Origin: a virus
Length of the DNA stretch: 64,000 nt
IMG/VR virus record: IMGVR_UViG_3300047160_002053
Location: 40,163 to 104,162 of that record
Reading direction: 5' to 3' (one strand)
Under the pieces are notes generated by a model. That model searched no databases and was not told the DNA's origin. It was given only the letters and a program-made list of their open reading frames with translations. Of the stretch, positions 1 through 64,000 are shown in pieces; the stretch's first letter is position 1; every line of letters starts with the position of its first letter. The position numbers and the translations under genes were made by a program.

Positions 1-1
1 A

Positions 2-181
2 AGTCAAAGAAGCAAGAACACCCTGAACCGTACCGGACGTAAAATATCCGTATGCGACTAGGAACTTTCCTTCACGGACCCATTGGAATTGAACCGGACT
101 AGCCGTACCAAATCCAGTCAGCGTGGGCGTCCACGACTGAGGATCTTTATTTAAAACAAATACGCCGCTAGTTTTTAGCAT
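2..181 (-). CDS. tail fibre-related protein, N-terminal part (runs off window)
   Basis: Hand translation from ATG 181 with GAGG SD: MLKTSGVFVLNKDPQSWTPTLTGFGTASPVQFQWVREGK...; beta-rich motif typical of fibre distal domains. Confidence 0.55.
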   Translation of the reverse strand, partial: MLKTSGVFVLNKDPQSWTPTLTGFGTASPVQFQWVREGKFLVAYGYFTSGTVQGVLASLT

Positions 182-193
182 GAAAGACCTCTA

Positions 194-862
194 TTAGAAC
201 CAAGCAGCAGAGAGCGACAAACCCAAGTATGCTTCGATCTTGTTAACGTAGCTCAGCAAGCGTGCGCCAGTCACGTATTTCGCATCGTAAGATGCAGACG
301 GAATAGCTTTTGCGCGGCTGATCGCAACGGTTGGCGAACCAGATTGCAGGGCAGTCAAGACTGGAGTCATGGTGTCCAGAACCGATTCAGTTTTACCGTC
401 TTGGGTGATTCCCAAAGCGATATTTTCTGCGTTGAATTGAATTAACAGATTCGTGCTGAAATTTTGAATGCCTTCCACCTGAGCTTTGATTGCTGCCATC
501 TGTGCATTTGCAGTATAGGCAACGGCTTCAGCAGAATTCGATTGAATCGAATCCCACTTAGTTTGAACTTGCTGAGCAATCGAAGGATCGCCAGTAGGTT
601 CCGAAGTGGTAACGTTCACCATTTGCGTTTCAGGTTGACCTTGGCCATCCAAAACGGGATTGCCCTGATCGTCAAGAACAGGTTGAGAGACTTGCGTTGT
701 AACGTCATGCATAGGAACTGCTTCAGGGTCCGCATTGAACCATAAAGTTAGCTGAATGTCTGCACTGTTTCCTTGATAGGAAGCAGTGAGAGCTTTCGCC
801 CATGCGTCAATCGAGGGAAGATCGACGTTGAAAGTTTTCCAAGGTAATTGAATTGAATACAT
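194..862 (-). CDS. hypothetical tail-associated protein (possible fibre chaperone)
   Basis: 222-aa ORF with AGGAG SD directly downstream of fibre genes; short PVLDxxGxP repeat. Confidence 0.6.
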   Translation of the reverse strand: MYSIQLPWKTFNVDLPSIDAWAKALTASYQGNSADIQLTLWFNADPEAVPMHDVTTQVSQPVLDDQGNPVLDGQGQPETQMVNVTTSEPTGDPSIAQQVQTKWDSIQSNSAEAVAYTANAQMAAIKAQVEGIQNFSTNLLIQFNAENIALGITQDGKTESVLDTMTPVLTALQSGSPTVAISRAKAIPSASYDAKYVTGARLLSYVNKIEAYLGLSLSAAWF

Positions 863-872
863 CGTATTCTCC

Positions 873-3518
873 TTATTGTTCTTCTACAGTTAAGATACGG
901 CTTTGTGCGGCAGTGCTAACTGCCGAGCTTGCCGGACTTCTCCAGTAAACCGCAATCGTGTGCGTTCCAGGAGAAAGGTTAAAGATACCATCAAACGGTG
1001 AGTATGCCGCAGTCGTTGCCGTAACGCCTTGTGCATCGAATACCTGAACACCATCAATAAATAGAGCAGTGTTAACGCCGTTAGATCCGTTCGAGGTCAT
1101 CTGAACGTTGTACGAGATACGAACGCGGTTGCCCTTGATCTTGATTTTGACCATCATATCTGGCATCGGCACGTATGTCGCGCTAGAAGTCGAAGGCGAT
1201 ACCGATTGGCCAGTTGCCTGAGCCCACGCTTTTGGCGTAGGGGCATTAATGACTGCAGTCGTATTGCGGTTATCCGAGATGCTTTGCGAACCGACCAAAG
1301 TCGAATTCATGATGTCGTTGTTAGCGAACTTATAAGCATGGATCGGAGTAATGATATTGATATTTTGGATCTGAATACCAGGAGTACCAGACGTTTTTGC
1401 AATCGTAACCGTATGGAAACCAAGAGTCAGTCCGGTGAATTCGACGCGGCAAGGAGCGCGAGCGGTAGTCGTGGTCGAGGTATAGATACCCGAGCCCGAG
1501 TTAACCATGTTACTACGTGCGACACCAGTAGAATTCAATGCGCCGTCAACAGTGACAGAGTACGCATAGGTTCCTCCGGATTGTCCCCACATGGAAATGT
1601 TAAATCCAGTTCCGAAGAAAGTGAAATTAACGTTGTCGCCGTTTGTACCAGAGTTAGACGTGTTACCAGTCGTACTTGCATTATCTACGCCGATAATAGA
1701 CCAGCCAGCGCCAGTATATGTGAATTCACGAACTGGCGACTTAAGCAAGACACCAGTAGGCATCTGCGTGTTATCAGTAGTCGAAGTTGCAGTCGTACCG
1801 TCATAGTTTGCGAAGTTATTGAAATCCGCAAGTTCGACCGTTCCTGAAGGAAGCGTAGGCTTCTTAGGTTGATAGATGGCAAACTTAACGATACCAGGAG
1901 CATTCAGGGATGCACTTCCATTGCTGAGTTTCAATGTGTGGGTTCCGTAAGGAAGACCAGACGCCAATTTAACCCAAACAGGATTCTGAGTAGTCGTATA
2001 AGTAGTGGTTCCGATTGAGGCACCGCCATCAATCGAATAAGTCATGCTGCGCGTGAAGCCTGTTGCGGTTTGTTGCAACATAACGTCGATACCAGTTCCG
2101 ATGAAAACCAAAAGCGTGAAGTTGGCGGTTCCAGAAAGAACCGACAATGCTTCACCGATGTTCGGATCAATGATACCGTTTAGAGAAGAAAGAGTAGTCA
2201 GGTTATCAGAAAGCGTGAATGCTTTGTTCGCAGCAGAAGATCCGAGCGACATAAAATCATCAGAACGCGAGCTTCCGAATTCACGGAAATGAACGATCTG
2301 TGCGATCTCTTCATTCTGGTGATTCGTATTCGTGAAGGTCAGCGAAGTAGCATCGACCGCCTGGAAAGCCGTACCGATAGTTCCGTCGCCATTTTGGTAA
2401 ACGAGAGTACGTCCACCTTTAGTTCCGGTGATACCAGCATTGTAAGCAAAAGTCACTGCCGAAGCGGTAGTGTATTTTTTACCCTGAATATATGCAATAC
2501 CAGGATTTACTTGAACGTTTGCAGCGGTAGTATTGACTGTGATAACTTCAATGCTTTGTACGCGAGCAGCAGCAGTAGCCGAGTTAGCACGGATCTTAAC
2601 GGTGTGAACGCCAAGAGTCAAGCCAGAAGCAACGTTGATACCTTGGAAGGTATCGTAGTTACGATTCGTCAAAGCACTGCTGTAAGTGGTTCCAGTCCAG
2701 ATATTCGATCCTTCTGCGCCGCCGTCAACAGATACGCGGAAATCGTTAGCGACCGAGTACGTTTGGAAACCAATGTTTAAGCCGGTTCCATAGAAAGTAA
2801 CTTCCATGAAATCGTTTAGAACGGCGAAAGAAACACCTGCACCAGAAGCGTCGCCGCTTGAAAGGATCGCTCCACCGAAGCGGATCTGTCCGAAAATATC
2901 TCCGATAACGCCATAAATCGGCTCTAGGTTAGGACCAAATTCACCTTGAATTTGGTACGCACCAGGGACCGGCATACGATCAAAACCAATCTGCGCTTTC
3001 AAGTTCGACGAAAGATCGGTGATGGATGCACGGTTCGTGATCGAAGAATAGAAAGTACCTGCGGCTGGAGTTCCAGTCGTAGAGGTAGCCGACATCAAAG
3101 AAGTCTGGTTAATGACTGCCTGGAATGAATTTCCTTGTGCTTCGTACAATTGGACAAAGCGATTGTCCATTGCGAATTCGGCTTCTTTTTTGAGGCCTAG
3201 AAGGAATGCTTGAATGTTCAGGTTGATATTAATCGGGCTGTTAAGCGTGATCTGACTAGAATAGCCGTTAGATCCAATGGCCGTGAACGTATAGTCGTTC
3301 GTGGAGCCCAGGCGCAATTTTTTACCGTCAACGAATAGCCAGAATTGATCTGGTTGATTCACTGTGTCAACGCTAAAAGAAAGGTTGATGACGGTCTGGC
3401 TCGCAGTCGAAACTGCGTAATAGCTAGACATTACAGGCTGTTGCGGCGCAAACGGCAGATCCTGATTGGTCTGCTTTTTGACGTTCGCTTTTGAATTTAA
3501 ACTCTGAGTAACAGGCAT
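873..3518 (-). CDS. tail fibre / receptor-binding protein, paralogue B
   Basis: 881 aa, Thr/Ser/Gly rich; three copies of an FxGTG...VxVDG...GLxxGxHT(V/L) beta-sandwich module; collinear with C-terminal two-thirds of 3552..7412. Confidence 0.7.
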   Translation of the reverse strand: MPVTQSLNSKANVKKQTNQDLPFAPQQPVMSSYYAVSTASQTVINLSFSVDTVNQPDQFWLFVDGKKLRLGSTNDYTFTAIGSNGYSSQITLNSPININLNIQAFLLGLKKEAEFAMDNRFVQLYEAQGNSFQAVINQTSLMSATSTTGTPAAGTFYSSITNRASITDLSSNLKAQIGFDRMPVPGAYQIQGEFGPNLEPIYGVIGDIFGQIRFGGAILSSGDASGAGVSFAVLNDFMEVTFYGTGLNIGFQTYSVANDFRVSVDGGAEGSNIWTGTTYSSALTNRNYDTFQGINVASGLTLGVHTVKIRANSATAAARVQSIEVITVNTTAANVQVNPGIAYIQGKKYTTASAVTFAYNAGITGTKGGRTLVYQNGDGTIGTAFQAVDATSLTFTNTNHQNEEIAQIVHFREFGSSRSDDFMSLGSSAANKAFTLSDNLTTLSSLNGIIDPNIGEALSVLSGTANFTLLVFIGTGIDVMLQQTATGFTRSMTYSIDGGASIGTTTYTTTQNPVWVKLASGLPYGTHTLKLSNGSASLNAPGIVKFAIYQPKKPTLPSGTVELADFNNFANYDGTTATSTTDNTQMPTGVLLKSPVREFTYTGAGWSIIGVDNASTTGNTSNSGTNGDNVNFTFFGTGFNISMWGQSGGTYAYSVTVDGALNSTGVARSNMVNSGSGIYTSTTTTARAPCRVEFTGLTLGFHTVTIAKTSGTPGIQIQNINIITPIHAYKFANNDIMNSTLVGSQSISDNRNTTAVINAPTPKAWAQATGQSVSPSTSSATYVPMPDMMVKIKIKGNRVRISYNVQMTSNGSNGVNTALFIDGVQVFDAQGVTATTAAYSPFDGIFNLSPGTHTIAVYWRSPASSAVSTAAQSRILTVEEQ

Positions 3519-3540
3519 CTTAACCCTCTTGTATCATATC

Positions 3541-3547
3541 TAAGATT
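3541..3547 (-). promoter_or_regulatory. AATCTTA putative late promoter motif
   Basis: Intergenic, about 22 nt upstream of ATG 3518; same heptamer precedes other structural operons. Confidence 0.65.
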
Positions 3548-3551
3548 GCGA

Positions 3552-6500
3552 TTAGGCTTCTTCCACCAGCAACGAGCGGCCAGTGCCGTTAGCCGTAAGT
3601 GTTCCCGATGCAGTTGTCCAGAAGATATCGTATTTATGGATACCAGGAGAAACGTATGCGTAATAGACCAAAGTGGTCGTCTCGCTAGATCCTCCAGTAA
3701 TCTGGTTATAAATAGGCGATCCATCGACATAGAAGCCAAATGCAGGTGCAGCGTTAGTGGTTGCCCAGTTAACGTACATAGTAATTTTAACACGTCCGCT
3801 CTTATTGGTATGAGTCACAGACAGATCTGGGACTGGAACCATCAGAGATGAACTGGTCGTTGGGCTTGAGTTCGTACCGAAAGCCTGTGCAACGTTTTTG
3901 GTCTGCAAGTTGCTATCTTTGATCGGAGTCGTTTTTCTCAAATCTGCCAAAGGCGCAGATCCAATAGGAAGTGAGTTCTGACCACTGTATAGCGAATTAT
4001 TGCGAACGTTATGGATAGGCGTAACGATATCGACACCTTCGTAGCCAAACGAAGTGGCTGCATTCTGAGTTAACACAACAAGGTGCAAACCAAGAGCAAG
4101 TCCAGAAACGCGCAGACCGTTACCGAAAGATCCGGTTCCGTTCGAGGTAGCGACACCAGTCGTTCCGACAAATGAAGTCCAGTTTCCGTAGAAGCTAGTC
4201 GTGGCTCCCAAAGTACCAGTCAAGTTAGCGACACCATCAACAGTCACGTTGAAAGTATTGGACGCGACCGGCGTAGACATACGAAGATCGAATCCAGTTC
4301 CGTAGAAGTAGAAACGAACAGTATTCGCAGCAGCTGCACCTATGAAACGAATGCCCTCGATAGAACCTGCGGTTCCACCTTGAGAAGAAGGAGCTTCCGT
4401 ATTCCATGTTCCAGTATAGATGTGCTCACGAACTGCTCCGCGACGAAGCATACCAGTTCCGATAAATTCGGCACCAGGAGTCGCGTTAGCAACGAAAGTT
4501 GCCATCACATTGTATTCGGCAAGTTCAATTGCGCCAGTAGGAAGCGTAGGCTTCTTAGGTTGGTAAGCAGTGAAGTATTTGAACACGCGGCTGTTAGAAG
4601 CAGAAGTAGAACGAAGTAATTTAACAGTGTGGGTTCCGTAAGGAAGACCAGACACAAGTTTTTGAGTTCTAACGCGGTTAACAACCGATAAACTATCCAA
4701 ACTTCCAATGGTAGTTCCGTCAACGATAACTGAACAAACATCGGCAGTAGAAGTATTGTCTTCATAAATGGTCAGATCGCAACCTGTTCCAACGAACGTG
4801 AACGTGATAAAGTTACCAGTTCCGACAGGGAATGCTCCATCGGCTTGGTTTGTTCCCGAGTTGTTCGAGATGTTACGACCGACCATAGCGGTGATACCAT
4901 CTTCTAGAGTGAAAGCACGGTCAACGCTTGCTCCTGGAGCAGAGAAATCATCCGAACGGTTCGCGCCGAATTCACGGAAGTAGTAATTATGGTATGCTTC
5001 TTCGTTACTGTGATCTGCTGCAGTCATGTTCAGCTGAGATCCAACAGGATTCAAAGCCTTCCCGATAGTTCCATCAGATTTCTGATAAATCAATACGCGA
5101 CCGCCACGGCTACCAAGGGTTCCCGTGTCGAAAGAAGATGCATATGCAGAAGAAACTTGCGATGCCAGAGACAGTTTTTGGCCCGAAACGTAAGAAACGC
5201 CAGGGTTAACCGCAATAGCGGTAGTTTCTGTTAGGACGTTAAATCCGTAAACAGTGATACCCGAAGTGCTGTTGTTACGGAGTTTAACCGTGTGAACACC
5301 AAGGGTCAAACCAGACACCAAGTTCAATTGTTGATACGTGTTGTATCCACGAGCAGCTGCGACAGCTGAATAGTTCCCGTAGATATTTGCACCTTCAGTT
5401 CCACCGTCAACCGTAACGCGAATGTCACGACCAGTAGTTCCTGCGAACGTAAACATGTTCAGGCCAGTTCCGTAGAACACTACTTCAACGTAATCGTTAG
5501 CAACATTCGTGAAAGGTCCGTTACCGTTAGTATCTACGACGTTTGCCCAGTTTCCACCGACAAAACGAACTTGACCAAACAAATCGCCGACAGATCCCCA
5601 GACTTGTTCGCCAGAAGAGCCGAATTCGTTGTTGATACCGTAGATCACTTGGGTAAGAATACGATCTTCACCCATACGCGCTTTCAAGTCCTGAGACAGA
5701 TCAGGAATTGCGGCGCGATTAGAAACTTGCGAATAATAAGCGCCAGCAGCAGGAACGCCAGTCGTGGTCGTAGGATTTAAAACAGAGTTCTGAGAAATAA
5801 ACGATTGGAAACCGTTAGTCATGATCTCTTGTTGCGAAGAGATATTGGTCGTATTGATGGTCGAGTTGTCAACGATTTGAGTACGTTGGAACACTTCAAC
5901 CGACAAGTTATACTTGCTGTAGTCACGATCCAAAAGAATCGACGTAGAGGAAAGTTCAGTGAAAGATGCATCCGGAGTCAAAGTCGAGTTGACAAATCGC
6001 GGGATCTTCTGACCGTTAACCCAAACTTCGATAGCCGAAGCGGTTGTACCAGCATAGACACCAACGGCGTACTGCCAAGTCAGTTGCAGAGAAGTCTTGC
6101 CGCCAGACGATCCAACCGTACAGTTGATCGGCGTACCAACGCTGTTTGTGAATGCATAGGCAGAGTTAGCGATACCGCCAGACGTTCCAGAAGTAGTCTT
6201 CTGCATGAACGCTTTGTACATGATAAGATTCGAGATACCCGAACCAGACGTTTGGTTTGCGAAGAAACGCAAGTACAGTGAAGTACCAGCAGACAAAAGA
6301 GAAGTCGAGTTCTCAGTGTCGGTTTCGTTCGTGTTGCGAACACCAACGGTCGTAAAGTTCGTATTGTCATTCGACGCAACAAAACCAATAACAGGGGTCG
6401 TATTCGGAGTAAAGATATTCGAGTTTGCAGTCGAGTTATCTTTATAGTCAACCAAGACATCGGAGAACGTCGAAGCGCCGAAAGCGGCAGAAATTGCTGC

Positions 6501-7412
6501 TCCATCCACTGCGAAGTTGTAGATATCTTTGGTGTAAACGGCTTGCGAAATGTTTGCAGATGCCGAAACCAAATTGGTCGGGAAAGCTGCTTCAAGCGTA
6601 TAAGACGTTTGCGAAGAGATCGAAGCGATCTTGCGAACGACTCCACCCGAAACGATCACGTCACCAGCTGCGACCGTGAATGCAGGAGCGGCAGATGCCG
6701 TTGCAGCAGTTCCGGTAGTCGAAACGGTTTTCGATGCGTCATACGACATCGTGTACATGGCTTTGGCAGCGTTGAACACTGCGTTAGTGCCAGACGAGTT
6801 GATCGAGCTATTTGCGTTCGTAGAGCTTTCAGTGAAAAGATCAGTGAAAGATGCGCGGTAAAGAAGAGAATCTAGATCGTCACCGACTCCAGAGCCAGAT
6901 CCACCAGAACCTGCGGAACCGAGTCGAGCCGATTGGCCAGCATTAAATGCTGCACCGTTACGGAAATAAAGACGTTGAGTACCGTCACCAGCGTCAACGC
7001 GCTTTGCGATCAAGAACACTTCTTGATTCGCTGCGCTAACTGCCGGAAGTGCGTTACCTGCGGTGATAATCGAAACCGTCGCAGTTCCTGCGGTACGGTC
7101 GATCACGGCGATCATCATGTCGCCAGAGCTTACGAAGTTTTGCGAAGTCGATCCCAAAGAAATAACTTGGGGCACTGCGCCAGAAACCTTCTGGTTCAGA
7201 GTCAGTTTAAGAGCTTCAGAGAATTGAACCTGAGTTCCAGTGAACGTGATGGTTCCACCGTCCGTCAGGAGGGCGTTACGGTCTTCAAATAGCTTAGCGA
7301 TCTCGCCATCAATACGAGGAAGCAACACGCTCAACTGTTCGTTGGCATTGTTCCCGATCATTGCGAGGGCTGATCTATTAACTACCTGTCTTGAATCTAA
7401 TTGTGTAGGCAT
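3552..7412 (-). CDS. tail fibre / receptor-binding protein, paralogue A
   Basis: 1286 aa; same three repeated modules as 873..3518 plus an extra N-terminal region. Confidence 0.7.
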   Translation of the reverse strand: MPTQLDSRQVVNRSALAMIGNNANEQLSVLLPRIDGEIAKLFEDRNALLTDGGTITFTGTQVQFSEALKLTLNQKVSGAVPQVISLGSTSQNFVSSGDMMIAVIDRTAGTATVSIITAGNALPAVSAANQEVFLIAKRVDAGDGTQRLYFRNGAAFNAGQSARLGSAGSGGSGSGVGDDLDSLLYRASFTDLFTESSTNANSSINSSGTNAVFNAAKAMYTMSYDASKTVSTTGTAATASAAPAFTVAAGDVIVSGGVVRKIASISSQTSYTLEAAFPTNLVSASANISQAVYTKDIYNFAVDGAAISAAFGASTFSDVLVDYKDNSTANSNIFTPNTTPVIGFVASNDNTNFTTVGVRNTNETDTENSTSLLSAGTSLYLRFFANQTSGSGISNLIMYKAFMQKTTSGTSGGIANSAYAFTNSVGTPINCTVGSSGGKTSLQLTWQYAVGVYAGTTASAIEVWVNGQKIPRFVNSTLTPDASFTELSSTSILLDRDYSKYNLSVEVFQRTQIVDNSTINTTNISSQQEIMTNGFQSFISQNSVLNPTTTTGVPAAGAYYSQVSNRAAIPDLSQDLKARMGEDRILTQVIYGINNEFGSSGEQVWGSVGDLFGQVRFVGGNWANVVDTNGNGPFTNVANDYVEVVFYGTGLNMFTFAGTTGRDIRVTVDGGTEGANIYGNYSAVAAARGYNTYQQLNLVSGLTLGVHTVKLRNNSTSGITVYGFNVLTETTAIAVNPGVSYVSGQKLSLASQVSSAYASSFDTGTLGSRGGRVLIYQKSDGTIGKALNPVGSQLNMTAADHSNEEAYHNYYFREFGANRSDDFSAPGASVDRAFTLEDGITAMVGRNISNNSGTNQADGAFPVGTGNFITFTFVGTGCDLTIYEDNTSTADVCSVIVDGTTIGSLDSLSVVNRVRTQKLVSGLPYGTHTVKLLRSTSASNSRVFKYFTAYQPKKPTLPTGAIELAEYNVMATFVANATPGAEFIGTGMLRRGAVREHIYTGTWNTEAPSSQGGTAGSIEGIRFIGAAAANTVRFYFYGTGFDLRMSTPVASNTFNVTVDGVANLTGTLGATTSFYGNWTSFVGTTGVATSNGTGSFGNGLRVSGLALGLHLVVLTQNAATSFGYEGVDIVTPIHNVRNNSLYSGQNSLPIGSAPLADLRKTTPIKDSNLQTKNVAQAFGTNSSPTTSSSLMVPVPDLSVTHTNKSGRVKITMYVNWATTNAAPAFGFYVDGSPIYNQITGGSSETTTLVYYAYVSPGIHKYDIFWTTASGTLTANGTGRSLLVEEA

Positions 7413-7433
7413 CTTAATCCTCTATATATCACA

Positions 7434-7763
7434 TTACGGAGCGCGGTCGATGCGGAAATCTACGCGATCTCCAACAACCAAGTCTACGGTAAACATTAAC
7501 TGGGTTCTGGGTGCGCTTCCGACATAAGTGTAGTCAAAAAGCGGCTCCATGCGATCTCCATTTAAGTAAACCTGAAGTTCTGCAGCGGTATAGGTCTGAG
7601 ATCCAGGAATAGTAACAGCCGTACCAGCGGTCACGGGACCGTTGATTTGGTTTGCGCCCGCACCGGACGCAACAACCGTTAAACTCTGGTCGTAGATGGT
7701 GATCGTCGAACTTTCTTGGAAAGAACGAGAAACTCCACCTGACAATCTCAGGAAACTACCCAT
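7434..7763 (-). CDS. small virion structural protein
   Basis: 109 aa; LQVYLNG...DY...GDRVDFRI module also found near the C-terminus of 10495..13194. Confidence 0.65.
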   Translation of the reverse strand: MGSFLRLSGGVSRSFQESSTITIYDQSLTVVASGAGANQINGPVTAGTAVTIPGSQTYTAAELQVYLNGDRMEPLFDYTYVGSAPRTQLMFTVDLVVGDRVDFRIDRAP

Positions 7764-9751
7764 TAAGCAATTCCTCTAAATTGGGGTCCAGTGAACAAGA
7801 AGGCTCCTAATCCTGTAACGACACCGACAGCAATCTGTGCTTCGTTCGTCGTATTGGCCAAAGAAGCACCCAAAACTTGAGCGCCTGCAGAGCCGAGGAA
7901 AACTTCGCGTCCGATGTTCGAGTTACCGAACGATCCAGGAGCAGAAGTGCCAACCAAATTCACGGTAACGCTACCGCCTGCAGAAACTGCAGAGCTAGAG
8001 TTAACCCAACCAATAACAACCCATTTGTTGTCCGAAGAAGCGTCTTTGTCGGCTTTGTAAACGCGGCCAACAGTCTCGCCAAGATCGAACATCGCCATGC
8101 GAACCAAGAACGTAGTGTTCGCGGCCATAGCTTCACCGGCAACGAAGGATTGCTTCAGAGACGGTGCGTATTGAACTGCAGCTGCCGAGCCAGATCCACC
8201 AGTGATCGTTGCTTGGTCGTATGCAGTTGATTTAACGCGAATTGCGTTCGAGGAAATCTCCAAAGAGGTTCCATCGACGTTCGCTTTGACTTTCGTTCCA
8301 GAGCCGCCAGTGATAGCGCCTGCAGCGTCGTAAGTCGTAGAGACAATTTTATTCTCGTCAACCGAGTTCGCAGCGAGTTTTGCAAGGGTGATTCCCAAGT
8401 CTTTAACGCGCAACGCATTCGCGTTGATTTCAATGGTTGAAGCGTCAACATTGACAGCAAGACCAGAGGCACCCTGACCGATTGCTCCGCCAGCGGCGAG
8501 CTTAACAGCCAATTCGTTCAAACCAGTGATCTGCAACGAAGGGTTCGACGCTTCCAGGTTGATAGTCAACTGACCAGCAACGTTACCAGGATTTGTGGAC
8601 TTTAACCCACTGCTGGTAGCCAAGTCAACTGAAAAAGTGGACCCGCTGAAAGTAATCATGTCACCGCCGATCAAACCGGCGATAGGATTATAAAATGCGA
8701 AGTTAATCGGATCAGTTCCGACAGTAGTCACGGTTCCGTATTCAACGAAAACTTGACCTGCTTGCGAACCTTGTTGAACCGTAACCCACGCGCCGTTGAA
8801 TTCATCAATCGGAGTGAGAGAGTCCATGTCCGCAGAACGTGCCCACGCGCCCGAGGCAACAACGTAGATACCGTTGTCTGGAGCATTGGTTTGGTTCTTA
8901 ACGAGAACGCGATCACCGGCCACAAGAGCAACAGTGTCAACGGTCTGCGTACCGCTCAACGTCAAGTTTGCGGTCGAAGCTGCCTTGACAGGAGCTTTCG
9001 GTGTCAAACCATTCAGGCGAGCGTTCATGTACGCAAGAGTAACTGCGTCTTGCGATGCAGAAGGATCTGCTAAGTTAGTAGCTCGGAATCCACCGAACGA
9101 CTGGGCAGCTGCGAAAGCATTAACACCAGAAGTCAGGATTGCTTGTTCGTAACGAACTGCGTCGCCAGCAACAGCTGCAGCGGCCAAGTTCGTAAGTTTG
9201 AATCCACCCATCGACTGAGCAGCTGCGAATGCACGCGAACCATCTTGTTGGATCGAAGTATTGACCTGGCCAAGATTCACGTCTGCGTCTGGCATCGTGA
9301 TTGTACGAGTCGTGCTTGCGGTAATACCGGAAGCATCGAAAGCGATTTGCTTCGTGTTATCTAGTGTATTTTTGATGCGGAACGTGCCATCAAAAGCCGA
9401 AGAAGCAGTCGAGGAACCGAGAGCACTATCAATACCGGCAAGAGCGCCTTTAAGCGTCAAGTCACCATTGGTAAAGTTCGTGTACGAGTTGTTATCACCG
9501 ATCAGAGTCGAACCAGCCGTTCCGCCAGTGCTAGATCCAAGCTGCGTTTTGGTGAAATAGATGGTATTGTGAGTATGATACGTTGCGTCAACATCAGAAC
9601 CGTTTTGCAGAGACAGTAAACGACCGAGGATCGTGTCTGTCAGCGTATTAGTTCCGGTGCTAAGTGCGCCGACAACGAGGGTATTTACAGAGAGATCAAC
9701 TTGTCTCTGAATACCGCCAATTAACTGGGAGAGTTTTGAGATATTTGCCAT
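7763..9751 (-). CDS. tail fibre protein
   Basis: 662 aa; common phage fibre motif LSGTQTVD...GDRVLVKNQT...NGIYVV...W.R..D and TNLA.P...DAV repeats. Confidence 0.75.
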   Translation of the reverse strand: MANISKLSQLIGGIQRQVDLSVNTLVVGALSTGTNTLTDTILGRLLSLQNGSDVDATYHTHNTIYFTKTQLGSSTGGTAGSTLIGDNNSYTNFTNGDLTLKGALAGIDSALGSSTASSAFDGTFRIKNTLDNTKQIAFDASGITASTTRTITMPDADVNLGQVNTSIQQDGSRAFAAAQSMGGFKLTNLAAAAVAGDAVRYEQAILTSGVNAFAAAQSFGGFRATNLADPSASQDAVTLAYMNARLNGLTPKAPVKAASTANLTLSGTQTVDTVALVAGDRVLVKNQTNAPDNGIYVVASGAWARSADMDSLTPIDEFNGAWVTVQQGSQAGQVFVEYGTVTTVGTDPINFAFYNPIAGLIGGDMITFSGSTFSVDLATSSGLKSTNPGNVAGQLTINLEASNPSLQITGLNELAVKLAAGGAIGQGASGLAVNVDASTIEINANALRVKDLGITLAKLAANSVDENKIVSTTYDAAGAITGGSGTKVKANVDGTSLEISSNAIRVKSTAYDQATITGGSGSAAAVQYAPSLKQSFVAGEAMAANTTFLVRMAMFDLGETVGRVYKADKDASSDNKWVVIGWVNSSSAVSAGGSVTVNLVGTSAPGSFGNSNIGREVFLGSAGAQVLGASLANTTNEAQIAVGVVTGLGAFLFTGPQFRGIA

Positions 9752-9774
9752 TTTAAATCCTTAATCGAACGATC

Positions 9775-10035
9775 CTATTTAAGATTAGCCTGCTTAGGCT
9801 TCCTGCCTTTTTTGGCAGGTATTTTCGCGGCCTTAGCCGGTTTTTGTTCTAAACCATCAATTTGAAAGGCGATTTTTGCGCTCATCCCGTATATATTCAG
9901 GAAGGCATTCATTTTATTCGCCGCTTCATCGCAAATGTCCTTGCAACGATCCCCAAGCTGCTGGGACAGGTTTTTAACCTCTGCCATTGGCATCTTAGAA
10001 ATGTCAACTTTGCGCTCTCTGTCTTTCAAATCCAT
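9775..10035 (-). CDS. hypothetical protein with basic C-terminus
   Basis: Start moved to ATG 10035 (GGGAG SD). Confidence 0.65.
   Translation of the reverse strand: MDLKDRERKVDISKMPMAEVKNLSQQLGDRCKDICDEAANKMNAFLNIYGMSAKIAFQIDGLEQKPAKAAKIPAKKGRKPKQANLK
9780..9786 (-). promoter_or_regulatory. AATCTTA putative late promoter motif
   Basis: About 28 nt upstream of ATG 9751. Confidence 0.6.
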
Positions 10036-10045
10036 AAGCTCTCCC

Positions 10046-10495
10046 TTACAGTCTTCCGACCAATTCAATAGCTAATTTAATGTCGCGCAGCGTTGAAGTG
10101 AATTCGTTACGGACGAAAACGCCCACGAAAACCACAAAATCGCCATCAACGAATCCGCCTACGCCAATTTCTGGCTTAGCATTCGTCAAATTTCCGTCCT
10201 TTCCAATCCAAAGAGGATCTCCGAGATTGAAAGAAGGAAAAGTCACATCTTCCAAACGACCAGTATCTTGCACGCCGCCTGTAGCAGATGCAGGAATGAT
10301 TACGTTGGTAAGACCAACAAACGCGAGAACGTTCGCTTCATTGGAAACGTCAACCGTTACCAGTTGACTATTCGTGTTAATAGCCGCAGGCGTACCTTTG
10401 ACCATAGAAGAGCCGGAAGCATTTGTAAAATTGCTTGCGACTCCCTTGACCGAGCCCTTCGCCTGAGCATTCAAAAAGTAGGGCGAGTAACTCAT
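10046..10495 (-). CDS. virion structural protein (decoration-like beta fold)
   Basis: Start at ATG 10495 coupled (TAATG) to the upstream stop; resembles C-terminal domain of 7763..9751. Confidence 0.6.
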   Translation of the reverse strand: MSYSPYFLNAQAKGSVKGVASNFTNASGSSMVKGTPAAINTNSQLVTVDVSNEANVLAFVGLTNVIIPASATGGVQDTGRLEDVTFPSFNLGDPLWIGKDGNLTNAKPEIGVGGFVDGDFVVFVGVFVRNEFTSTLRDIKLAIELVGRL

Positions 10496-13194
10496 TAGAT
10501 TACCCACCATTGAGTTCCGTCACTGACCATAGTCACTGTGACGAATTGCGAACTGATCACGAGAGTATTTGCTCCGTCGATCAATTGAGCGCCAAAAGCT
10601 TGGATCGTAACTGCGTTGACAGATGCGTCGATCTTCTTGAAGAAGAAGACTTGACCTGTAGCCGAACTTGCAGTCGGAAGACTGAACAAGATCGAACCTG
10701 AAGTAGCATCGCCGAGCAACACGTTGTCGCTCGTCATTACGGTGTAGTTTCCAGTCTTAGTGGAAATTGCAACGGGTCCACCGATTGCATCGGCACCAGC
10801 AGGACCAGTAGGTCCAGGAGGTCCTTGAGGACCGACACCGCCTCCGCCGCCTCCACCTGCGCCGCCGCCTCCGCCATTGATGCGGAATTCGAGTTCGTCG
10901 CCGATTTCAAGCTGTTGAAGAATCATGATCTCATTTGAAGCAGTACCAGATGCACCAACTTCAGACCAGTCGATTCCCAAACGGAGATATTGACCATTCA
11001 AGAACACCATCAACGCGCCAGATCCTACAGTGTAATACTGCGTGATCGAAGCAAGACGAGTGTTCGGAGGAAGATTGATTACAGTGTTAACCGACACAGG
11101 TCCGGTCAAGGACGTAGGCGGAGTAGCACCAGAAGCCACGATATCGACGTTTTCATCGTAAGTCGGGCTGTTAAGAGAAGCAAGGATTGCACCGAAAGCG
11201 CTATCAAGTTTTTTGATTGCTTTCGTGAGATTATCACCGTCATTGACGATGTAGTTACCATCTCCAGAACCGTTCTGAACAATAGTGATTGCGAACGGAG
11301 CAGGAATATTGAAATTCACCGCATTTGCCGTAGCACCGCCAGAATTATTAGTAACGCGAACCGTATTTTGGTTCGGATTCGGACGAACAGCTGCTGTAAA
11401 ATCAGGCTGGAATGTTCCAGACAATGCAGATGCAAGCTGCGACGCAACTTGCGCGTCAGTCATTCCAGTCGTAATGTCCCATTCGATTCCAACATGGTCA
11501 GCCAAAGGAGCAGGGTCAGTTCCGCCGCCATCTTTGTTAACCCAAACGTAATATTTACGAGCATCAGCTGCAGAGTTGATGAAGAAATATTGATTCGACG
11601 ACATCGTTGCGGCAGATCCACAAAGAACATCTGTGATTTCAGGCAACGCACCAGGATTCACCGCAGAGGAGTATTGGGGTTTGCTAGACGTTTCTAGCGG
11701 AGCACCGATATACTGCAGGATCTGTTTAGGGAATCCATCGTCGATATCTTCCGACTCACCCATTTCAAGTTCTGTGCCGATGAATCGTACATAGACTCGC
11801 GGAATGACGCCGCCGTTATCCGCACGATGCAAGAACCAGAACACGTCCTGTCCTTGCGGTACGCTTGCGCGATCCGCAATGTAAATATCGCGGTTCGAGC
11901 TAGGTGTAGCCGAAGTGCTGTAGCTTCCGAATGCGTATTTAGCTTTCGCTCCGCCAGCGCCGGTAGACGTGCCCGCGAAAGGAATAGTCAATGTGACTTG
12001 GCTCAGAGAATCAACGGATTGGATTTGGTAGTATCCGGCAACGGTGTCTGCGCCCAGCTTAATCCAGTCACCAGCTTGCAACGGGCCAGTCCATGCAATG
12101 GAACCAACCGAAGTGACAACTGCTGACGAATTCGTGAAGATCAGGTTAGGAGAAATTTGTACGTCGCGAACCAAAGTCACATAGGCGACTTCGTTATCTG
12201 CGAGAGTAATGTCGGTAGAGGTAGGATTCGCCGTGAATTTGTATTTCAGACGCGAACCTACGATATTCAAGAAAATATCTTCGTCCCAATTGATGAGACC
12301 GGCAGTATCCGCAGAATGCGTGATCGTGCCTGCGCCCGTAGTAATCGTGTTACCAAGATCAGTGCGCAACGAATCAATGGAACCTGCCGAACCTGGCGAG
12401 TACCAATAGACCGTACCTTTGATTTCCTGGAGTGCCGTCATGATAGCATTCATCCAGTCTTTCAAAGTCATGAGCATCTTATCGCCGCCGTGGAACGGAT
12501 TGATCGAGTTCGACGAAGACGTAGAAGGATTTTCAGTACGACCTTCTGCTTGAGCGGTCCACGGATAAACGTAGAACGGATTCGGAGAAGCGCCGCCAGT
12601 TCCAAGACGGAACAGCATCCAGCGTGCATCGGTGATGCTTTGAACGTTATTGCCTGAATCGGTAGTTACTGTGGCAATAGGAAGAACGTTCGATGCAAAG
12701 GTGCTAGTCGTGATCTTAATGCGGTAGCGAAGAATCTGAGCACGAGGAGCATTTTTGGTAGTTTCGTTATTGGTAGTCGGGTTCCAGATGTACACTTGTG
12801 ACGAGGTAGTGTCGTCGATGAAGCGTTCATATTCCAGACCAACGTAGTTGATCGCAGAAGGCGCGAAAGCACCGTCAACGATAGTGTTCGTCGCGGAGTT
12901 CAGCTGCTGAGCAGGAGTGCCAACAGGAACGAGATAAAAAGTACCGGACTGGCTCGAAGAGACATGGAACACTGCGCCAGGATCAACGATGAGTTGAAGA
13001 CCCGATGCCGCACCGCCGATAGCTCCGGCCATAGAAATTTCAAAACCGCGAAGGAGATAACCCTGCGAAGTTCCGGTTACAAACGATTGAATTAACTGAT
13101 CGAAGTCATTGGACGCAGCTGATTCGAGAGCGCGCATGTCTGGGACATCGACCCTCTGCTGACTAATCCAATTAACACGTCTTTGAACGCCCAT
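10495..13194 (-). CDS. multi-domain tail fibre/baseplate-attached protein with collagen-like segment
   Basis: 899 aa; poly-Gly linker plus GPQGPPGPTGPAG; C-terminal KIDAS.NAVTI...IDG fibre-tip-like motif. Confidence 0.7.
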   Translation of the reverse strand: MGVQRRVNWISQQRVDVPDMRALESAASNDFDQLIQSFVTGTSQGYLLRGFEISMAGAIGGAASGLQLIVDPGAVFHVSSSQSGTFYLVPVGTPAQQLNSATNTIVDGAFAPSAINYVGLEYERFIDDTTSSQVYIWNPTTNNETTKNAPRAQILRYRIKITTSTFASNVLPIATVTTDSGNNVQSITDARWMLFRLGTGGASPNPFYVYPWTAQAEGRTENPSTSSSNSINPFHGGDKMLMTLKDWMNAIMTALQEIKGTVYWYSPGSAGSIDSLRTDLGNTITTGAGTITHSADTAGLINWDEDIFLNIVGSRLKYKFTANPTSTDITLADNEVAYVTLVRDVQISPNLIFTNSSAVVTSVGSIAWTGPLQAGDWIKLGADTVAGYYQIQSVDSLSQVTLTIPFAGTSTGAGGAKAKYAFGSYSTSATPSSNRDIYIADRASVPQGQDVFWFLHRADNGGVIPRVYVRFIGTELEMGESEDIDDGFPKQILQYIGAPLETSSKPQYSSAVNPGALPEITDVLCGSAATMSSNQYFFINSAADARKYYVWVNKDGGGTDPAPLADHVGIEWDITTGMTDAQVASQLASALSGTFQPDFTAAVRPNPNQNTVRVTNNSGGATANAVNFNIPAPFAITIVQNGSGDGNYIVNDGDNLTKAIKKLDSAFGAILASLNSPTYDENVDIVASGATPPTSLTGPVSVNTVINLPPNTRLASITQYYTVGSGALMVFLNGQYLRLGIDWSEVGASGTASNEIMILQQLEIGDELEFRINGGGGGAGGGGGGGVGPQGPPGPTGPAGADAIGGPVAISTKTGNYTVMTSDNVLLGDATSGSILFSLPTASSATGQVFFFKKIDASVNAVTIQAFGAQLIDGANTLVISSQFVTVTMVSDGTQWWVI

Positions 13195-13229
13195 TTAACT
13201 ACCCTTTAGATTTTAGATACTACCAAATA

Positions 13230-13236
13230 TAAGATT
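13230..13236 (-). promoter_or_regulatory. AATCTTA putative late promoter motif
   Basis: Intergenic, about 35 nt upstream of ATG 13194. Confidence 0.65.
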
Positions 13237-13311
13237 GTCATGTTGCTGGTCCTTCCAAAATCGGTTGCCTACACCCTATTTATCATATAAGATGGTCTTA
13301 GGATGCAGCTG

Positions 13312-13318
13312 AATCTTA
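13312..13318 (+). promoter_or_regulatory. AATCTTA putative late promoter motif (divergent)
   Basis: Intergenic, about 27 nt upstream of TTG 13346 and its GAGGAG SD. Confidence 0.6.
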
Positions 13319-13345
13319 AATGTGTCCTAGACAGAGGAGTTTTCC

Positions 13346-13789
13346 TTGGGTAAATCGAAACGTGGCTTCAAAGAACGCACCAGAGAACAAGAGCTGAAAT
13401 TTGAAAACAAGGAGTTTCGCCGCCGAGAAAGAGACAAAGACCATCAAATTCTCATGTTAAAACGCGAGGTTAGCTCGCTTCGTAAGCAGCTTGCCAGGAT
13501 CGACCTGGATCGCTATAGCCATATCCGCGACATCGTGGAAGAGCATTATCATGAAGAAGAACAACAGGTTACAGCTTTAGACGGGCTCAAATCCCTTAAA
13601 GAACAGTGGAAGTGCCATGAGTGTGGCAACGGCTATCTGGAGATCTACGTCTATAATCGTCAAGACGGTACTTTCTATTACCGCGTCTGTAACAATTGTC
13701 CTAATCGAACCAAATCGCAGAAATACGATCCGGATACAGTGCAGGGCATCATGAAAGACCTTACAAAACCTGCGAAAAACACTAAATAG
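13346..13789 (+). CDS. coiled-coil plus zinc-ribbon hypothetical protein
   Basis: 147 aa; CHEC...CNNC; GAGGAG SD. Confidence 0.7.
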   Translation: MGKSKRGFKERTREQELKFENKEFRRRERDKDHQILMLKREVSSLRKQLARIDLDRYSHIRDIVEEHYHEEEQQVTALDGLKSLKEQWKCHECGNGYLEIYVYNRQDGTFYYRVCNNCPNRTKSQKYDPDTVQGIMKDLTKPAKNTK

Positions 13790-13801
13790 TTGAATTGTTT
13801 G

Positions 13802-13823
13802 GCCTTTTTTGAGAAAAAAAGGC
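13802..13823. terminator. possible terminator hairpin
   Basis: GCCTTTTTT-GAG-AAAAAAAGGC inverted repeat just after the 13789 stop. Confidence 0.35.
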
Positions 13824-13852
13824 TTCACATTCCCCTCCGACCATGCTACTAT
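13824..13852 (+). promoter_or_regulatory. sigma70-type promoter
   Basis: TTCACA-17-TACTAT with extended TG, upstream of GGAGG SD. Confidence 0.55.
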
Positions 13853-13871
13853 GGTATTGATTGGAGGTCGA

Positions 13872-14423
13872 ATGACATTTGAAACAATAATTCTCATGGC
13901 GGCAAAGAAGGCCGCAGTTTCCGGAGCGCTGCTCCTCGCGATCTGTACGCATGAAAGTGGTTTGAAAAATATCACTGTTCCTCATGACGGCGGAAGTCCT
14001 TCCTATGGAATCTGCCAAATTAAGTTTGAAACGGCCAAGATGGTCGGTTTCACCGGCCAAGAAAAAGATCTGATGAAGCCGGAAGTCAACGCAAAGTGGG
14101 CCGCTGAATATCTGAAGTTCCAAAAAGAACGATATGGCGGAGAATGGCTCAAGGCAGTTGCTGCTTACAATTCTGGAACGTACAATCCATCGTCCAAAGT
14201 TCCTGGCTGTCCTCGAAATCTTCAGTATGTAAAAAATGTTCAACGAAAGTTGGCAGAGGACTTGCAACAAAAGCTGCAATGTGGTACAAAGAAAATAGTC
14301 CTACCTCAAATTAGTATTTGTGTGTGGGAAAAACAGTGGACGGAGTGCGAATCTCCGCCTAGAAAGAAAACAAATGAAAGCCATCATGGTGATGGACCTA
14401 GAGCTAAATCAGCCGTCCCGTAA
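13872..14423 (+). CDS. lytic transglycosylase (SLT family), candidate endolysin
   Basis: LLAICTHES (catalytic Glu), SYGICQI, AVAAYNSG motifs; start ATG 13872 with GGAGG. Confidence 0.85.
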   Translation: MTFETIILMAAKKAAVSGALLLAICTHESGLKNITVPHDGGSPSYGICQIKFETAKMVGFTGQEKDLMKPEVNAKWAAEYLKFQKERYGGEWLKAVAAYNSGTYNPSSKVPGCPRNLQYVKNVQRKLAEDLQQKLQCGTKKIVLPQISICVWEKQWTECESPPRKKTNESHHGDGPRAKSAVP

Positions 14424-14964
14424 GGTTATTCAACTCGGGGCAGCAGTGTTCAATCCGCGTAACGGCGTATTGATTGAAAGGCTCGAACTATATGTGAATC
14501 CAGAAGAGCCGATTGATCCATTTATCACGGATCTTACTGGTATTCGCGACTCAGACGTGCGCGGAGGCTGTACTGTAAAAGAAGCCTACGAAGAATTGAA
14601 ACGACTGCACAAAAAACATAAGTGCTTCGTTAATCCGATGGTTTGGGGATCAGGAGTCAGAAACGATTCGATTGCTCTTTATGAAGGCTATCGAGAATTC
14701 TGTCTTCAGCGCGGCGAAGAGCCTGACGCGGAAAATTATTTTGGATTTAGAGTCCTAGACGTGAAAACTGTCTATCAAAGTGTTCAGATATTTGAAGACA
14801 GTCAATATTCCGGTGGATTAAAAGACTGTATGAAAAAACTAGGCCTTACGTTTGAGGGTGATCCTCACAGGGCCATAACCGATGCGATCAATACGTTTCG
14901 CCTCTGGTATCATCTTATGAGGATTTTTCACGATGGAAAAGTCGCCCAAAAAAAGCGGATTTGA
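14374..14964 (+). CDS. DEDDh 3'-5' exonuclease
   Basis: VMDLE, LTGI, HRAITDA motifs. Confidence 0.85.
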   Translation: MKAIMVMDLELNQPSRKVIQLGAAVFNPRNGVLIERLELYVNPEEPIDPFITDLTGIRDSDVRGGCTVKEAYEELKRLHKKHKCFVNPMVWGSGVRNDSIALYEGYREFCLQRGEEPDAENYFGFRVLDVKTVYQSVQIFEDSQYSGGLKDCMKKLGLTFEGDPHRAITDAINTFRLWYHLMRIFHDGKVAQKKRI

Positions 14965-15034
14965 CCGAGAACTTATTATCATCCTCGTTTCATTAGCAGC
15001 CCTAGCTGTGGCTATTTCTATGAATTTTCGTTAA
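14933..15034 (+). CDS. single-TM microprotein (33 aa)
   Basis: Hand translation MEKSPKKSGFDRELIIILVSLAALAVAISMNFR; fills the gap to the convergent gene. Confidence 0.4.
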   Translation: MEKSPKKSGFDRELIIILVSLAALAVAISMNFR

Positions 15035-15456
15035 GAGCGATCTAGCGCGAAAAGCGGGATCGTACCTTCAAAATTGAAGTTCATCTTGTAGGTAGATTTC
15101 GTAGCTGCTACGTGGCTTTCTTGCGTCACTTTTGCTTGCGGAATGAACAGAATATCTTCGCCAGTTGAACGGTCCTGAATACGGATCGAAATGTACGGAG
15201 AAGCCAAAAGATCGACGAACAAGGGACGCAGGCTCTGAGCTTGCAATCCGCCGCTATTTTTAACGCGAAGTCCTTGGACTCCACCTTTGATAGAAATTCG
15301 AGTAGGCGCGATTTCTTGCGCATATCCCACGTCAATTCCATAGATCGGAGTTTCGCCGTAATCAACAGTCAAAGAAATAGACTGAACCGTCTTATAGACT
15401 TGGTTGTTGATGTAAAGCTTAATATGTGCGCCAGTAAGGATAATCGGTGCAGCCAT
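15031..15456 (-). CDS. tail tube-like protein
   Basis: 141 aa, alternating beta pattern typical of tube/Hcp folds; position in baseplate module. Confidence 0.6.
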   Translation of the reverse strand: MAAPIILTGAHIKLYINNQVYKTVQSISLTVDYGETPIYGIDVGYAQEIAPTRISIKGGVQGLRVKNSGGLQAQSLRPLFVDLLASPYISIRIQDRSTGEDILFIPQAKVTQESHVAATKSTYKMNFNFEGTIPLFALDRS

Positions 15457-17348
15457 TATTCACCCCAGATAGTTGGGTTCTCAGAGTATGGAGTACCCCA
15501 TTTTCCCAATCCGATATCGTTTGGATATAAGATTGTGAAAACAATGTTGATGCCCGAAGCGGCGACCTGATTGATCAAATCTTCAGCATAAATACGGCCA
15601 GAAACAACGTCCGTAATATAGAACGGATAGTCTAGTCCATCACGCGAAATGTCAGGAGCAGATTTAGCTGCCACAAGAGCAACGTCGGTTCCGTTAGCAT
15701 GGAACGTTTTCACGTTATAAGCAGGACTAATCAACAGCGTGTTGTTTGAAGGACGAGCAATATAAGGAATTGGACCTTCTTGTTCCTGCGTGCCGTAGCC
15801 GAGGATGATATTGCCCTGTTCATCAGGAAATTCGCTAGAATCAGCAACTTGGATTACGCGAGGCATGGTTCCGTCGAGATCCTGTTGCAAAGTAGTGCCG
15901 ATATCAGAAACCGTGAAAGGTTGAGAGGTATCGTACATGTAAGGACCAGGCTGACCAGGAGCAAGAGAAGCCATATCGCCCAATGGACCAGAAGCAGAGA
16001 TAGCTGCAGATCCAGAATAGGTTCCAACCATAGTTGCGGTCGCATCATTCACAAAAACATTCAAAACATTCTTGTTTGCAAAGGCTTTCAAAGTAGAATA
16101 GGTAGAATTGATCGCAACGGCCATATTGGTCACTGTATCATTTACCGTAGCACCATTCGTAAAATTTACGCCCTGTTGAATAAGCGCAGTCGTAGTCAAA
16201 TTGAAAGTATCGCCAGAATTTGGTTGAGCATTAAGTTCAAACGAAACCATAGGCGGCTCATGCAAGTGCGCAGAACCTTCGCGTCCACGACGAATAACTT
16301 TCGTTGCGGCAGGCAAGAAGATCTGAAGCATACGGGCCGAAGACTGATAGACCGCTGCATAAGACAGACGACTATTTAGAGTCTTACGAATTGGATCGAA
16401 AAACAAAATAGCATCGTCAGCGCCTTGAGTCACGATGCCAGAAGTACCGAGAGGGTTAACGATTTCAAAATAAGAAGATCCGACAGGTCCACCAACAGAA
16501 TCGACGATTGTGTACGATCCTTCATTGGATGAAGCGGAGAACCCGCCGCCGTAAATATTGACATAGTTTCCAGAAGAAACTTTACCCAAGTTAGGGTTAG
16601 CTCCACCAGTCCAAGTAAAACGAATGACGCCGCCAGGCTGAAGAGAAAGAGTCCATTGAGTAGACATGTTTCCGCCAGCTGCGACTGCTGCATCGAACTT
16701 CAGTTCATTTTGTGCGCGACCGCCAAGGATCGTAACGCTGGAGGCGGGACCGATAGTATCTGACAAGATCTCGACGTAAGGACCGTTACCGTCATCCTTG
16801 GCAATCGCAGTTCCGGCATAGCCGAGACGACGAAGTTCTTTAGTAATAGAATCGGCTACTTCCTGAGCAGTTGCTGCAGCAATAGAAGCGAATTCAGACG
16901 TATGGAAAGTGATCGGCACAGTTACATGGTCATCGAAATTGATGATCAAAGTGTCGCCGTCTTTCAGGTTATAGGGCTCAAATGCTCGTGCTTGGTTAGA
17001 AGCGCGGACGAATTCATCGCCGAAAATAGCGTTCAAAAGATTATTGATGAGATCGCGAACTTGCTTACGGTTCTTAACCTCGATACCGATCTGACGAAAA
17101 ACATCATCCGATAGACCAACAGAAGGAGGGCGAACGATACCGTGTTCGGCAAGACGCTCATCCAAATAACGACCTGAAGCAGTAGAAATATAAAGCTGGT
17201 CATTCACTGCTCGAACGTTGTCGATCAATGGTGCAGCGGCACCTGTAGCCAATGCTTGCAAAATCGCATCGACCGAAGGTCCTTTAATGTAAGGATTGAG
17301 GTAGCTCCTCAACCTTTTATACTGTTCTTCAGGAGTTGTTACTGCCAT
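15456..17348 (-). CDS. baseplate wedge protein (gpI/gp7-like N-terminus)
   Basis: 630 aa; TASGRYLD...GI.R...SDDVFR motif; follows the gpJ-like gene. Confidence 0.7.
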   Translation of the reverse strand: MAVTTPEEQYKRLRSYLNPYIKGPSVDAILQALATGAAAPLIDNVRAVNDQLYISTASGRYLDERLAEHGIVRPPSVGLSDDVFRQIGIEVKNRKQVRDLINNLLNAIFGDEFVRASNQARAFEPYNLKDGDTLIINFDDHVTVPITFHTSEFASIAAATAQEVADSITKELRRLGYAGTAIAKDDGNGPYVEILSDTIGPASSVTILGGRAQNELKFDAAVAAGGNMSTQWTLSLQPGGVIRFTWTGGANPNLGKVSSGNYVNIYGGGFSASSNEGSYTIVDSVGGPVGSSYFEIVNPLGTSGIVTQGADDAILFFDPIRKTLNSRLSYAAVYQSSARMLQIFLPAATKVIRRGREGSAHLHEPPMVSFELNAQPNSGDTFNLTTTALIQQGVNFTNGATVNDTVTNMAVAINSTYSTLKAFANKNVLNVFVNDATATMVGTYSGSAAISASGPLGDMASLAPGQPGPYMYDTSQPFTVSDIGTTLQQDLDGTMPRVIQVADSSEFPDEQGNIILGYGTQEQEGPIPYIARPSNNTLLISPAYNVKTFHANGTDVALVAAKSAPDISRDGLDYPFYITDVVSGRIYAEDLINQVAASGINIVFTILYPNDIGLGKWGTPYSENPTIWGE

Positions 17349-17351
17349 TTG

Positions 17352-20300
17352 TTATGTTCCATTCTGGCTGACAGAGATGTCAAGCACAGGGTCGATAATA
17401 CGCGCTTTTTCCGAAGGAGCAATGAAAATAATATCATGAGTGCTGTCGTACTGAGGCGAATCAATTGCCATTGCACGGACACCAGGAATTGCGTTAACCG
17501 CAGAAACGATGGCGCTGAATGCGATAGGTTGACCGACAGGATTCGAGTTCACAAGAGAGCTAACCGAAGTACGGACTTGCTCTGCAGTTTGCGCAAACGG
17601 AACGCCAGTATTGATGCGAATAACAACAGAAACTTGAATACGACGAGTTAGAGGCTCACGAGAGAAGATCTCAGCACCGGCAGCGCCGACACCAGGATAA
17701 GTCGTTGGATCGCGAGGATCGCCGTAAATGATACGGTTAGCTTCTGCAATCAAGCCAGTATTGTAGCGATAAGAGTCAAGACCCTTACGAATAGTCGTAT
17801 TGAAATCCATTTTTGACAATGAAGTCAATTGTACACCGGCTGCCTCGTCAATTTTCGAGTATTGAGCGTTCGTATCGAACGTAATCAATGAACGGAAAGG
17901 TGCGCCAGGCTGTTGCGAAGCGAACAAGACATGCTTGTAACCGCTATATGCGACGCCTTCTTCAACGTAAACAGAAGTCTCACGACCGTTCAGGCTGACG
18001 TTAGTCAAAGGTGCCAAAGTGCCAGTGATGACTGCAGTATCGCGGTCGATAACATCAGAAACCACATAAGAACCTGCGTTCTGAGTAGTCAGAGTATCGC
18101 CAGTAGCAACAAACAAATCTCCAGCAACAGTTGCTTCGTACTCATAGAATTGAATTTGTGGTCTGTGAACCTGCAATCCATTCGGAGTAGTAACAAATAC
18201 CGCAGCTTCGTTTACCGCAGAAGGGTTGATCGCTTCCAAGAACGTGCGACGGCCTTGTTGGACAAGGTTTACAGTGAAAGGAGCCGGAACGTTTACGTTC
18301 GAGGCGTCGGTAGTTTCTTGGAGACCCGTTGTCGTAACAGTTGTAACACCATTAGATGCAGAAGCAGTCAATCCGGTCGCGGCACCGACAGCAAGTGCGG
18401 CTTTAGCCGCCACGGAAACTGCCGTGTCACCGCTCAAAATTGACACTTGGATGCCTGTTCTACCAACGACAGCTGGGTCTGAATTAGATCCGTTAACATT
18501 GAACCAAACATAGTACAAGTTCACGTCACCAGCCGATTGGATCAGGAAGTAAGTACCTGCTCCGCCGATAGTGAAGTTAGAACCTGCTGGCATGACGAGA
18601 TTCGTGATCTCGGCAAGTGCTGCACCAGTGCGAAGAACCATGAATTGGCCTTGGTTCGCAGCGTTGAAGTCAACACCCAGAGTTAGGATGTCGCCTGCGC
18701 GTGCGTTCTCGAAGTTAGGCTGAGTGCCAACTCCGTTCCAGTTCAAATATAGAGAATGATTAGAAGCGTTTACCTTGATCGAAGTCGTAGCATCGTAGCC
18801 AACAGAAATGGCGTTCAAAGGAAGCGTCACTTCTTCTTCAACCGTATTTGCATTTTCATACCATACAGAATTGTTGTAACGACGGATAACGCGGAACTTA
18901 CCTTGGTTCAGAACCGTGAAAGGTGCTCCGACGATCATGGTATCGCCTTCAGAAACTTCCGTAGAAGCGCTGAAATCACCAGCAACAAAAGCATCGCCGA
19001 CAAGGTTCGCACTAGAAACTGTTACAGTACCAGTTCCCGCGTATGCGAGAGCAGTAGACTGATCTGGGCCAGTTGCAGTAACAGTAACTATGTTACCATT
19101 TGAAGACGAAGTAACGTTCGGAAGAGTTCCGATAACCGCAGACAAATTTGCTGCAGTATCAGCTGCAGTAGCTCCGATTGCGAAATCGGTTCCTGCAACA
19201 AGGTTAGAAGTTCCGATGGTAAAAGTATCACCGGCAGTAGAATTTGTACCAAAAGTGAAAGTGCCAGACGAGAATTCATCAACCGCATTCGGGTTCAAGA
19301 CACGAAGAGTTGTTCCATCGTCAGAAACTCCGGTAACAGGGAATGTTCCGTTATTATCTGCTTGAGGCAAACCAGAAATAGTCACGAGATCGCCGATAGA
19401 CAATTCGTTGAAGTTTGCAGCGCCAGTCAAGATCAAGTATTCAGCTTCCGAAGTTCCAGAAACTTTAGAAACGTTGATCGTTCCGCCTCCAGCGTCATTG
19501 AAATTCACTGCAGTTTTAATGAACTGAGGCGATGCGTTATCACCAGTCCAAGACAAGCAGGCAAGAGCGCCTTGTTTTTCCACACGGAAAGTGCGGTTTT
19601 GAGTACGCAAATGATGACGAGGTTTACCGAAGTAGCGTTGGTTCAGAGCACGGCTCAGCAATTTAATTGTCGAGAATCCGACAGCCGGAACATTGCTTAA
19701 AACAGTAATAGAAGTGTTCGATGAGAACAAAGCTTCTTTACGCTGAGTGTTTGTTGCTTGCAAGCGGAACCATTGATCAGAATGGATACCTTGTGCTGCA
19801 ACTTTATCAACAGAGACTGAAGCAAGTTGATTATCCACACGAGTAGCGGTATCAAGAACAGGTACTTCATATCCGTTAGCCAATCCACCGATGATTTGGA
19901 TAGATCCATCAGATCCCAAAGTATCGGTAGCAAGTTCAAGCTTAGATCCGCGATCAACAACTCCAACGGTAGCGACGGTCGTCAGACCAGTTACCGCGAG
20001 AACCGAGATCAAACGACGAACTTGGTCCATCGTAGTAGGAACTAGGCGCAATTCTTCGCCATTGTTAAATGCGTATCCTTGATCAGAAGGAAGTGACAAA
20101 GATTTTTTGAATGTAAAATTAGGAGATCCGCCAAGATTTGACGAAGCAATCCAGTTGATACCGTCTTTCAAAAATACAGATTCATATTGGAATCCGCTAT
20201 CTTCATAAGTAGAAAGAGCGATAGTGCCAGTTCCGTTTGCAGGAGGATTTGGATCGTTAACCAAAGTAGCAGTGAAATAGTCACCCAAGTTTGCTGCGAC

Positions 20301-23300
20301 ATAAGCCTGAATATCAGCTGCGGTAGTAGTTGCAGACTGATAGAAAGTAATCGCACCAGCGACTAAAGTTGCCTTATTATTTTCTGCGACAGCTGATCCA
20401 GTAGGACGCTGAACAGAGAACGAAGTCGCTGTAGGAGTGAATCCTGCTTGAGTAGAAACGCGGAAAACTCCGTCATTCGCTTCATTGAATTCAGTAGACT
20501 TGGTGATATTTACATATTCTCCACCAGTCAAAGATCCCAATGCAGGGGCAGTTCCAGTTCCGTTCCAAGTATAAGTAACTTGGTCGATACCAGCTGCAGG
20601 AGTATTTGGAGTAACTGAAATATTCCATTCAGTAGACGCATCAATAGATGTTCCTACCGATGGACCAGATTTCAAGTTAATACGAACGTTAACATTTTCG
20701 TCAACAGTGATTACGCTTGAAACGTCAAAATTAGGAACAGAAGGATTAGAGTAACCAACATTGATGAACTCACCCGAACGACCCCATGGAGTAGCACGAT
20801 AAAGGATAGCATTATCATTGCCAGTAGGGTTCAATACTTTACGAGCTTGCATTAACACTTTGAAGTTAGAAAAATCAAAGCTTGCACCGAAAGCAGACGA
20901 GAAATTGGCAGTAGCGCCAGAATCAACGTCGTAAGCATTAAAGTTGTTTGGGTTATTGATATTGGTAGTGTTCGTGATAGCGCGACGGTAGAACGGAACC
21001 TCGAACGACTTAGAAGTCGTATCGTTGTCAACAACTACAACGGCAGTATCACTATGACCAAAATCAAGCGGATTAGCAATATAAAAACGGTCAAAATCAC
21101 GAAGACGACGGATCAATGGCTGATTGTTGATTCCGATAGTTCCAGAAGTAACTGATTTTTCTTGTACGTTCTCACCGTATGGCTGAGCATCACGAATAGT
21201 TCCGTAAGGATGCAAGAAAGCAACAAGTTCGTTAGGATCGCGAGCGCTCAAGTCGATTGCAGGCGGGAACGAAGTAATGTAAGAATCAATTGGATCTGCG
21301 TGAACGCCGCCTGAAGCTGCAAGCAAACGAGTGTGAATAAACAATGGGAAGCTAGCTTCCGTGTCACCGCTATCATAGAACGCAATCAAAGAATCTTTAG
21401 AAGTGTCAGACTCACCAACAGGCAAGTTCAACAACTTACCTTGGGTATCAGCAGTAACGATCAGAAGAGATCCGCTTGCGTCTTTAGTGCGAGAACGAAC
21501 AACGATAAATTGCTCTTCTTGAACGCTAAAGATCAAGCTATTAGTTTGAGCTTGAAGCTCTGTCGCAATTTGGTCAAGAGTCTTAACGCCAGTAGTGACG
21601 CGGAACTTCTGAGGAGCCAAAGTAGAACGGAGAACTACGAAACCTTCTGAGAACAATACGCCAGGAGTAGCTGCGATAGCTGCATATTCCGAAGCAGTAA
21701 CTTCGATGTCAAGAGTGCTATTAGTACGTGCGTAAACACGGCCTTCGATACGGTCAGATGCTACAAGCTCTGCGGACCATACGATAACGTAATCGCCGAC
21801 AAGAACATTTTGGAATGCAGTTGAAACTGTAGAAGTATAACGGATGCGATCTGGAGCTACTGCAGAAACTGCAAGAAGCGTATTTCCAGCAACGCCGTTA
21901 TTGATAATTTGACCAGGATTGTCGATCAACATCCAGACGTGAGCGTCTTGAGTGAAAGTGATAGATCCACCAGGAATCTCGTCAGATTGAATACGAGCTT
22001 CAGTTTGATCAGAACCTGCAGTCAATTGATCGCCAGCAACAAGTGGAGTAACAAGCTTAAATTGAGCAGTGTTACGGTCAAGTTGATAATCAGACTGTTT
22101 ACCGATAGAAGACAGGCCAATCAATTGGCTGAACATTCCCTTGGTAACAAGAGTAGAAGTAGGATCAATGACGATAGATGCGCGGTTATTTGCGCCAAGG
22201 TTCGATGTGATCTCAAGAGTCGTTCCAACAACAGTGGTCGTAACGCCCGTAAGTTTCGCATTCAAAACCTGCGCCCAAGCATCAAGAGAATTCGTCGCAG
22301 CAACTTGAGTATACAAGCCAGTAGCGATGAAATCTGCGTCAGTAATAGTGTAAGTGATAAAACCAGTGTTATCGACAGACAGAATCAAAGTGTCGCCTGT
22401 AACGATAGTTGCAGACCACAATTGTTGACTTTGAGTGAAGATAGAAGCAGTCTTTCCGTCTTTAGAAAGAGGGATCTTGTTCTTATACAAACGAAGAGTT
22501 TGAATTTGGTTAGAAGGAAATTCTAATTGAACAGCTGCATCACGACCAGAAGTCGTGGTTGGAGTAACAACTTGAATAGTGTCGTTACCTTCATAGTTTG
22601 CACGGATAACAACGTATTGTCCGCCGCCTGCAGTCGTAGCTTCAAATCCCAAAGTAGTGTTTGCGTTAATCGAAGCTGTAACCTCGAACGCAGTCGCTCC
22701 ACCTGGAGAACGGAAATCGCTATTAGCAAAAGTGTGTTGATAAATCTGCTCACCGACTTGAACGGCAAGAGTGTCTCCACCTACAAGGTCATAAGGTGCA
22801 GCGTTTGTAGTTTCTAAGAAAGCTTTTGCAACAGGAGCTTGGCGTCCGCCAGTAGCAAGTTGGAAATACTGTTCTCCGCCCAAAGCAGAGTCAACGATTG
22901 CTTCAAGACCTACGCCAGCGGTTTTAGCTTCGTAGATAGCGCCATTGTCGATGTAAAGGATAGAACCTTCAGTCGAAGAAATAATAGAAGAAGAAACGAT
23001 AGATGCGCCTGGTTCATCAGAAGCCGTAGCATCTTGAACTGCAGCTTTGATTGCGGTCGGAGTTCCGAGACCAATCGAAGCTAGTGCCTGTTTAATACGA
23101 ACGCGAAGCTGATCATCAGTTTCAGAATCCGCACCAGTAGTAAAAGGGAGTGGATTCGTAACAGAAGCTCCTGCGAAAGGAGGAGTTGCGAACGACTTGA
23201 TCGCTCCACGAGGAACGTTTCCAGAAGATCCAGGCTGTTGAGCCGCTACTTGAACATTTTCAACGGTAGTTTCACCGTCAAGGATAACTGCCGCAGTAAC

Positions 23301-23936
23301 TACTGAATATTGAATATCAGGAGATGCGCCAGCTGCAGGAGAAAGAACGATAGTATTCGCAGGAATAGAGCGGTTTCCACCTTGAGCCAAAATAACCGTC
23401 TCGCCGACGTTATGGAATTTAGTGGTAGCCGTATTCAAATTGATGACGTAATATCCGCCAACAGGAGTGATCGAAGAATATGCGATTGGACCTTCAACGT
23501 TAGGAGTCGAACGGCCAATGTAAATTGAGCCCGAAGCCGGAAAAGCGGAAGCATCAGAAACCTTGATCTGAGTCGAACCAATGTTCGGAGGGTTAGCGCC
23601 CGCGTAAACTTTAGTCGAGATCTTTTGGAACGATGTGTCAGTAATAGTTACAAGACCACTTGCAGGTTTTGCGGTGATCGGAGTAACTCGATTCTCTTCA
23701 GCCAAACGCTTCAAGGCGTCGCCGGTAGCTCTATCTACCGAGAAATCGCGAAGAATCTGGAAAACGTCGCCAGACGAACGAGCGACCATCAAAGCTACGA
23801 CTTCGTAGAACGAAGTTACAGCTGAGCCTACGTTAAAATCGTTAATACCCTGCTTTGCAGCGTATGCCGATAACATATCCGATAGAATTTGCTCATATGA
23901 CTGTGGGACTGGAATTCCACTAGATGATTCGGCCAT
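17352..23936 (-). CDS. giant baseplate J-like wedge protein
   Basis: 2194 aa; N-terminal ATGDAL, G..GNV..G.I, GADSETDDQLRVRI and C-terminal VGQPI..S.I...V..IPGV gpJ motifs. Confidence 0.85.
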   Translation of the reverse strand: MAESSSGIPVPQSYEQILSDMLSAYAAKQGINDFNVGSAVTSFYEVVALMVARSSGDVFQILRDFSVDRATGDALKRLAEENRVTPITAKPASGLVTITDTSFQKISTKVYAGANPPNIGSTQIKVSDASAFPASGSIYIGRSTPNVEGPIAYSSITPVGGYYVINLNTATTKFHNVGETVILAQGGNRSIPANTIVLSPAAGASPDIQYSVVTAAVILDGETTVENVQVAAQQPGSSGNVPRGAIKSFATPPFAGASVTNPLPFTTGADSETDDQLRVRIKQALASIGLGTPTAIKAAVQDATASDEPGASIVSSSIISSTEGSILYIDNGAIYEAKTAGVGLEAIVDSALGGEQYFQLATGGRQAPVAKAFLETTNAAPYDLVGGDTLAVQVGEQIYQHTFANSDFRSPGGATAFEVTASINANTTLGFEATTAGGGQYVVIRANYEGNDTIQVVTPTTTSGRDAAVQLEFPSNQIQTLRLYKNKIPLSKDGKTASIFTQSQQLWSATIVTGDTLILSVDNTGFITYTITDADFIATGLYTQVAATNSLDAWAQVLNAKLTGVTTTVVGTTLEITSNLGANNRASIVIDPTSTLVTKGMFSQLIGLSSIGKQSDYQLDRNTAQFKLVTPLVAGDQLTAGSDQTEARIQSDEIPGGSITFTQDAHVWMLIDNPGQIINNGVAGNTLLAVSAVAPDRIRYTSTVSTAFQNVLVGDYVIVWSAELVASDRIEGRVYARTNSTLDIEVTASEYAAIAATPGVLFSEGFVVLRSTLAPQKFRVTTGVKTLDQIATELQAQTNSLIFSVQEEQFIVVRSRTKDASGSLLIVTADTQGKLLNLPVGESDTSKDSLIAFYDSGDTEASFPLFIHTRLLAASGGVHADPIDSYITSFPPAIDLSARDPNELVAFLHPYGTIRDAQPYGENVQEKSVTSGTIGINNQPLIRRLRDFDRFYIANPLDFGHSDTAVVVVDNDTTSKSFEVPFYRRAITNTTNINNPNNFNAYDVDSGATANFSSAFGASFDFSNFKVLMQARKVLNPTGNDNAILYRATPWGRSGEFINVGYSNPSVPNFDVSSVITVDENVNVRINLKSGPSVGTSIDASTEWNISVTPNTPAAGIDQVTYTWNGTGTAPALGSLTGGEYVNITKSTEFNEANDGVFRVSTQAGFTPTATSFSVQRPTGSAVAENNKATLVAGAITFYQSATTTAADIQAYVAANLGDYFTATLVNDPNPPANGTGTIALSTYEDSGFQYESVFLKDGINWIASSNLGGSPNFTFKKSLSLPSDQGYAFNNGEELRLVPTTMDQVRRLISVLAVTGLTTVATVGVVDRGSKLELATDTLGSDGSIQIIGGLANGYEVPVLDTATRVDNQLASVSVDKVAAQGIHSDQWFRLQATNTQRKEALFSSNTSITVLSNVPAVGFSTIKLLSRALNQRYFGKPRHHLRTQNRTFRVEKQGALACLSWTGDNASPQFIKTAVNFNDAGGGTINVSKVSGTSEAEYLILTGAANFNELSIGDLVTISGLPQADNNGTFPVTGVSDDGTTLRVLNPNAVDEFSSGTFTFGTNSTAGDTFTIGTSNLVAGTDFAIGATAADTAANLSAVIGTLPNVTSSSNGNIVTVTATGPDQSTALAYAGTGTVTVSSANLVGDAFVAGDFSASTEVSEGDTMIVGAPFTVLNQGKFRVIRRYNNSVWYENANTVEEEVTLPLNAISVGYDATTSIKVNASNHSLYLNWNGVGTQPNFENARAGDILTLGVDFNAANQGQFMVLRTGAALAEITNLVMPAGSNFTIGGAGTYFLIQSAGDVNLYYVWFNVNGSNSDPAVVGRTGIQVSILSGDTAVSVAAKAALAVGAATGLTASASNGVTTVTTTGLQETTDASNVNVPAPFTVNLVQQGRRTFLEAINPSAVNEAAVFVTTPNGLQVHRPQIQFYEYEATVAGDLFVATGDTLTTQNAGSYVVSDVIDRDTAVITGTLAPLTNVSLNGRETSVYVEEGVAYSGYKHVLFASQQPGAPFRSLITFDTNAQYSKIDEAAGVQLTSLSKMDFNTTIRKGLDSYRYNTGLIAEANRIIYGDPRDPTTYPGVGAAGAEIFSREPLTRRIQVSVVIRINTGVPFAQTAEQVRTSVSSLVNSNPVGQPIAFSAIVSAVNAIPGVRAMAIDSPQYDSTHDIIFIAPSEKARIIDPVLDISVSQNGT

Positions 23937-23956
23937 TTAGATCTCCGTTATACCTT

Positions 23957-23963
23957 TAAGATT
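23957..23963 (-). promoter_or_regulatory. AATCTTA putative late promoter motif
   Basis: Intergenic, 20 nt upstream of ATG 23936. Confidence 0.65.
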
Positions 23964-23986
23964 CGCGTTTCTCATTATCCTATATA

Positions 23987-26572
23987 TCACGCCGCCAGCT
24001 CAAAAGTGAGCGGGAATACGCCCTGGACACCAGCTATAACGACGCCCATGGAAATTGACAGAACTGGACCGTTTAGGGAGATCTGGAGGCTATCCAGACC
24101 CGCGAATCGTGGGTCCTGTTCGATTAACTTATTGATAGAATTATAGATTTCCTGAACATTGACATCAGAAGTCATAATTCCTGCTTTAATACCTACCCCG
24201 AAATCAGGATGAGTGATCAATTTTCCCTTTTCAGTGGAAAGCTTGATCTTAATCGCTTGGATTAAATTTGTCATTCCCGCAGAATAACGGAAATCACCAA
24301 AACTGTTTGTGGCAACATCACCAGTATCGGTCAAAAGCCAATCAACCTTGCTCAGGCCGACCAAAGGATCAGCTGCTACAGACGTAGGAACTAAAATATT
24401 GGCATCATTTGATACCGGAAGATTGCTCGGGATAAAGATTTTCTGTTGACTATTAACCGTTCCAGGCAAGTAAGCTTGAACGTAAGCCTTATCTGCCGTT
24501 ACGAATGAATCAAGGTTTGGCTCTCCATCCAAAGAAAGCAGGAAGCTTGTGTCAGAAAGACGGTCGATTCCCAAAATTCTACGAGCGCTTGGCTGTTGAG
24601 TAGAGCTTTGAAGAACGATACGTTGTCCGATATACATGTCCGCAACGTCCGAAATAGTGATTTGACGACCTGTTGCGTTAGAAAGCAATGGGCGCTGGAA
24701 ACCATTTTCATCAATATAAGGATCGCGAAGATTGTTCAAAGTGGCGATTTCAATCCAACGCTGAGGGTCGCCAAGATAACGAGATGCAATCTGCTCAATG
24801 TTCAAACCAAAAGGAACTGGAGCAAGAATTTTAGAGTCTGGAATATCGAACGCGATACCTGCTTGATCAGCAAGACCGGCAACGTATTCCATGTTCGATT
24901 GTTTCTGGTCGTCATCAACTTCAGTAGTCGCAGTCAAAATATCGTAAGACTGCATGACATCATAAAGAGCCTTCAAGAGTTCGTACTCATCAAGGGTCAT
25001 AGGAGTCAAACGAGTCGATGGAGTTGGACGACCATAAATCTGGCTGTAGAAAGCGTCACCGGCACCGAAGTTATTCGAGAGTTGGAGGGCAAGATCTTGA
25101 ATAACAGCGCGTTGCTCTTTCAAATCGGCTACGCTAGTTGTACGTGCATCTTCGATAACTTGATCGACTGCAGCTTGTTGAGCATTGTTTAAGCTCATGC
25201 TATAGACCGGAACATTATCCATCAATTGGAAGTTGCGCTCTGGAGCACGGAACACGTTATCGCTTGGATCAATAGAATTCGCTGTAGCGGCCTTTGAACC
25301 GAGTTGTCCGCCCGATACCGCTGACATAGAAAGACCTTCAACTTGCGCAAAAGAAGCATTGACAGAAGTCAATGCGCTACGAACAGAAGGATCGCTAGAA
25401 GTCGTAGAGATAGAACTGCTTAAAATCTTCAAGCTATCTTTGATCGAACTTGCATAGTCACGCTGAATTTGAAAAGGAAGATCTGCAGCGGTAACTGCAA
25501 CACCTGCTAAATCTTTAATGAACAGTGCGCCCTGCCTTAAAACATCTAGAGGACGTTCAACGTCAGAACGAACTGCACCAATCAAGTCGATGGCCGCAGA
25601 CGTGAGTTTGCGCGCTTCACTGATTGTATTCAAAATACGATTCAAAATTCCAGGACTGATAGGCTGGATAGAAGGCTGAACCGCAGGAGCTTTTTCTGCA
25701 AGCTCAATACGACGCCATGCTTTCAATGTGAAAGAGTAATTGATCCAAGTTGCCTTGTTTTCATTTTGACTCCATTGAAAAATCATAGGAGTTACTACGA
25801 AAGACTGATTCTGCTTTGGAATATCAAAAACTAGACGCCAAGAAGCATTCTTAGGGTTTTTCTTAGCTTCAGCATACTGCTCAAGGAATTGTTGCAAAGC
25901 AAGTGCGTGATAATATCCCGTACTAGTTGCACCTGCAGCTGTTTCTTGAGGTTTTTGCGTCGATGGCTTACTGTTCGGAGACCCTGATGTCGCTGAATTC
26001 AATACTTTTTGAAATTGAGAAACAACGTTAGTCACGCCCTCCAAGGTACCGCCAAATAGGGACTGAAGGACTGACGGACTTTGAGGAGGGCTTGTGACGG
26101 AACTTCTATATGGCCAAACACCCATTGTTCCGGATGCTTGGATCATTTTAAATTTTAGGCCGCCGTGTTCTTCGGTAATACCGCGAATTGTGGCAGTCGT
26201 ATTGATTGCAAACTGATCAGTGATCGTTAACTGCTGAGGAGTAATAGGAAGACGAAATACCCATTGATTTCCCAATGGAATGAAGCTTATTGTAGAAAAA
26301 GTATCATTTGTAACGAATTCAACGCTTGGTGCGCCAGAATTACCGCCTACTGTCTGACCAGTAGCGGCGTCAACGACCAAAAGACGATATGGGAACAATT
26401 GATCCCAGCGAGCGGGGTCAATAGTCATAGCCGCCCAAAAACGACTAGATACGTCGTTCCATGGAACTGTAGTGTTCTGGCGTGCGCTCTTAATGAGCCT
26501 ATCCGCATCGGATAGTCCACTAAAACTGCTTGGATTACTAACCAATTGCGTTACGGAATCTAAAAATGACAT
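23987..26572 (-). CDS. baseplate fusion protein: tube-initiator-like + LysM + gp25/gpW-like
   Basis: N-terminal LPITPQQL.I motif; IASRYLGDPQRWIEIATLNNL (LysM); C-terminal NLIQAI.I.LST.KG....HPDFG (gp25). Confidence 0.75.
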   Translation of the reverse strand: MSFLDSVTQLVSNPSSFSGLSDADRLIKSARQNTTVPWNDVSSRFWAAMTIDPARWDQLFPYRLLVVDAATGQTVGGNSGAPSVEFVTNDTFSTISFIPLGNQWVFRLPITPQQLTITDQFAINTTATIRGITEEHGGLKFKMIQASGTMGVWPYRSSVTSPPQSPSVLQSLFGGTLEGVTNVVSQFQKVLNSATSGSPNSKPSTQKPQETAAGATSTGYYHALALQQFLEQYAEAKKNPKNASWRLVFDIPKQNQSFVVTPMIFQWSQNENKATWINYSFTLKAWRRIELAEKAPAVQPSIQPISPGILNRILNTISEARKLTSAAIDLIGAVRSDVERPLDVLRQGALFIKDLAGVAVTAADLPFQIQRDYASSIKDSLKILSSSISTTSSDPSVRSALTSVNASFAQVEGLSMSAVSGGQLGSKAATANSIDPSDNVFRAPERNFQLMDNVPVYSMSLNNAQQAAVDQVIEDARTTSVADLKEQRAVIQDLALQLSNNFGAGDAFYSQIYGRPTPSTRLTPMTLDEYELLKALYDVMQSYDILTATTEVDDDQKQSNMEYVAGLADQAGIAFDIPDSKILAPVPFGLNIEQIASRYLGDPQRWIEIATLNNLRDPYIDENGFQRPLLSNATGRQITISDVADMYIGQRIVLQSSTQQPSARRILGIDRLSDTSFLLSLDGEPNLDSFVTADKAYVQAYLPGTVNSQQKIFIPSNLPVSNDANILVPTSVAADPLVGLSKVDWLLTDTGDVATNSFGDFRYSAGMTNLIQAIKIKLSTEKGKLITHPDFGVGIKAGIMTSDVNVQEIYNSINKLIEQDPRFAGLDSLQISLNGPVLSISMGVVIAGVQGVFPLTFELAA

Positions 26573-26588
26573 GTTTTGCCCTCTTCAA

Positions 26589-26595
26589 TAAGATT
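26589..26595 (-). promoter_or_regulatory. AATCTTA putative late promoter motif
   Basis: Intergenic, 16 nt upstream of ATG 26572. Confidence 0.65.
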
Positions 26596-26635
26596 ACGGG
26601 TAGAAAGACTCCCTAAAATGTGATATATCAGAGAT

Positions 26636-27217
26636 ATGAAGCGTTTGATTTTACTTTCATTTTTATTTGCCCTAGGATCGTGCGTAGCTCCTTCTCAGCA
26701 CGGCGATTTGAAGCCAAAAGAGAAGCCTGAGCACTCTATTGAGATTACGGACCCCGAAATTAAAGTGATTTCGGACTCATATTTTGATATAAGTAAGCGA
26801 TTTAACTTAGGTTTTAGCAGAAAAGTCAGTATTGGATTCACAAAAATACCCAAAGACAACGTGATTGGACTTTGTACTTTCGGTAAAGATTTCAGAGAGA
26901 TAGACCTTGACGCTGACTTTTGGAATCGAGCTAGCTGGCCCTCAAAAGTAGCGCTTCTTTACCATGAAATGACGCACTGCTACTGTACCAGAGAACATGA
27001 TTTCGACGGCGGTACAATGTACCCAGATGGATCGCTCAGATACATTCTGGACCGATTCACAAGAAATATGCCTTCGCCCCTAAAACCTGAAGGATACCTG
27101 GATGACGGATGTCCGAAATCAATTATGCATCCGATTATCGTGGACAACTACTGCTTCAATAAGCATTATGGTTACTATATCGAAGAAATGTTTAACCGCT
27201 GTGATCCTTGGAAATAA
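26636..27217 (+). CDS. lipoprotein zinc metallopeptidase (metzincin-like)
   Basis: Lipobox LGSC; HEMTHCYCTREH zinc motif; SIM Met-turn. Confidence 0.75.
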   Translation: MKRLILLSFLFALGSCVAPSQHGDLKPKEKPEHSIEITDPEIKVISDSYFDISKRFNLGFSRKVSIGFTKIPKDNVIGLCTFGKDFREIDLDADFWNRASWPSKVALLYHEMTHCYCTREHDFDGGTMYPDGSLRYILDRFTRNMPSPLKPEGYLDDGCPKSIMHPIIVDNYCFNKHYGYYIEEMFNRCDPWK

Positions 27218-27218
27218 A

Positions 27219-27572
27219 ATGCTAAATTCAGACGAAAGAGATGTTATCAAAAAGGTTTACGCAAAATTCGTAGAATCTGACACTGCTGGAAACGAAGGTT
27301 GGTCTGACATTGATGAGAATATGTCATACTTAGCATATCTAACCGATGCAGAAGTGATCATAGAAGCTGCGGCGAAAATTCATCAACAAAAATTGGGCAA
27401 TCCGCGATGTAATCTGGATCATCCTACTACTGAATGTTTTGTCCCGACAGTTCTTGAAGCAGCAGACATTGTTATTGATCTTTACACCAAAACAGGCCAT
27501 CTGCCTAATAAGAATAGATTTTTACTTGAGTATTATCTGACTTTAAGCTTTATCGGCTATATCGTAAGTTAA
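27219..27572 (+). CDS. hypothetical protein
   Basis: Start moved to ATG 27219, directly after the upstream stop. Confidence 0.6.
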   Translation: MLNSDERDVIKKVYAKFVESDTAGNEGWSDIDENMSYLAYLTDAEVIIEAAAKIHQQKLGNPRCNLDHPTTECFVPTVLEAADIVIDLYTKTGHLPNKNRFLLEYYLTLSFIGYIVS

Positions 27573-28945
27573 GACAGATCTTTGTAAAGACGAGCCTTAG
27601 ATCCAGGATTGTACTTGGCAGGCACGATGTCATTTAACGTAACAGAATTCCCATTCACAGATTTAATAGAGCGCTGAAGTTCGTCTTGCTGATCAGCAAT
27701 AACCCAGACCGCGTCACCTGGCTGAAACATGCTTGCGTCTGCTAGAGCGACAACTGTAGTTCCGTTACCTGGACTTCCGAGAAGTGAAGTGGGAAGAATA
27801 GAAAGATAAGTTGCTTTCTGAGATTTAGTGCTAGAGATGATCGCATCTTGAGCGCCGGAAGAACCTTGTAGTCCGGCGAGTTGCATCAAAGAACCAGCTA
27901 AAATATCGAGGCGCAGATTTAAAAGCCCATATCTTTTGAAATAAAGACCTGTACCACTTGCTTCGCCAGTATTCAAATCCTGAGTAACTGTACCTAAAAT
28001 CGTATTTAATTGTCCAAGACGAGTGGTTTGGAAAGAATTACGAGTGTTCAATGCGGATTGCAAAGCTGCAAGCTGTACCGAATGAAGTTTAGTTGGTGCC
28101 AAAAGATTCGAGTTGTAGCTATTGAAACCGATACAAGTGGTCTGTCCGTGTGCGGTATTGAAGTCAACATAAGCAAGCCAAGTGTTTAGCGCAGGGATAA
28201 TGACGTTGTTAATGTTATTAATAGCTGCTTGATTGATTGCTTGATTCGCAGGATCGTTAGTAACAATACCAGCTGCTTCGGTTTGAAGAAAAGTCTTCAA
28301 ATTATTTACAGCGGTCACAAGATTAGTTTTTAAAGTCTGAATAGCAGGATCGTTTGCGATTAAATCAGGGCCAGGAGTCCACGTTCCGCCGCCAGTCGTA
28401 CAGGCAGCTTGAGTCGTGTACTGAGGAAGCGAACAAGTTCCAGTTGCTCCGCAAGATTGTCCAGTAGTATTCTGGATGTCAGTATTGCTAGAAGCTGAAG
28501 TGATCAATGTTAGGCAAGCCTGAATCAGATCTCCCTCTTTGGTCGTAGATCCATAAGCTTCAATGTAATTTTTACCAATAATATAGGTGAGAGCAAAAGG
28601 TTTAGTTTTAACCCATACGTTATGAGTAGCCGAAAGACTAGGAACCGTTACGGTCGTATCATTAGGATAGAAATGATTCTGCAATTTCTTATTCGCAGAA
28701 TCTTGAATGTCTTGCTCTACAATCGTAGTGCGCAAGTTTCCATCAAGCATATTGTATTCAGTTTGATAAGCAGTGACCATAGCATTAACCGGATCGAACA
28801 GATTTTTGTTCGCTTGGTCAAGCTTGGCTACTTTATCAAGCTGAGTCTGCAGCTGAGCCTTAGCGGTTGTAAGCGCCTTGATAGTATCATCAGCACTAAC
28901 AATGCTCAGCGAGAATGCAATACGGTCATCTTTTGACAATGGCAT
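27569..28945 (-). CDS. virion structural protein (coiled-coil)
   Basis: Start ATG 28945 coupled to upstream stop; composition like neighbouring structural genes. Confidence 0.65.
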   Translation of the reverse strand: MPLSKDDRIAFSLSIVSADDTIKALTTAKAQLQTQLDKVAKLDQANKNLFDPVNAMVTAYQTEYNMLDGNLRTTIVEQDIQDSANKKLQNHFYPNDTTVTVPSLSATHNVWVKTKPFALTYIIGKNYIEAYGSTTKEGDLIQACLTLITSASSNTDIQNTTGQSCGATGTCSLPQYTTQAACTTGGGTWTPGPDLIANDPAIQTLKTNLVTAVNNLKTFLQTEAAGIVTNDPANQAINQAAINNINNVIIPALNTWLAYVDFNTAHGQTTCIGFNSYNSNLLAPTKLHSVQLAALQSALNTRNSFQTTRLGQLNTILGTVTQDLNTGEASGTGLYFKRYGLLNLRLDILAGSLMQLAGLQGSSGAQDAIISSTKSQKATYLSILPTSLLGSPGNGTTVVALADASMFQPGDAVWVIADQQDELQRSIKSVNGNSVTLNDIVPAKYNPGSKARLYKDLS

Positions 28946-29223
28946 TAGTGAATCCTCAAAGGCCAAATCTTAAAGTTGTTAAGACATTTCTCGGCATCGG
29001 CTTTCTGTTCTTCATTTCCATACTTCTTCATATGGCGCAAGCTCTCAAGAACTTGCTCAAATAGGGCTTCGGCACGATCTTTACTAAATGACATCTTGCC
29101 AGATTCACTCTCCAGCATTTCGTCACCTATTTGAATATAATAATACTGAGCCTCAATTGCCATTACTTCCGCCATTGTGTAGTCTGCATACATTATATCA
29201 GATTTCTTGCCGTTTTTGCTCAT
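28945..29223 (-). CDS. hypothetical protein
   Basis: 92-aa ORF tightly packed in operon. Confidence 0.65.
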   Translation of the reverse strand: MSKNGKKSDIMYADYTMAEVMAIEAQYYYIQIGDEMLESESGKMSFSKDRAEALFEQVLESLRHMKKYGNEEQKADAEKCLNNFKIWPLRIH

Positions 29224-29225
29224 AT

Positions 29226-29765
29226 TTACCCCAAGAATGCGTGCATTGAAACGATTGTCACGAGATCATACAAAGTATGACACAGCATGACAGTTCCGAA
29301 ACCTACCTCTTGTCCTTTCTTAAATGTAAAAGGAATATAGAAACTTAACGCAGCAGCTGCAATCCAGCCCTGATAAACGTGGCCTAAACCGAATGATACC
29401 ATGACTATCGCAATCGCAATCCATGTCAAAGCTTTCTTCCACCATTTATCTTTCCCTAACCAACGAGACAAAATCGCCAGCGGAAGTCCGTGACATGCAT
29501 CTTCCCAGAAAACAGTCAGCGTGGCTTGCCAAGGAATTATCATGGCACCAGAAGTCATATCGTGCAACTGCTCATTTCCAGCAAAAGTCCTGAAAATAAA
29601 CCATCTGTATGCGGTGATACCGCACAGAAACAGAATCCATTTTGCAATTGGCTTCCATTCGATCCTCAAAAGGTCTTTATGTTTTGATTGCCAGGTCGCA
29701 TAGAGCATAAAAAGCCCCATGATCCAATAAGGAAACATCCTGAGTGCTACTTCCTGAAACGTCAT
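29226..29765 (-). CDS. CPBP (CAAX/Abi) family intramembrane metalloprotease-like protein
   Basis: Multi-TM; WED..H, FGLGH.YQG and H..YD motifs. Confidence 0.7.
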   Translation of the reverse strand: MTFQEVALRMFPYWIMGLFMLYATWQSKHKDLLRIEWKPIAKWILFLCGITAYRWFIFRTFAGNEQLHDMTSGAMIIPWQATLTVFWEDACHGLPLAILSRWLGKDKWWKKALTWIAIAIVMVSFGLGHVYQGWIAAAALSFYIPFTFKKGQEVGFGTVMLCHTLYDLVTIVSMHAFLG

Positions 29766-29774
29766 AAAATCTCC

Positions 29775-30833
29775 TTACGTTGCAGTTACTTTCACCGCAT
29801 ATCCTGCGATTGCGGTACTCAATACTGGCGCTCCAACGTTTCCTATTCCTAGGAACATCGTACTCAAAAGAAGAATAGGCTGTCCGCCGTCTCCTCCGAG
29901 TGCTACCAGTCCATCCAGAGTGATCTGGGCGGATTTAATTTTTGCCATTGATTCTGCTTCAACCATCATTTGGCTACCCTTCAAGGTAATTTCAGATTGA
30001 GATTGAACAGAAAGTTTTTGACATTCCAATGTAGCAGATCCAGAAGCTTTTGCTGCCAAAGCAGCAACGTCGATATTGAAATCTTTCGTAGCTTTAAAAT
30101 TGATACTTTCATTTGTAGTTACATTGAAATTCTTTTTAGTGGTGTTTGAGATGTCGTCATCAGCTGTCAAGTCCGCTTTACCGTTCTTGTCTAGGCGCTG
30201 AGTGATAGTTTTATGTTTTACTTGGTAAGAACCGTCTTTTTCGATAGTAATTACTGTAGGTCCCTGCTGATCGTCTAAAGGCTTACCTTGAGCATCGGTA
30301 GCTCCACGGAAAGTGAGTGTAGCAGATCCGTCCGTATTGATTACAACATTGATTCCGTTGTATTCACCTTGCAAGTATGGACCTTCATCCTTGAGAGTTG
30401 TCTTTCTGTCTGGATGAGTCAAATGGCCAATGATGATGGCTTTATCGGACATACCATCTAGGCAAAGCATAAGAACAATCGAGCCATCCTGACCCTTTAA
30501 ATTGGTAGAATCGCCCTTTGTAGTCTTTTTCTTCTTAGGACGAAGAGCCATTTCAAAGAAGTCTGCGATTGATCCAAGACCTTCTGCAGACATACAGTTA
30601 CGATACTGAATAGTAGTCGCACCTTTATCTTCATGTTGCTCAACCACAAGAACGTCATATTCAGTGGTAAGCTTAGAGCGATTGCTTTCATCGCTGACCG
30701 GATAGGTAGCAGTAACGATCCCAATGCGAAGAGCATAGCTTTTGTAGCTCTTATTGAAACCCGCCATCATATCATGTGCTTCTGTGCTCAGTAATCCCTG
30801 CGGCAATACTGCGCCATTATCTAGCTTATTCAT
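29775..30833 (-). CDS. baseplate central spike (gpV/gp5-like)
   Basis: N-terminal OB-like region then beta-helix-type repeats; follows hub gene. Confidence 0.7.
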   Translation of the reverse strand: MNKLDNGAVLPQGLLSTEAHDMMAGFNKSYKSYALRIGIVTATYPVSDESNRSKLTTEYDVLVVEQHEDKGATTIQYRNCMSAEGLGSIADFFEMALRPKKKKTTKGDSTNLKGQDGSIVLMLCLDGMSDKAIIIGHLTHPDRKTTLKDEGPYLQGEYNGINVVINTDGSATLTFRGATDAQGKPLDDQQGPTVITIEKDGSYQVKHKTITQRLDKNGKADLTADDDISNTTKKNFNVTTNESINFKATKDFNIDVAALAAKASGSATLECQKLSVQSQSEITLKGSQMMVEAESMAKIKSAQITLDGLVALGGDGGQPILLLSTMFLGIGNVGAPVLSTAIAGYAVKVTAT

Positions 30834-32674
30834 TAGGCATCTTCTCCTTTCTTACCCTTACGTGGCGGATCGCCAGGCTGAGGAAATGGAGCATTCGCGC
30901 TGTGTGGCTGGTTCAGATCGTCTGGACGATAAACGACATCCTGTTCTTCTGAAATGCCAGGCAATATTTTATTATTGTCCCAATCGTTTTGACGTTTATC
31001 GTAAGCGCTAGTATAAGTCATCTCCGCATAATGAGTGCCATTCTGATTGCTTGATTTACTAACTCCACTTGACAAAGAAATAACGGTTCTGAAAAGTCTA
31101 TTTCCAGATTGAATTGCAATGCTACAAGAGTGATCAATCTCTTCGATGTGGTACACGTTACCATCCAATTCTAAATTGTCACCAACAGCAATCGGATCTT
31201 GAATACCGATGCAGGTAATATGACCATTTAATTTTAAATGCCCGCCAATAACTGCGTCGCCGACGATTTGAGCCCATGATGGACTACGATATTCTTTATT
31301 CGTAGTCGTAGGTTCGTCAAACTGAGTAGTTACAATGTACGGACGTAATCCGCTTCTTTGAACATCTTGAATGTCGTAGGCGTAGTTTTTTCTTGCAATT
31401 TCCTGTGCAATGTCTGCGCCTTCCTGTCCAACGGTAGATTTACCAAAATATTGAACAAAGTTAATTCTCGCAGCTTCTTCTCTGCCAATATCCATTTCGG
31501 TGATAAGCGCAGTAGAAATCTTCCAACGAGGCAAATTCAAGAACTTAGTAGTAGCTAAATTTGTCCCTTTAAAGTCTTCAGTAGTAAAAGGGATTTGTCT
31601 GAATACTACAGTGGGCATAACTCTACCATTTGGAGAGACCCTAAAGCAAGTGAAAAGCTCATTCAGAGGAGAATTCGTGTATTGATTCAAAATCGCCCAA
31701 GCTTTTACTTGGTTCCAATACTCTGGTTTCAGGAACGTATCGCCGCCACATGGAGTCGGAGTATAATAAATGCGTTCAAATTTTTGACTCAATCCGGCAG
31801 GATTTAATCCTACAGAAAGTTTTGTATTTGTAGATCCGCCAGCATATTTCTGAACACCAAAAATATGGACATAGATGTCTTTGGCGGCTTTGACGCCAGT
31901 TACACCTAAAAGTTTACCGACAAGCTGTGGCATGAAGAAATGCACGTTCGGACTTTTTACCGTACCGTTTTTTTCTAAACGTCCTTCATCGGAAATACCA
32001 GCTCCAATGAAACTTTGAACTAAAACAGCGATGACATCTTGGACATTCGTAAGTCCTTTGCCATTGATCAGTTGAGTCCAATCTTTGCCTAAATAAGACG
32101 CGAATAAAAGAGCATTATTAGGATCTTGATTTGGGTCGATAAGATATGGATTGAAATAAATCGTGTTATTGTATTCGGTGAAAGCAAATCCATTGATCTT
32201 AAATAAAACAATTTTGGTTCCAGTTTGAGGATCAACTGAAATTACTCGCCTAACACCTTGAACTTTGAAGATACCTTTAAATCCATCATTCTGTCCGTTG
32301 ATAGCTTGCTTTGCGCGAGCTGCATTTGCAACGCGACGAGCATCGTCTTCCCAATTCAACATATTAACAACCATGAAATCGCCAGGAGCAATCGAGGTTT
32401 CGTAGTTAACATCAGTCATGATCAAAGTAGCGTTTACAGAAGGAGTAAGATTTCCTTTCGATACGCTTACGCTGACTTGAAGACAGTCATTTTCAACAAC
32501 AAGAGGATCGCGAACTTCGGTGAGCGGAGTATTTGTTACACGGTAAGTATCTCTATTTTCCCAGCGCACGAACGTAAGAACCCATGCAGGCGCAGTCTGA
32601 TGGACTGCATTATCCTCATCCTTGCCCGATCCAATCGGTCCTACAAATTTTACGAAAGCTCTTGAGTCAGCCAT
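30833..32674 (-). CDS. baseplate hub (gp27/gpD-like)
   Basis: Between tape measure and spike; C-terminal I.VGD.L...YHIE.I.H motif. Confidence 0.7.
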   Translation of the reverse strand: MADSRAFVKFVGPIGSGKDEDNAVHQTAPAWVLTFVRWENRDTYRVTNTPLTEVRDPLVVENDCLQVSVSVSKGNLTPSVNATLIMTDVNYETSIAPGDFMVVNMLNWEDDARRVANAARAKQAINGQNDGFKGIFKVQGVRRVISVDPQTGTKIVLFKINGFAFTEYNNTIYFNPYLIDPNQDPNNALLFASYLGKDWTQLINGKGLTNVQDVIAVLVQSFIGAGISDEGRLEKNGTVKSPNVHFFMPQLVGKLLGVTGVKAAKDIYVHIFGVQKYAGGSTNTKLSVGLNPAGLSQKFERIYYTPTPCGGDTFLKPEYWNQVKAWAILNQYTNSPLNELFTCFRVSPNGRVMPTVVFRQIPFTTEDFKGTNLATTKFLNLPRWKISTALITEMDIGREEAARINFVQYFGKSTVGQEGADIAQEIARKNYAYDIQDVQRSGLRPYIVTTQFDEPTTTNKEYRSPSWAQIVGDAVIGGHLKLNGHITCIGIQDPIAVGDNLELDGNVYHIEEIDHSCSIAIQSGNRLFRTVISLSSGVSKSSNQNGTHYAEMTYTSAYDKRQNDWDNNKILPGISEEQDVVYRPDDLNQPHSANAPFPQPGDPPRKGKKGEDA

Positions 32675-35196
32675 TATTTTGATTGTTTCCCTGATTGTAC
32701 CTGAGTTCCTTTTTGCGTATAGCCTTTAAGAACGTCTTGTACTGCTTTGTAAGTGTCAGCGTTTTTATTTTGTCGAGCAGCTTCTAAAACCTGCTGTAGA
32801 GCGGCATTGGCTTCACGAACTTCGCGAGTCCACGCAGCAGTAGCTTCTGCGGCAGATTTCATTGCAGGTGCCATTTCATTGAAATTATCCAATACAACCT
32901 TTGAATCAGCGGCCATAGCCTTGATAGTCGTATCTTCCATGCGACCAGTGCGCTCGATGCTAGTGAGTTTATCTTGAGCAATATTCTCACGTCCAAGTTG
33001 TTTGCCTTCCAAAGCTTCTGCCGGATTGATAGTACCCAAAGCACGGCTTATTGTTTGCTGCCTATTCATTGGCCCAAGCTCTGTGGTCTGAAAAGTTGTT
33101 AATTTATTAAAATCATTTCTAACATCTTCTGGAGCATTTCTTATGTCTTCTTCAGTCAGACGCTCTTTACCTATATTTTTTGCATATGATTTTATTTTAT
33201 CTCTAAGCTGATCTGCTTGCTTGAAACGACTAACTGCTCCAGATGTCGTTCCACTTACTCTGGAAATCAATTCTTTAGAGCTAATTCCGGCTTCTTTTGC
33301 GGCGGCTTCAACTACCGGATGATCTTCTGTAAGCTCATCTTCTCTAATTGCCATAAGACCTTGCTTAGTCATGGTAGAAAGCTTTCTTAAAGATGGATCA
33401 GATAAAAACCCTGCAGCTCTCATTACGCCACGCGGTCCTGTTGTAGTCTGAGAAATTTGCTGATATTGTTCGTAAGCAGTTTTAGCTGCAGAAATTCCTG
33501 CATTAGTATTCTCACCAACGAATCGACCAAATCCTCCAGAGATACGCTCTTGATCTGAATCTGATCTCGCGCCTGAGCGTGCAATAATTTCCGCTGTCAT
33601 TTGAGTAAAACGACGATTTTCTTCTGCGAACTTAGAATCATCCAATCCAAGCTTCATACCTTCTGCTAAAATTTTAACAGTAGCCTGCTTAGTAGATTCA
33701 GAACTTCCTAGACTTCCAGAAAGTGTGCCAAGAATTTGATTTGCATTAGTCAAATCCATACCACGTTCCATTTGAAGGCCGAAAGTGGCATTTCGTGCCA
33801 TTTGCGTAGATCCACCAGAACCTAAGATTCCAGACCCCATTTGCATTGCCATCTCAGGAGTGAATCCTGCACCGATAGCGCCTTCCATATAGCCGCCGCG
33901 ACCGTAGAATCCTGAATTGTTCAGGCCAAGTCCGCGCTGCATATCAAGGTTACGCTGCCAATTTTGTTCGTATTCGCCAACCGCAGCAGTTTTGAAAGGA
34001 TTTTGTTTTTTCTGACCTTCATACGAATCGTTATATGCGTTAACCATGTCAGATGCCAACATCGAATTGTAACGATTTCTTTGAGTCTCAGAAAAAGGAC
34101 TAAGCATGAGAGCGCGTTGTCTTTCGTCGCTCAATGCTCCCCAGATACCACGGCCTGCGCCATAGATACCGCCGACACCAGCGCCGATCAGAGCACCCGT
34201 CTTAGCTCCACCGGCTGCACCGGCAATTGCTCCAGGAATTGCTCCAACACCACCAGCTGCTCCACCGGCAGTAAATCCACCGATACCTCCGACGACACCG
34301 CCAATCGTAGCTCCGGTAGCTGCTCCACCGGCAACACCTTGGCCCCATCCTTTCAGAAGTGTTCCACCAAGAGACCATTTGTCGGCAGTTTGTGCTGCAG
34401 ACATCGTTTCAAGAGCTTGACGCGCAGCGCGTGCTCTTTCTGCGGAGAACATAAGTTCAAACGGAGATCGACGATTATAAATATCGGAAGCTGCACGGCC
34501 AAGACTTCCGTTGACCGCAGATCCCATAGCTGATTCGGTGCGAACCGGAGCCATACTCATGTCGCGGTACATATTTGCACCTTCGACCATAGTGCCGCCG
34601 AGCCACGCTGCGCCCGTACCTACGGCACCCAAAATAGCGCCAGGAGAGGCCATGCGATAGCCAGCCTTAGCTGCGCCCATTATTCCGCCGCCTTGATATG
34701 CGCGAGCGAGACGTTCCATGCCTTGAGGTTTCAAGGATTCACGAGCGTCTAAAGATTGATTCATTGCCGCATCGCGTTGGCGATATGCTTCTCTTTGTTG
34801 TTGTAAATTCGATTCTACGCGAGCAATTTTCTCTTTGATGTCCAATTCTTCTTTGGAATCTTTAACCATCTGCTTTTGCTGGTCCTGCATCTTTTTGAGA
34901 ACTTCAGAACGCTGTGCGATGATTTTCCCCAATCGTTCCTGAGCTTTAGCTTGCTCAGAGATCATTTGATCAATCTCACGACGGGATTGCTGGGTCGCTT
35001 TTCTGTAAGCTTCAACGCTAGGAGCCGACATAATGCCGCCCATACCGTTTTGCTGCATACGTTGCGCCGTGTCACGTTGCATACGTGCCATATCAGCAGG
35101 TGCATAGAGGTCTTTCAACTTCTTTTGCATCTCTTGTACCGACCTGTCAAAGTCAGCTGTATCAAATTTGGCAGAAAATACGAACTCTTTTTTCAC
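32674..35196 (-). CDS. tape measure protein
   Basis: 840 aa, helical, Ala/Gly/Gln/Met rich with glycine-zipper segment; canonical position upstream of hub. Confidence 0.7.
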   Translation of the reverse strand: MKKEFVFSAKFDTADFDRSVQEMQKKLKDLYAPADMARMQRDTAQRMQQNGMGGIMSAPSVEAYRKATQQSRREIDQMISEQAKAQERLGKIIAQRSEVLKKMQDQQKQMVKDSKEELDIKEKIARVESNLQQQREAYRQRDAAMNQSLDARESLKPQGMERLARAYQGGGIMGAAKAGYRMASPGAILGAVGTGAAWLGGTMVEGANMYRDMSMAPVRTESAMGSAVNGSLGRAASDIYNRRSPFELMFSAERARAARQALETMSAAQTADKWSLGGTLLKGWGQGVAGGAATGATIGGVVGGIGGFTAGGAAGGVGAIPGAIAGAAGGAKTGALIGAGVGGIYGAGRGIWGALSDERQRALMLSPFSETQRNRYNSMLASDMVNAYNDSYEGQKKQNPFKTAAVGEYEQNWQRNLDMQRGLGLNNSGFYGRGGYMEGAIGAGFTPEMAMQMGSGILGSGGSTQMARNATFGLQMERGMDLTNANQILGTLSGSLGSSESTKQATVKILAEGMKLGLDDSKFAEENRRFTQMTAEIIARSGARSDSDQERISGGFGRFVGENTNAGISAAKTAYEQYQQISQTTTGPRGVMRAAGFLSDPSLRKLSTMTKQGLMAIREDELTEDHPVVEAAAKEAGISSKELISRVSGTTSGAVSRFKQADQLRDKIKSYAKNIGKERLTEEDIRNAPEDVRNDFNKLTTFQTTELGPMNRQQTISRALGTINPAEALEGKQLGRENIAQDKLTSIERTGRMEDTTIKAMAADSKVVLDNFNEMAPAMKSAAEATAAWTREVREANAALQQVLEAARQNKNADTYKAVQDVLKGYTQKGTQVQSGKQSK

Positions 35197-35221
35197 GTTT
35201 ACACCCTAATTAGCCTACTCT

Positions 35222-35228
35222 AAAGATT
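35222..35228 (-). promoter_or_regulatory. AATCTTT variant of putative late promoter motif
   Basis: GCAATCTTTAG 25 nt upstream of GTG 35196. Confidence 0.5.
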
Positions 35229-35278
35229 GCAGTTATTCAGAATCGGCCATATCTCTTATATCAGATCTCTAATTAAAC

Positions 35279-35307
35279 TTGACTTTTTTAATCAAGTTAG
35301 ATATTCT
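35279..35307 (+). promoter_or_regulatory. sigma70-type promoter
   Basis: TTGACT-17-TATTCT. Confidence 0.7.
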
Positions 35308-35367
35308 GCTTGTATCTGGCGCTTAGACCGGATATATTGAATCTAGGACTTGCAGAAAGGGAATCCA

Positions 35368-35595
35368 ATGCGGACCAAGAAAACGAAGGCTAAGACGGCG
35401 AAAACGAAGACCAAAAAGGTGGCACCGAAAGCTCCTACCATTATGGATCGCCTACCCAAGAACCGTGGCGAATGGCTGGAACTGGTCATCAAAATGACCG
35501 AAAAGCACATTATCGACGGAAGACCTGATTACTTGGTTTCTCAGGCTGAACGACTGAAAGCCGAACTCAAAGTTTGGAAAGAAGAAAATTCATAA
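35368..35595 (+). CDS. small protein with Lys-rich N-terminus
   Basis: MRTKKTKAKTAKTKTKK...; AAGGGA SD before ATG 35368. Confidence 0.65.
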   Translation: MRTKKTKAKTAKTKTKKVAPKAPTIMDRLPKNRGEWLELVIKMTEKHIIDGRPDYLVSQAERLKAELKVWKEENS

Positions 35596-35615
35596 GTTAC
35601 GGCAATCTTTAGAAA

Positions 35616-35879
35616 ATGAAGGACGACAATTTCATTTTCTTACTATTGACCGGAATTTACATTTTCACATTCTGGCTAATCTGCTATCAGATCGAATTGC
35701 GCTGGCGTCCTGTCGCACGCATAAAATGTAAATTTGGATACCATAAACGCAAGTTCAAGCGTTTAGGACAAGACGTGTCAAGTTATCGCTGCGAAGTCTG
35801 CGGAAAAGCCAAAGACCATCCTCATCTCAAAGTTATCGACGGCGGCAAAAAAGACTTTGATGTTCCCTTTCGGTTCTGA
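35616..35879 (+). CDS. membrane-anchored Zn-finger microprotein
   Basis: N-terminal TM then C-x3-YH...CEVC. Confidence 0.6.
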   Translation: MKDDNFIFLLLTGIYIFTFWLICYQIELRWRPVARIKCKFGYHKRKFKRLGQDVSSYRCEVCGKAKDHPHLKVIDGGKKDFDVPFRF

Positions 35880-35902
35880 TATATTACTTTCGGAGGTAAT
35901 CA

Positions 35903-36286
35903 ATGAATCCGAAAGATTATGTACAAAACGCACTAAAAACTGAATCCAACAACTTTGAAGCAATCGCTCAGCGTGTTGGTGCTCCCGAAAATATTCGTTT
36001 ACTTCACGCAGCAATTGGCCTTGCGACTGAAGCTGGCGAAATTCAAGATCAATTGAAAAAGGCCGTATTCTACGGAAAGCCTCTTGATAAAGTAAATCTC
36101 GAAGAAGAACTTGGAGATTTGTTCTGGTACATCGCGATCATGTCCGATACTCTCGGTGTTTCGTTTGACCAGATCATGGAAAAGAACATCGCTAAGCTAA
36201 AAGCTCGTTACGGCGATAAGTTCACTGAAAAAGCAGCTCTTGAACGTAATTTGGATGCTGAACGCGAAATTTTGGAGAAAAAATGA
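35903..36286 (+). CDS. mazG: MazG-like nucleotide pyrophosphohydrolase
   Basis: GLATEAGE...KK...EEELGDLFWY...NIAKL..RY. Confidence 0.9.
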   Translation: MNPKDYVQNALKTESNNFEAIAQRVGAPENIRLLHAAIGLATEAGEIQDQLKKAVFYGKPLDKVNLEEELGDLFWYIAIMSDTLGVSFDQIMEKNIAKLKARYGDKFTEKAALERNLDAEREILEKK

Positions 36287-36432
36287 AATATTTAGTTTTG
36301 ATTCTTGCTCTCGGCGTTGTTGGATGTTCTTCTACGCCAAAAGTTCTCATGAAGAATTGCGAGAAACTGAAAAATGGATATTACGAGTGTGAAGAAATTC
36401 CGAAGAAAAATATCGGAGAACGAGTTCGTTAG
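36283..36432 (+). CDS. small lipoprotein (49 aa)
   Basis: Hand translation MKYLVLILALGVVGCSSTPK...; lipobox VVGC; ATGA coupling to mazG. Confidence 0.65.
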   Translation: MKYLVLILALGVVGCSSTPKVLMKNCEKLKNGYYECEEIPKKNIGERVR

Positions 36433-36593
36433 AACTTACGACACTCGTCGTCAACTAACCAAGTAACACAGATCGGCCCAAGAGTCCAAATCCGACAGTT
36501 ACAAATTGCTTTCATGTATTCTGGGCCATTTTTCCAGCTAATAGAACCGTCAGGTTTTCGCCACAGTCCTACGTCTAATCGTCCGATTCTCAT
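36429..36593 (-). CDS. hypothetical microprotein (54 aa)
   Basis: Hand translation MRIGRLDVGLWRKPDGSISW...; GAGG SD. Confidence 0.5.
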   Translation of the reverse strand: MRIGRLDVGLWRKPDGSISWKNGPEYMKAICNCRIWTLGPICVTWLVDDECRKF

Positions 36594-36741
36594 CTTTTAA
36601 TTCCTCTTCCGCAATTTTCTTTCCAGCTTGACGCTCACGCGCTTTAGCTTTCTTGGTAGATTTATGCGGATTTATATCTAAAGCCCAGTTTTGTGCTTGA
36701 AGCGATCTTTTTCCAATTTTTCTTGTATCGTTGCTGCCCAT
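36550..36741 (-). CDS. small basic protein
   Basis: 63 aa, coupled to Rrf2 stop. Confidence 0.55.
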   Translation of the reverse strand: MGSNDTRKIGKRSLQAQNWALDINPHKSTKKAKARERQAGKKIAEEELKDENRTIRRRTVAKT

Positions 36742-37073
36742 TATAATTTCGTGTTCTTATGCGCGTTGATAAGATTTTGACGCAATTCAAGAACCGATCC
36801 TTGTTCACCTTTTAGGTTATCGTCAATCGTTCCTACGGCCTTAGCAATATCATAGGCGCTTACTTCTTTAGACTTGTCAATCGTGTAGCCTCCGCCTTGA
36901 CCGCGCTTCACGATAACAATCTCTGCGCTTTTAAGGGCGTGCATAATCTGGACCAAAAAGGTCGATGTCACTCCGATTTCTACAGCGAGTTCAGACGTTT
37001 TTACCAAGCCGTCCTTCTTTTTAAGAGCGGCTATCGCATTTATACCGATTTCAAGTTTTTTATTCAGCTTCAT
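36741..37073 (-). CDS. Rrf2-family transcriptional regulator (no cysteines)
   Basis: wHTH with L.QI...L...IV...RG.GGGY signature. Confidence 0.85.
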   Translation of the reverse strand: MKLNKKLEIGINAIAALKKKDGLVKTSELAVEIGVTSTFLVQIMHALKSAEIVIVKRGQGGGYTIDKSKEVSAYDIAKAVGTIDDNLKGEQGSVLELRQNLINAHKNTKL

Positions 37074-37079
37074 ACTAAC

Positions 37080-37108
37080 ATCCTATCTCAAACTTGACTA
37101 AATTACAA
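37080..37108 (-). promoter_or_regulatory. sigma70-type promoter, probably leaderless transcript
   Basis: TTGTAA-17-TAGGAT, 6 nt before ATG 37073. Confidence 0.6.
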
Positions 37109-37111
37109 GGA

Positions 37112-37366
37112 TTAAATTGGTGCCCCTGGAGGCTTATTTAAGATCTGAGTATATCCATAGAAGTCGATTAGGCTTTTGATTGATTCAATCGCATCTGGAT
37201 GCCAATTGGTCTCTTCGCCTAGCCAATAAGCGATCACGATGCATGGCACGAATGTCATTGACGCTAAGTATCCAACGCAACGCTTAACATCGCGTCCGCC
37301 TTTATCGTTAAACCATGAAATGCAAAACTTTTTATTCGCGCTATATGTGTCTAAGTCAATCGTCAC
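37112..37366 (-). CDS. hypothetical protein
   Basis: Likely GTG start overlapping the end of thyX. Confidence 0.55.
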   Translation of the reverse strand: MTIDLDTYSANKKFCISWFNDKGGRDVKRCVGYLASMTFVPCIVIAYWLGEETNWHPDAIESIKSLIDFYGYTQILNKPPGAPI

Positions 37367-38222
37367 TTGGGCCTTCAAACGTAGTGATATTCTCGTGCGC
37401 AAGTGTTTTTCGATATTGAATCCAGCCTTCACTGAAGTTCCCAGAACGCATACTCAACATATCTGATTGAGCCTGATGTTCTGCTGGGGAAGCGTGAATA
37501 GGAAGCTGGCCCAAAAGACGGTCGTATAGCTTTAGGTCTTCTTGTACGGAAGGAACTTTCCCTTCATGATTCAAATAAGAGACTCGCGCACAGCGAGCGA
37601 CAGACATCTTAATTAGGTAGTCAATCAAATCTACGCCTTGTCCGAACTCATTGGCCACTAAAGCAAGATCTTCGTCACCAATAAAAGGTAAATGCCAACG
37701 TCCAAATTCAACTTCTTGTGGGGCGTTAGTCGAATAAACATTCCACATCTGCTTAGCCAATTCTGCGATCTCAGGCTGTGCCATTGGATGGTATCGAAGA
37801 GCGAAGAAGTTTGCGAAATCAGTAGCAGTGCAAACTACGGCAATGTGAGAAAATGGCTCAAGGATTCGATTCGCATATTGTTTATGAATTTCTAGATTCA
37901 TCATTTCAGTAGCCATTGTAACTGCACAATCACGAGCCTCTAGCCAAGTATTAACCGCCGCTTCGTGATCATCGCCAGTAAGAGCTTCGCCGCCTTGCAT
38001 ACCAGCTTTATTTTTAGTGAAAGCTAGTGGAATAGCAGGATTGTCAATGACCATTTGAATAGATTTCTTGACTGGGATCGCACGCGAGGAAGAAGCGTTG
38101 CGAGAGAACATTCTATGAGTCATAAACTCAGAGTGAATGAAACGAGGATACGTGAGAACGAAAGTTGTAATACGACATCCCGAAGGAGTGATACTATCCT
38201 TGACTATCTTTGCTTCGATCAT
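37356..38222 (-). CDS. thyX: flavin-dependent thymidylate synthase
   Basis: RFIHSEFMTHRMFSRNASSSRAIP, N.F.LR....AQPEI, HASPAEH motifs of phage ThyX. Confidence 0.9.
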   Translation of the reverse strand: MIEAKIVKDSITPSGCRITTFVLTYPRFIHSEFMTHRMFSRNASSSRAIPVKKSIQMVIDNPAIPLAFTKNKAGMQGGEALTGDDHEAAVNTWLEARDCAVTMATEMMNLEIHKQYANRILEPFSHIAVVCTATDFANFFALRYHPMAQPEIAELAKQMWNVYSTNAPQEVEFGRWHLPFIGDEDLALVANEFGQGVDLIDYLIKMSVARCARVSYLNHEGKVPSVQEDLKLYDRLLGQLPIHASPAEHQAQSDMLSMRSGNFSEGWIQYRKTLAHENITTFEGPSDD

Positions 38223-38379
38223 CTTGATTGCCTTTCTTCATTTTGGAATCGTAAATTGATTTTCCAGCCAAATAAACCGTGATCGTGACAAGTCCACCAG
38301 GAACAATAACGGCAGCAAGCCAAAGTCCCTTTGGCAACTTCTTGGCTTCTTGGTATGCTTCTGACAGAGCTTTCTTCAT
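38194..38379 (-). CDS. small membrane protein
   Basis: 61 aa with hydrophobic segment. Confidence 0.55.
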   Translation of the reverse strand: MKKALSEAYQEAKKLPKGLWLAAVIVPGGLVTITVYLAGKSIYDSKMKKGNQDDRSKDSQG

Positions 38380-38383
38380 GTCA

Positions 38384-38875
38384 TTATTTTACCTTCAATC
38401 CCCATTTTTTAGCAAGCTCTTTTCGTCTTGCTTTATGAAGGCTTTCGGATTGAAGGTGCGTCTTTCCATCGAGATGATCTGTCTCGTGCTGAACGCAGAC
38501 TGAATGGATTCTTTTGAAAACTTTTTCTTGCTTTGCGCCAGTCTCGTCTTGATATTCTAGCTTAACCCAGTCCGCTCTTTCTTGAAGCGTGAGTTTTTCT
38601 CCAGGAGCGCTCAGGCATCCTTCCTCTAGGTTCGCGGACGCAACTGACTTTGAAACGATCTTAGGATTTACGATGTAAAGCTTTTCCCCTTCTGGACCAA
38701 GCATAGTGAACATGCGGAAAGTCAGGCCGACCTGATTTGCAGCAAGTCCCATGCCATTATTTGCTACCATGGTTTCCCACATGGAATCCAAAAGCGTCTT
38801 CAGCTCTGGACCAAAAACAGTGACTTCTTTGCAGACTTGGAATAGTTCCGGAGATGGAAATTTAAGGATATTCAT
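38384..38875 (-). CDS. def: peptide deformylase
   Basis: GMGLAANQVG, EGCLS, QHETDHLDG. Confidence 0.95.
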   Translation of the reverse strand: MNILKFPSPELFQVCKEVTVFGPELKTLLDSMWETMVANNGMGLAANQVGLTFRMFTMLGPEGEKLYIVNPKIVSKSVASANLEEGCLSAPGEKLTLQERADWVKLEYQDETGAKQEKVFKRIHSVCVQHETDHLDGKTHLQSESLHKARRKELAKKWGLKVK

Positions 38876-39014
38876 TCAGGGTCTCATTAAGCTCTTTAAC
38901 GCGAGAAACAAAGGATTTAGGGTCCTTCTGATCTGTTATTTTACGCACTGTATAAAATCCAGCAGAAGCTAGAACTACAGCCCATATCAAATAGATTATC
39001 GCCGCGTGTCTCAT
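38862..39014 (-). CDS. single-TM microprotein (50 aa)
   Basis: Hand translation MRHAAIIYLIWAVVLASAGFYTVRK...; ATGA coupling. Confidence 0.55.
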   Translation of the reverse strand: MRHAAIIYLIWAVVLASAGFYTVRKITDQKDPKSFVSRVKELNETLNEYP

Positions 39015-39355
39015 TTGAAACGCCATTCAAGATTCAAGGAGTATTTATCTACTCCGATCTGACTTGTAATTTTATCGCAAAGGCCAAAAGTTGGCGCATT
39101 GAATTGAACTGATTTTTCTCGGACGGTTTTGGCTAGAAATACGCCTCCGCCTACGACATCGAAAGTCGTGTCGCCCAAAAGATAGTGGACTTCTTGCTCG
39201 GCATCTTTGGAAACTTTTTTCTCTGCTGTATCAATATTCTGAATGATGCCCGACTGTTTGCCGCCAGCTTCCATAGCTTTAGAACAGGCTTCGTGACCGT
39301 TACCACTAAACCCTGTACATGACGCTGCAATGATTAGAGCTGTTACGCTACCCAT
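39011..39355 (-). CDS. hypothetical exported protein (paralogue of 48799..49074)
   Basis: Start ATG 39355 (MGSVTAL); ends in aromatic beta-strand YSLNLEWRFK. Confidence 0.6.
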   Translation of the reverse strand: MGSVTALIIAASCTGFSGNGHEACSKAMEAGGKQSGIIQNIDTAEKKVSKDAEQEVHYLLGDTTFDVVGGGVFLAKTVREKSVQFNAPTFGLCDKITSQIGVDKYSLNLEWRFK

Positions 39356-39587
39356 CGTCTCCGTCTTCTGGATGAGTTGAATTCCAAAAGTCCTTATCGG
39401 CCTGTTCGTTTCGTTCCGCCATGGGAACTTCATTGTTTAAAATTTCTTCAGAGAGAGCAAACATGTGCTTTTCAAGACGAAGCTTGTTTCCTTCACCTTT
39501 AGTAGACTTCAACCCATCAGACAGTTGTCTTAGCGCTGTACCAGCGTCTATTTTACCTTGTCTATATGAGTCACAAACCTTGCACAT
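39348..39587 (-). CDS. hypothetical protein
   Basis: 79 aa, N-terminal CxxC. Confidence 0.6.
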   Translation of the reverse strand: MCKVCDSYRQGKIDAGTALRQLSDGLKSTKGEGNKLRLEKHMFALSEEILNNEVPMAERNEQADKDFWNSTHPEDGDDG

Positions 39588-39955
39588 TTCCTTTTCTCCT
39601 TAATATAATTTTTGCATTTTTCTAATTCTGAGTCAATAAATTTCTTATTATTGAGCAATCTATTGCGCCCAGAAGGATGCGGAAGCTTAAAATGTTGAAT
39701 ATTGAGACGTTCTAGCTCTTTTGACGCCTCATTTCCTAAAGCTACATAGGTGTGACGACGAATACGTGTCTCATCATCTGCCGCCATAAGCCAAACAGGA
39801 ATCTGGTTCTTGTTCGCGAGCATTACGAACGTAATGTCAACGTCCATCTTCCAGATCCAGTCTAAAAGAGTTTTGTAGCTTTGAGTTCCTACGAAAGGAA
39901 TTACCTGGCTCACGTTCTTTGGGCTAGGTTTATCGCCAACAAAAATGGTGTACAT
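39548..39955 (-). CDS. minimal uracil-DNA glycosylase-like protein
   Basis: FVGDKPS...PF.G.S, VALG..A, LPHPS motifs of the UDG superfamily. Confidence 0.7.
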   Translation of the reverse strand: MYTIFVGDKPSPKNVSQVIPFVGTQSYKTLLDWIWKMDVDITFVMLANKNQIPVWLMAADDETRIRRHTYVALGNEASKELERLNIQHFKLPHPSGRNRLLNNKKFIDSELEKCKNYIKEKRKCARFVTHIDKVK

Positions 39956-39956
39956 C

Positions 39957-41189
39957 TCAATGCTCGTCCGTGTTCGTGTGATCGGCGAGATAGTCTTCTG
40001 ATACCCATTTCAAAGCTTGTTTGTTGCCTTCGATGCTGTAATTCTGCGCAGCTTTAATGGCGATACCTTCGCGGACTTTCTCCGATTTGTCATTGAACAT
40101 CGAAGCGCCCTTAGTCAAATGATAAGCCATGTCCTTGTTGAAAGGACCTTTGTAAAGAACTGGAACATATTCAAATCCACGCTCTTTAGCGAAAGCTTCT
40201 ACGTCATCGGGAGTAAGCCATTCTTGAGTTCCATCTGGAAGAATACGCTTTACGTCAAAAAGAATAAATTTGTGTTCGGTTAATCCGTATGAATAACCCT
40301 TTTGGATACCAGGACCTACGATCTCACCGAAAACGCTCTCGCCAAGCTTCAACTTATTGAAAACGTCGAGTTTCTTGAATACATTGCCCCAAACATCTTC
40401 GCTGTAAAATCCAGGACCTTTCACTGCAGATTTATCGACCAAGTTAGAGCCGTAACACTGCTCAACTTTAGGAGCAATGCGAAGCAAAAGCTTGATTCGT
40501 TTCATCAAAGTAGTTGGACGGAACGGAAGAAGTGCTGCGCGAGCGTTGGTACCGTGGAGTTTCTCTTGGATAACAACCTGCTGACCTTCTTTGAACATAT
40601 TAGGAAACCATTTAATATTTCCCAATCCGTTGTAGCGATGAAAAAGAGGATGCGGATTTTTCGCATTTCGGCTCTTAGGCATTCCAGTATTTACGCGAGC
40701 TTCTTTAACAGGCGGCTCGTATTTCGTAACGTTCAAAATCTTACGAAGATCTTGTTCATCAGAGAAATAGTCTGGATTAACAATTGATTTAACCGTCTGA
40801 GGGTCAACGATCATACCTTGAGAAGCCAATCCACGAATCTTGATCTGGCGCACACGATGATGATGCAGCTTGATTTTAGAATCAGGTGGAATCAAAAGAT
40901 CTTCTAAATCTGGATTCAAAACAGAATCAATAGGAATGTAGATGACTTTATCGCCGATCTTGTATTTACCTTTCTGGGTAATTACTTGGAAGCCATAAAT
41001 AGTGGCAACTTCAAGGCGTTCAGCGTTATTATGCGGCTGAATGTCCAAAATCTTTGTGTAAGGAACTTTATAGCCGGAGCCGCTTTCTTCTTCTGCGACT
41101 TCAACCACTTCTGGATTTCCAGAAGGAATCAAATTCTCTTGATAAGAGCTAGGAACCGATTTAAAAAGGTTTTTTACCATCTCAAGCAT
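39957..41189 (-). CDS. ATP-dependent RNA ligase (DRB0094/Rnl2-like, N-terminal OB domain)
   Basis: H.NAERLE, IRG..SQG, EKLHGTN (motif I), FGE..GPGIQ, FD, REG. Confidence 0.9.
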   Translation of the reverse strand: MLEMVKNLFKSVPSSYQENLIPSGNPEVVEVAEEESGSGYKVPYTKILDIQPHNNAERLEVATIYGFQVITQKGKYKIGDKVIYIPIDSVLNPDLEDLLIPPDSKIKLHHHRVRQIKIRGLASQGMIVDPQTVKSIVNPDYFSDEQDLRKILNVTKYEPPVKEARVNTGMPKSRNAKNPHPLFHRYNGLGNIKWFPNMFKEGQQVVIQEKLHGTNARAALLPFRPTTLMKRIKLLLRIAPKVEQCYGSNLVDKSAVKGPGFYSEDVWGNVFKKLDVFNKLKLGESVFGEIVGPGIQKGYSYGLTEHKFILFDVKRILPDGTQEWLTPDDVEAFAKERGFEYVPVLYKGPFNKDMAYHLTKGASMFNDKSEKVREGIAIKAAQNYSIEGNKQALKWVSEDYLADHTNTDEH

Positions 41190-42073
41190 TAGAAATCTCC
41201 TTCATCACATTGTAGGCAGGTGAATCCGCGACTGCGCCACATTTCCACTACCTGTTTCCTATCATCAATCATAAACTGGGGCTCATACCTTGTCAACAAT
41301 TCAAAATCCAAGATAATTTCTTTTACGATTGAATCTTGTCTCGAATCGTGACGATTTCGCATGTAAAGATCGTAGTCGTCTTTTTCATACCATCCAATTT
41401 TATCTGCAATCCAGTCCTTAGTGATCTTACGTTGATTATCATCTCTGCCAGAGCAGAACACGAGCTTGAACCTTGGGATCAATCCATCAATGACATCGAC
41501 GCACCACTGATTGACAGTATCGTCTTTAATGCCAGCGAAGAACGCAGGCCAGTTTTTCTTGCTACCGTCAGTAGGGCGAACAAAATGACGGCGGTGTTCT
41601 ACGTTACAAAGAGTCCCATCCAAATCAACGATGATCGCTTTTGGCTTTGGGCCGTCTGGATAAATGAAATTAAGACGACCTTCATCTATAGTAGGACGTT
41701 CATATTTAGTGAAAAAAGTCTGAAGCGCGCCTCGGGCCGACTTCTCATCGTTGATAGTCTCATGATTGCCGAAACGATTACGGACGCGCTCTAGGCAAAC
41801 TTCATAAGGCTGATGAAGAACAATGATTTCTACATTAACTTCGGGGTTCTTAAATTTTGCGTAATCAATGTACTTTGCTCGCTGTTGCTTATTGAAGTTC
41901 ATGCGATCAACGATAATATCTTTTCCAGACATGACTGCCTCAAAGAAAATATCCATATGAGCGCCTGATTGCGAATCCTGGTTCACATATATCGCGCCAG
42001 TTTCGGCGACAAGCTGACGAGCTTTAGTAGACTTACCAGATCCAGGAGGACCAACCAAAAGTGTGAGTTTCAT
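41189..42073 (-). CDS. pseT: polynucleotide 5'-kinase/3'-phosphatase
   Basis: GPPGSGKS P-loop plus DLDGTL, SGR, DDR HAD domain. Confidence 0.9.
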   Translation of the reverse strand: MKLTLLVGPPGSGKSTKARQLVAETGAIYVNQDSQSGAHMDIFFEAVMSGKDIIVDRMNFNKQQRAKYIDYAKFKNPEVNVEIIVLHQPYEVCLERVRNRFGNHETINDEKSARGALQTFFTKYERPTIDEGRLNFIYPDGPKPKAIIVDLDGTLCNVEHRRHFVRPTDGSKKNWPAFFAGIKDDTVNQWCVDVIDGLIPRFKLVFCSGRDDNQRKITKDWIADKIGWYEKDDYDLYMRNRHDSRQDSIVKEIILDFELLTRYEPQFMIDDRKQVVEMWRSRGFTCLQCDEGDF

Positions 42074-42312
42074 ACTTCTTCTTCCGTAGCCTTTCTAAAA
42101 TCTTCAGGGTGGAGCATTGTAGTTATCTTACCATCGTAATCGGTGACAATGCAATGGCCAACTGCTGGATGGTGTTCGGCCAAGAAATGAACGATGTCGC
42201 CGTATTTTAAAGGATGTCCAGGCCATACTTCGGCACCCTTTTTCTTGCTTTTGGACCATTTTGGTTCAAAAACTATGGCATCACCTGCTTTAAATTTAGC
42301 GCGTCGCTTCAT
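42070..42312 (-). CDS. hypothetical protein
   Basis: 80 aa, coupled both ends. Confidence 0.65.
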   Translation of the reverse strand: MKRRAKFKAGDAIVFEPKWSKSKKKGAEVWPGHPLKYGDIVHFLAEHHPAVGHCIVTDYDGKITTMLHPEDFRKATEEEV

Positions 42313-43193
42313 ACTTTCTCCACCAATTTTTGGATTTGACGTAAGATTCCTTTGTAATGGTCTTCCGTTTGGATCGCACCTTCAAGAGACCCGTAATACT
42401 CCTCCAAACACTCAAGGAGGATCTTTTTGACCGCTGGCTGATCTGGGCGATGGCGCAACTTAGAATTGGCGTAGACCTCATCTAAACGCTTTTCCTGCGC
42501 ATGGAAATGATCTTGAACCTGCTTCATTGTCCATCCACCACGGCGAATCTCTTTCAATTGCTCATGATTACGTTGAAGATCAATGTCATGTTCAGTTAAG
42601 ATCTGTTCTGCCTCATTCAAAAGACGAACTACATGGTACGCGAACTTAACGTCATATCCGTGCTCTTGAATGCTCGCATAGCGCTTTGACGAAGGATCTG
42701 GATTCTTAATTTCCATCTTATGCATTTGCGAATATGCGTAGCCACGGAAGGTGTGCCATGAGCCTTTGTGCAAGAAAATCTTACGATTGTCGCGAACATG
42801 ATTAGCAATTTTCGTAGCCTGCAATACGCAGTTTTGCGGAGTAAAAAGAGAATCAATCATGTTAGGGTTATTGCCCATAACAAGCTGAAAGTATTTAACA
42901 ATGTTATAGATATTAAGATCGTACTCCTTACGAGTATCTTTCTCAATTACGTGGTGCTGTTGGAATTGTTCAAATCTTTGAATCTGATCGCCAAAGCCGT
43001 GGATTTCTCCAGCAAGATGCGGAAACACCATATCTTTTGGTGGAATGCAAAATCCATAAAGATCCATGTCGCTAGTGTCAGAAGATACTGCGTATGCGAC
43101 AGATCCCATGATCGTCAAATATTGAGTGCCGCCGATAACAAATGAAGGTGGCTTGATCAAACCTTTACTGTGGAGTCTTTCAATTAAAGTCAT
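42309..43193 (-). CDS. Pol-beta superfamily nucleotidyltransferase (RlaP/YcgL type)
   Basis: GS.AY...SD.D, NPN.ID.LF, YD.KFAYH..RLL. Confidence 0.85.
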   Translation of the reverse strand: MTLIERLHSKGLIKPPSFVIGGTQYLTIMGSVAYAVSSDTSDMDLYGFCIPPKDMVFPHLAGEIHGFGDQIQRFEQFQQHHVIEKDTRKEYDLNIYNIVKYFQLVMGNNPNMIDSLFTPQNCVLQATKIANHVRDNRKIFLHKGSWHTFRGYAYSQMHKMEIKNPDPSSKRYASIQEHGYDVKFAYHVVRLLNEAEQILTEHDIDLQRNHEQLKEIRRGGWTMKQVQDHFHAQEKRLDEVYANSKLRHRPDQPAVKKILLECLEEYYGSLEGAIQTEDHYKGILRQIQKLVEKV

Positions 43194-43387
43194 TCTATCT
43201 CTCTTTCGTATTCCGCGAACCATACGAATCCGAAGCTCGCGATTGCCATTGTAATGGCTATACTTGCTTCTTCAAGACTATCACCAACTGAGCGGTGAAG
43301 CAAGCTTCCTGCTGCAGCTCCTAAGAATACACCTATGACGCGGGACAGCGATCCCCAGAAAGACCTTTTAAGTGCCTTCTTGTCCAC
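43190..43387 (-). CDS. two-TM membrane protein
   Basis: Two hydrophobic segments; start uncertain (GTG 43387 chosen to limit overlap). Confidence 0.5.
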   Translation of the reverse strand: MDKKALKRSFWGSLSRVIGVFLGAAAGSLLHRSVGDSLEEASIAITMAIASFGFVWFAEYEREIE

Positions 43388-43970
43388 CTTCGGACGCAGC
43401 TTTCTTTTGGCGTGCTTCTTCTTCAGCTTCTTTAAGGAGCTTTTTATATTTTGAAGAAAGCTTGTGAATCGCTTCTTTAAGGTGTTTAGTTTGGAAGCCG
43501 CCGCCTTCCCATTCCGTTTGGATGAACCTGTTTTTCCCGTGGACATCTATAATTCCCCAATCGTTATCGTCGATAACAATGTAATGATCAACTTCTGGAT
43601 GTGCATTAAGCCAAAGCTGAATCTCCAAGCCTCGATTCCCGCCCCAATCAGATGGAGTGCGATCAATGACCCGTTTTGAATCAATTTTATACGATGCCAG
43701 TTTTTCTCTCAACCAGTCAAGAGAAAAATGTTCCCGCCAAGTGGAAGAAATCACGATCTTGGCTTCTGGATACTGGAATAAAAGTTCTTGAAAATTTGCG
43801 GTACAAACATTGCAGAGCGTTTCCATCACTGGACCGCTAACGCCCTGTTCTTTGTAACGTTTACGACGATTGTGCTCATAAACAAAAGACCCTTCGGAGT
43901 TCAAAACTCCATCAAAGTCCAAGAAAATTACAGCATAAGACTTTTGAGGTGCTTCACTATTAGAATCCAT
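43368..43970 (-). CDS. HAD phosphatase, HAD_SAK_2 (RNA-repair associated) family
   Basis: IFLDFDGVLN, IVISSTWR, RG.EI..WL, YIVIDD. Confidence 0.85.
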   Translation of the reverse strand: MDSNSEAPQKSYAVIFLDFDGVLNSEGSFVYEHNRRKRYKEQGVSGPVMETLCNVCTANFQELLFQYPEAKIVISSTWREHFSLDWLREKLASYKIDSKRVIDRTPSDWGGNRGLEIQLWLNAHPEVDHYIVIDDNDWGIIDVHGKNRFIQTEWEGGGFQTKHLKEAIHKLSSKYKKLLKEAEEEARQKKAASEGGQEGT

Positions 43971-44377
43971 GAGTTCTCCGGATTGTGTACGTCGAAATGA
44001 ATAAACTGGCCACCATTGGCCTCAAATTTAGTTTTCCATTTCTCTGCGTTGTCGTCAATCAAAAAATCGCCTTTGAATAGGCCCTTGTCCTGTGTCAGAT
44101 TGATTTTATTGATCAAGTCTGGGAAATACTTACCTATCCATTCTACTTTTTCTTGATACGAATGAGCGCTTTCGGCGACAGGCTGACTTAAAATATGAAC
44201 ATCGTATCCCATTCGCATAATTTGTCGAACGGCGACCTGTGCGCCAGCGATGGGCTTAAGATTAAGAAAAAATCCAGGTTCGTACATAAGGGATACGTCG
44301 AACCCGCTTTTGAAAACTTCAGCGCCTAGAAAATCGGCGATGGTGTCGTCAAGATCTATGTATACGATTTTCTTCAT
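43928..44377 (-). CDS. 5'(3')-deoxyribonucleotidase (NT5C-like)
   Basis: YIDLDDTIADF, GFF..L.PI.GA, EK..W, GD.LIDD. Confidence 0.85.
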   Translation of the reverse strand: MKKIVYIDLDDTIADFLGAEVFKSGFDVSLMYEPGFFLNLKPIAGAQVAVRQIMRMGYDVHILSQPVAESAHSYQEKVEWIGKYFPDLINKINLTQDKGLFKGDFLIDDNAEKWKTKFEANGGQFIHFDVHNPENSWILIVKHLKSLML

Positions 44378-44825
44378 TCTTCCATCCGTTTTTGTTATTT
44401 AGACTCTTATTGAAATAATATAAAATCTCCATTTCTGCTGAAATTTCATTTGGTCTATGGCCAACATAGCTTGCTGTAAGTTCTCTCAATTTTAATAAAT
44501 TTAATGCTTGTTTCTTTTTAAGAATTAAAAAAGGTAGTACGTCTCTGATTATCTTTTCTGTTGCTACTCCAGTAGAAGAATATTTCAAATAATCAGCCGT
44601 GGCGGGGAAAGAACGAAGTTTATTGGTAGATTTACATGCTGCCCAGCTGCCGCCATACTGATGCACAAGCTGATTCATAAAATCAATAGAAATATCAGAT
44701 TTCTTCCATGAAAGCTGTATCATCGCTGTATAATTTTTAAGTGGGCGATTGACATGTCTTTTCGCAATCGAAAAAGATCCGTCTGAATCAAGAACGCCAG
44801 CTAAATAGGCATAGTTAATACTCAT
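44349..44825 (-). mobile_element. free-standing single-motif LAGLIDADG homing endonuclease
   Basis: YLAGVLDSDGSFSI; PFL..KK.QA; own SD and promoter. Confidence 0.85.
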
Positions 44826-44845
44826 AAACCCTCCTGCACTGTCTT

Positions 44846-44874
44846 ATATTACCAAAACAGTCGGCTTTACGCAA
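44846..44874 (-). promoter_or_regulatory. sigma70-type promoter
   Basis: TTGCGT-17-TAATAT in the nrdA-endonuclease gap. Confidence 0.7.
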
Positions 44875-44877
44875 GAA

Positions 44878-46572
44878 CTATCCTTCACAGGCGGCACATT
44901 CGTCTTTCGACCTGGAAGCCAAATCACCACGAATGACGCCTTCAGTCCTGAAGTAATACAAGGACTTCAATCCGCTTTCCCAGGCCTCGACATGAACGCC
45001 GTGGATATATTTAGGATCAGCATTTGCGCCGAAGAACAGGTTTACCGATTGACCTTGATCAATATATTTTTGACGCTGTGCGGCCTGTTTCACGATGGCA
45101 TATTGGTTGATTTCACGAGCGGTCAAGAAAACTTCTTTAGCTTTCGCGTCAAGAAATTTTAGATGCTGAACGCTTCCTGATTGTTCGTTGATTGACTTCC
45201 AGACCTCTGGCGTATTATGGCCAATAGAAGTGAGGTAGTCTTCGAGAACCGAATTCGTGCGAATGAAAGTGCCCTTAGCAGATTTCTGAGAGAAAATATT
45301 CGCTGCTACAGGTTCAATTCCAGCACTATGGCCCCCAGAAATAGTGGAATTTGAAACAGTGGGCGCAACAGCCATTAAATGGGTATGGCGACGACCATAT
45401 CCTTTACACCATTCAGGTTCGCCAAGCTCAATAGCCATCGCAGCTGACTCTGCTTCTGCTTTGGTACGCATGTTGCGAAAGATCTGAGAATTTAACATCA
45501 TTGCGTCGAAGCTATCAAAAGGAATCATATTTTTCTGTAGAAGCGTATGCCAACCAAGGACGCCGAGACCAATTGCGCGGCCTTTAATCGCGGAACGACG
45601 AGAAGCTTCAAGGCCAGGGACCGATTCCGACTTTTTGATGTATTCTTCAATAACCGCATCTAGAAAACGAACAGCTACCGCAATCGCGTCTGTATCTTTC
45701 CATTCTTCCCATTTGACTAAATTCATAGAAGAAAGACAGCAAACAAAGCTGTGATCAGGATCGGTGTAAAGAAAGATTTCGGTGCAAATATTGGACGTGC
45801 GGACACTTAGTCCATTTGCCGTATAGCATTCTGGATTTTGACGATTTACATTGTCAGAAAAGAAAAGATATGGCTCGCCAGTTTCATAGCGTGCTTTTAG
45901 AATTTCTTGCCACAAAGATCGCTTGTCCTTGTCTCCGTCGAGCATCTCGCGCATCCATTGATCATCAATGCAGATGCCGTGATTGAGATTGAGGCATCGT
46001 CTGTTAACGTCGCCTGTTGGTCTTCGCATTTGAATGAATTCTTCAATGTCTGCATGGCGAATATCCGTATAAACAGCCGCAGCTCCTCTGCGGACATTTG
46101 CTTGAGAGACGGAGATGATGGTGGAATCGTAAACCTTGGCCCAAGGAATGATCCCCTCAGATCTTCCATTTCCTCTGATGGATGCACCCCGACCACGCAC
46201 GTCGCCCAGGAATATTCCAACTCCTGCTCCGTTCTTTGAGAGCATCGCAAGCTCGTGGCTTTTATCGAAGATAGAATCCACGGAATCTCCGACGTGAATA
46301 CTGTTACAAGAAATAGGAAGGCCACGGTCAGAGCCAAGATTGGAGAGAACTGGCGATGCCGGACATAGCCAATTTTTCCACATGACTTCATAGAATTTTT
46401 CCTCCCATTTCGCACTATCAGGATAATACGAAGCAGCAGCCTTTGCAACACGACGATACATGGCACGGGGAGTCTCGTCACCAATAAGATATCCGCCGCG
46501 TAGCGTTTTGAGACCTTCTTCTCCCATCCATTCGGGAGCTTCGCCTTTACTTTTCAACTCGTTTAGCAACAT
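44878..46572 (-). CDS. nrdA: ribonucleotide reductase class Ia alpha subunit (no ATP cone)
   Basis: ISC, GAGVG, SNICTEI, AVAPTVS, DQGQS.N, KSLYY, C-terminal CAAC; start ATG 46572 with GGAG SD. Confidence 0.95.
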   Translation of the reverse strand: MLLNELKSKGEAPEWMGEEGLKTLRGGYLIGDETPRAMYRRVAKAAASYYPDSAKWEEKFYEVMWKNWLCPASPVLSNLGSDRGLPISCNSIHVGDSVDSIFDKSHELAMLSKNGAGVGIFLGDVRGRGASIRGNGRSEGIIPWAKVYDSTIISVSQANVRRGAAAVYTDIRHADIEEFIQMRRPTGDVNRRCLNLNHGICIDDQWMREMLDGDKDKRSLWQEILKARYETGEPYLFFSDNVNRQNPECYTANGLSVRTSNICTEIFLYTDPDHSFVCCLSSMNLVKWEEWKDTDAIAVAVRFLDAVIEEYIKKSESVPGLEASRRSAIKGRAIGLGVLGWHTLLQKNMIPFDSFDAMMLNSQIFRNMRTKAEAESAAMAIELGEPEWCKGYGRRHTHLMAVAPTVSNSTISGGHSAGIEPVAANIFSQKSAKGTFIRTNSVLEDYLTSIGHNTPEVWKSINEQSGSVQHLKFLDAKAKEVFLTAREINQYAIVKQAAQRQKYIDQGQSVNLFFGANADPKYIHGVHVEAWESGLKSLYYFRTEGVIRGDLASRSKDECAACEG

Positions 46573-46714
46573 AAATATCTCCGTGTTTGTCTTGACATTT
46601 TCCGCATTCGTAGCATCCAACCATTTTATTGCCGCCTGTAGTCCAGATGGTCATTGGTCGGTGGAGATTTATCAGGCAATGAATTTGCCATTTTATCCAG
46701 TATAAAGTCAACAT
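46547..46714 (-). CDS. Cys/His-rich microprotein (55 aa)
   Basis: Hand translation MLTLYWIKWQIHCLINLHRP...GCYECGKCQDKHG...; fills nrdB-nrdA gap. Confidence 0.5.
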   Translation of the reverse strand: MLTLYWIKWQIHCLINLHRPMTIWTTGGNKMVGCYECGKCQDKHGDIYVAKRVEK

Positions 46715-46715
46715 G

Positions 46716-47675
46716 TTAATCCCAAATTTTTGTGAAATCGACCGAGCCCTTCGAGTAATCTGTTACGCGCTGAGCAAAAAAATCCGCGTGAGATACGCCT
46801 GCCGACATAACATCGAACCAAGACATACGTGACAGGGATTCCTTGTCGATATTTTTCCAGTTACTTTTAAGACCTAGATCTTGCAACTTTGTATTCGCAC
46901 GATGACGAATAAATGCTTTTAGATCGGCGGGATCTAACCCTTCGATAGGACCAAGCTCAAAAGCCTTGTCAATGAAAGCATCTTCCAATGCAACAGTATG
47001 ACGAGCAGCTTCATAAATGTCCTTTTTAAGATCATCAGTCCAAATATCTGGAAATTCCTGAATTAGTGTACGAAATAGCCAGCATCCAGCTTCAGAATGC
47101 AACGATTCATCTTTGATGGAAAACGCAATGATCTGGCCTAAACCTTTCATTTTATTGAAACGACTGAAATTGAGCAAAACGGCAAATGAACTGAAGAGAT
47201 TCACGCCTTCATTGAAAGCCGAAAAGATAGCCAAGGAACGAGCGATCTCTTCCTTAGATTTTCCCTTCGTTTCAATGAGTCGATCAATCTTTGCTTTTGC
47301 TGTAGGCTCATGTAAAAAAGCCGAAAAGTCTTCCAAGCCTAGAGATTGATTCAAATACGCATACGAAACGGCATGAATAGACTCAAACGCCGAAAAGGTA
47401 GCTGCCATCATTTGAATTTCAGGCTTTTTGAACCACTTAGCCACCATTTGGGACCAGTATTCTTGGATGAACACTTCGGATTGTGTAAATCCTTTAAGGA
47501 TATGCCCGATAACGTTCTTCTCTGCCTCTGATAAATTCAATTTCCAGTCATTGATGTCTCCGGCCATTGCGATTTCGGTATGAAGCCAGTGACTTTGTTG
47601 CTGTAATTCCCAATATTTATATGCTTGATCGTATTCAAACGGAGCATACGTTGCCCTAGGCGTCAGAAGACTCAT
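46716..47675 (-). CDS. nrdB: ribonucleotide reductase class Ia beta subunit
   Basis: W...EI....D, ESIHAVSY, EGV..FSSF, DESLH, DFF..RV..Y. Confidence 0.95.
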   Translation of the reverse strand: MSLLTPRATYAPFEYDQAYKYWELQQQSHWLHTEIAMAGDINDWKLNLSEAEKNVIGHILKGFTQSEVFIQEYWSQMVAKWFKKPEIQMMAATFSAFESIHAVSYAYLNQSLGLEDFSAFLHEPTAKAKIDRLIETKGKSKEEIARSLAIFSAFNEGVNLFSSFAVLLNFSRFNKMKGLGQIIAFSIKDESLHSEAGCWLFRTLIQEFPDIWTDDLKKDIYEAARHTVALEDAFIDKAFELGPIEGLDPADLKAFIRHRANTKLQDLGLKSNWKNIDKESLSRMSWFDVMSAGVSHADFFAQRVTDYSKGSVDFTKIWD

Positions 47676-47699
47676 CCAATGCTCCCCTTTCTCTGATGT

Positions 47700-48002
47700 T
47701 TACTGATCAGCGTCTACGATTTCTTTAACTTTTACTTTGAATTCTGCTGCTTTTTGCTTGTTTACCTGTCCCATCATGTGCAATAACGTAATGTTCACGA
47801 CGATAGAGGAAACAATTAGGAGGGCAGTTGAATTGAAAAAGGTCATGTTGGCCAAAATAAGGATCAAATTCGAGAAAAACATCAGTCCACCGAAATTGAC
47901 GCCATTAAGAAACATTCCAGTCACAAATTTACGACCAGCCAGTCTCAAAGCCTTCTGCTGATCCTTACTCAAATCTTCAAATTTTTTAGATGTGACACTC
48001 AT
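47700..48002 (-). CDS. two-TM membrane protein
   Basis: 100 aa with hydrophobic segments. Confidence 0.65.
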   Translation of the reverse strand: MSVTSKKFEDLSKDQQKALRLAGRKFVTGMFLNGVNFGGLMFFSNLILILANMTFFNSTALLIVSSIVVNITLLHMMGQVNKQKAAEFKVKVKEIVDADQ

Positions 48003-48190
48003 CTTCCGCCTCGCGACTCACGGGCCATAATTTTCTCGACTACTTCAGGAAGCTTTCTAGGAGACAGTCCTTCCATTTTCATCAACTCGGCGAATCTTAC
48101 AATCGCCTGTTCTGGGTCTGATATTCCAGTTTTTTCTACGATCCATGCAATCTGGCCAAAAGTAAGGCGCATTCTGTGATTATTGCTCAT
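47999..48190 (-). CDS. hypothetical protein
   Basis: 63 aa, coupled both ends. Confidence 0.6.
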   Translation of the reverse strand: MSNNHRMRLTFGQIAWIVEKTGISDPEQAIVRFAELMKMEGLSPRKLPEVVEKIMARESRGGR

Positions 48191-48543
48191 TATGAATTGG
48201 AGTGCATAATCGCACTCACGCCTCTTACTTGAACTGACGTTGCATCTCCAGAATCGTTTTTAGATAGAACCGATGCGTCAATTCCATATTCAAAGCGATG
48301 CTCGATTGTAGTCAGAGATTCGACCAACGAAACGTCGGCGAGAAGGACTTCTCCTTCCTGTCTAAGATTCTTGTAGGCACCCACTACGCGCTCGGGACGT
48401 TTTTCATAGTTGAGATAAAGCAAACCATCTTTCTGCGGGATGTCAAATTTACAGTCGGAGGCAATCGACTGGCCGTATCCATTTGGATTTTTCTCAATCT
48501 TAAAGACCATTTGGGTCTTCTGTTCGCTCAATTTTGTCTGCAT
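48190..48543 (-). CDS. hypothetical protein
   Basis: 117 aa; GGAGG SD. Confidence 0.65.
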   Translation of the reverse strand: MQTKLSEQKTQMVFKIEKNPNGYGQSIASDCKFDIPQKDGLLYLNYEKRPERVVGAYKNLRQEGEVLLADVSLVESLTTIEHRFEYGIDASVLSKNDSGDATSVQVRGVSAIMHSNS

Positions 48544-48564
48544 GGGTCCTCCGGATATTTTATA

Positions 48565-48798
48565 TCATTTCTTTGACTGCGGGGCTTCGGATTTCGGTCC
48601 ATAAAACACGGGATGGCTTCCGTCGCCATAAGTTTCTAGGCCAAGCATGTGAGTCTCTGCCCATTGCAGAAAAAGACCGATAACTTCGTGCCGCTGTAGG
48701 CCGTGATCAAGCAGCATTTCGAAATAAAGAGGCTCAAGCTCTGCGGTGATCTTACCTAGAGGCCTGATCTTTTTCTTTTTTCGAGATTTCTTTGCCAT
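48565..48798 (-). CDS. hypothetical protein
   Basis: 77 aa, basic N-terminus. Confidence 0.6.
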   Translation of the reverse strand: MAKKSRKKKKIRPLGKITAELEPLYFEMLLDHGLQRHEVIGLFLQWAETHMLGLETYGDGSHPVFYGPKSEAPQSKK

Positions 48799-49074
48799 TT
48801 ACCACTCCAGCCTGAATGCCAGTGTACATCTTTCTTTGCCGATTTGCAAACTAAAATGGTTCGGTAGACGCACTGTGCCAGTTCCTCCTGCGGCTACATA
48901 AAGAAAAGGACCAACGGTAGCGATAACCTTTGGTCCTACAAACTCTTCAACTTTCTTTTCATTTGTTTCTACGATCCTTCTAAAATCAGGATGCGTATTG
49001 TAATAATGCGCCGATGTTTCGGTGCATCCTTTTGACGTAGTGCAAGCTAAAAGAACCAGCGCTTCAGGTAGCAT
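48799..49074 (-). CDS. hypothetical exported protein (paralogue of 39011..39355)
   Basis: Start ATG 49074 (MLPEALVLLAC); ends TLAFRLEW. Confidence 0.6.
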   Translation of the reverse strand: MLPEALVLLACTTSKGCTETSAHYYNTHPDFRRIVETNEKKVEEFVGPKVIATVGPFLYVAAGGTGTVRLPNHFSLQIGKERCTLAFRLEW

Positions 49075-49675
49075 TCTCTGCCTGTACGATCTTGATGAGT
49101 TCATCAAGCGAAACAGGTGCGTAACCGTTAACATCTACGCCGACATTGATCATGAGAGTGCCTTTGGGAGAACGTCGCGTGCGCCATTTTTCATGGACAT
49201 GACCGCAAATTAAAATCTTGCCGTCATCTTCTGGACGCCATTTGGCGTACTTATCTCCGCCGTTCTCGATCTCATAAGGACCCGCATACGGGTGATGACA
49301 CATGCGAACAAGTCCGATGCCAGGCAAATCGACTACAGTTTGTTCCGGAAGAATCTTAAATCCAAACTCTTCATATTTCTGAATCCATTTGGCGCGATTT
49401 TCTTCGGAACGAGATTTTTTATGATAAGAATGGCAGAAATCGTGATTACCAGGAACCAAAAGCTTGGTGCCCATGAGACGTTGAGCGTAAGTTTCTACGG
49501 CTCGAAAAGCCAAAGAAAAGTCGCCAAGATTGTAAACCGTGTCTTCCAGCTTTACAATGCTGTTCCATTTTAGAATCATGTCTTCGTTCATCACCGCAGC
49601 GTCTGGATATGGACGACTGCAATATTTAATTACGTTTTGATGCCAGTAATGCTGGTCTGAACTAAAATAAATCAC
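49064..49675 (-). CDS. calcineurin-like metallophosphoesterase
   Basis: SDQH..H, LGDF, GNHD, HHP, GHVH, NVGVD. Confidence 0.9.
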   Translation of the reverse strand: MIYFSSDQHYWHQNVIKYCSRPYPDAAVMNEDMILKWNSIVKLEDTVYNLGDFSLAFRAVETYAQRLMGTKLLVPGNHDFCHSYHKKSRSEENRAKWIQKYEEFGFKILPEQTVVDLPGIGLVRMCHHPYAGPYEIENGGDKYAKWRPEDDGKILICGHVHEKWRTRRSPKGTLMINVGVDVNGYAPVSLDELIKIVQAENAT

Positions 49676-50298
49676 GGAACCATCCTTTCGATCTCCATAC
49701 GCACGCGCTCTGGAGTCGTTTTCTGGTAAGCTTCGTTGAACATCTCTCTACAGGCCCGAAGTGATTTGGGATGACCTTCAAAGCCTAGTTTAGCAAGAAA
49801 TCGGTAAAAACGGAACACTCTTAAATAATCTTCTCGAATTCTATCGTGAGGTCTTCCGATGAATTTGAGGGTACGACTTTTGATATCCGATATTCCTTTG
49901 TTTGGATCAATAAATTTTACTTCAACGGGATCGTAATAGATTGAATTGATCGTAAAATCTCGCCTTGCTGCGTCATCTTCGAGCGTGCCAATTTCAGTTC
50001 TATCTGGTCTGCGCCCATCGGTAAATCCTGCTTCTTTACGGAAATTTGCAATCTCGAATTGTTGATGCTCTTTGGATACTGCGTAGACAAGGAAGTTTTC
50101 TCCAACGGCATCCACTTTCCAACCATTGTTATCGAATTCTCCACGTAATGTCTCCATATTTGCATCAGTCACAATATCATAGTCTTTAGGCTTACGACCT
50201 AACAGCATATCGCGCACGCATCCACCGACAAGATACGTGTTTTTGCTCGCATTGCGAACCAATAAAAATAACTGCAAAAGTAGCAAATTATCAATCAT
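49672..50298 (-). CDS. cca: class II tRNA nucleotidyltransferase (CCA-adding type), minimal
   Basis: VGGCVRD.LLG..PKDYD, RRDFTIN, EDYLR..R..RF, ERV..E. Confidence 0.85.
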   Translation of the reverse strand: MIDNLLLLQLFLLVRNASKNTYLVGGCVRDMLLGRKPKDYDIVTDANMETLRGEFDNNGWKVDAVGENFLVYAVSKEHQQFEIANFRKEAGFTDGRRPDRTEIGTLEDDAARRDFTINSIYYDPVEVKFIDPNKGISDIKSRTLKFIGRPHDRIREDYLRVFRFYRFLAKLGFEGHPKSLRACREMFNEAYQKTTPERVRMEIERMVP

Positions 50299-50582
50299 AG
50301 TAACGGCAATTCTTTCAAAAATTCTGACACGTCGCGACCATAAGCAGCGAACGCAGTCATAGAATTATCCCAGAAAGGCTCCAGGAATTTTGCTTTATTT
50401 CTAGTTGGCACTTTTTTATAAAGTGCTTTCAGTTTTTTCTCGTCCTTGACGCCAAGATACACGAGGGTTCCATTGGTCCATCCCATCTTTTTCCTCAACA
50501 GGAGTTCAGCAAGAGCGTGACCGCCTTGAACTGCCTGCTGAGCTTTCGACATGTCTGAACGCACAACAACGTACATTTTCAT
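50295..50582 (-). CDS. peptidyl-tRNA hydrolase 2-like protein
   Basis: MYVVVR.D......Q..HA and ..V.L.V..E..L pattern of the PTH2 fold. Confidence 0.7.
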   Translation of the reverse strand: MKMYVVVRSDMSKAQQAVQGGHALAELLLRKKMGWTNGTLVYLGVKDEKKLKALYKKVPTRNKAKFLEPFWDNSMTAFAAYGRDVSEFLKELPLL

Positions 50583-50585
50583 AAA

Positions 50586-51707
50586 TCACTCGAAATAGTT
50601 CGGAACGAAGAAACTTGTGTTCCCTGTAATCAATTTTTCATCTTCACGGATACCTACGCCAACCGGATCAGCGCCGACAATCCAGCTACCAATCACAGGA
50701 CGGTATCCACCGATTTCTGGAAGAGTGAAAAGCTCCTGATAAATATGGCCTTCTTCGCCATATTCTCCGTCTTTTTCTTGAAGAGTTTTGCCAGTTTCGT
50801 CAACCAAAGTAACGTTGGCACCTTCGCGAGAAAAGATAGGCTTTTTCACGTATCCCTTGCCTTGAAGCGGCTCGAACTTAGATTCAAGCAGCAAAGGGTG
50901 ATTAGGATACATTTCCCAGAGAATTGGGAGCAAACCTTTATTTGACAAGATCATCTTCCATGCTGGCTCAATTAGACGGCATTTGTCTTTCAAAAGAGCC
51001 TCGCCAAAATCTTCGTGAACCATGAATTCCCACGGATATAGCTTGAACATATATTCAATGACGTTTTCATCGCCATCGTAAAAATACTCGCCATCACATC
51101 CAACTTCGTCTATGAAAAGGAATTCAACGTTGTGACCGGCTTGTTGAGCAAGATCCATGATGTATTCTGTATTGCGGAAATCCTCAAGACTTTCACGAAC
51201 ACACGTAAAATAGATCTTTGAAGGATTTTCTTTTTCTTTCAAATACTTCCATTGTTCAATAGAAGCTTCATGGATCGAATTGAATTGGTCCTTAAGCTTA
51301 CGATCTTCTTTCCAATACCACTGGATCAATCCAGCTTCCAGAAAAGAAGTAGGAGTGTCCGCATTGTATTCGTACATTTTGATTTGCCCATCTTTCATAG
51401 CCAAATCAAAGCGGCCATAGAACGTGAAGTCATCTCGTTCCCACGACTTTTTGATCAATGGAATACACACATCGGGAATTTGAAGTTTCGCAAAAAGATT
51501 TTTGTCGATGACATGTTGCACTGCTGCAAGACACATGTCTGAAAGCTCTTTAGATGCTGCATAAAGCTTTTCAACTTCTTCAGAAGTGAATTTATAGCCA
51601 GCTTTTTCTTGCCAGTACGGAATATCATCTACAGTGTGATAGTCAAACCCGTATTCCTGCAAGCGTTTCAGATAATCAGTGCGGAAAAAGAATTTTTCTC
51701 GTTTCAC
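50586..51707 (-). CDS. glutathionylspermidine synthase-like ATP-grasp ligase (YgiC family)
   Basis: YGRFD, EYNADTPTS..E, QFNSIHE, FKLYPWE, EP.WK.ILSNK, KP.FSREG.N; GTG start with GGAGG. Confidence 0.9.
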   Translation of the reverse strand: MKREKFFFRTDYLKRLQEYGFDYHTVDDIPYWQEKAGYKFTSEEVEKLYAASKELSDMCLAAVQHVIDKNLFAKLQIPDVCIPLIKKSWERDDFTFYGRFDLAMKDGQIKMYEYNADTPTSFLEAGLIQWYWKEDRKLKDQFNSIHEASIEQWKYLKEKENPSKIYFTCVRESLEDFRNTEYIMDLAQQAGHNVEFLFIDEVGCDGEYFYDGDENVIEYMFKLYPWEFMVHEDFGEALLKDKCRLIEPAWKMILSNKGLLPILWEMYPNHPLLLESKFEPLQGKGYVKKPIFSREGANVTLVDETGKTLQEKDGEYGEEGHIYQELFTLPEIGGYRPVIGSWIVGADPVGVGIREDEKLITGNTSFFVPNYFE

Positions 51708-51708
51708 A

Positions 51709-52197
51709 TTAACCTCCGATGCTCGCGTGACCGTAAGATCCGAATCCTCCACGGCTGATCGCCTTGCCAGAAACTCCTGTTCCAGCTGCGCGGCCAGAAG
51801 TAGCGACCGCTGCCTTTCCGACAGTAGCTTCAACGCCGCCGCCCGATGCGATCTGAGTGTGAGTGAAAGTTTCACCAGTTTGATAGATCACGCCGCGAGA
51901 ATAAACCGTAGAGCGACCGATCCAGTAGCCGTTGTAAAATCCGCTGTGGCCATAGTAACGATATGGATACGCAGGGCCAAGATAATAAGTCTCACCGTTT
52001 TGAGTGACTTTCTCGCAAAGCTTCGACGGATCAAAATCATCGTCATCGTCGAGATTTTTTGCAATCTCAGCTTTCGGATTATCGTTAACGCAGTCACCTT
52101 CAGAACCGTATTTATTTCGGACATCTGCATCCGGACGGCTCGAACAGGAGATCAAGGCGAACATCGAAAGAGGGAGTAAAAGTGTACGTTTTTTCAT
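51709..52197 (-). CDS. YgiB/DUF1190-like lipoprotein
   Basis: Lipobox LISC, Y....DC, C-terminal ISRGGFG; adjacent to YgiC-like gene. Confidence 0.8.
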   Translation of the reverse strand: MKKRTLLLPLSMFALISCSSRPDADVRNKYGSEGDCVNDNPKAEIAKNLDDDDDFDPSKLCEKVTQNGETYYLGPAYPYRYYGHSGFYNGYWIGRSTVYSRGVIYQTGETFTHTQIASGGGVEATVGKAAVATSGRAAGTGVSGKAISRGGFGSYGHASIGG

Positions 52198-52727
52198 CGT
52201 TTATACGCTCCTAGCGGGTGATTTATTCCTAAAATCCTCATAGCCCATAGCTTATCACCATATTGAAAGCCATGCAAGGTCGAAGTGTGAACAAAATTCT
52301 CTTTTTGAGACTCTAACATATCGGAATCATCGTCGATTATAACGTAATCGGTGACTTCTGGATGTCTATTTAGCCAGTCTTGAATTTCTTCTCCGCGTGG
52401 TTTACCAGGAAAACGCGGAGTAACGTCAATAACTGCCTGCGACACGAGCTTAGCGGGAGAAAGAATATTCTTAAGCGATTCTACGGTTTCTCCTAAACGC
52501 CAAGTAGATGAAACGACAATTTTAAGATCTGGGACTTCTCGAATCAAATCCTCTACGTTATTCAGAGCAATGGGATCAAATTCCTGGGCAAGATATTCTT
52601 TTAGAGAACCTTTCCAATCTTCATACATCTCATTTTCCCATTTAGTTTGATCCCTCTTGTGACGCCAAAAGTTAAAGGATTGATGAGAATTTAAGACGCC
52701 ATCAAAATCTAGGAATATAACTCTCAT
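52194..52727 (-). CDS. HAD phosphatase, HAD_SAK_2 family (second copy)
   Basis: IFLDFDGVLN, IVVSSTWR, RGEEI..WL, YVIIDD. Confidence 0.85.
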   Translation of the reverse strand: MRVIFLDFDGVLNSHQSFNFWRHKRDQTKWENEMYEDWKGSLKEYLAQEFDPIALNNVEDLIREVPDLKIVVSSTWRLGETVESLKNILSPAKLVSQAVIDVTPRFPGKPRGEEIQDWLNRHPEVTDYVIIDDDSDMLESQKENFVHTSTLHGFQYGDKLWAMRILGINHPLGAYKR

Positions 52728-53095
52728 GGCTTTTCCATATCGCAATGATAACACACGATTTTAGTATGCGTGAAACCAACTTCCACCCATTTGTGATCGC
52801 ATCCCTTTTTTTCTTCTTCTGGAGGCATGTAACCATAAAAAGGATTCCATGTGCTGCTTTTAGGAAGCTTATCGTTAGTATCAGCTGGTGCGTAATCTAC
52901 TCCAATTTCATTTCCATGTTCATCAATTTTTGTCCATATAGCAAAGGCATCAGACATCGCGTATGGAATAGGGCCTTTATCAGGGAAAGAATCCCATGTA
53001 ACCCAAATATGATCGGATGCCGTGGAAACATAATCCACTTTGCCGGTCAGACCATTTTCATTAACAATGAAGCGATCTCCCTTATTTAATTTCAT
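52724..53095 (-). CDS. hypothetical protein with C-terminal Zn ribbon
   Basis: 123 aa; CDH.W...CYHC. Confidence 0.65.
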   Translation of the reverse strand: MKLNKGDRFIVNENGLTGKVDYVSTASDHIWVTWDSFPDKGPIPYAMSDAFAIWTKIDEHGNEIGVDYAPADTNDKLPKSSTWNPFYGYMPPEEEKKGCDHKWVEVGFTHTKIVCYHCDMEKP

Positions 53096-53241
53096 GGCTT
53101 ATCCTTATGTTTTTTCTTGCGTGTGTATTTAGTTTTATCTGGAACTATTTTTGTGTAATGTACTCCAGCACGAGGAGCTTTCTGCGAAAGCTTTTTTAGC
53201 TCCTCTTTCTGTTTTTTCGTGAATGCAGATACCTTTTTCAT
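53092..53241 (-). CDS. basic microprotein, ArfA-like motif (49 aa)
   Basis: Hand translation MKKVSAFTKKQKEELKKLSQKAPRAGVHYTKIVPDKTKYTRKKKHKDKP; own promoter; ATGA coupling to next gene. Confidence 0.65.
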   Translation of the reverse strand: MKKVSAFTKKQKEELKKLSQKAPRAGVHYTKIVPDKTKYTRKKKHKDKP

Positions 53242-53247
53242 AAAAAC

Positions 53248-53276
53248 AGAATAGTAAACTTTACCTAAAAAGTAAA
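53248..53276 (-). promoter_or_regulatory. sigma70-type promoter, probably leaderless transcript
   Basis: TTTACT-17-TATTCT, 6 nt before ATG 53241. Confidence 0.65.
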
Positions 53277-53277
53277 G

Positions 53278-53481
53278 TTATTTCTGAAATGCTGCGAAGA
53301 GTAAAGATACGCCAATAGAAGGCAGCAGCGTGAACAGGGAGATCATCGTATGGATGAATAGGATCGTCAGCGCAACGCCGTTTGACGCAGGGTAGTGTAG
53401 GCCGATGTTGGCGCTACACATCAGAATCAGAGTTTGAATCAGGGCCAGGTTTACCAGGGCTTTCAATAGAAGCTTTTTCAT
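53278..53481 (-). CDS. two-TM membrane protein
   Basis: 67 aa hydrophobic; AAGGAG SD. Confidence 0.65.
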   Translation of the reverse strand: MKKLLLKALVNLALIQTLILMCSANIGLHYPASNGVALTILFIHTMISLFTLLPSIGVSLLFAAFQK

Positions 53482-54323
53482 TTTGATCTCCTTCAGTCTT
53501 CAGGATATCGCTATCGTATCTAAATGTCCAGCCTTTATGTTGCTTTCTTCCCTGTTTATTCGTAAGAACACGACTTACATTAGAATTTTGTAAATTCAAT
53601 GCCTTAGCGCATTCTTTGCCTGACTCAAAATGAAACTCTTGTTGAGTAGCCAAATTAGTAGCAACGACTGGCTTGCGAATCTTAGGATACAAATTTTTAT
53701 TCCTGCTTTCCTTACGGGCCTCTGAATCAAACCCATTTCTAGATTTGGACATAGAATCTACATGAGACGCGGAAAGCTTAGCGCCTTTTCTTGGATTTCC
53801 ATTTTTTGCAAATTTCTCTTTTATATCTTTTTTGGTTTTTTCTTTATGACACTTTGCACAAAGTATTTGATGATTATTTAATCCAAGAGCGGTTCCACCA
53901 AGAGAAATGGCCATAATATGGTCCACTTCCGGTCGAATACTAATGGGAATCAATTTTTTGAAGCGCCGCATGACCAATTCAATGGATCTTGACGGTATGT
54001 CAGTTTCATAAAATTTGCTGTTTTTGGTAATCGCAGCAGAAAGATATTGCTGCCAAGAAACAGGGCAAGAAGCACATGAATTATTCTGTTTTTTTAGTAA
54101 TTCATATAGACCATGAGCAGACTGAGGTCGTCCCCATGCCAATGCAGCTTTAATACATTGGTCATCCCCGCACCAACGTCGTTTTTGCGCCGGTTAGGGG
54201 TTCCAGGCACCAGACGCAGCATTTCTTAAGTCCTTCCGGTAACTTAAGGTTCCCAAGCGGATACATTCTCTTCTTGGAAGTCTTCGTAATCTCTGGAATT
54301 AAAGGGTTTTTACACTCTTTCAT
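53414..54323 (-). pseudogene. HNH homing endonuclease with NUMOD-type tail, frameshifted at 54182-54186
   Basis: EVDHI..IS.GG...N.Q.LC..CH..KT; upstream ATG 54323 frame (CVWC...) joins the main frame if one base of a 5-base homopolymer is removed. Confidence 0.75.
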
Positions 54324-54344
54324 GCTCTCTTTATATCACGCGCC

Positions 54345-54351
54345 AATCTTA
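54345..54351 (+). promoter_or_regulatory. AATCTTA putative late promoter motif
   Basis: 5 nt before ATG 54357 of a lone plus-strand gene. Confidence 0.6.
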
Positions 54352-54356
54352 AGAGC

Positions 54357-54716
54357 ATGAGTACGCCAACTAAAAATCAATCCCAAACGAATGCCCAAGC
54401 TGCAAATGACGCCCTAGTCGCTGCGGCTAATCAGATTTTCATAGACAATACTGACGCAGCGATTCAAAAAGCGATTGATCAGGGTGTCTTTTTCGTTGAT
54501 TCGATGGCATTTGATAGAAACGTAAATCCGCAGCAAGTTTTCCAGTATTACACGGATCTAGGCTACAATGTCAGCTTTCCTGACTATATTGTAAACCAAC
54601 AACTCGAACCAGCACAGCTGTTTGGTGATTTTTGGATCAATTACTGGCGCAACAATTTGTTGCCTCGTATCGGAGACAAATATCCGATTCGCTTCCTAAT
54701 CAGCTGGAAGCCTTAA
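54357..54716 (+). CDS. hypothetical protein, probably late-expressed
   Basis: 119 aa on opposite strand to neighbours; preceded by AATCTTA. Confidence 0.7.
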   Translation: MSTPTKNQSQTNAQAANDALVAAANQIFIDNTDAAIQKAIDQGVFFVDSMAFDRNVNPQQVFQYYTDLGYNVSFPDYIVNQQLEPAQLFGDFWINYWRNNLLPRIGDKYPIRFLISWKP

Positions 54717-55186
54717 TCCAGTCTATTGCGAATTTCTGCGATCAGGTCCTCAATCATATTGACCTGTTTTACGCCATAGCGCTCGCACACAATATCGACA
54801 TTTCCTTTGCGCCAAAAACCTTCTGGGCAGCAAACGATCAGTTCCGGATGACGATCTTCTCCGGAATCCTTGGCGTGAAGACCAAGTTCAAGAAGTGAAA
54901 TCGGCGACATAGTTGCCGGATCAAAATACATCACAATTAAATCAGACTGCTCAAGAGCACGAAGTTCCCATTGGACTTGTTCTTTGAATTGCGGATTCGT
55001 GATTTTTTGTTCCCAAGAAGAATCCCAATCGTCTCTGCGCGGATTCAGTATAACACAGTTCAAATCAGATAGCGCATTCGTCACGCGAGTTTGCCAATCT
55101 TCTGCCTTGCCCATTTCAATTGAACCGGCCAAGAAAATATTGAACCATCCTAAATCAAGTTCCTGTGGTGCTTTGATTACCTTCAC
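54713..55186 (-). CDS. nucleoside 2-deoxyribosyltransferase-like protein
   Basis: IFLAGSI, DWQ, NPRR, QV.WE, SPISLLELG. Confidence 0.85.
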   Translation of the reverse strand: MKVIKAPQELDLGWFNIFLAGSIEMGKAEDWQTRVTNALSDLNCVILNPRRDDWDSSWEQKITNPQFKEQVQWELRALEQSDLIVMYFDPATMSPISLLELGLHAKDSGEDRHPELIVCCPEGFWRKGNVDIVCERYGVKQVNMIEDLIAEIRNRLD

Positions 55187-55616
55187 GTTTCCTCACTTGT
55201 CTGAAAAATTGTTCGTGTTGAGCTTCGACTTTCCCCATTTCCAAAAGCTTATGGGCCATAATATATCGGCCTTCTTCGGCAGCTTGAATGGCGATCTTTT
55301 CGTAAGAAGCGGTTCCGATCTTTTCCATGATGCCCGCGACGAGCATCGGTAATCGCCAGCCGGTTTTATAACACATCCAGCCAATGATTTCGCCCACGAT
55401 CTCACCGGCCTTATCCAGTTTCTTGTCAGTACACCAACCAAGAAGATCGAGCATCTTTTCGATATCGTAGATGTGTTTTAACTCATCGAGTGCGATCTTT
55501 TGGATATATTCTTGCTCGGCCTTATTGGTCACGGAACGCCAATGACCTTCGTAGGCATGATAGGCCGCGATCTCAGCCGCATGAGCAAATCTAAGTTGTC
55601 TGGCCAGTTTGCTCAC
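55155..55616 (-). CDS. ferritin-like di-iron protein (COQ7-like)
   Basis: AHAAE..A...Y.GH, DELKH, E.....Y, EAQH: two ExxH motifs in a four-helix pattern. Confidence 0.7.
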   Translation of the reverse strand: MSKLARQLRFAHAAEIAAYHAYEGHWRSVTNKAEQEYIQKIALDELKHIYDIEKMLDLLGWCTDKKLDKAGEIVGEIIGWMCYKTGWRLPMLVAGIMEKIGTASYEKIAIQAAEEGRYIMAHKLLEMGKVEAQHEQFFRQVRKREGNQSTTGT

Positions 55617-55824
55617 GAGCGCGCCTTTCCATGTGTTCTTTAGATCTACGCTCCATATCTAATTTGTATTCTTGGTAGATTTTTTTGGTAGTGATTGCCA
55701 ATAAATAGCCACGAGACCAAAAGATGACATGCATCTCCAGACCCTTATAGTAAATAGGTCTTCCTATTGAAATTTCAAATTTTGGGAAAAAAGAAAAAAT
55801 CTTTCCGCGTCTAAAATGGAGCAT
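55591..55824 (-). CDS. hypothetical protein
   Basis: 77 aa; AGGAGG SD. Confidence 0.65.
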   Translation of the reverse strand: MLHFRRGKIFSFFPKFEISIGRPIYYKGLEMHVIFWSRGYLLAITTKKIYQEYKLDMERRSKEHMERRAREQTGQTT

Positions 55825-55842
55825 AACGCCCTCCTACTTAAC

Positions 55843-55871
55843 AGGATAGGGCGTCTTCGGAAAAAGAGCAA
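55843..55871 (-). promoter_or_regulatory. sigma70-type promoter
   Basis: TTGCTC-17-TATCCT. Confidence 0.6.
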
Positions 55872-55967
55872 GGCTTTATTTTGGTCGAGCCGGAGGCGAG
55901 GGCTTGCGCGAAGCGCAAAAACCGCGATAATTTCTTATCTCGATTATATTTGATTTGACGCTTTTAG

Positions 55968-56576
55968 TCAAGATTCGTAATTGTCGTAGTCACCGCGCAG
56001 AGCTTTCAAGAATTTGATCATGAAAGTGACGGGACGACGAAGCAAAACATAGGCAACGCGGTAACAGCGTTGTTTGAAGGTAGGCTTAACAGTTGCAAGA
56101 GTCTTTGCAAGCTTTTCATCATTTTCGCGTTTTTGGAGCATTTCATTCAAGCGACCGACGACATCTTTAAGGCTCGTCTCGGGATCGTTTGATCCAACTT
56201 CTGCGATCTTTTCGACCGTGTTGTATTTTTCAAAAAGTGCGTTATTGATTTCTTCCTGCGAAGGCATGGGAGTCATGGTTTCGGACTTTGTGACCCTGCG
56301 AACGTGCGTGCGCGGAGCGCCATTGGCTTCATCCAGAGCTTCTTGGATTGCTTGACGCAATTCGGCAGGCTTAACACCTTCTTTGCGCATTTTCTCAAGT
56401 TTGAACATCAACTCGCTAGGATTGAGACGGAGTTGCACCGCGATAGATTTGGCTTCAGAATTGTTGAAATCCATTCGCTCATAGGCGTCGGCTTTACGAA
56501 ACTGCTCGATGGCAGCAATGAGAGCATCGACCGACGCTTCTTGATTGTTCGGTGCGTTTTGTGCATTTTCAGACAT
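55968..56576 (-). CDS. hypothetical helical protein
   Basis: 202 aa; AGGAGG SD. Confidence 0.75.
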   Translation of the reverse strand: MSENAQNAPNNQEASVDALIAAIEQFRKADAYERMDFNNSEAKSIAVQLRLNPSELMFKLEKMRKEGVKPAELRQAIQEALDEANGAPRTHVRRVTKSETMTPMPSQEEINNALFEKYNTVEKIAEVGSNDPETSLKDVVGRLNEMLQKRENDEKLAKTLATVKPTFKQRCYRVAYVLLRRPVTFMIKFLKALRGDYDNYES

Positions 56577-56599
56577 CTGACCCTCCTAGGGTAAAAAAG

Positions 56600-56675
56600 T
56601 GGTGGAGCCTATCGGACTCGAACCGATCACCTCCTGCTTGCAAAGCAGGCGCTCTCCCAGATGAGCTAAGGCCCC
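56600..56675 (-). tRNA. tRNA-Ala (anticodon TGC), CCA encoded
   Basis: GGGGCCTTAGCTCATCTGGGAGAGCGCCTGCTTTGCAAGCAGGAGGTGATCGGTTCGAGTCCGATAGGCTCCACCA; cloverleaf with G3:U70 pair. Confidence 0.97.
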
Positions 56676-56782
56676 TCCAAGCAAATCCCGATCCCCTTAT
56701 CCGTTTCTTTGGGGCGGGCAACACGCTAAAGTTGTGTTATGCAAGAGCGCCCTCCGTCGAGGGTCGCGAATCCGGACTCTTA
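56676..56782 (-). ncRNA. structured leader / candidate small RNA upstream of tRNA-Ala
   Basis: Three consecutive hairpins between a TGnTATAAA -10 box (56788-56796) and the tRNA. Confidence 0.4.
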
Positions 56783-56793
56783 ATGTTTTTATA

Positions 56794-57048
56794 TCACAGC
56801 TTGATTCGACCCGCACGGATTTCTTTTAAGGCCCACTCCACGCCCGCATAGAAGCCGCCGACGCGCCCGAAGTAGTTTGCCAGGATCTCGGTGTCATTGC
56901 GGTACACCGCATCTTTAGTGCCTTTGAGGGCGGTAAAAACGGCTTCCCTCTCTTCTGCTTCGGCCTTAGCTGCCGTGCGAATATCCTCGTGGGTCTCTTC
57001 AGGCGCAGACGGGACAAGGTGCGTTAGGTCCGACATGGGATTCTTCAT
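56794..57048 (-). CDS. hypothetical protein
   Basis: 84 aa, coupled to upstream gene. Confidence 0.6.
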   Translation of the reverse strand: MKNPMSDLTHLVPSAPEETHEDIRTAAKAEAEEREAVFTALKGTKDAVYRNDTEILANYFGRVGGFYAGVEWALKEIRAGRIKL

Positions 57049-57308
57049 GACCTATCCTTTAATCGCTTCATTGCTTTTTCATGACGCTCTTTAGTAGCCT
57101 TAATTCGAGCTTCACGCCTTGCTTCATTGGCCTCGATCTGCTCAGGTGTGGCCGGAATCATCTCGAACTGCGGATAGTATTTGGGGAAGAAGTCCTGGTC
57201 GCCTTCCCCATGAACAGTTGCAAGGAGAGGATCAGTCGTCCAGGTGCCTAAGTTCCAGTGTGGTAGCTCCACTAGATATTGGCCCTTGTACATGACAACG
57301 AATTTCAT
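57045..57308 (-). CDS. hypothetical protein
   Basis: 87 aa; AAGGAGG SD. Confidence 0.7.
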   Translation of the reverse strand: MKFVVMYKGQYLVELPHWNLGTWTTDPLLATVHGEGDQDFFPKYYPQFEMIPATPEQIEANEARREARIKATKERHEKAMKRLKDRS

Positions 57309-57331
57309 ACATTCCTCCTTCGCTTACGCTC

Positions 57332-57360
57332 AGGATAGCCAAAGAGGACGAGCAGGTCAA
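57332..57360 (-). promoter_or_regulatory. sigma70-type promoter
   Basis: TTGACC-17-TATCCT. Confidence 0.7.
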
Positions 57361-57527
57361 GTGCGGAGATTAGGCGTCGTATTCTCCGCATGTATATACA
57401 CCAGAGGCGTCTCATAGCGGGAAATCCCCAGTGAGGTCACGGGCATGGTCAATTATGCGTATAAACGAGCTGGATTATCCCTATTGGGGATAGCACGTAT
57501 GTATAAAGCTGTAAGGGCTTGATTTTA

Positions 57528-57606
57528 CAGAAAATTTTCCGGAAAAAATTTTTCGATTATACATACGGGTCCCATTTTGGAATATTTTTTTGGAAAAATT
57601 TTTTGT
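57528..57606. repeat. A/T-tract inverted repeats at the strand switch
   Basis: GAAAATTTTCC/GGAAAAAATTTTTC near-palindrome and a second TTTTTTTGGAAAAATTTTTT tract. Confidence 0.6.
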
Positions 57607-57640
57607 CGTTTGTTCATGTCCATATATCCCAGCCTTTAGC

Positions 57641-57656
57641 TGCAAGGGGTATGCCA
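57641..57656 (-). promoter_or_regulatory. sigma54-type (-24/-12) promoter
   Basis: TGGCATACCCCTTGCA: GG-N10-GC with TGGCA and TTGCA. Confidence 0.65.
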
Positions 57657-57866
57657 AACCCCGATGACCCATATTCCCTAGAGATTCCGCGTAGTTACAT
57701 GATTTGATACACTCCAAAGTCTCTTATTGGGCTGTCAACGGATTGCTCTACACTGTCTAATGATTTCTATGCGACTCGTTATCGACCCCGCTTAAGTTCT
57801 ACATAGAGGCCAAAAGGAATGCCAGCGTATCGAAATGGGATTCTTAGATTTATTTTTTGAAAGGCC

Positions 57867-57893
57867 TCAAGTTCCTATTGATTGCACCGATAC
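57867..57893 (+). promoter_or_regulatory. sigma28/FliA-type promoter
   Basis: TCAAG-N15-CCGATAC, about 30 nt upstream of ATG 57924. Confidence 0.7.
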
Positions 57894-57923
57894 GTTGTAT
57901 GTAACCCAAACAAAGGAGCACAT

Positions 57924-58319
57924 ATGCAACTGCTTAAAGGAAACGAAGGACGCAAGGTCATGGTAGAGGTCAACGGCCATATGGTCGAGGCCGTGGTCTC
58001 GGTTATGTGGGACTATGAGGACACTCATCCGGTTAGCGGTGAGGACTTCGATTTTGGTGACTCTCAGGCCAATGACGATTATGAGGCGCGCTTCTTTAGA
58101 GGCGAGTTGTCAAACGTGATGGTGACGGTGCGCGTTATGGCGGAAGGTCTAGAAGGGTTAGACCATTTAGGCGCGTGTCATGTCACAAGTCGAGATTTTG
58201 AAACTGACCTAATGCAACTTGTCAACGACCACGATATGATAGGCCAAGCGAGTGATGAGCTTAAAACCAATATAATCGAGGCGGCTAGTCGTCTCCAAAA
58301 ATATGCGAAAGGGGCCTAA
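57924..58319 (+). CDS. acidic hypothetical protein
   Basis: Start ATG 57924 with AAGGAG SD. Confidence 0.75.
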   Translation: MQLLKGNEGRKVMVEVNGHMVEAVVSVMWDYEDTHPVSGEDFDFGDSQANDDYEARFFRGELSNVMVTVRVMAEGLEGLDHLGACHVTSRDFETDLMQLVNDHDMIGQASDELKTNIIEAASRLQKYAKGA

Positions 58320-58320
58320 T

Positions 58321-58566
58321 ATGGACCAAAACAAGACACTCAAGGCGGGCGACCTCGTTAAGTATCACGTCCAGGACGAGACCTTGACAGAGCTTGGTTT
58401 TAAGCTAGGTCAAATCTATATGGTCAAGACTACGCTTAAAGGCGCTTTAGCCGCTGACAACGGTGACGCCTATGCGGTTCTGGTTATGGACGGTGCCTTG
58501 ACAGACCACGCGGATCATTTCGCTAAGCACCGTTGTCCAGTGGTTTTGCCTAGAGGTGTTCAATGA
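58321..58566 (+). CDS. hypothetical protein
   Basis: Start ATG 58321 right after the upstream stop. Confidence 0.65.
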   Translation: MDQNKTLKAGDLVKYHVQDETLTELGFKLGQIYMVKTTLKGALAADNGDAYAVLVMDGALTDHADHFAKHRCPVVLPRGVQ

Positions 58567-58847
58567 GTCGTCCTAATATGACCAAAATCACAAAGTTGGA
58601 GTTGTACACGATCTTATATGGGCTAGGTTTCAAAAAGCGTTTGGAGCTTGCAAAACTATGTGGCGTTGGAATAGGTGCGGTTAACCAGTGGTTTCGACGC
58701 GAGGAGATTCCGACCTATAGGCTTGCTTATATCAAAACACATATAGGCGATACAAAAGTCATGCCATTCGTGGAGACTGCAAATGACGTGCCAGGACCAA
58801 ACTACTGTCCCAATTGTGGTCATTGTCTCAAAAAGACGCACGAATAG
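58563..58847 (+). CDS. Cro-like HTH protein with C-terminal Zn knuckle
   Basis: ELAKLCGV...AVNQW...IP; CPNCG. Confidence 0.7.
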   Translation: MSRPNMTKITKLELYTILYGLGFKKRLELAKLCGVGIGAVNQWFRREEIPTYRLAYIKTHIGDTKVMPFVETANDVPGPNYCPNCGHCLKKTHE

Positions 58848-58855
58848 CCGGAGGG

Positions 58856-59375
58856 TTGACTCCAGCTATTTTGACGGTCTCATTATGAGAAATGTGGCGC
58901 GGTCAAACCGCGTTTTTTGAGACCTTTTCAAAATGACCACGTTGACTAAACGAAGCCGCCGACCTAACGAAAATGACCTAACTATTTGATATAATTAGAT
59001 TATTTGTCTATTGACCATGCCCGTGACCTATTTTGAGGCGCGGGCCGCCTTTAGTGGCCTTTCCTATCCTTCCCTCTATGCCAAAATTGACACGCATGGG
59101 ATTGACACGCTAACCGATTCTATCTAGTGAACCTCTGAAACATTCGACCGCTATAGAGCGACGTTGCTTCACAATGAGACCGCAATTAGTCCTCAAGTGT
59201 TAGCCTATAGATAAGATTGCATGGACTTAATAGGCTCTATTATATTCGTTTTAAGCGTATAACTGATTGACAGTGCCAAAAAGATTGACAAAACGCCATA
59301 ACATATCGAATAGACTAATGAATTGACTCAAATCAAATTTGAGCTGAGCAAAACCTTGACAGTGTTAGAATTGAC
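58856..59375 (+). repeat. array of co-oriented TTGAC boxes in a 630-bp non-coding region
   Basis: 11 plus-strand TTGAC counted by hand, six being TTGACA; ATTGACACGC twice (59086, 59101). Confidence 0.75.
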
Positions 59376-59403
59376 ACGGTTAATAAATTCAATGCGTTAG
59401 GGT

Positions 59404-59419
59404 TGGCACGCTGGATGCA
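59404..59419 (+). promoter_or_regulatory. sigma54-type (-24/-12) promoter
   Basis: TGGCACGCTGGATGCA: GG-N10-GC, upstream of ATG 59476. Confidence 0.65.
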
Positions 59420-59475
59420 ATGAGTTAGGTCAACCCCCCGCGCCACGGAAGGCGCATTTTTGAAAGGCGGCTTAT

Positions 59476-59694
59476 ATGGCTCGGGACTTAGTTGCTGATT
59501 TTCTCAAAAAACACTCTCTTGCGGACATCAAGGCCGAAGTTGTAGGCGAAACCCTTAACGAGTATGGCACTAAGTTTGCAAGCTATTTTTTCGGCAACGG
59601 TGAATTGATCGTGTGTCCTGCTGATGAGTCTCAGGATGAGACAGTTTACGTTATTGACACTTATGGAGACCGTGATTTTTTAGTTGAATTCTAA
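59476..59694 (+). CDS. small acidic hypothetical protein
   Basis: 72 aa; GAAAGGCGG SD. Confidence 0.7.
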   Translation: MARDLVADFLKKHSLADIKAEVVGETLNEYGTKFASYFFGNGELIVCPADESQDETVYVIDTYGDRDFLVEF

Positions 59695-59731
59695 AACGCT
59701 ATGCGTTATGCTTTAGGTATTGGAGGCGATT

Positions 59732-60280
59732 ATGCGACTGCTTAGAATGTTCTACTGGACTCGGGTTATTAAGGCCCTCGCCTATTATGGTTTGATTTTG
59801 ACTAACTTGATCTTATCACTCAACCTTGTCATGGTTAAGTTTCGCCCGTCTCAGATTGACCCTCAACTGCAATTTTGGGTTGACGAATTCGGGCGCGTGG
59901 GCCTTGAACATGGCGTCAAGGTTTCGACTCATGGCCTTATTATGCGTTTTGTGGACCGCTCTAGTTTTGGCGGTGAACATGAGTTATTAGGTCAAAAAGT
60001 TGTCACGTTGGCCCAATGCAATCCTATGACTAACACAATCGAGATAGGCCGCGAACCATATCAAAATGCGACTGAATGGCAACGCCGTCTCGTTTTGTTT
60101 CACGAAATGGGTCATTGCATTCTCAAATTGGGTCACGACGAGCGCATAGCTGCAAATGGTATGCCAAACTCAATCATGTATCCCATTATGACACCTATTC
60201 AATACAATCCAGCGACCGCGTTTCAATATGACGCGCAGCTTTTTGGGTCATACGCATTTAATCAAGGCGGCTCGAAATGA
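59732..60280 (+). CDS. membrane-anchored zinc metallopeptidase (related to 26636..27217)
   Basis: N-terminal TM; HEMGHCILKLGH; SIMYP Met-turn. Confidence 0.75.
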   Translation: MRLLRMFYWTRVIKALAYYGLILTNLILSLNLVMVKFRPSQIDPQLQFWVDEFGRVGLEHGVKVSTHGLIMRFVDRSSFGGEHELLGQKVVTLAQCNPMTNTIEIGREPYQNATEWQRRLVLFHEMGHCILKLGHDERIAANGMPNSIMYPIMTPIQYNPATAFQYDAQLFGSYAFNQGGSK

Positions 60281-60354
60281 GTCAAAAAGAGTATCATTTG
60301 TGGATATGTGCCTATCTAGGACTGGACCCGACTAAAGTTAAATTCGTCGGTTGA
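60277..60354 (+). CDS. microprotein (25 aa)
   Basis: ATGA-coupled; MSQKEYHLWICAYLGLDPTKVKFVG. Confidence 0.35.
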   Translation: MSQKEYHLWICAYLGLDPTKVKFVG

Positions 60355-60379
60355 CAGAACGCATTGAACGCGCTAAGCT
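60351..60379 (+). promoter_or_regulatory. sigma70-type promoter
   Basis: TTGACA-17-TAAGCT. Confidence 0.65.
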
Positions 60380-60418
60380 AAATAGTGACCTAAAAACCAA
60401 TAGCCAAAGGAGGCTAAC

Positions 60419-60721
60419 ATGCAAGACGGAAACCAAACCCAAAACACGACCCAAGTTGAGACGCCGAATCAATTCAAAGTCATCAAGCGTTATGCTAACC
60501 GCAAGCTCTATGACACCGAAGAGTCTCAATATGTGACACTCACTCAAGTTCAGGACTTTGTTAAGGCGGGACGCGAAGTCATCGTCATTGACAACGCCTC
60601 GAAACGAGACATCACGGCTAAAACGCTGTTGGCGTCTATCATTGAGACAGAATCAGAGCGCGAAGACCTTTCGACTTCTGAAGTTGTGGCGCTTATCAAA
60701 CGCGGACTTTCGACAAAATAA
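60419..60721 (+). CDS. PhaR-like DNA-binding domain protein (PHB_acc_N)
   Basis: IKRYANRKLYDT..S.YVTL......V..G....VID.....DIT...L. Confidence 0.9.
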   Translation: MQDGNQTQNTTQVETPNQFKVIKRYANRKLYDTEESQYVTLTQVQDFVKAGREVIVIDNASKRDITAKTLLASIIETESEREDLSTSEVVALIKRGLSTK

Positions 60722-60724
60722 CGC

Positions 60725-60751
60725 TAAAGTTTTGCCGTGGCCGTCCGATAA
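60725..60751 (+). promoter_or_regulatory. sigma28/FliA-type promoter
   Basis: TAAAGTTT-N11-TCCGATAA. Confidence 0.8.
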
Positions 60752-60797
60752 GTTGTTAAGTCACTGAATCGGACGGTCATTCAACGAAAGGATCAAA

Positions 60798-61457
60798 ATG
60801 GGACGCAACGGAGAGATTTCGATTCAAATTGAGATTGAGATTCCCGCCATGCCAGCGCCGCCGCAAAAACTTGAGTTTGACGTGCCAAATTTAGAGCAGC
60901 GTCACGTTTTGAAACGTGTTAAGGAAACGACAGGCATTGACGTTGTGACCTCTAAAGGCGAGGGCCGTGCAATTTTGGGTTTTGCGTCTTGGTTCGCTAG
61001 TGGATGCTATGCGAGGCCCGAAACTAGCCCGATGCTGCAACGTGAGACTATCGTTTTATTTTTGGAACCTCATGACCCATATTGGTACAGCGTACTATTC
61101 CACGAATTAGGACACGCCACGGGACACCAAAGCCGTTTGGCTCGAATTGGTATCACGAATCACGAAATGTATGCTTTTGATATGCGCGTGCGTGCAATCG
61201 AGGAAATCATTGCCGAGAGTGTCGCGGCGCGTGTTATGGACCGCTTAGCCCTTGCAACCGAAACGACTAGAGCGAAAAGCCGCGACTATTTGAGGCATTT
61301 TGCAGAGCCCGTTGGCATTGATATTGCAGACAGCGAAATTCAACACTCTATTAAACTCGCCTATGATTTAGTCATGCAATGGCTTGAATTCATGGAGATT
61401 TCTCGTTATGAAACGAAATTAGGCGACCTCATGAAGGAATTTAATAAGTTTTTTTGA
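60798..61457 (+). CDS. ArdC-type zincin metallopeptidase (MPTase-like)
   Basis: Y..LFHELGHATGH.SRL.R...EEIIAE...Y. Confidence 0.8.
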   Translation: MGRNGEISIQIEIEIPAMPAPPQKLEFDVPNLEQRHVLKRVKETTGIDVVTSKGEGRAILGFASWFASGCYARPETSPMLQRETIVLFLEPHDPYWYSVLFHELGHATGHQSRLARIGITNHEMYAFDMRVRAIEEIIAESVAARVMDRLALATETTRAKSRDYLRHFAEPVGIDIADSEIQHSIKLAYDLVMQWLEFMEISRYETKLGDLMKEFNKFF

Positions 61458-61476
61458 TTTTTTTGACAAAACGCGC

Positions 61477-61503
61477 TAAAGTTTTAGGAGAGACAGCCGA
61501 TAA
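61477..61503 (+). promoter_or_regulatory. sigma28/FliA-type promoter (exact consensus)
   Basis: TAAAGTTT-N11-GCCGATAA. Confidence 0.85.
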
Positions 61504-61519
61504 GTTATATATGGAGGCA

Positions 61520-61663
61520 ATGACAATGAACGCGAAACGAATCAAAACAATGAAAGTCGAAAGGATGACGGCGACAATTCAAAAACGCCTAGAGGCCTTC
61601 GGGTTTCAAATTGTTTGGATTAAATTCGTTTCATACGGACACACTGTCATTGGTTACAAATGA
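61520..61663 (+). CDS. small basic hypothetical protein
   Basis: Start moved to ATG 61520/61526 behind GGAGG; the longer TTG ORF would cover the promoter. Confidence 0.6.
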   Translation: MTMNAKRIKTMKVERMTATIQKRLEAFGFQIVWIKFVSYGHTVIGYK

Positions 61664-62196
61664 AACGTATCAATTTGATCTATTCCGCTTTAGTGCTTAT
61701 CGTCACTGTTTCCCTTGGTTTCGCTATGCGTACCGAAACGAAACCCGCGCCGGTTGAGACTGTCAAGGTCGAGCCACAAGCTAAAGACCAAAGTCAAGAC
61801 GTGCGCGACGTTGCGTTAGCTAACGGTTTCACGCCTTCGGAACGTATCGTCAACGCTATTTTGCGTGCTTCTGAAACGTATCAGATTGATTCAATCGAAT
61901 TGACTGCAATCGCTATAGTGGAGACAGGCCTAGGCAAAAACGCTAAGACTCGCGTCAATTCAAACGGCACTAAAGATCATGGCTTGTTTCAAATCAATAC
62001 AGTGAACGCACCTAAATGCGTTGAATATAACTTAGACAGTCCCGAAGGTTCCGCGCTATGCGCTGCAAAACTACTGTCTCAAATCAAAGCACGTCGCGCC
62101 GATTATTTAGGCGTGTATCATTCTAAAACACCGTCCAGAAAGTTGGTATATATGCAAAAACTGGACCAAGTGATGTCTCAAACTGATAATAAATAA
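61660..62196 (+). CDS. exported lytic transglycosylase (SLT family)
   Basis: Signal/TM; AIAIVET, N.NGT.D.GLFQIN, G.YHS. Confidence 0.85.
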   Translation: MKRINLIYSALVLIVTVSLGFAMRTETKPAPVETVKVEPQAKDQSQDVRDVALANGFTPSERIVNAILRASETYQIDSIELTAIAIVETGLGKNAKTRVNSNGTKDHGLFQINTVNAPKCVEYNLDSPEGSALCAAKLLSQIKARRADYLGVYHSKTPSRKLVYMQKLDQVMSQTDNK

Positions 62197-62219
62197 TTTC
62201 AAAAAACGCAAAATAAAAC

Positions 62220-62247
62220 TTGAGTTTTTTAGTCATGTATCCGATAC
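62220..62247 (+). promoter_or_regulatory. sigma28/FliA-type promoter (variant)
   Basis: TTGAGTTT...TCCGATAC with spacer one base longer; upstream of ATG 62271. Confidence 0.6.
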
Positions 62248-62270
62248 TAGATATATGAAAGGCGGTAGTT

Positions 62271-62666
62271 ATGAACATTAAAACCAATATCCTGATTTTC
62301 TCAGTGTTTCAAACCAATACGTCACGCGAGTTGAACGAATCACGTCACCGCGACGTTTTGGCAAGACTGCAACGCTCTGGAGTCCCTGCAATCGAATTGC
62401 AAGGCAAATACAACGGCAACGAAGAGTTGTCAATTTTGGTTGACGGTTTCAATCACCGTGCCGACGTTGAGTATTTTTGCCGTGAATTCAATCAAGAGTG
62501 TTATTTAGAGTCTCATAATGACCGCGCAACGTCGCTTGTGTTTCCCGATGGGACACGCCAAAAACTTGGCACGCTCGTTGCAGCATCTAAAGATGAGGCG
62601 GAGGCGTCTGGCTCATATCCATACAATCCCAATTCGGGATATTTCATTGTGAGACAAGGAGCTTAA
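62271..62666 (+). CDS. S-adenosylmethionine lyase (T3 SAMase-like)
   Basis: S.F..N....N.SRHR, G.Y...EE.S, C.EF.Q.C.L match T3 SAMase motifs as recalled. Confidence 0.8.
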   Translation: MNIKTNILIFSVFQTNTSRELNESRHRDVLARLQRSGVPAIELQGKYNGNEELSILVDGFNHRADVEYFCREFNQECYLESHNDRATSLVFPDGTRQKLGTLVAASKDEAEASGSYPYNPNSGYFIVRQGA

Positions 62667-62667
62667 T

Positions 62668-63189
62668 ATGCCGAATCATGTTGAGAATGACTTATATATT
62701 CGTGGACCAAAAAAAGACATTGAGGCGTTTTTCGAGGCCGTGCGCGGCAAAACGGATCAATATGGCACGACCGAAATTGACGCTGATAAGCTGATTCCTT
62801 ATCCTAAGCGTTTCGCGGACGCTGATAAGGCGGCGCGTGACTTTCGAGAGGCTAACCCCAAAGCGCCGTGGTCCGAAGGTCCACAAGACGGTTATAATCA
62901 AGGCGGCTACGAATGGTGCGTTTCAAATTGGGGCACGAAATGGGGATTCTATGACTTTAGTCCGATTCGTTTCGGCAAAAATGGGGACCGCGCTAAGGTA
63001 TCGTTTCAAACGGCATGGAGTCCAGCGTTTCCGTTATTCAATGCAATGGCTAAAAAATTCCCGACGTTGACATTTACAGTCCGCTATTTCGAGCGCGGAA
63101 TGGGTTTCAAAGGCCTTTACAAGGTCAAAGGAGACGAAGTGTTAGCGGACGAATGTAGCGAGAACTATCGCGGAAACCGTGGAGGCTAA
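62668..63189 (+). CDS. DUF1281/YubB-like protein
   Basis: MPN...N.L, Y.W...NWGTKW, F.TAWSP. Confidence 0.8.
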   Translation: MPNHVENDLYIRGPKKDIEAFFEAVRGKTDQYGTTEIDADKLIPYPKRFADADKAARDFREANPKAPWSEGPQDGYNQGGYEWCVSNWGTKWGFYDFSPIRFGKNGDRAKVSFQTAWSPAFPLFNAMAKKFPTLTFTVRYFERGMGFKGLYKVKGDEVLADECSENYRGNRGG

Positions 63190-63192
63190 ACA

Positions 63193-63420
63193 ATGACACG
63201 CGCAAAATATAAAGCCTTGAGGGTCAAGGCTTACAAAATGACCGGCGAAATTGGACACTTAGCAGAATTGCACGGCAATGAGATGCCTCAACTTGAGTCG
63301 TCCTATAAAGAGATGTGTCGAGGACTTGACGCGATTGATGACCTCGGCATCTCATTAGGATACGTGGACCCTGAAACCAATGATTTGATTGACAGACGTT
63401 TCAAAAACAAGGCGGGCTAA
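63193..63420 (+). CDS. hypothetical protein
   Basis: 75 aa; GGAGG SD. Confidence 0.65.
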   Translation: MTRAKYKALRVKAYKMTGEIGHLAELHGNEMPQLESSYKEMCRGLDAIDDLGISLGYVDPETNDLIDRRFKNKAG

Positions 63421-63421
63421 T

Positions 63422-63799
63422 ATGAGAATTGCAAGCGACGTACTCGGGACACTCAAAGGCCACAAAGGGGACGTGATTCACGAAGCTTTGACGCGCCTTA
63501 TCGCGCAAGGTCATGAGGTCGTGGTCTGGTCCTCGGACTATGGACTTGCGGTCAATGAAGCGAAACAACGCGGCTTAGACGTGAATACGGCCACAAGCAA
63601 GTTTGCCAAGTATGAAGCAAACGAGCAAGGCAAGGAACTTTTTGACGTGGCAATCGAAGACGACCACATGCAAAAGCGATACCTTGCAGCGAAGCGTTTC
63701 ATTATGGTTGACGAAATAACAGACGTTGACTCATTGGTTAACATGATTTTGAACCCCTCCCCCGTGGTTCAAAATGAGAATCAGGATGACGAATTCTAA
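63422..63799 (+). CDS. degenerate HAD-like protein
   Basis: RIASDVLGTL, VVVWS, DVAIEDD; second Asp of DxD missing. Confidence 0.6.
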   Translation: MRIASDVLGTLKGHKGDVIHEALTRLIAQGHEVVVWSSDYGLAVNEAKQRGLDVNTATSKFAKYEANEQGKELFDVAIEDDHMQKRYLAAKRFIMVDEITDVDSLVNMILNPSPVVQNENQDDEF

Positions 63800-63825
63800 A
63801 AAGTATTTTTTAAGGAGGTCTTAAA

Positions 63826-63999
63826 ATGGGAACGCGAAATATCACAATGGTACGAGTAGGCGGAAAAATCAAAGTTATGCAATACTGTCAATGGGATGGA
63901 TACCCGACAGGGCAAGGCGAGACGATTGCCGAATTCATTCAAGACAAAATGGACTTGCCCTTGTTCAAAAAACAAGTCAAGGCTTTACGCAATATCAGT
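63826..63999 (+). CDS. conserved phage protein (YxxWDGYP motif), truncated by window end
   Basis: MGTRNIT...QYCQWDGYPTGQG; AAGGAGG SD. Confidence 0.7.
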   Translation, partial: MGTRNITMVRVGGKIKVMQYCQWDGYPTGQGETIAEFIQDKMDLPLFKKQVKALRNIS

Positions 64000-64000
64000 G

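Follow-up and report, generated by a model that had tools for sequence, protein, structure and literature searches.

Background

Early transcription in phages is normally explained by sigma-70 or by phage polymerases. Sigma-54 promoters do not fire without an ATP-driven activator, which makes them the tightest on/off switches of bacteria; their closed complexes are stable and stay silent until the activator acts. This activator, an enhancer-binding AAA+ ATPase, usually uses an activator site 70-150 nt upstream. 

Proven sigma-54 sites of Salmonella show conserved T-TGGCAY and TTGCA-G blocks and a variable spacer (PMC3844500). The same study summarises ChIP work that places intragenic sigma-54 sites, in both orientations, in Salmonella, Vibrio and E. 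coli; some drive the next gene, and others were proposed to produce antisense RNA or interference (PMC3844500). Among phages, the lytic Pseudomonas phage YuA carries a sigma-54-like promoter, for which a promoter trap and mapping of the 5' end gave support (Ceyssens et al. 2008, cited in PMC10914365). The YuA promoter was the only published phage case recovered by our literature search, which turned up no account of clusters of such sites. Phage sigma-54-site clusters are almost undescribed in the literature.

Genome context and gene layout

The window analysed here is the final 64 kb of a linear virus record of 104,162 bp (CheckV completeness 65%), which derives from an uncultured large tailed phage. 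Its products include DNA polymerase III alpha, a DnaB-like helicase and SbcC, as well as ribonucleotide reductase, RNA ligase and glutathionylspermidine synthase, and its virion genes are long and lie on the minus strand. The minus-strand gene arm ends at 57308. Only two long non-coding stretches occur in the window, the next gap being shorter than 200 nt, and the layout around them is as follows:

57309-57923: first non-coding gap, at the strand switch, holding site 1
57924-58847, plus strand: cassette of three small genes, the last of them a weak Cro/CI-like HTH gene
58563-58847, plus strand: Cro-like HTH gene, third gene of the cassette
58848-59475: second non-coding gap, holding site 3 and TGACC repeats
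59476 to contig end, plus strand: block of small genes, the early-gene block

The plus-strand block encodes an HExxH metallopeptidase-like protein, a PhaR-type DNA-binding domain, an ArdC-like zincin, a lytic transglycosylase, a SAM-lyase family protein and an Api92-like protein. Such a gene set is typical of an early, host-takeover region.

Judged by DNA polymerase III alpha, the nearest phage in culture is Myxococcus phage Mx1, with just 34% identity, and its genome holds no copy of the strict motif defined below. No close DNA relative was found in the phage collection searched, three early or flanking proteins had no relatives in IMG/VR, and a 186-aa early protein had none among 5.8 billion proteins. 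Searches with the Api92-like protein and the glutathionylspermidine synthase gave distant relatives only; metagenomic relatives of the latter stand at 93% and 79% identity, and the best bacterial homologues of its gene (50586-51875, minus strand) are from Chitinophagaceae (50-54% identity). Despite these homologues, the strong Shine-Dalgarno use of the phage argues against a Bacteroidota host. Together with the FliA-type motifs described below, it hints that the host may be a flagellated proteobacterium. An Rfam scan yielded a tRNA-Ala and nothing else.

A family of seven sigma-54-type sites

The original prediction had singled out two motifs, TGGCATACCCCTTGCA at 57641-57656 on the minus strand and TGGCACGCTGGATGCA at 59404-59419 on the plus strand, as sigma-54 (-24/-12) promoters with GG-N10-GC spacing, placed in gaps that are the window's sole long non-coding stretches. 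Their coordinates, strands, spacing and locations were all confirmed. A strict pattern, TGGCA[CT]-N5-[TA]TGC[AT], was searched over the 104-kb record, and predicted starts were placed about 12 nt past the GC dinucleotide. We show that the two motifs are the sole intergenic members of a seven-site family of near-consensus sigma-54 elements:

57641-57656, minus strand: site 1, TGGCAT-N5-TTGCA, intergenic and facing the minus-strand arm; predicted start about 57630
58778-58793, minus strand: site 2, antisense within the Cro-like HTH gene, at its 3' end (stop codon 51 nt further on)
59404-59419, plus strand: site 3, TGGCAC-N5-ATGCA, intergenic; predicted start 59430, with the ATG at 59476 46 nt on
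59565-59580, plus strand: site 4, within a 72-aa gene; predicted start 59591, giving a 141-nt leader to the ATG at 59732
60151-60166, minus strand: site 5, antisense in the 186-aa HExxH metallopeptidase-like gene, whose stop codon is 111 nt further on
61313-61328, plus strand: site 6, within the ArdC-like zincin gene; predicted start 61339, giving a 181-nt leader to the ATG at 61520
62567-62582, plus strand: site 7, TGGCACG-N4-TTGCA, within the SAM-lyase-like gene; predicted start 62593, giving a 75-nt leader to the ATG at 62668

Seven of the eight copies of the strict pattern in 104 kb fall in the 6692-bp early region, where they span 57641-62582, and one lies in the other 97.5 kb. Dinucleotide shuffles of the early region (n = 3000) averaged 0.027 copies and never exceeded 2 (Poisson P ~2e-15), and a reversed-pattern control gave 0 copies there. 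The spacing is fixed: of the 14 TGGCAY hexamers in the early region, seven have WTGCW exactly 5 nt on, and no other distance in the 0-30 nt range gave a match. All seven sites have GG-N10-GC and match the consensus TGGCAC-N5-TTGCW; at site 3, the first base of the -12 block is A, not T. The flanking sequence differs at every site, indicating that the sites are not duplications, and the nearest spacing between sites is 161 nt, with no tandem or mirror pairs in the cluster.

The sigma-54 likeness proposed for the two motifs extends to the whole family. The seven sites mirror the positions conserved in Salmonella, including the variable spacer, and match the consensus as well as the proven promoters listed there (PMC3844500). 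Site 59404 differs from the Salmonella rsr promoter in the table of that study by one base over 18, a likeness that is possibly due to chance (PMC3844500). Capture of a host rtc promoter was considered and rejected, because BLAST of the site-3 region against E. coli genomes returned no extended match.

Placement of the sites relative to genes

Five of the seven sites are intragenic, two of them antisense (58778 and 60151). All five begin on the third codon position (P = 0.012), where their GGC/GCA or GCA/CCA triplets encode small residues, and all five lie 51-126 nt ahead of a stop codon (P = 0.005). Such a single codon phase and nearness to stops fit selection at the DNA level, acting over coding sequence near gene borders.

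For the rightward sites 59404, 59565, 61313 and 62567, the next start codon lies 46, 141, 181 and 75 nt past the predicted start, respectively, and each of them sits in a gap or in the final 130 nt of a gene. These distances make the four plausible single-gene promoters, of which site 59404 appears to be the best candidate for a classical one. The two antisense sites, 58778 and 60151 (both minus strand), are at the 3' ends of plus-strand units, near terminator-like hairpins. A hairpin and T-run past site 59404 folds no better than shuffles (z = +0.88) and is thus not called a terminator.

This placement changes the picture of two outward-facing master promoters gating both gene arms. The outward orientation of the pair stands, while a back-to-back arrangement does not, as a three-gene cassette with its own terminators lies between the two motifs. 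Since the pair belongs to a seven-site family, with five intragenic and two antisense members, the two-master-promoter picture is left without support. Nor does site 57641 look like the gate of the left arm: some 320 nt separate it from the first minus-strand gene, and this gene has a sigma-70-like promoter of its own (57360-57332).

As a separate observation, four predicted starts (57630, 58767, 60140 and 62593) have an ATG or GTG 0-7 nt on, in each case that of an ORF of just 2-49 aa; the excess is marginal (4/7, P ~0.05).

Other elements of the two non-coding gaps

The first gap contains, besides site 1, the following elements:

57360-57332, minus strand: sigma-70-like promoter for the minus-strand arm
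57434-57453: left copy of a 20-bp inverted repeat
57523-57606: AT-rich palindromes
57867-57893, plus strand: weaker sigma-28-like motif

The second gap contains, besides site 3:

58845-58920: two strong terminator hairpins closing the three-gene cassette (folding z = -3.9)
59010-59029: right copy of the 20-bp inverted repeat
59086-59376, plus strand: co-oriented ATTGACA boxes
59327-59343: 17-bp palindrome CTCAAATCAAATTTGAG, some 100 nt ahead of the start predicted for site 3

The palindromes of the first gap are nested and AT-rich (e.g., TTTTCCGGAAAA), with 26-nt arms that are 81% complementary, and they lie at the cumulative GC skew minimum; they may be an unwinding element or origin. A 78-aa TTG ORF across this AT-rich part is probably spurious. 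Reading outward, ATTGACCATGCCCGTGACCT forms a perfect 20-bp inverted repeat, with one copy per non-coding gap, 1556 nt apart. The copies bracket the three-gene cassette, and a TGACC-N7-TGACC direct repeat is contained within the repeat. A metagenome scan with the 20-bp repeat gave a sole match, a chance one within a gene of a 62%-GC bacterial contig. The heptamer TGACCTA occurs eight times in the 104-kb record, every time within 57048-60386 (3.4 kb), with 0 copies in the other 100 kb, and may be the operator of some early regulator; the copy at 59425 (minus strand) overlaps the start predicted for site 59404.

There are seven ATTGAC(A/T) boxes at 59086-59376 on the plus strand, all in the same orientation, three of them as pairs 15-18 nt apart. 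No convincing -10 element was found 16-18 nt from any box, and the boxes could be iterons or regulator sites, not sigma-70 promoters.

Activator genes and other sigma classes

Gating of both arms by a bacterial enhancer-binding protein, as originally proposed, finds no support in the phage sequence. Neither PF00158 (the activator AAA+ domain) nor PF04552 (the sigma-54 DNA-binding domain) had a match in the 104-kb, 65% complete record, and k-mer and palindrome searches detected no upstream motif common to the seven sites. The palindrome CTCAAATCAAATTTGAG is the sole activator-site-like element upstream of any of them. No sigma-70 domain was detected by Pfam in the contig ORFs at 967-2073 and 25768-26724.

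The accompanying claim of sigma-28 sites in the same region holds, as FliA-type motifs are present. The FliA consensus TAAAGTTT-N11-GCCGATAA has four copies, each 25-50 nt ahead of a start codon, which we regard as predicted promoters. One is the weaker motif of the first gap listed above, and the others are:

60725-60751, plus strand: strong sigma-28 (FliA)-type motif, TAAAGTTT-N11-(T)CCGATAA, before the gene at 60798
61477-61503, plus strand: second strong sigma-28 (FliA)-type motif, TAAAGTTT-N11-CCGATAA
62220-62247, plus strand: weaker sigma-28 (FliA)-type motif, matching the consensus

The two strong motifs are textbook cases with the same CGC in front of both, and site 6 (61313, plus strand) is located upstream of a sigma-28-like promoter. 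With seven sigma-54-type and four FliA-type motifs, the small early genes each have their own promoter-like element, drawn from several sigma classes.

Similar clusters in other phages and in bacterial bins

A 260-kb contig of 33% GC, IMGVR_UViG_3300037851_000542, was reached via its Api92-like protein. All six of its strict copies fall within 12 kb; four of the six are oriented against the local genes, and face-to-face pairs occur. No activator was found in this phage, where weak AAA+ matches are RuvB and a clamp loader, and it has generic enzymes in common with the window phage and no candidate DNA-binding protein. The 260-kb phage also holds 34 copies of the palindrome AGCTTTATATAAAGCT, confined to 10.6-27.3 kb, which flank every sigma-54-type site on one or both sides; one gap packs three sites into 75 nt, two of them face to face.

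A scan for tandem pairs of the motif returned at least 120 viral and at least 120 bacterial loci, and the fractions below refer to the 120 matches listed for each. Among these listed matches, four or more distinct sites were present at 34/120 viral loci vs 4/120 bacterial loci, and 33 of the 34 viral arrays had sites on both strands. Most bacterial "arrays" among the listed matches were rejected as simple coding tandem repeats. The protein families common to the listed viral arrays were terminase, endolysin and portal only, and the arrays have no family in common with the window. Motif clusters were found in phages of 33-64% GC, and arrays of 10-21 sites occur elsewhere. Localised sigma-54-type clusters thus recur across many unrelated phage contigs. 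As the arrays lack a common phage regulator, a host factor in common explains them better than a phage regulator does. A scan of the YuA genome revealed no cluster of consensus sites (6 loose matches vs 10 in the reversed-pattern control).

Four of the six bins with true arrays encode sigma-54, and the other two (labelled actinomycete and Saccharibacteria) show none. One of these two array contigs is plainly phage-like, and the binning of phage contigs is unreliable. The contig in question, CALOAN010000046.1 (32001-40000), from an "uncultured actinomycete" bin without a sigma-54 gene, carries portal and tail-fibre assembly genes. It has five distinct sites round a divergent gap, one of them identical to window site 62567 over 16 nt.

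Interpretation of the sites

We infer, with slightly better than even confidence, that the seven elements are docking sites of the host sigma-54 holoenzyme and that the rightward four act as activator-dependent single-gene promoters. Most likely, host sigma-54 RNA polymerase would dock at all seven sites, and sites 59404, 59565, 61313 and 62567 would serve as activator-dependent promoters of single small early genes, with transcription starting at the predicted positions, while neighbouring early genes would use FliA-type promoters. The leftward sites 57641, 58778 and 60151 would give a leftward or antisense transcript, or the polymerase would merely be held there. The activator would be an enhancer-binding ATPase, supplied by the host or encoded in the third of the phage genome that the record lacks. 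If promoter and non-promoter readings are summed, binding by host sigma-54 is, on the motif evidence, quite probable.

The mixed orientation of the sites (two antisense here, 4/6 against the local genes in the 260-kb phage, both strands in 33/34 of the viral arrays listed) implies that plain promoters are insufficient as an explanation and argues that part of the seven-site family does something besides starting mRNAs. One possibility, rather unlikely in our judgement, is that the sigma-54 holoenzyme binds but that its main role is not mRNA initiation, the sites acting instead in sigma-54 titration, as roadblocks or as antisense switches. Under titration, many replicating phage copies could soak up scarce sigma-54 and so blunt the sigma-54-dependent responses of the host; as roadblocks, complexes parked at gene ends could bound the early transcription units. 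Such a role would suit sites that are intragenic, on both strands and near gene ends in either orientation, with both antisense members at the 3' ends of plus-strand units near terminator-like hairpins, and would agree with the lack of an activator gene in 104 kb and of a common upstream site. Both the 260-kb phage, with four of six sites against its genes and face-to-face pairs, and the viral arrays listed, with both-strand sites in 33 of 34, point the same way. However, no experiment is known to show sigma-54 titration or roadblocking in a phage, a set of seven is small beside the 10-21-site arrays elsewhere, and all four plus-strand sites are well positioned as promoters.

A fuller and slightly less probable version, which we put forward as speculation, would have sites at early-gene borders on both strands, here as in many uncultured phages, park or trap scarce host sigma-54 polymerase and thereby silence stress, repair or motility programmes, with switchable antisense starts or roadblocks closing the early units and FliA-type promoters coupling early expression to the flagellar state.

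It is less likely still that another DNA-binding protein, of phage or host, reads the motif, for example as a T(G/T)GCA direct repeat with an 11-bp period, and that the sigma-54 likeness is coincidental. Mixed orientation and intragenic sites would be expected of such a protein, and the early region offers candidate regulators (the Cro-like HTH protein and the PhaR-type DNA-binding domain) as well as private motifs (eight copies of TGACCTA and the perfect 20-bp inverted repeat). The two array bins without a detectable sigma-54 gene keep this explanation alive. Yet the sigma-54 logo is matched at every conserved position, with a spacer that varies as in real promoters, and clusters of this motif occur in phages spanning 33-64% GC, none of which has a DNA-binding protein in common with the window phage.

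A Type I restriction target or replication iteron was rejected, as the sites are scattered through genes and phages avoid, rather than cluster, restriction targets. Chance, or a by-product of composition, codon usage or duplication, has a next to negligible probability. About 0.4 matches to a single 16-mer with 11 fixed bases are expected in a genome of 104 kb, and this may account for the lone copy at 38741. For the cluster, the results of shuffling and of the spacing test refute chance, with seven copies against 0.027 expected, a single exact spacing, unrelated flanks and no paralogy of the genes that carry the sites.

If the sites work, they would show a lytic phage linking its anti-defence genes (SAM lyase, ArdC-like zincin and metallopeptidase) to a host signal or, alternatively, a phage disarming a host sigma factor. 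With only seven short sites, these predictions are testable in a standard reporter host with a promiscuous activator, and the natural host is not needed.

Comparison with known systems

Like the classical sigma-54 promoters (glnAp2, pspA and rsr/rtcBA), the phage sites have the -24/-12 consensus with exact GG-N10-GC spacing, and site 59404 has a palindrome about 100 nt upstream. Unlike these promoters, the phage has seven sites in 5 kb, on both strands and with five intragenic, and has no cognate activator gene in 104 kb and no common upstream site. The location within coding sequence and the use of both orientations are shared with the intragenic sigma-54 sites of bacteria. In contrast, density differs greatly, as the bacterial study gives 70 sites per whole chromosome vs seven in 5 kb here (PMC3844500), and the phage placement is orderly, in one codon phase and with all intragenic sites within 126 nt of a stop codon. 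The lytic phage case recovered from the literature, YuA, has a single sigma-54-like promoter (PMC10914365), whereas a cluster of seven sites is present here. The window cluster resembles the other IMG/VR arrays (the 260-kb contig and the 34 loci) in that it is localised, occupies both strands, lies in a block of small genes and comes without an activator gene; unlike them, it is small, dispersed, mostly inside coding sequence and interleaved with FliA-type promoters.

Follow-up and report, generated by a model that had tools for sequence, protein, structure and literature searches.

In textbook phage programmes, infection starts with the host housekeeping sigma factor or with a phage polymerase. 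In the T4-type scheme, early promoters are read by the unmodified host sigma-70 holoenzyme, and late promoters by the truncated phage sigma gp55 with gp33 (PMC6024815). The gp36 protein of phiEco32 is a phage-encoded sigma factor that redirects the host polymerase (PMC12276001). On the cellular side, the E. coli sigma-28 consensus is TAAAGTTT-N11-GCCGATAA (PMC2859248), and in Bdellovibrio bacteriovorus the element TTAAG-N16-CCGATA is present in 92 of 140 attack-phase promoters (PMC3627812). A phage programme with sigma-28-wired early genes was considered undescribed in the first-pass annotation of the DNA analysed here, and our literature search likewise found no description of one. The analysed stretch of 64,000 nt (the window, whose positions are used as coordinates) is part of a 104-kb contig, G000, from a large, uncultured relative of Myxococcus phage Mx1, best explained as a lytic phage of about 160-170 kb. 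G000 is ~65% complete and lacks about 57 kb of the early arm.

Four sites of the form T(A/C/T)(A/G)AGTT...CCGATA had been reported on the plus strand of the window and assigned to the sigma-28 class. All four were found at their positions (Table 1), and both the class and the coordinates stood up to the analysis. Class membership was judged from the -35 octamer TAAAGTTT (core TAAA), the -10 octamer GCCGATAA (core CGA) and the 11-nt spacer. Site 61477 matches the E. coli consensus at 16 of 16 positions, and site 60725 at 15 of 16. From site 1 to site 4, the -35 octamer is matched at 6/8, 8/8, 8/8 and 6/8 positions, the octamers are separated by 11, 11, 11 and 12 nt, and an exact CCGATA is present in every -10 box. 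All four sites are intergenic and lie on the coding strand, with an SD-led ATG beginning 31 (57924), 47 (60798), 23 (61526) and 24 nt (62271) after the end of the -10 box, in agreement with the earlier estimate of about 50 nt at most. Judged by their sequence, the four sites belong to the sigma-28 class of promoter sequences and stand at gene starts.

Table 1. Sigma-28-type sites and the genes around them (window coordinates).
Feature	Position	Strand	Description
Sigma-28-type promoter 1	57867..57893	+	TCAAGTTC-N11-ACCGATAC, 20.4 bits, at strand switch
Unit 1	57924..58847	+	Three small genes (131, 81 and 94 aa)
PhaR-N-like small DNA-binding protein	60419..60721	+	PF07879, 1e-23; directly 5' of promoter 2
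Sigma-28-type promoter 2	60725..60751	+	TAAAGTTT-N11-TCCGATAA, 1 mismatch, 24.5 bits
Unit 2	60798..61457	+	ArdC-type zincin metallopeptidase, anti-restriction-like; PF18818, 1.2e-9; phrog_7245 anti-restriction, 1.7e-9
Sigma-28-type promoter 3	61477..61503	+	TAAAGTTT-N11-GCCGATAA, 0 mismatches, 25.7 bits
Unit 3	61526..62196	+	45-aa ORF (61526-61663) and SLT lytic transglycosylase (61660-62196); PF01464, 2.5e-7
Sigma-28-type promoter 4	62220..62247	+	TTGAGTTT-N12-TCCGATAC, 18.7 bits
Unit 4	62271..63999	+	SAM lyase (62271-62666) and at least 4 downstream genes; PF23780, 3.4e-13

The pattern AGTT-N12-15-CCGATA occurs five times in the window, against 0.35 occurrences expected, a count reached by none of 100 shuffles; the fifth match (28111) is antisense and within a gene. 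When the whole 104-kb contig was scanned with a PWM, the four sites scored 18.7-25.7 bits, and all other matches were inside genes and scored at most 15.3 bits. The restriction of the sites to the early plus-strand block, previously noted by eye, was supported. The exact cassette was present in 69 stretches of IMG/VR versus 2 for the reversed control, with an SD and a start codon following most copies. This ~35-fold excess suggests that the phenomenon is widespread. Chance matches were rejected on the consensus match, the observed and expected counts, the PWM gap and the reversed control. A repeated mobile element was also rejected, as conservation is confined to the two boxes while spacers and flanks vary.

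The gene content downstream of the four sites is of the early type, and Pfam matches bore out the earlier calls of an ArdC-type peptidase, a transglycosylase and a SAM lyase. The third gene of unit 1 encodes a weak CI-type HTH protein, and homologues of this unit are present in the early arms of two related contigs, G012 and G006:C11. The PhaR-N-like gene has no sigma-28 site of its own; an Atlas search with its protein returned viral and mixed taxa only. The gene order PhaR-ArdC-small ORF-SLT recurs in the related contig L028 and in the complete sister phage G001, and unit 3 is conserved in G001, G006:C11, L028 and L029. No relatives of the ArdC gene were found in IMG/VR and only a few of the SLT gene, whose product has a hydrophobic N-terminus. 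A SAM lyase homologue lies 3' of a sigma-28 site in the complete phage G008. The last gene of unit 4 extends past the contig end. Early-region DNA had no match among phage records, and Mx1 is the only cultured relative (34% sigma identity). The MAG bins of related contigs were inconsistent (Flavobacteriaceae, Saprospiraceae, 'Deltaproteobacteria' and Kaiserbacteria).

Inspection of the relatives revealed that the two boxes are conserved across related phages. The same cassette, CTAAAGTTT-N12-CCGATAAGT, recurs in the early arms of five related contigs, where the spacer sequences are not kept. The 20 sites collected from seven contigs (G000, L028, L029, G006:C11, G012, G008 and G001), with GC contents from 31% to 47%, yielded the consensus boxes CTAAAGTTtT and CCGATAaGT, again with spacers that are not conserved. 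Promoters 2 and 3 have syntenic sigma-28 sites in L028, and the equivalent of promoter 4 lies within the 3' end of the SLT gene in G001, L028 and L029. The reading frame through this CCGATA box in L029 differs from that in L028 and G001, indicating a constraint on the DNA rather than on the protein. G001 instead has near-consensus sigma-70 promoters at two orthologous positions: TTGACT-17-TATAAT precedes the small ORF and SLT, where promoter 3 lies in G000, and TTGACC-17-CATAAT follows SLT. These promoters suggest that a host holoenzyme transcribes the operons, with the class of promoter being what has changed. G001 retains a single strong sigma-28-type site, G008 has two and the complete relative G002 has none. 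Mx1 has the helicase-sigma-phosphoesterase gene order in common with the present phage and carries zero sigma-28 sites; Myxococcus, the host of Mx1, is not known to have flagella. In a tree of seven phage sigmas every inner branch was open, which is compatible with one as well as with several switches of promoter class.

The likeliest reader of the four sites is probably the host core RNA polymerase with a host sigma-28-family factor, a reading to which we assign a probability of about 0.6. It follows from the finding of no FliA-family gene in the contig or in four relatives, and from the phage sigma P0001 being truncated and conserved in sigma-28-poor relatives. The sites would then be functional sigma-28-class (FliA/SigD/WhiG-type) promoters heading four early transcription units. 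Region 4.2 of the host sigma would read CTAAAGTTT, regions 2.4/3.0 would read CCGATAA, and transcripts would start ~6-9 nt past the -10 box. Expression of the anti-defence and takeover genes would depend on a host state with free sigma-28, namely that of motile cells or, in a Bdellovibrio-like host, the attack phase. The timing of the four units and their link to the host state are what we infer from this arrangement.

Alternatively, the sites could be read by a phage-encoded factor, either a FliA-like sigma encoded in the 57 kb that G000 lacks, or P0001 and a 72-aa protein acting together as a two-piece sigma. In either case they would be middle-type promoters of a self-contained circuit. We regard this as unlikely. 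The genome does encode a sigma-70-family protein, P0001 (its gene lies outside the window), as well as a small region-4-like HTH protein. The predicted fold of P0001 resembles that of primary sigma factors, and its linker is followed by just two helices. Like its homologues, it stops at region 4.1, before the -35-reading region 4.2, and it aligned only weakly with E. coli FliA, in region 2. Close relatives in Logan contigs include 844 sigma homologues. The possibility of a phage-encoded sigma, raised at first pass, was thus borne out as to the presence of such a protein, but not as to its being FliA-like. The 72-aa region-4.2-like protein (13072-13290 of G000) has, in our own reading of the alignment, an acidic EEQVEQ where sigma-70 and FliA have DNA-contacting residues. 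Its gene region and P0001 are conserved in G001, with one site, and P0001 also in G002, with none; P0001 moreover co-occurs with the late motif AATCTTA, and the two are conserved in G000, rich in sigma-28 sites, as well as in G001, poor in them. The lack of region 4.2, the lack of likeness to FliA and the presence in sigma-28-poor relatives together argue against a self-contained circuit.

The incompleteness of G000 leaves room for a further sigma gene, and the unrelated complete phage G011, which carries four exact cassettes, encodes a FliA_WhiG-like sigma (85 bits), which also served as the positive control of our search. The same search detected no FliA_WhiG, Sigma70_r2 or FlgM in G000 (~65% complete) or in the complete G001, G002 and G008. 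It was likewise negative in G012, a contig that reaches across the entire early block, from the sigma-28 cluster up to the gene of the phage sigma, including the part missing from G000. Region-2 or region-4 matches above the cut-off were not found in these genomes either, and no phage sigma able to read a two-box sigma-28 promoter was identified in the five (G000 without ~57 kb). A 16/16 cellular consensus arising from a divergent phage sigma would be a coincidence, and host sigma-70 promoters stand at the orthologous G001 operons. The 318-aa ORF P0002 was not supported as a second sigma by its matches (PHROG E=0.076; PDB sequence E=0.53).

It is similarly improbable, in our estimate, that host sigma-28 reads the sites as auxiliary internal promoters, raising the expression of some accessory genes when the cells are motile, while infection is launched from the sigma-54-like box at 59404, from TTGACA-type boxes or from the missing arm. 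The stretch at 57.6-62.6 kb contains seven sigma-54-like boxes, one of them position-conserved in G006:C11; the same 5 kb as the sigma-28 sites holds an array of TTGAC boxes, and the genes at 59476-60721 have no sigma-28 site. With ~57 kb missing as well, the original claim that infection starts with sigma-28 went too far. L028 and L029 have a conserved TTGACAGNCTGAATCAA element ahead of genes, a sigma-28 site stands in tandem with a TTGAC-type promoter in L029 and G001, and the low numbers of sites in G008 and G001 also fit an accessory role. No strong terminators were seen between units 2-4, and read-through could therefore make the sigma-28 sites auxiliary. Against this, in both G000 and G006:C11 no promoter other than site 1 can be recognised for the first unit, at the strand switch. 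No sigma-70-type promoter of ≥10/12 was found in 57400-64000, and the coding strand of the G006:C11 and G008 early arms has none of 11/12; searches for sigma-54 activator genes in G000, G001 and G002 found none. Sigma-70 appropriation in the style of T4 MotA/AsiA was rejected, as the -10 box CCGATAAGT has no T at the last position of the sigma-70 hexamer.

That the sites are not promoters but arose by chance or bind a regulator, such as the PhaR-N-like DNA-binding protein encoded next to site 2 or an adjacent HTH protein, is very improbable in view of the motif statistics, the fixed two-box architecture with sigma-28 spacing and a variable spacer in 20 sites from seven contigs, the constant placement 5' of SD-led starts, and the IMG/VR excess, in which most copies precede an SD and a start codon.

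Returning to the reading by host sigma-28, we give even odds to its broader form, in which large Mx1-like phages use this factor to switch on the first of their anti-defence genes, many unrelated uncultured phages may do so too, lineages swap sigma-70 and sigma-28 promoters at the same early operons, and infection is tuned to the host state. If this is true, the physiology of the host would be sensed by the phage from the first transcription step on, through a state-specific alternative sigma, with consequences for host range, for the infection of non-motile or biofilm cells and for the timing of anti-restriction genes, and the arrangement would represent a general, so far undescribed phage transcription strategy. 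The sigma-28 promoters of G000, L028, L029, G006:C11, G012 and G008 and the sigma-70 promoters of G001 at the same operons constitute a natural experiment. The cassette could also aid host prediction, because any host would have to encode a sigma of the FliA type.

Compared with the described systems, phage-encoded sigmas such as phiEco32 gp36 and the FliA-like protein of G011 offer another way for a phage to make use of sigma-28-type promoters. In contrast to these, no FliA-like gene was detected in the present lineage, and its own sigma is devoid of the -35-reading domain. As in T4, early genes would be transcribed by a host holoenzyme, and a phage sigma without region 4 is linked to a single-box late motif, here AATCTTA; unlike in T4, the early units appear to use the alternative sigma-28, whereas the sister phage G001 uses sigma-70 at the same operons. 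The sites resemble the class 3 flagellar promoters of E. coli and Salmonella (PMC2859248) in both octamers, in the 11-12 nt spacing and in the short distance to the gene, but they lie in a lytic-type phage genome, and the genes behind them are for anti-restriction, SAM lyase and transglycosylase, not for flagella or chemotaxis. They differ from the TTAAG-N16 element of Bdellovibrio in spacing (N15 in three of the four, N16 in one) and in the 5' element, which is TTAAG in none and includes TAAAG or TCAAG. The attack-phase promoters of Bdellovibrio belong to the same class, whose use in that bacterium extends far past the flagellar genes and marks a whole cell state, and its attack phase provides the model for the idea of a phage that reads the state of its host.

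All four sigma-28 (FliA)-type promoter sites listed in the first-pass annotation were found as described there, and Pfam agrees with its three gene identities, an ArdC-type zincin peptidase, an SLT transglycosylase and a SAM lyase. Site 3 matches the E. coli sigma-28 consensus (PMC2859248) at 16/16 specified positions. The pattern AGTT-N12-15-CCGATA occurs five times in the window against 0.35 expected; four of these matches are sites 1-4 and the remaining one lies antisense within a gene. In a position-weight scan of the whole 104-kb contig holding the window (G000), the four sites scored 18.7-25.7 bits, and everything else scored at most 15.3 bits and was intragenic. No sigma-70-type promoter scoring at least 10/12 was found in 57.4-64 kb.

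Promoter sites 1-4 and non-coding sigma-54-like boxes (window coordinates)
Feature	Position	Strand	Boxes	-10 box end to SD-led ATG (nt)	Gene behind
Site 1	57867	+	TCAAGTTC-N11-ACCGATAC	31	
Site 2	60725	+	TAAAGTTT-N11-TCCGATAA	47	ArdC-type peptidase
Site 3	61477	+	TAAAGTTT-N11-GCCGATAA	23	small ORF, then SLT transglycosylase
Site 4	62220	+	TTGAGTTT-N12-TCCGATAC	24	SAM lyase
Sigma-54-like box	59404				gene 59476
Sigma-54-like box	57656	-			first leftward gene

Just upstream of site 2, Pfam identified a PhaR-N-like DNA-binding protein; positions 60419-60721 encode a 100-aa protein that consists of a PhaR N-terminal DNA-binding domain on its own, preceded by a weak TTGACA-17-TAAGCT at about 60345. 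As the nearest Atlas cluster is 80% viral, small PhaR-like regulators of this kind appear to recur in phages.

G000 is a linear record of 104,162 bp (45% GC; completeness 65%, CheckV estimate). One set of its genes runs leftward from about 57.7 kb, and the other runs rightward, starting at 57.9 kb and continuing to the contig end. It is a fragment, with the last ORF (63826-63999) open at the contig end and the first, the C-terminal part of a helicase, open at the start. The gene order at the contig start (helicase, sigma-like gene, small ORF, calcineurin-type phosphoesterase) is the same in the cultured Myxococcus phage Mx1 (169.6 kb), whose 'putative RNA polymerase sigma factor' shares 34% identity with the sigma-like gene product of G000. 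A complete relative of 170.6 kb, G001 (IMGVR_UViG_3300001199_000003), is collinear with it (G000 51-95282 corresponds to G001 63565-167212), and the window's SLT gene has its counterpart at 5.8-6.2 kb of G001. By this collinearity, G000 lacks about 57 kb of its rightward early arm, a stretch that would lead from the window end to the contig start. A tRNA-Ala(TGC) lies among the first leftward genes (56600-56675, minus strand), and four other tRNAs (Pro, Thr, Gly, Asp) are found in the G001 early arm.

The same element recurs in related contigs. L028 (JGI, 47% GC) retains the gene order PhaR-like, ArdC-like, small ORF, SLT, with sigma-28-type sites ahead of both the ArdC-like gene and the small ORF and also within the SLT 3' end; L029 has two sites. 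Four sites directly follow the strand switch in G006:C11 (129 kb, 38% GC), and G012 (58 kb, 31% GC) carries four exact cassettes, that is, copies of the exact two-box pattern, within its first 4.5 kb, with a phage sigma 50 kb further on. The complete G008 (171 kb) has two sites, the second with a SAM lyase homologue about 0.8 kb downstream. Alignment of 20 sites on the -10 box revealed the conserved blocks CTAAAGTTtT and CCGATAaGT, an A-rich stretch upstream, spacers without conservation, and an SD and ATG after the promoter. In three relatives the promoter lies inside the SLT gene, within its last 10 codons (G001 6200-6233, L028 1775-1815, L029 330-365), and its G000 counterpart is shifted to just beyond the stop codon. 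The CCGATA box is read in a different frame in L029 than in L028 and G001, indicating that it is conserved as DNA and not as peptide. Judged by their sequence, sites 1-4 are thus real promoters of the sigma-28 class, conserved among relatives and placed at the head of early anti-defence units.

Sister phages do not share one promoter class at these operons. In G001 the only strong sigma-28-type site is the one at 6203, within the SLT 3' end; the site 3 ortholog is occupied by TTGACT-17-TATAAT and the site 4 ortholog, after SLT, by TTGACC-17-CATAAT, and its early arm has several further near-consensus sigma-70 promoters on the coding strand. No forward-strand sigma-28-type match was found in the related G002, and Mx1 gave zero matches. 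As predicted from these boxes, the same early operons have sigma-70-class promoters in one lineage and sigma-28-class promoters in others. Such alternation is expected if host holoenzymes read the operons and lineages have swapped one promoter class for the other; a tree of seven phage sigmas gave no branching order from which the exchanges could be counted.

Other boxes are found in the same region. The window holds eight sigma-54-like -24/-12 boxes (TGGCAY-N6-TGCW) where 0.43 would be expected, seven of them within 57.6-62.6 kb (57641-62582) on both strands and a further one at 38741; five of those seven lie within coding sequence. A box of this type also stands at the corresponding non-coding position of G006:C11 (L069 12951). 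A search of G000, G001 and G002 revealed no sigma-54 activator gene. In a 600-bp non-coding stretch, TTGAC(A) boxes of one orientation form an array (58856-59375) that lacks good -10 hexamers, and a related sequence, TTGACAGNCTGAATCAA, lies upstream of genes in L028 (44-80) and L029 (375-410).

The best-supported explanation, to which we assign a probability of about 0.6, is that the four sites would be read by the sigma-28 of the host. The proposal that infection begins with sigma-28 goes too far, because genes 59476-60721 have no sigma-28 site. Sigma-28-family factors also occur in non-motile bacteria (WhiG, chlamydial sigma-28), so the host state that is read need not be swimming.

A FliA-like sigma of the phage's own would make the circuit self-contained, and such circuits exist in other phages: the unrelated, complete G011 (109 kb, terminal repeats), with four cassettes, encodes a FliA-like sigma at 97827-98459 (85 bits), which demonstrates that the FliA_WhiG search is able to detect such genes. 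With the same profile and Sigma70_r2, Sigma70_r4 and FlgM, nothing scored over threshold in G000 or in the complete G001, G002 and G008; G012, whose sequence includes the early block absent from G000, was likewise negative. G010 (118 kb), another unrelated, complete, cassette-bearing phage, has no FliA-like sigma of its own.

The sigma that G000 does encode, P0001 (967-2073, outside the window), has 844 homologues with 66-81% identity. Structures of RNA polymerase holoenzyme gave matches between their primary sigma factors and its AlphaFold model (pLDDT 76); only two helices lie beyond a disordered linker, and P0001 is therefore predicted to lack the region 4.2 helix-turn-helix for the -35 box. 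The C-terminus, ...LHRK(I/V)L.LKG(I/L)K(I/L), is shared by the four homologues whose sequences were read, and in our reading would correspond to region 4.1. In a profile comparison with E. coli FliA, region 2 alone aligned, weakly (E = 0.035). G001, with its one site, keeps both P0001 and a neighbouring gene for a 72-aa region-4-like protein, and P0001 is present in G002, which has none. The separate 72-aa protein (G000 13072-13290, outside the window) is region 4.2-like, with an acidic 'recognition helix' (EEQVEQ). The single-box motif AATCTTA stands upstream of the same set of late genes in both G000 and G001; AATCTT(T)A occurs 4-35 nt before late or structural gene starts 11 times in G000 (for example, window 3518-3560, 9751-9800 and 13194-13240) and 15 times in G001, with identical flanks at orthologous genes (ATGACAATCTTATATTTGGTAGT), and probably serves the truncated phage sigma as its late promoter. 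Lack of region 4.2, retention in site-poor relatives and the shared AATCTTA motif suggest that P0001 most plausibly serves late promoters.

Cassettes of the sigma-28 type seem to be widespread in viral sequences. The exact cassette CTAAAGTTT-N12-CCGATAAGT was found in 77 copies in 69 IMG/VR stretches (loci L072-L140), also in unrelated complete phages, whereas its reversed control was found in two stretches, a roughly 35-fold difference; most copies have an SD and an ORF downstream. The literature searched contained no description of phage early genes driven by sigma-28 promoters. In the attack phase of Bdellovibrio, sigma-28 is documented as a global state regulator (PMC3627812). We regard the phage sites as promoters of a known class whose role here has not been described before.
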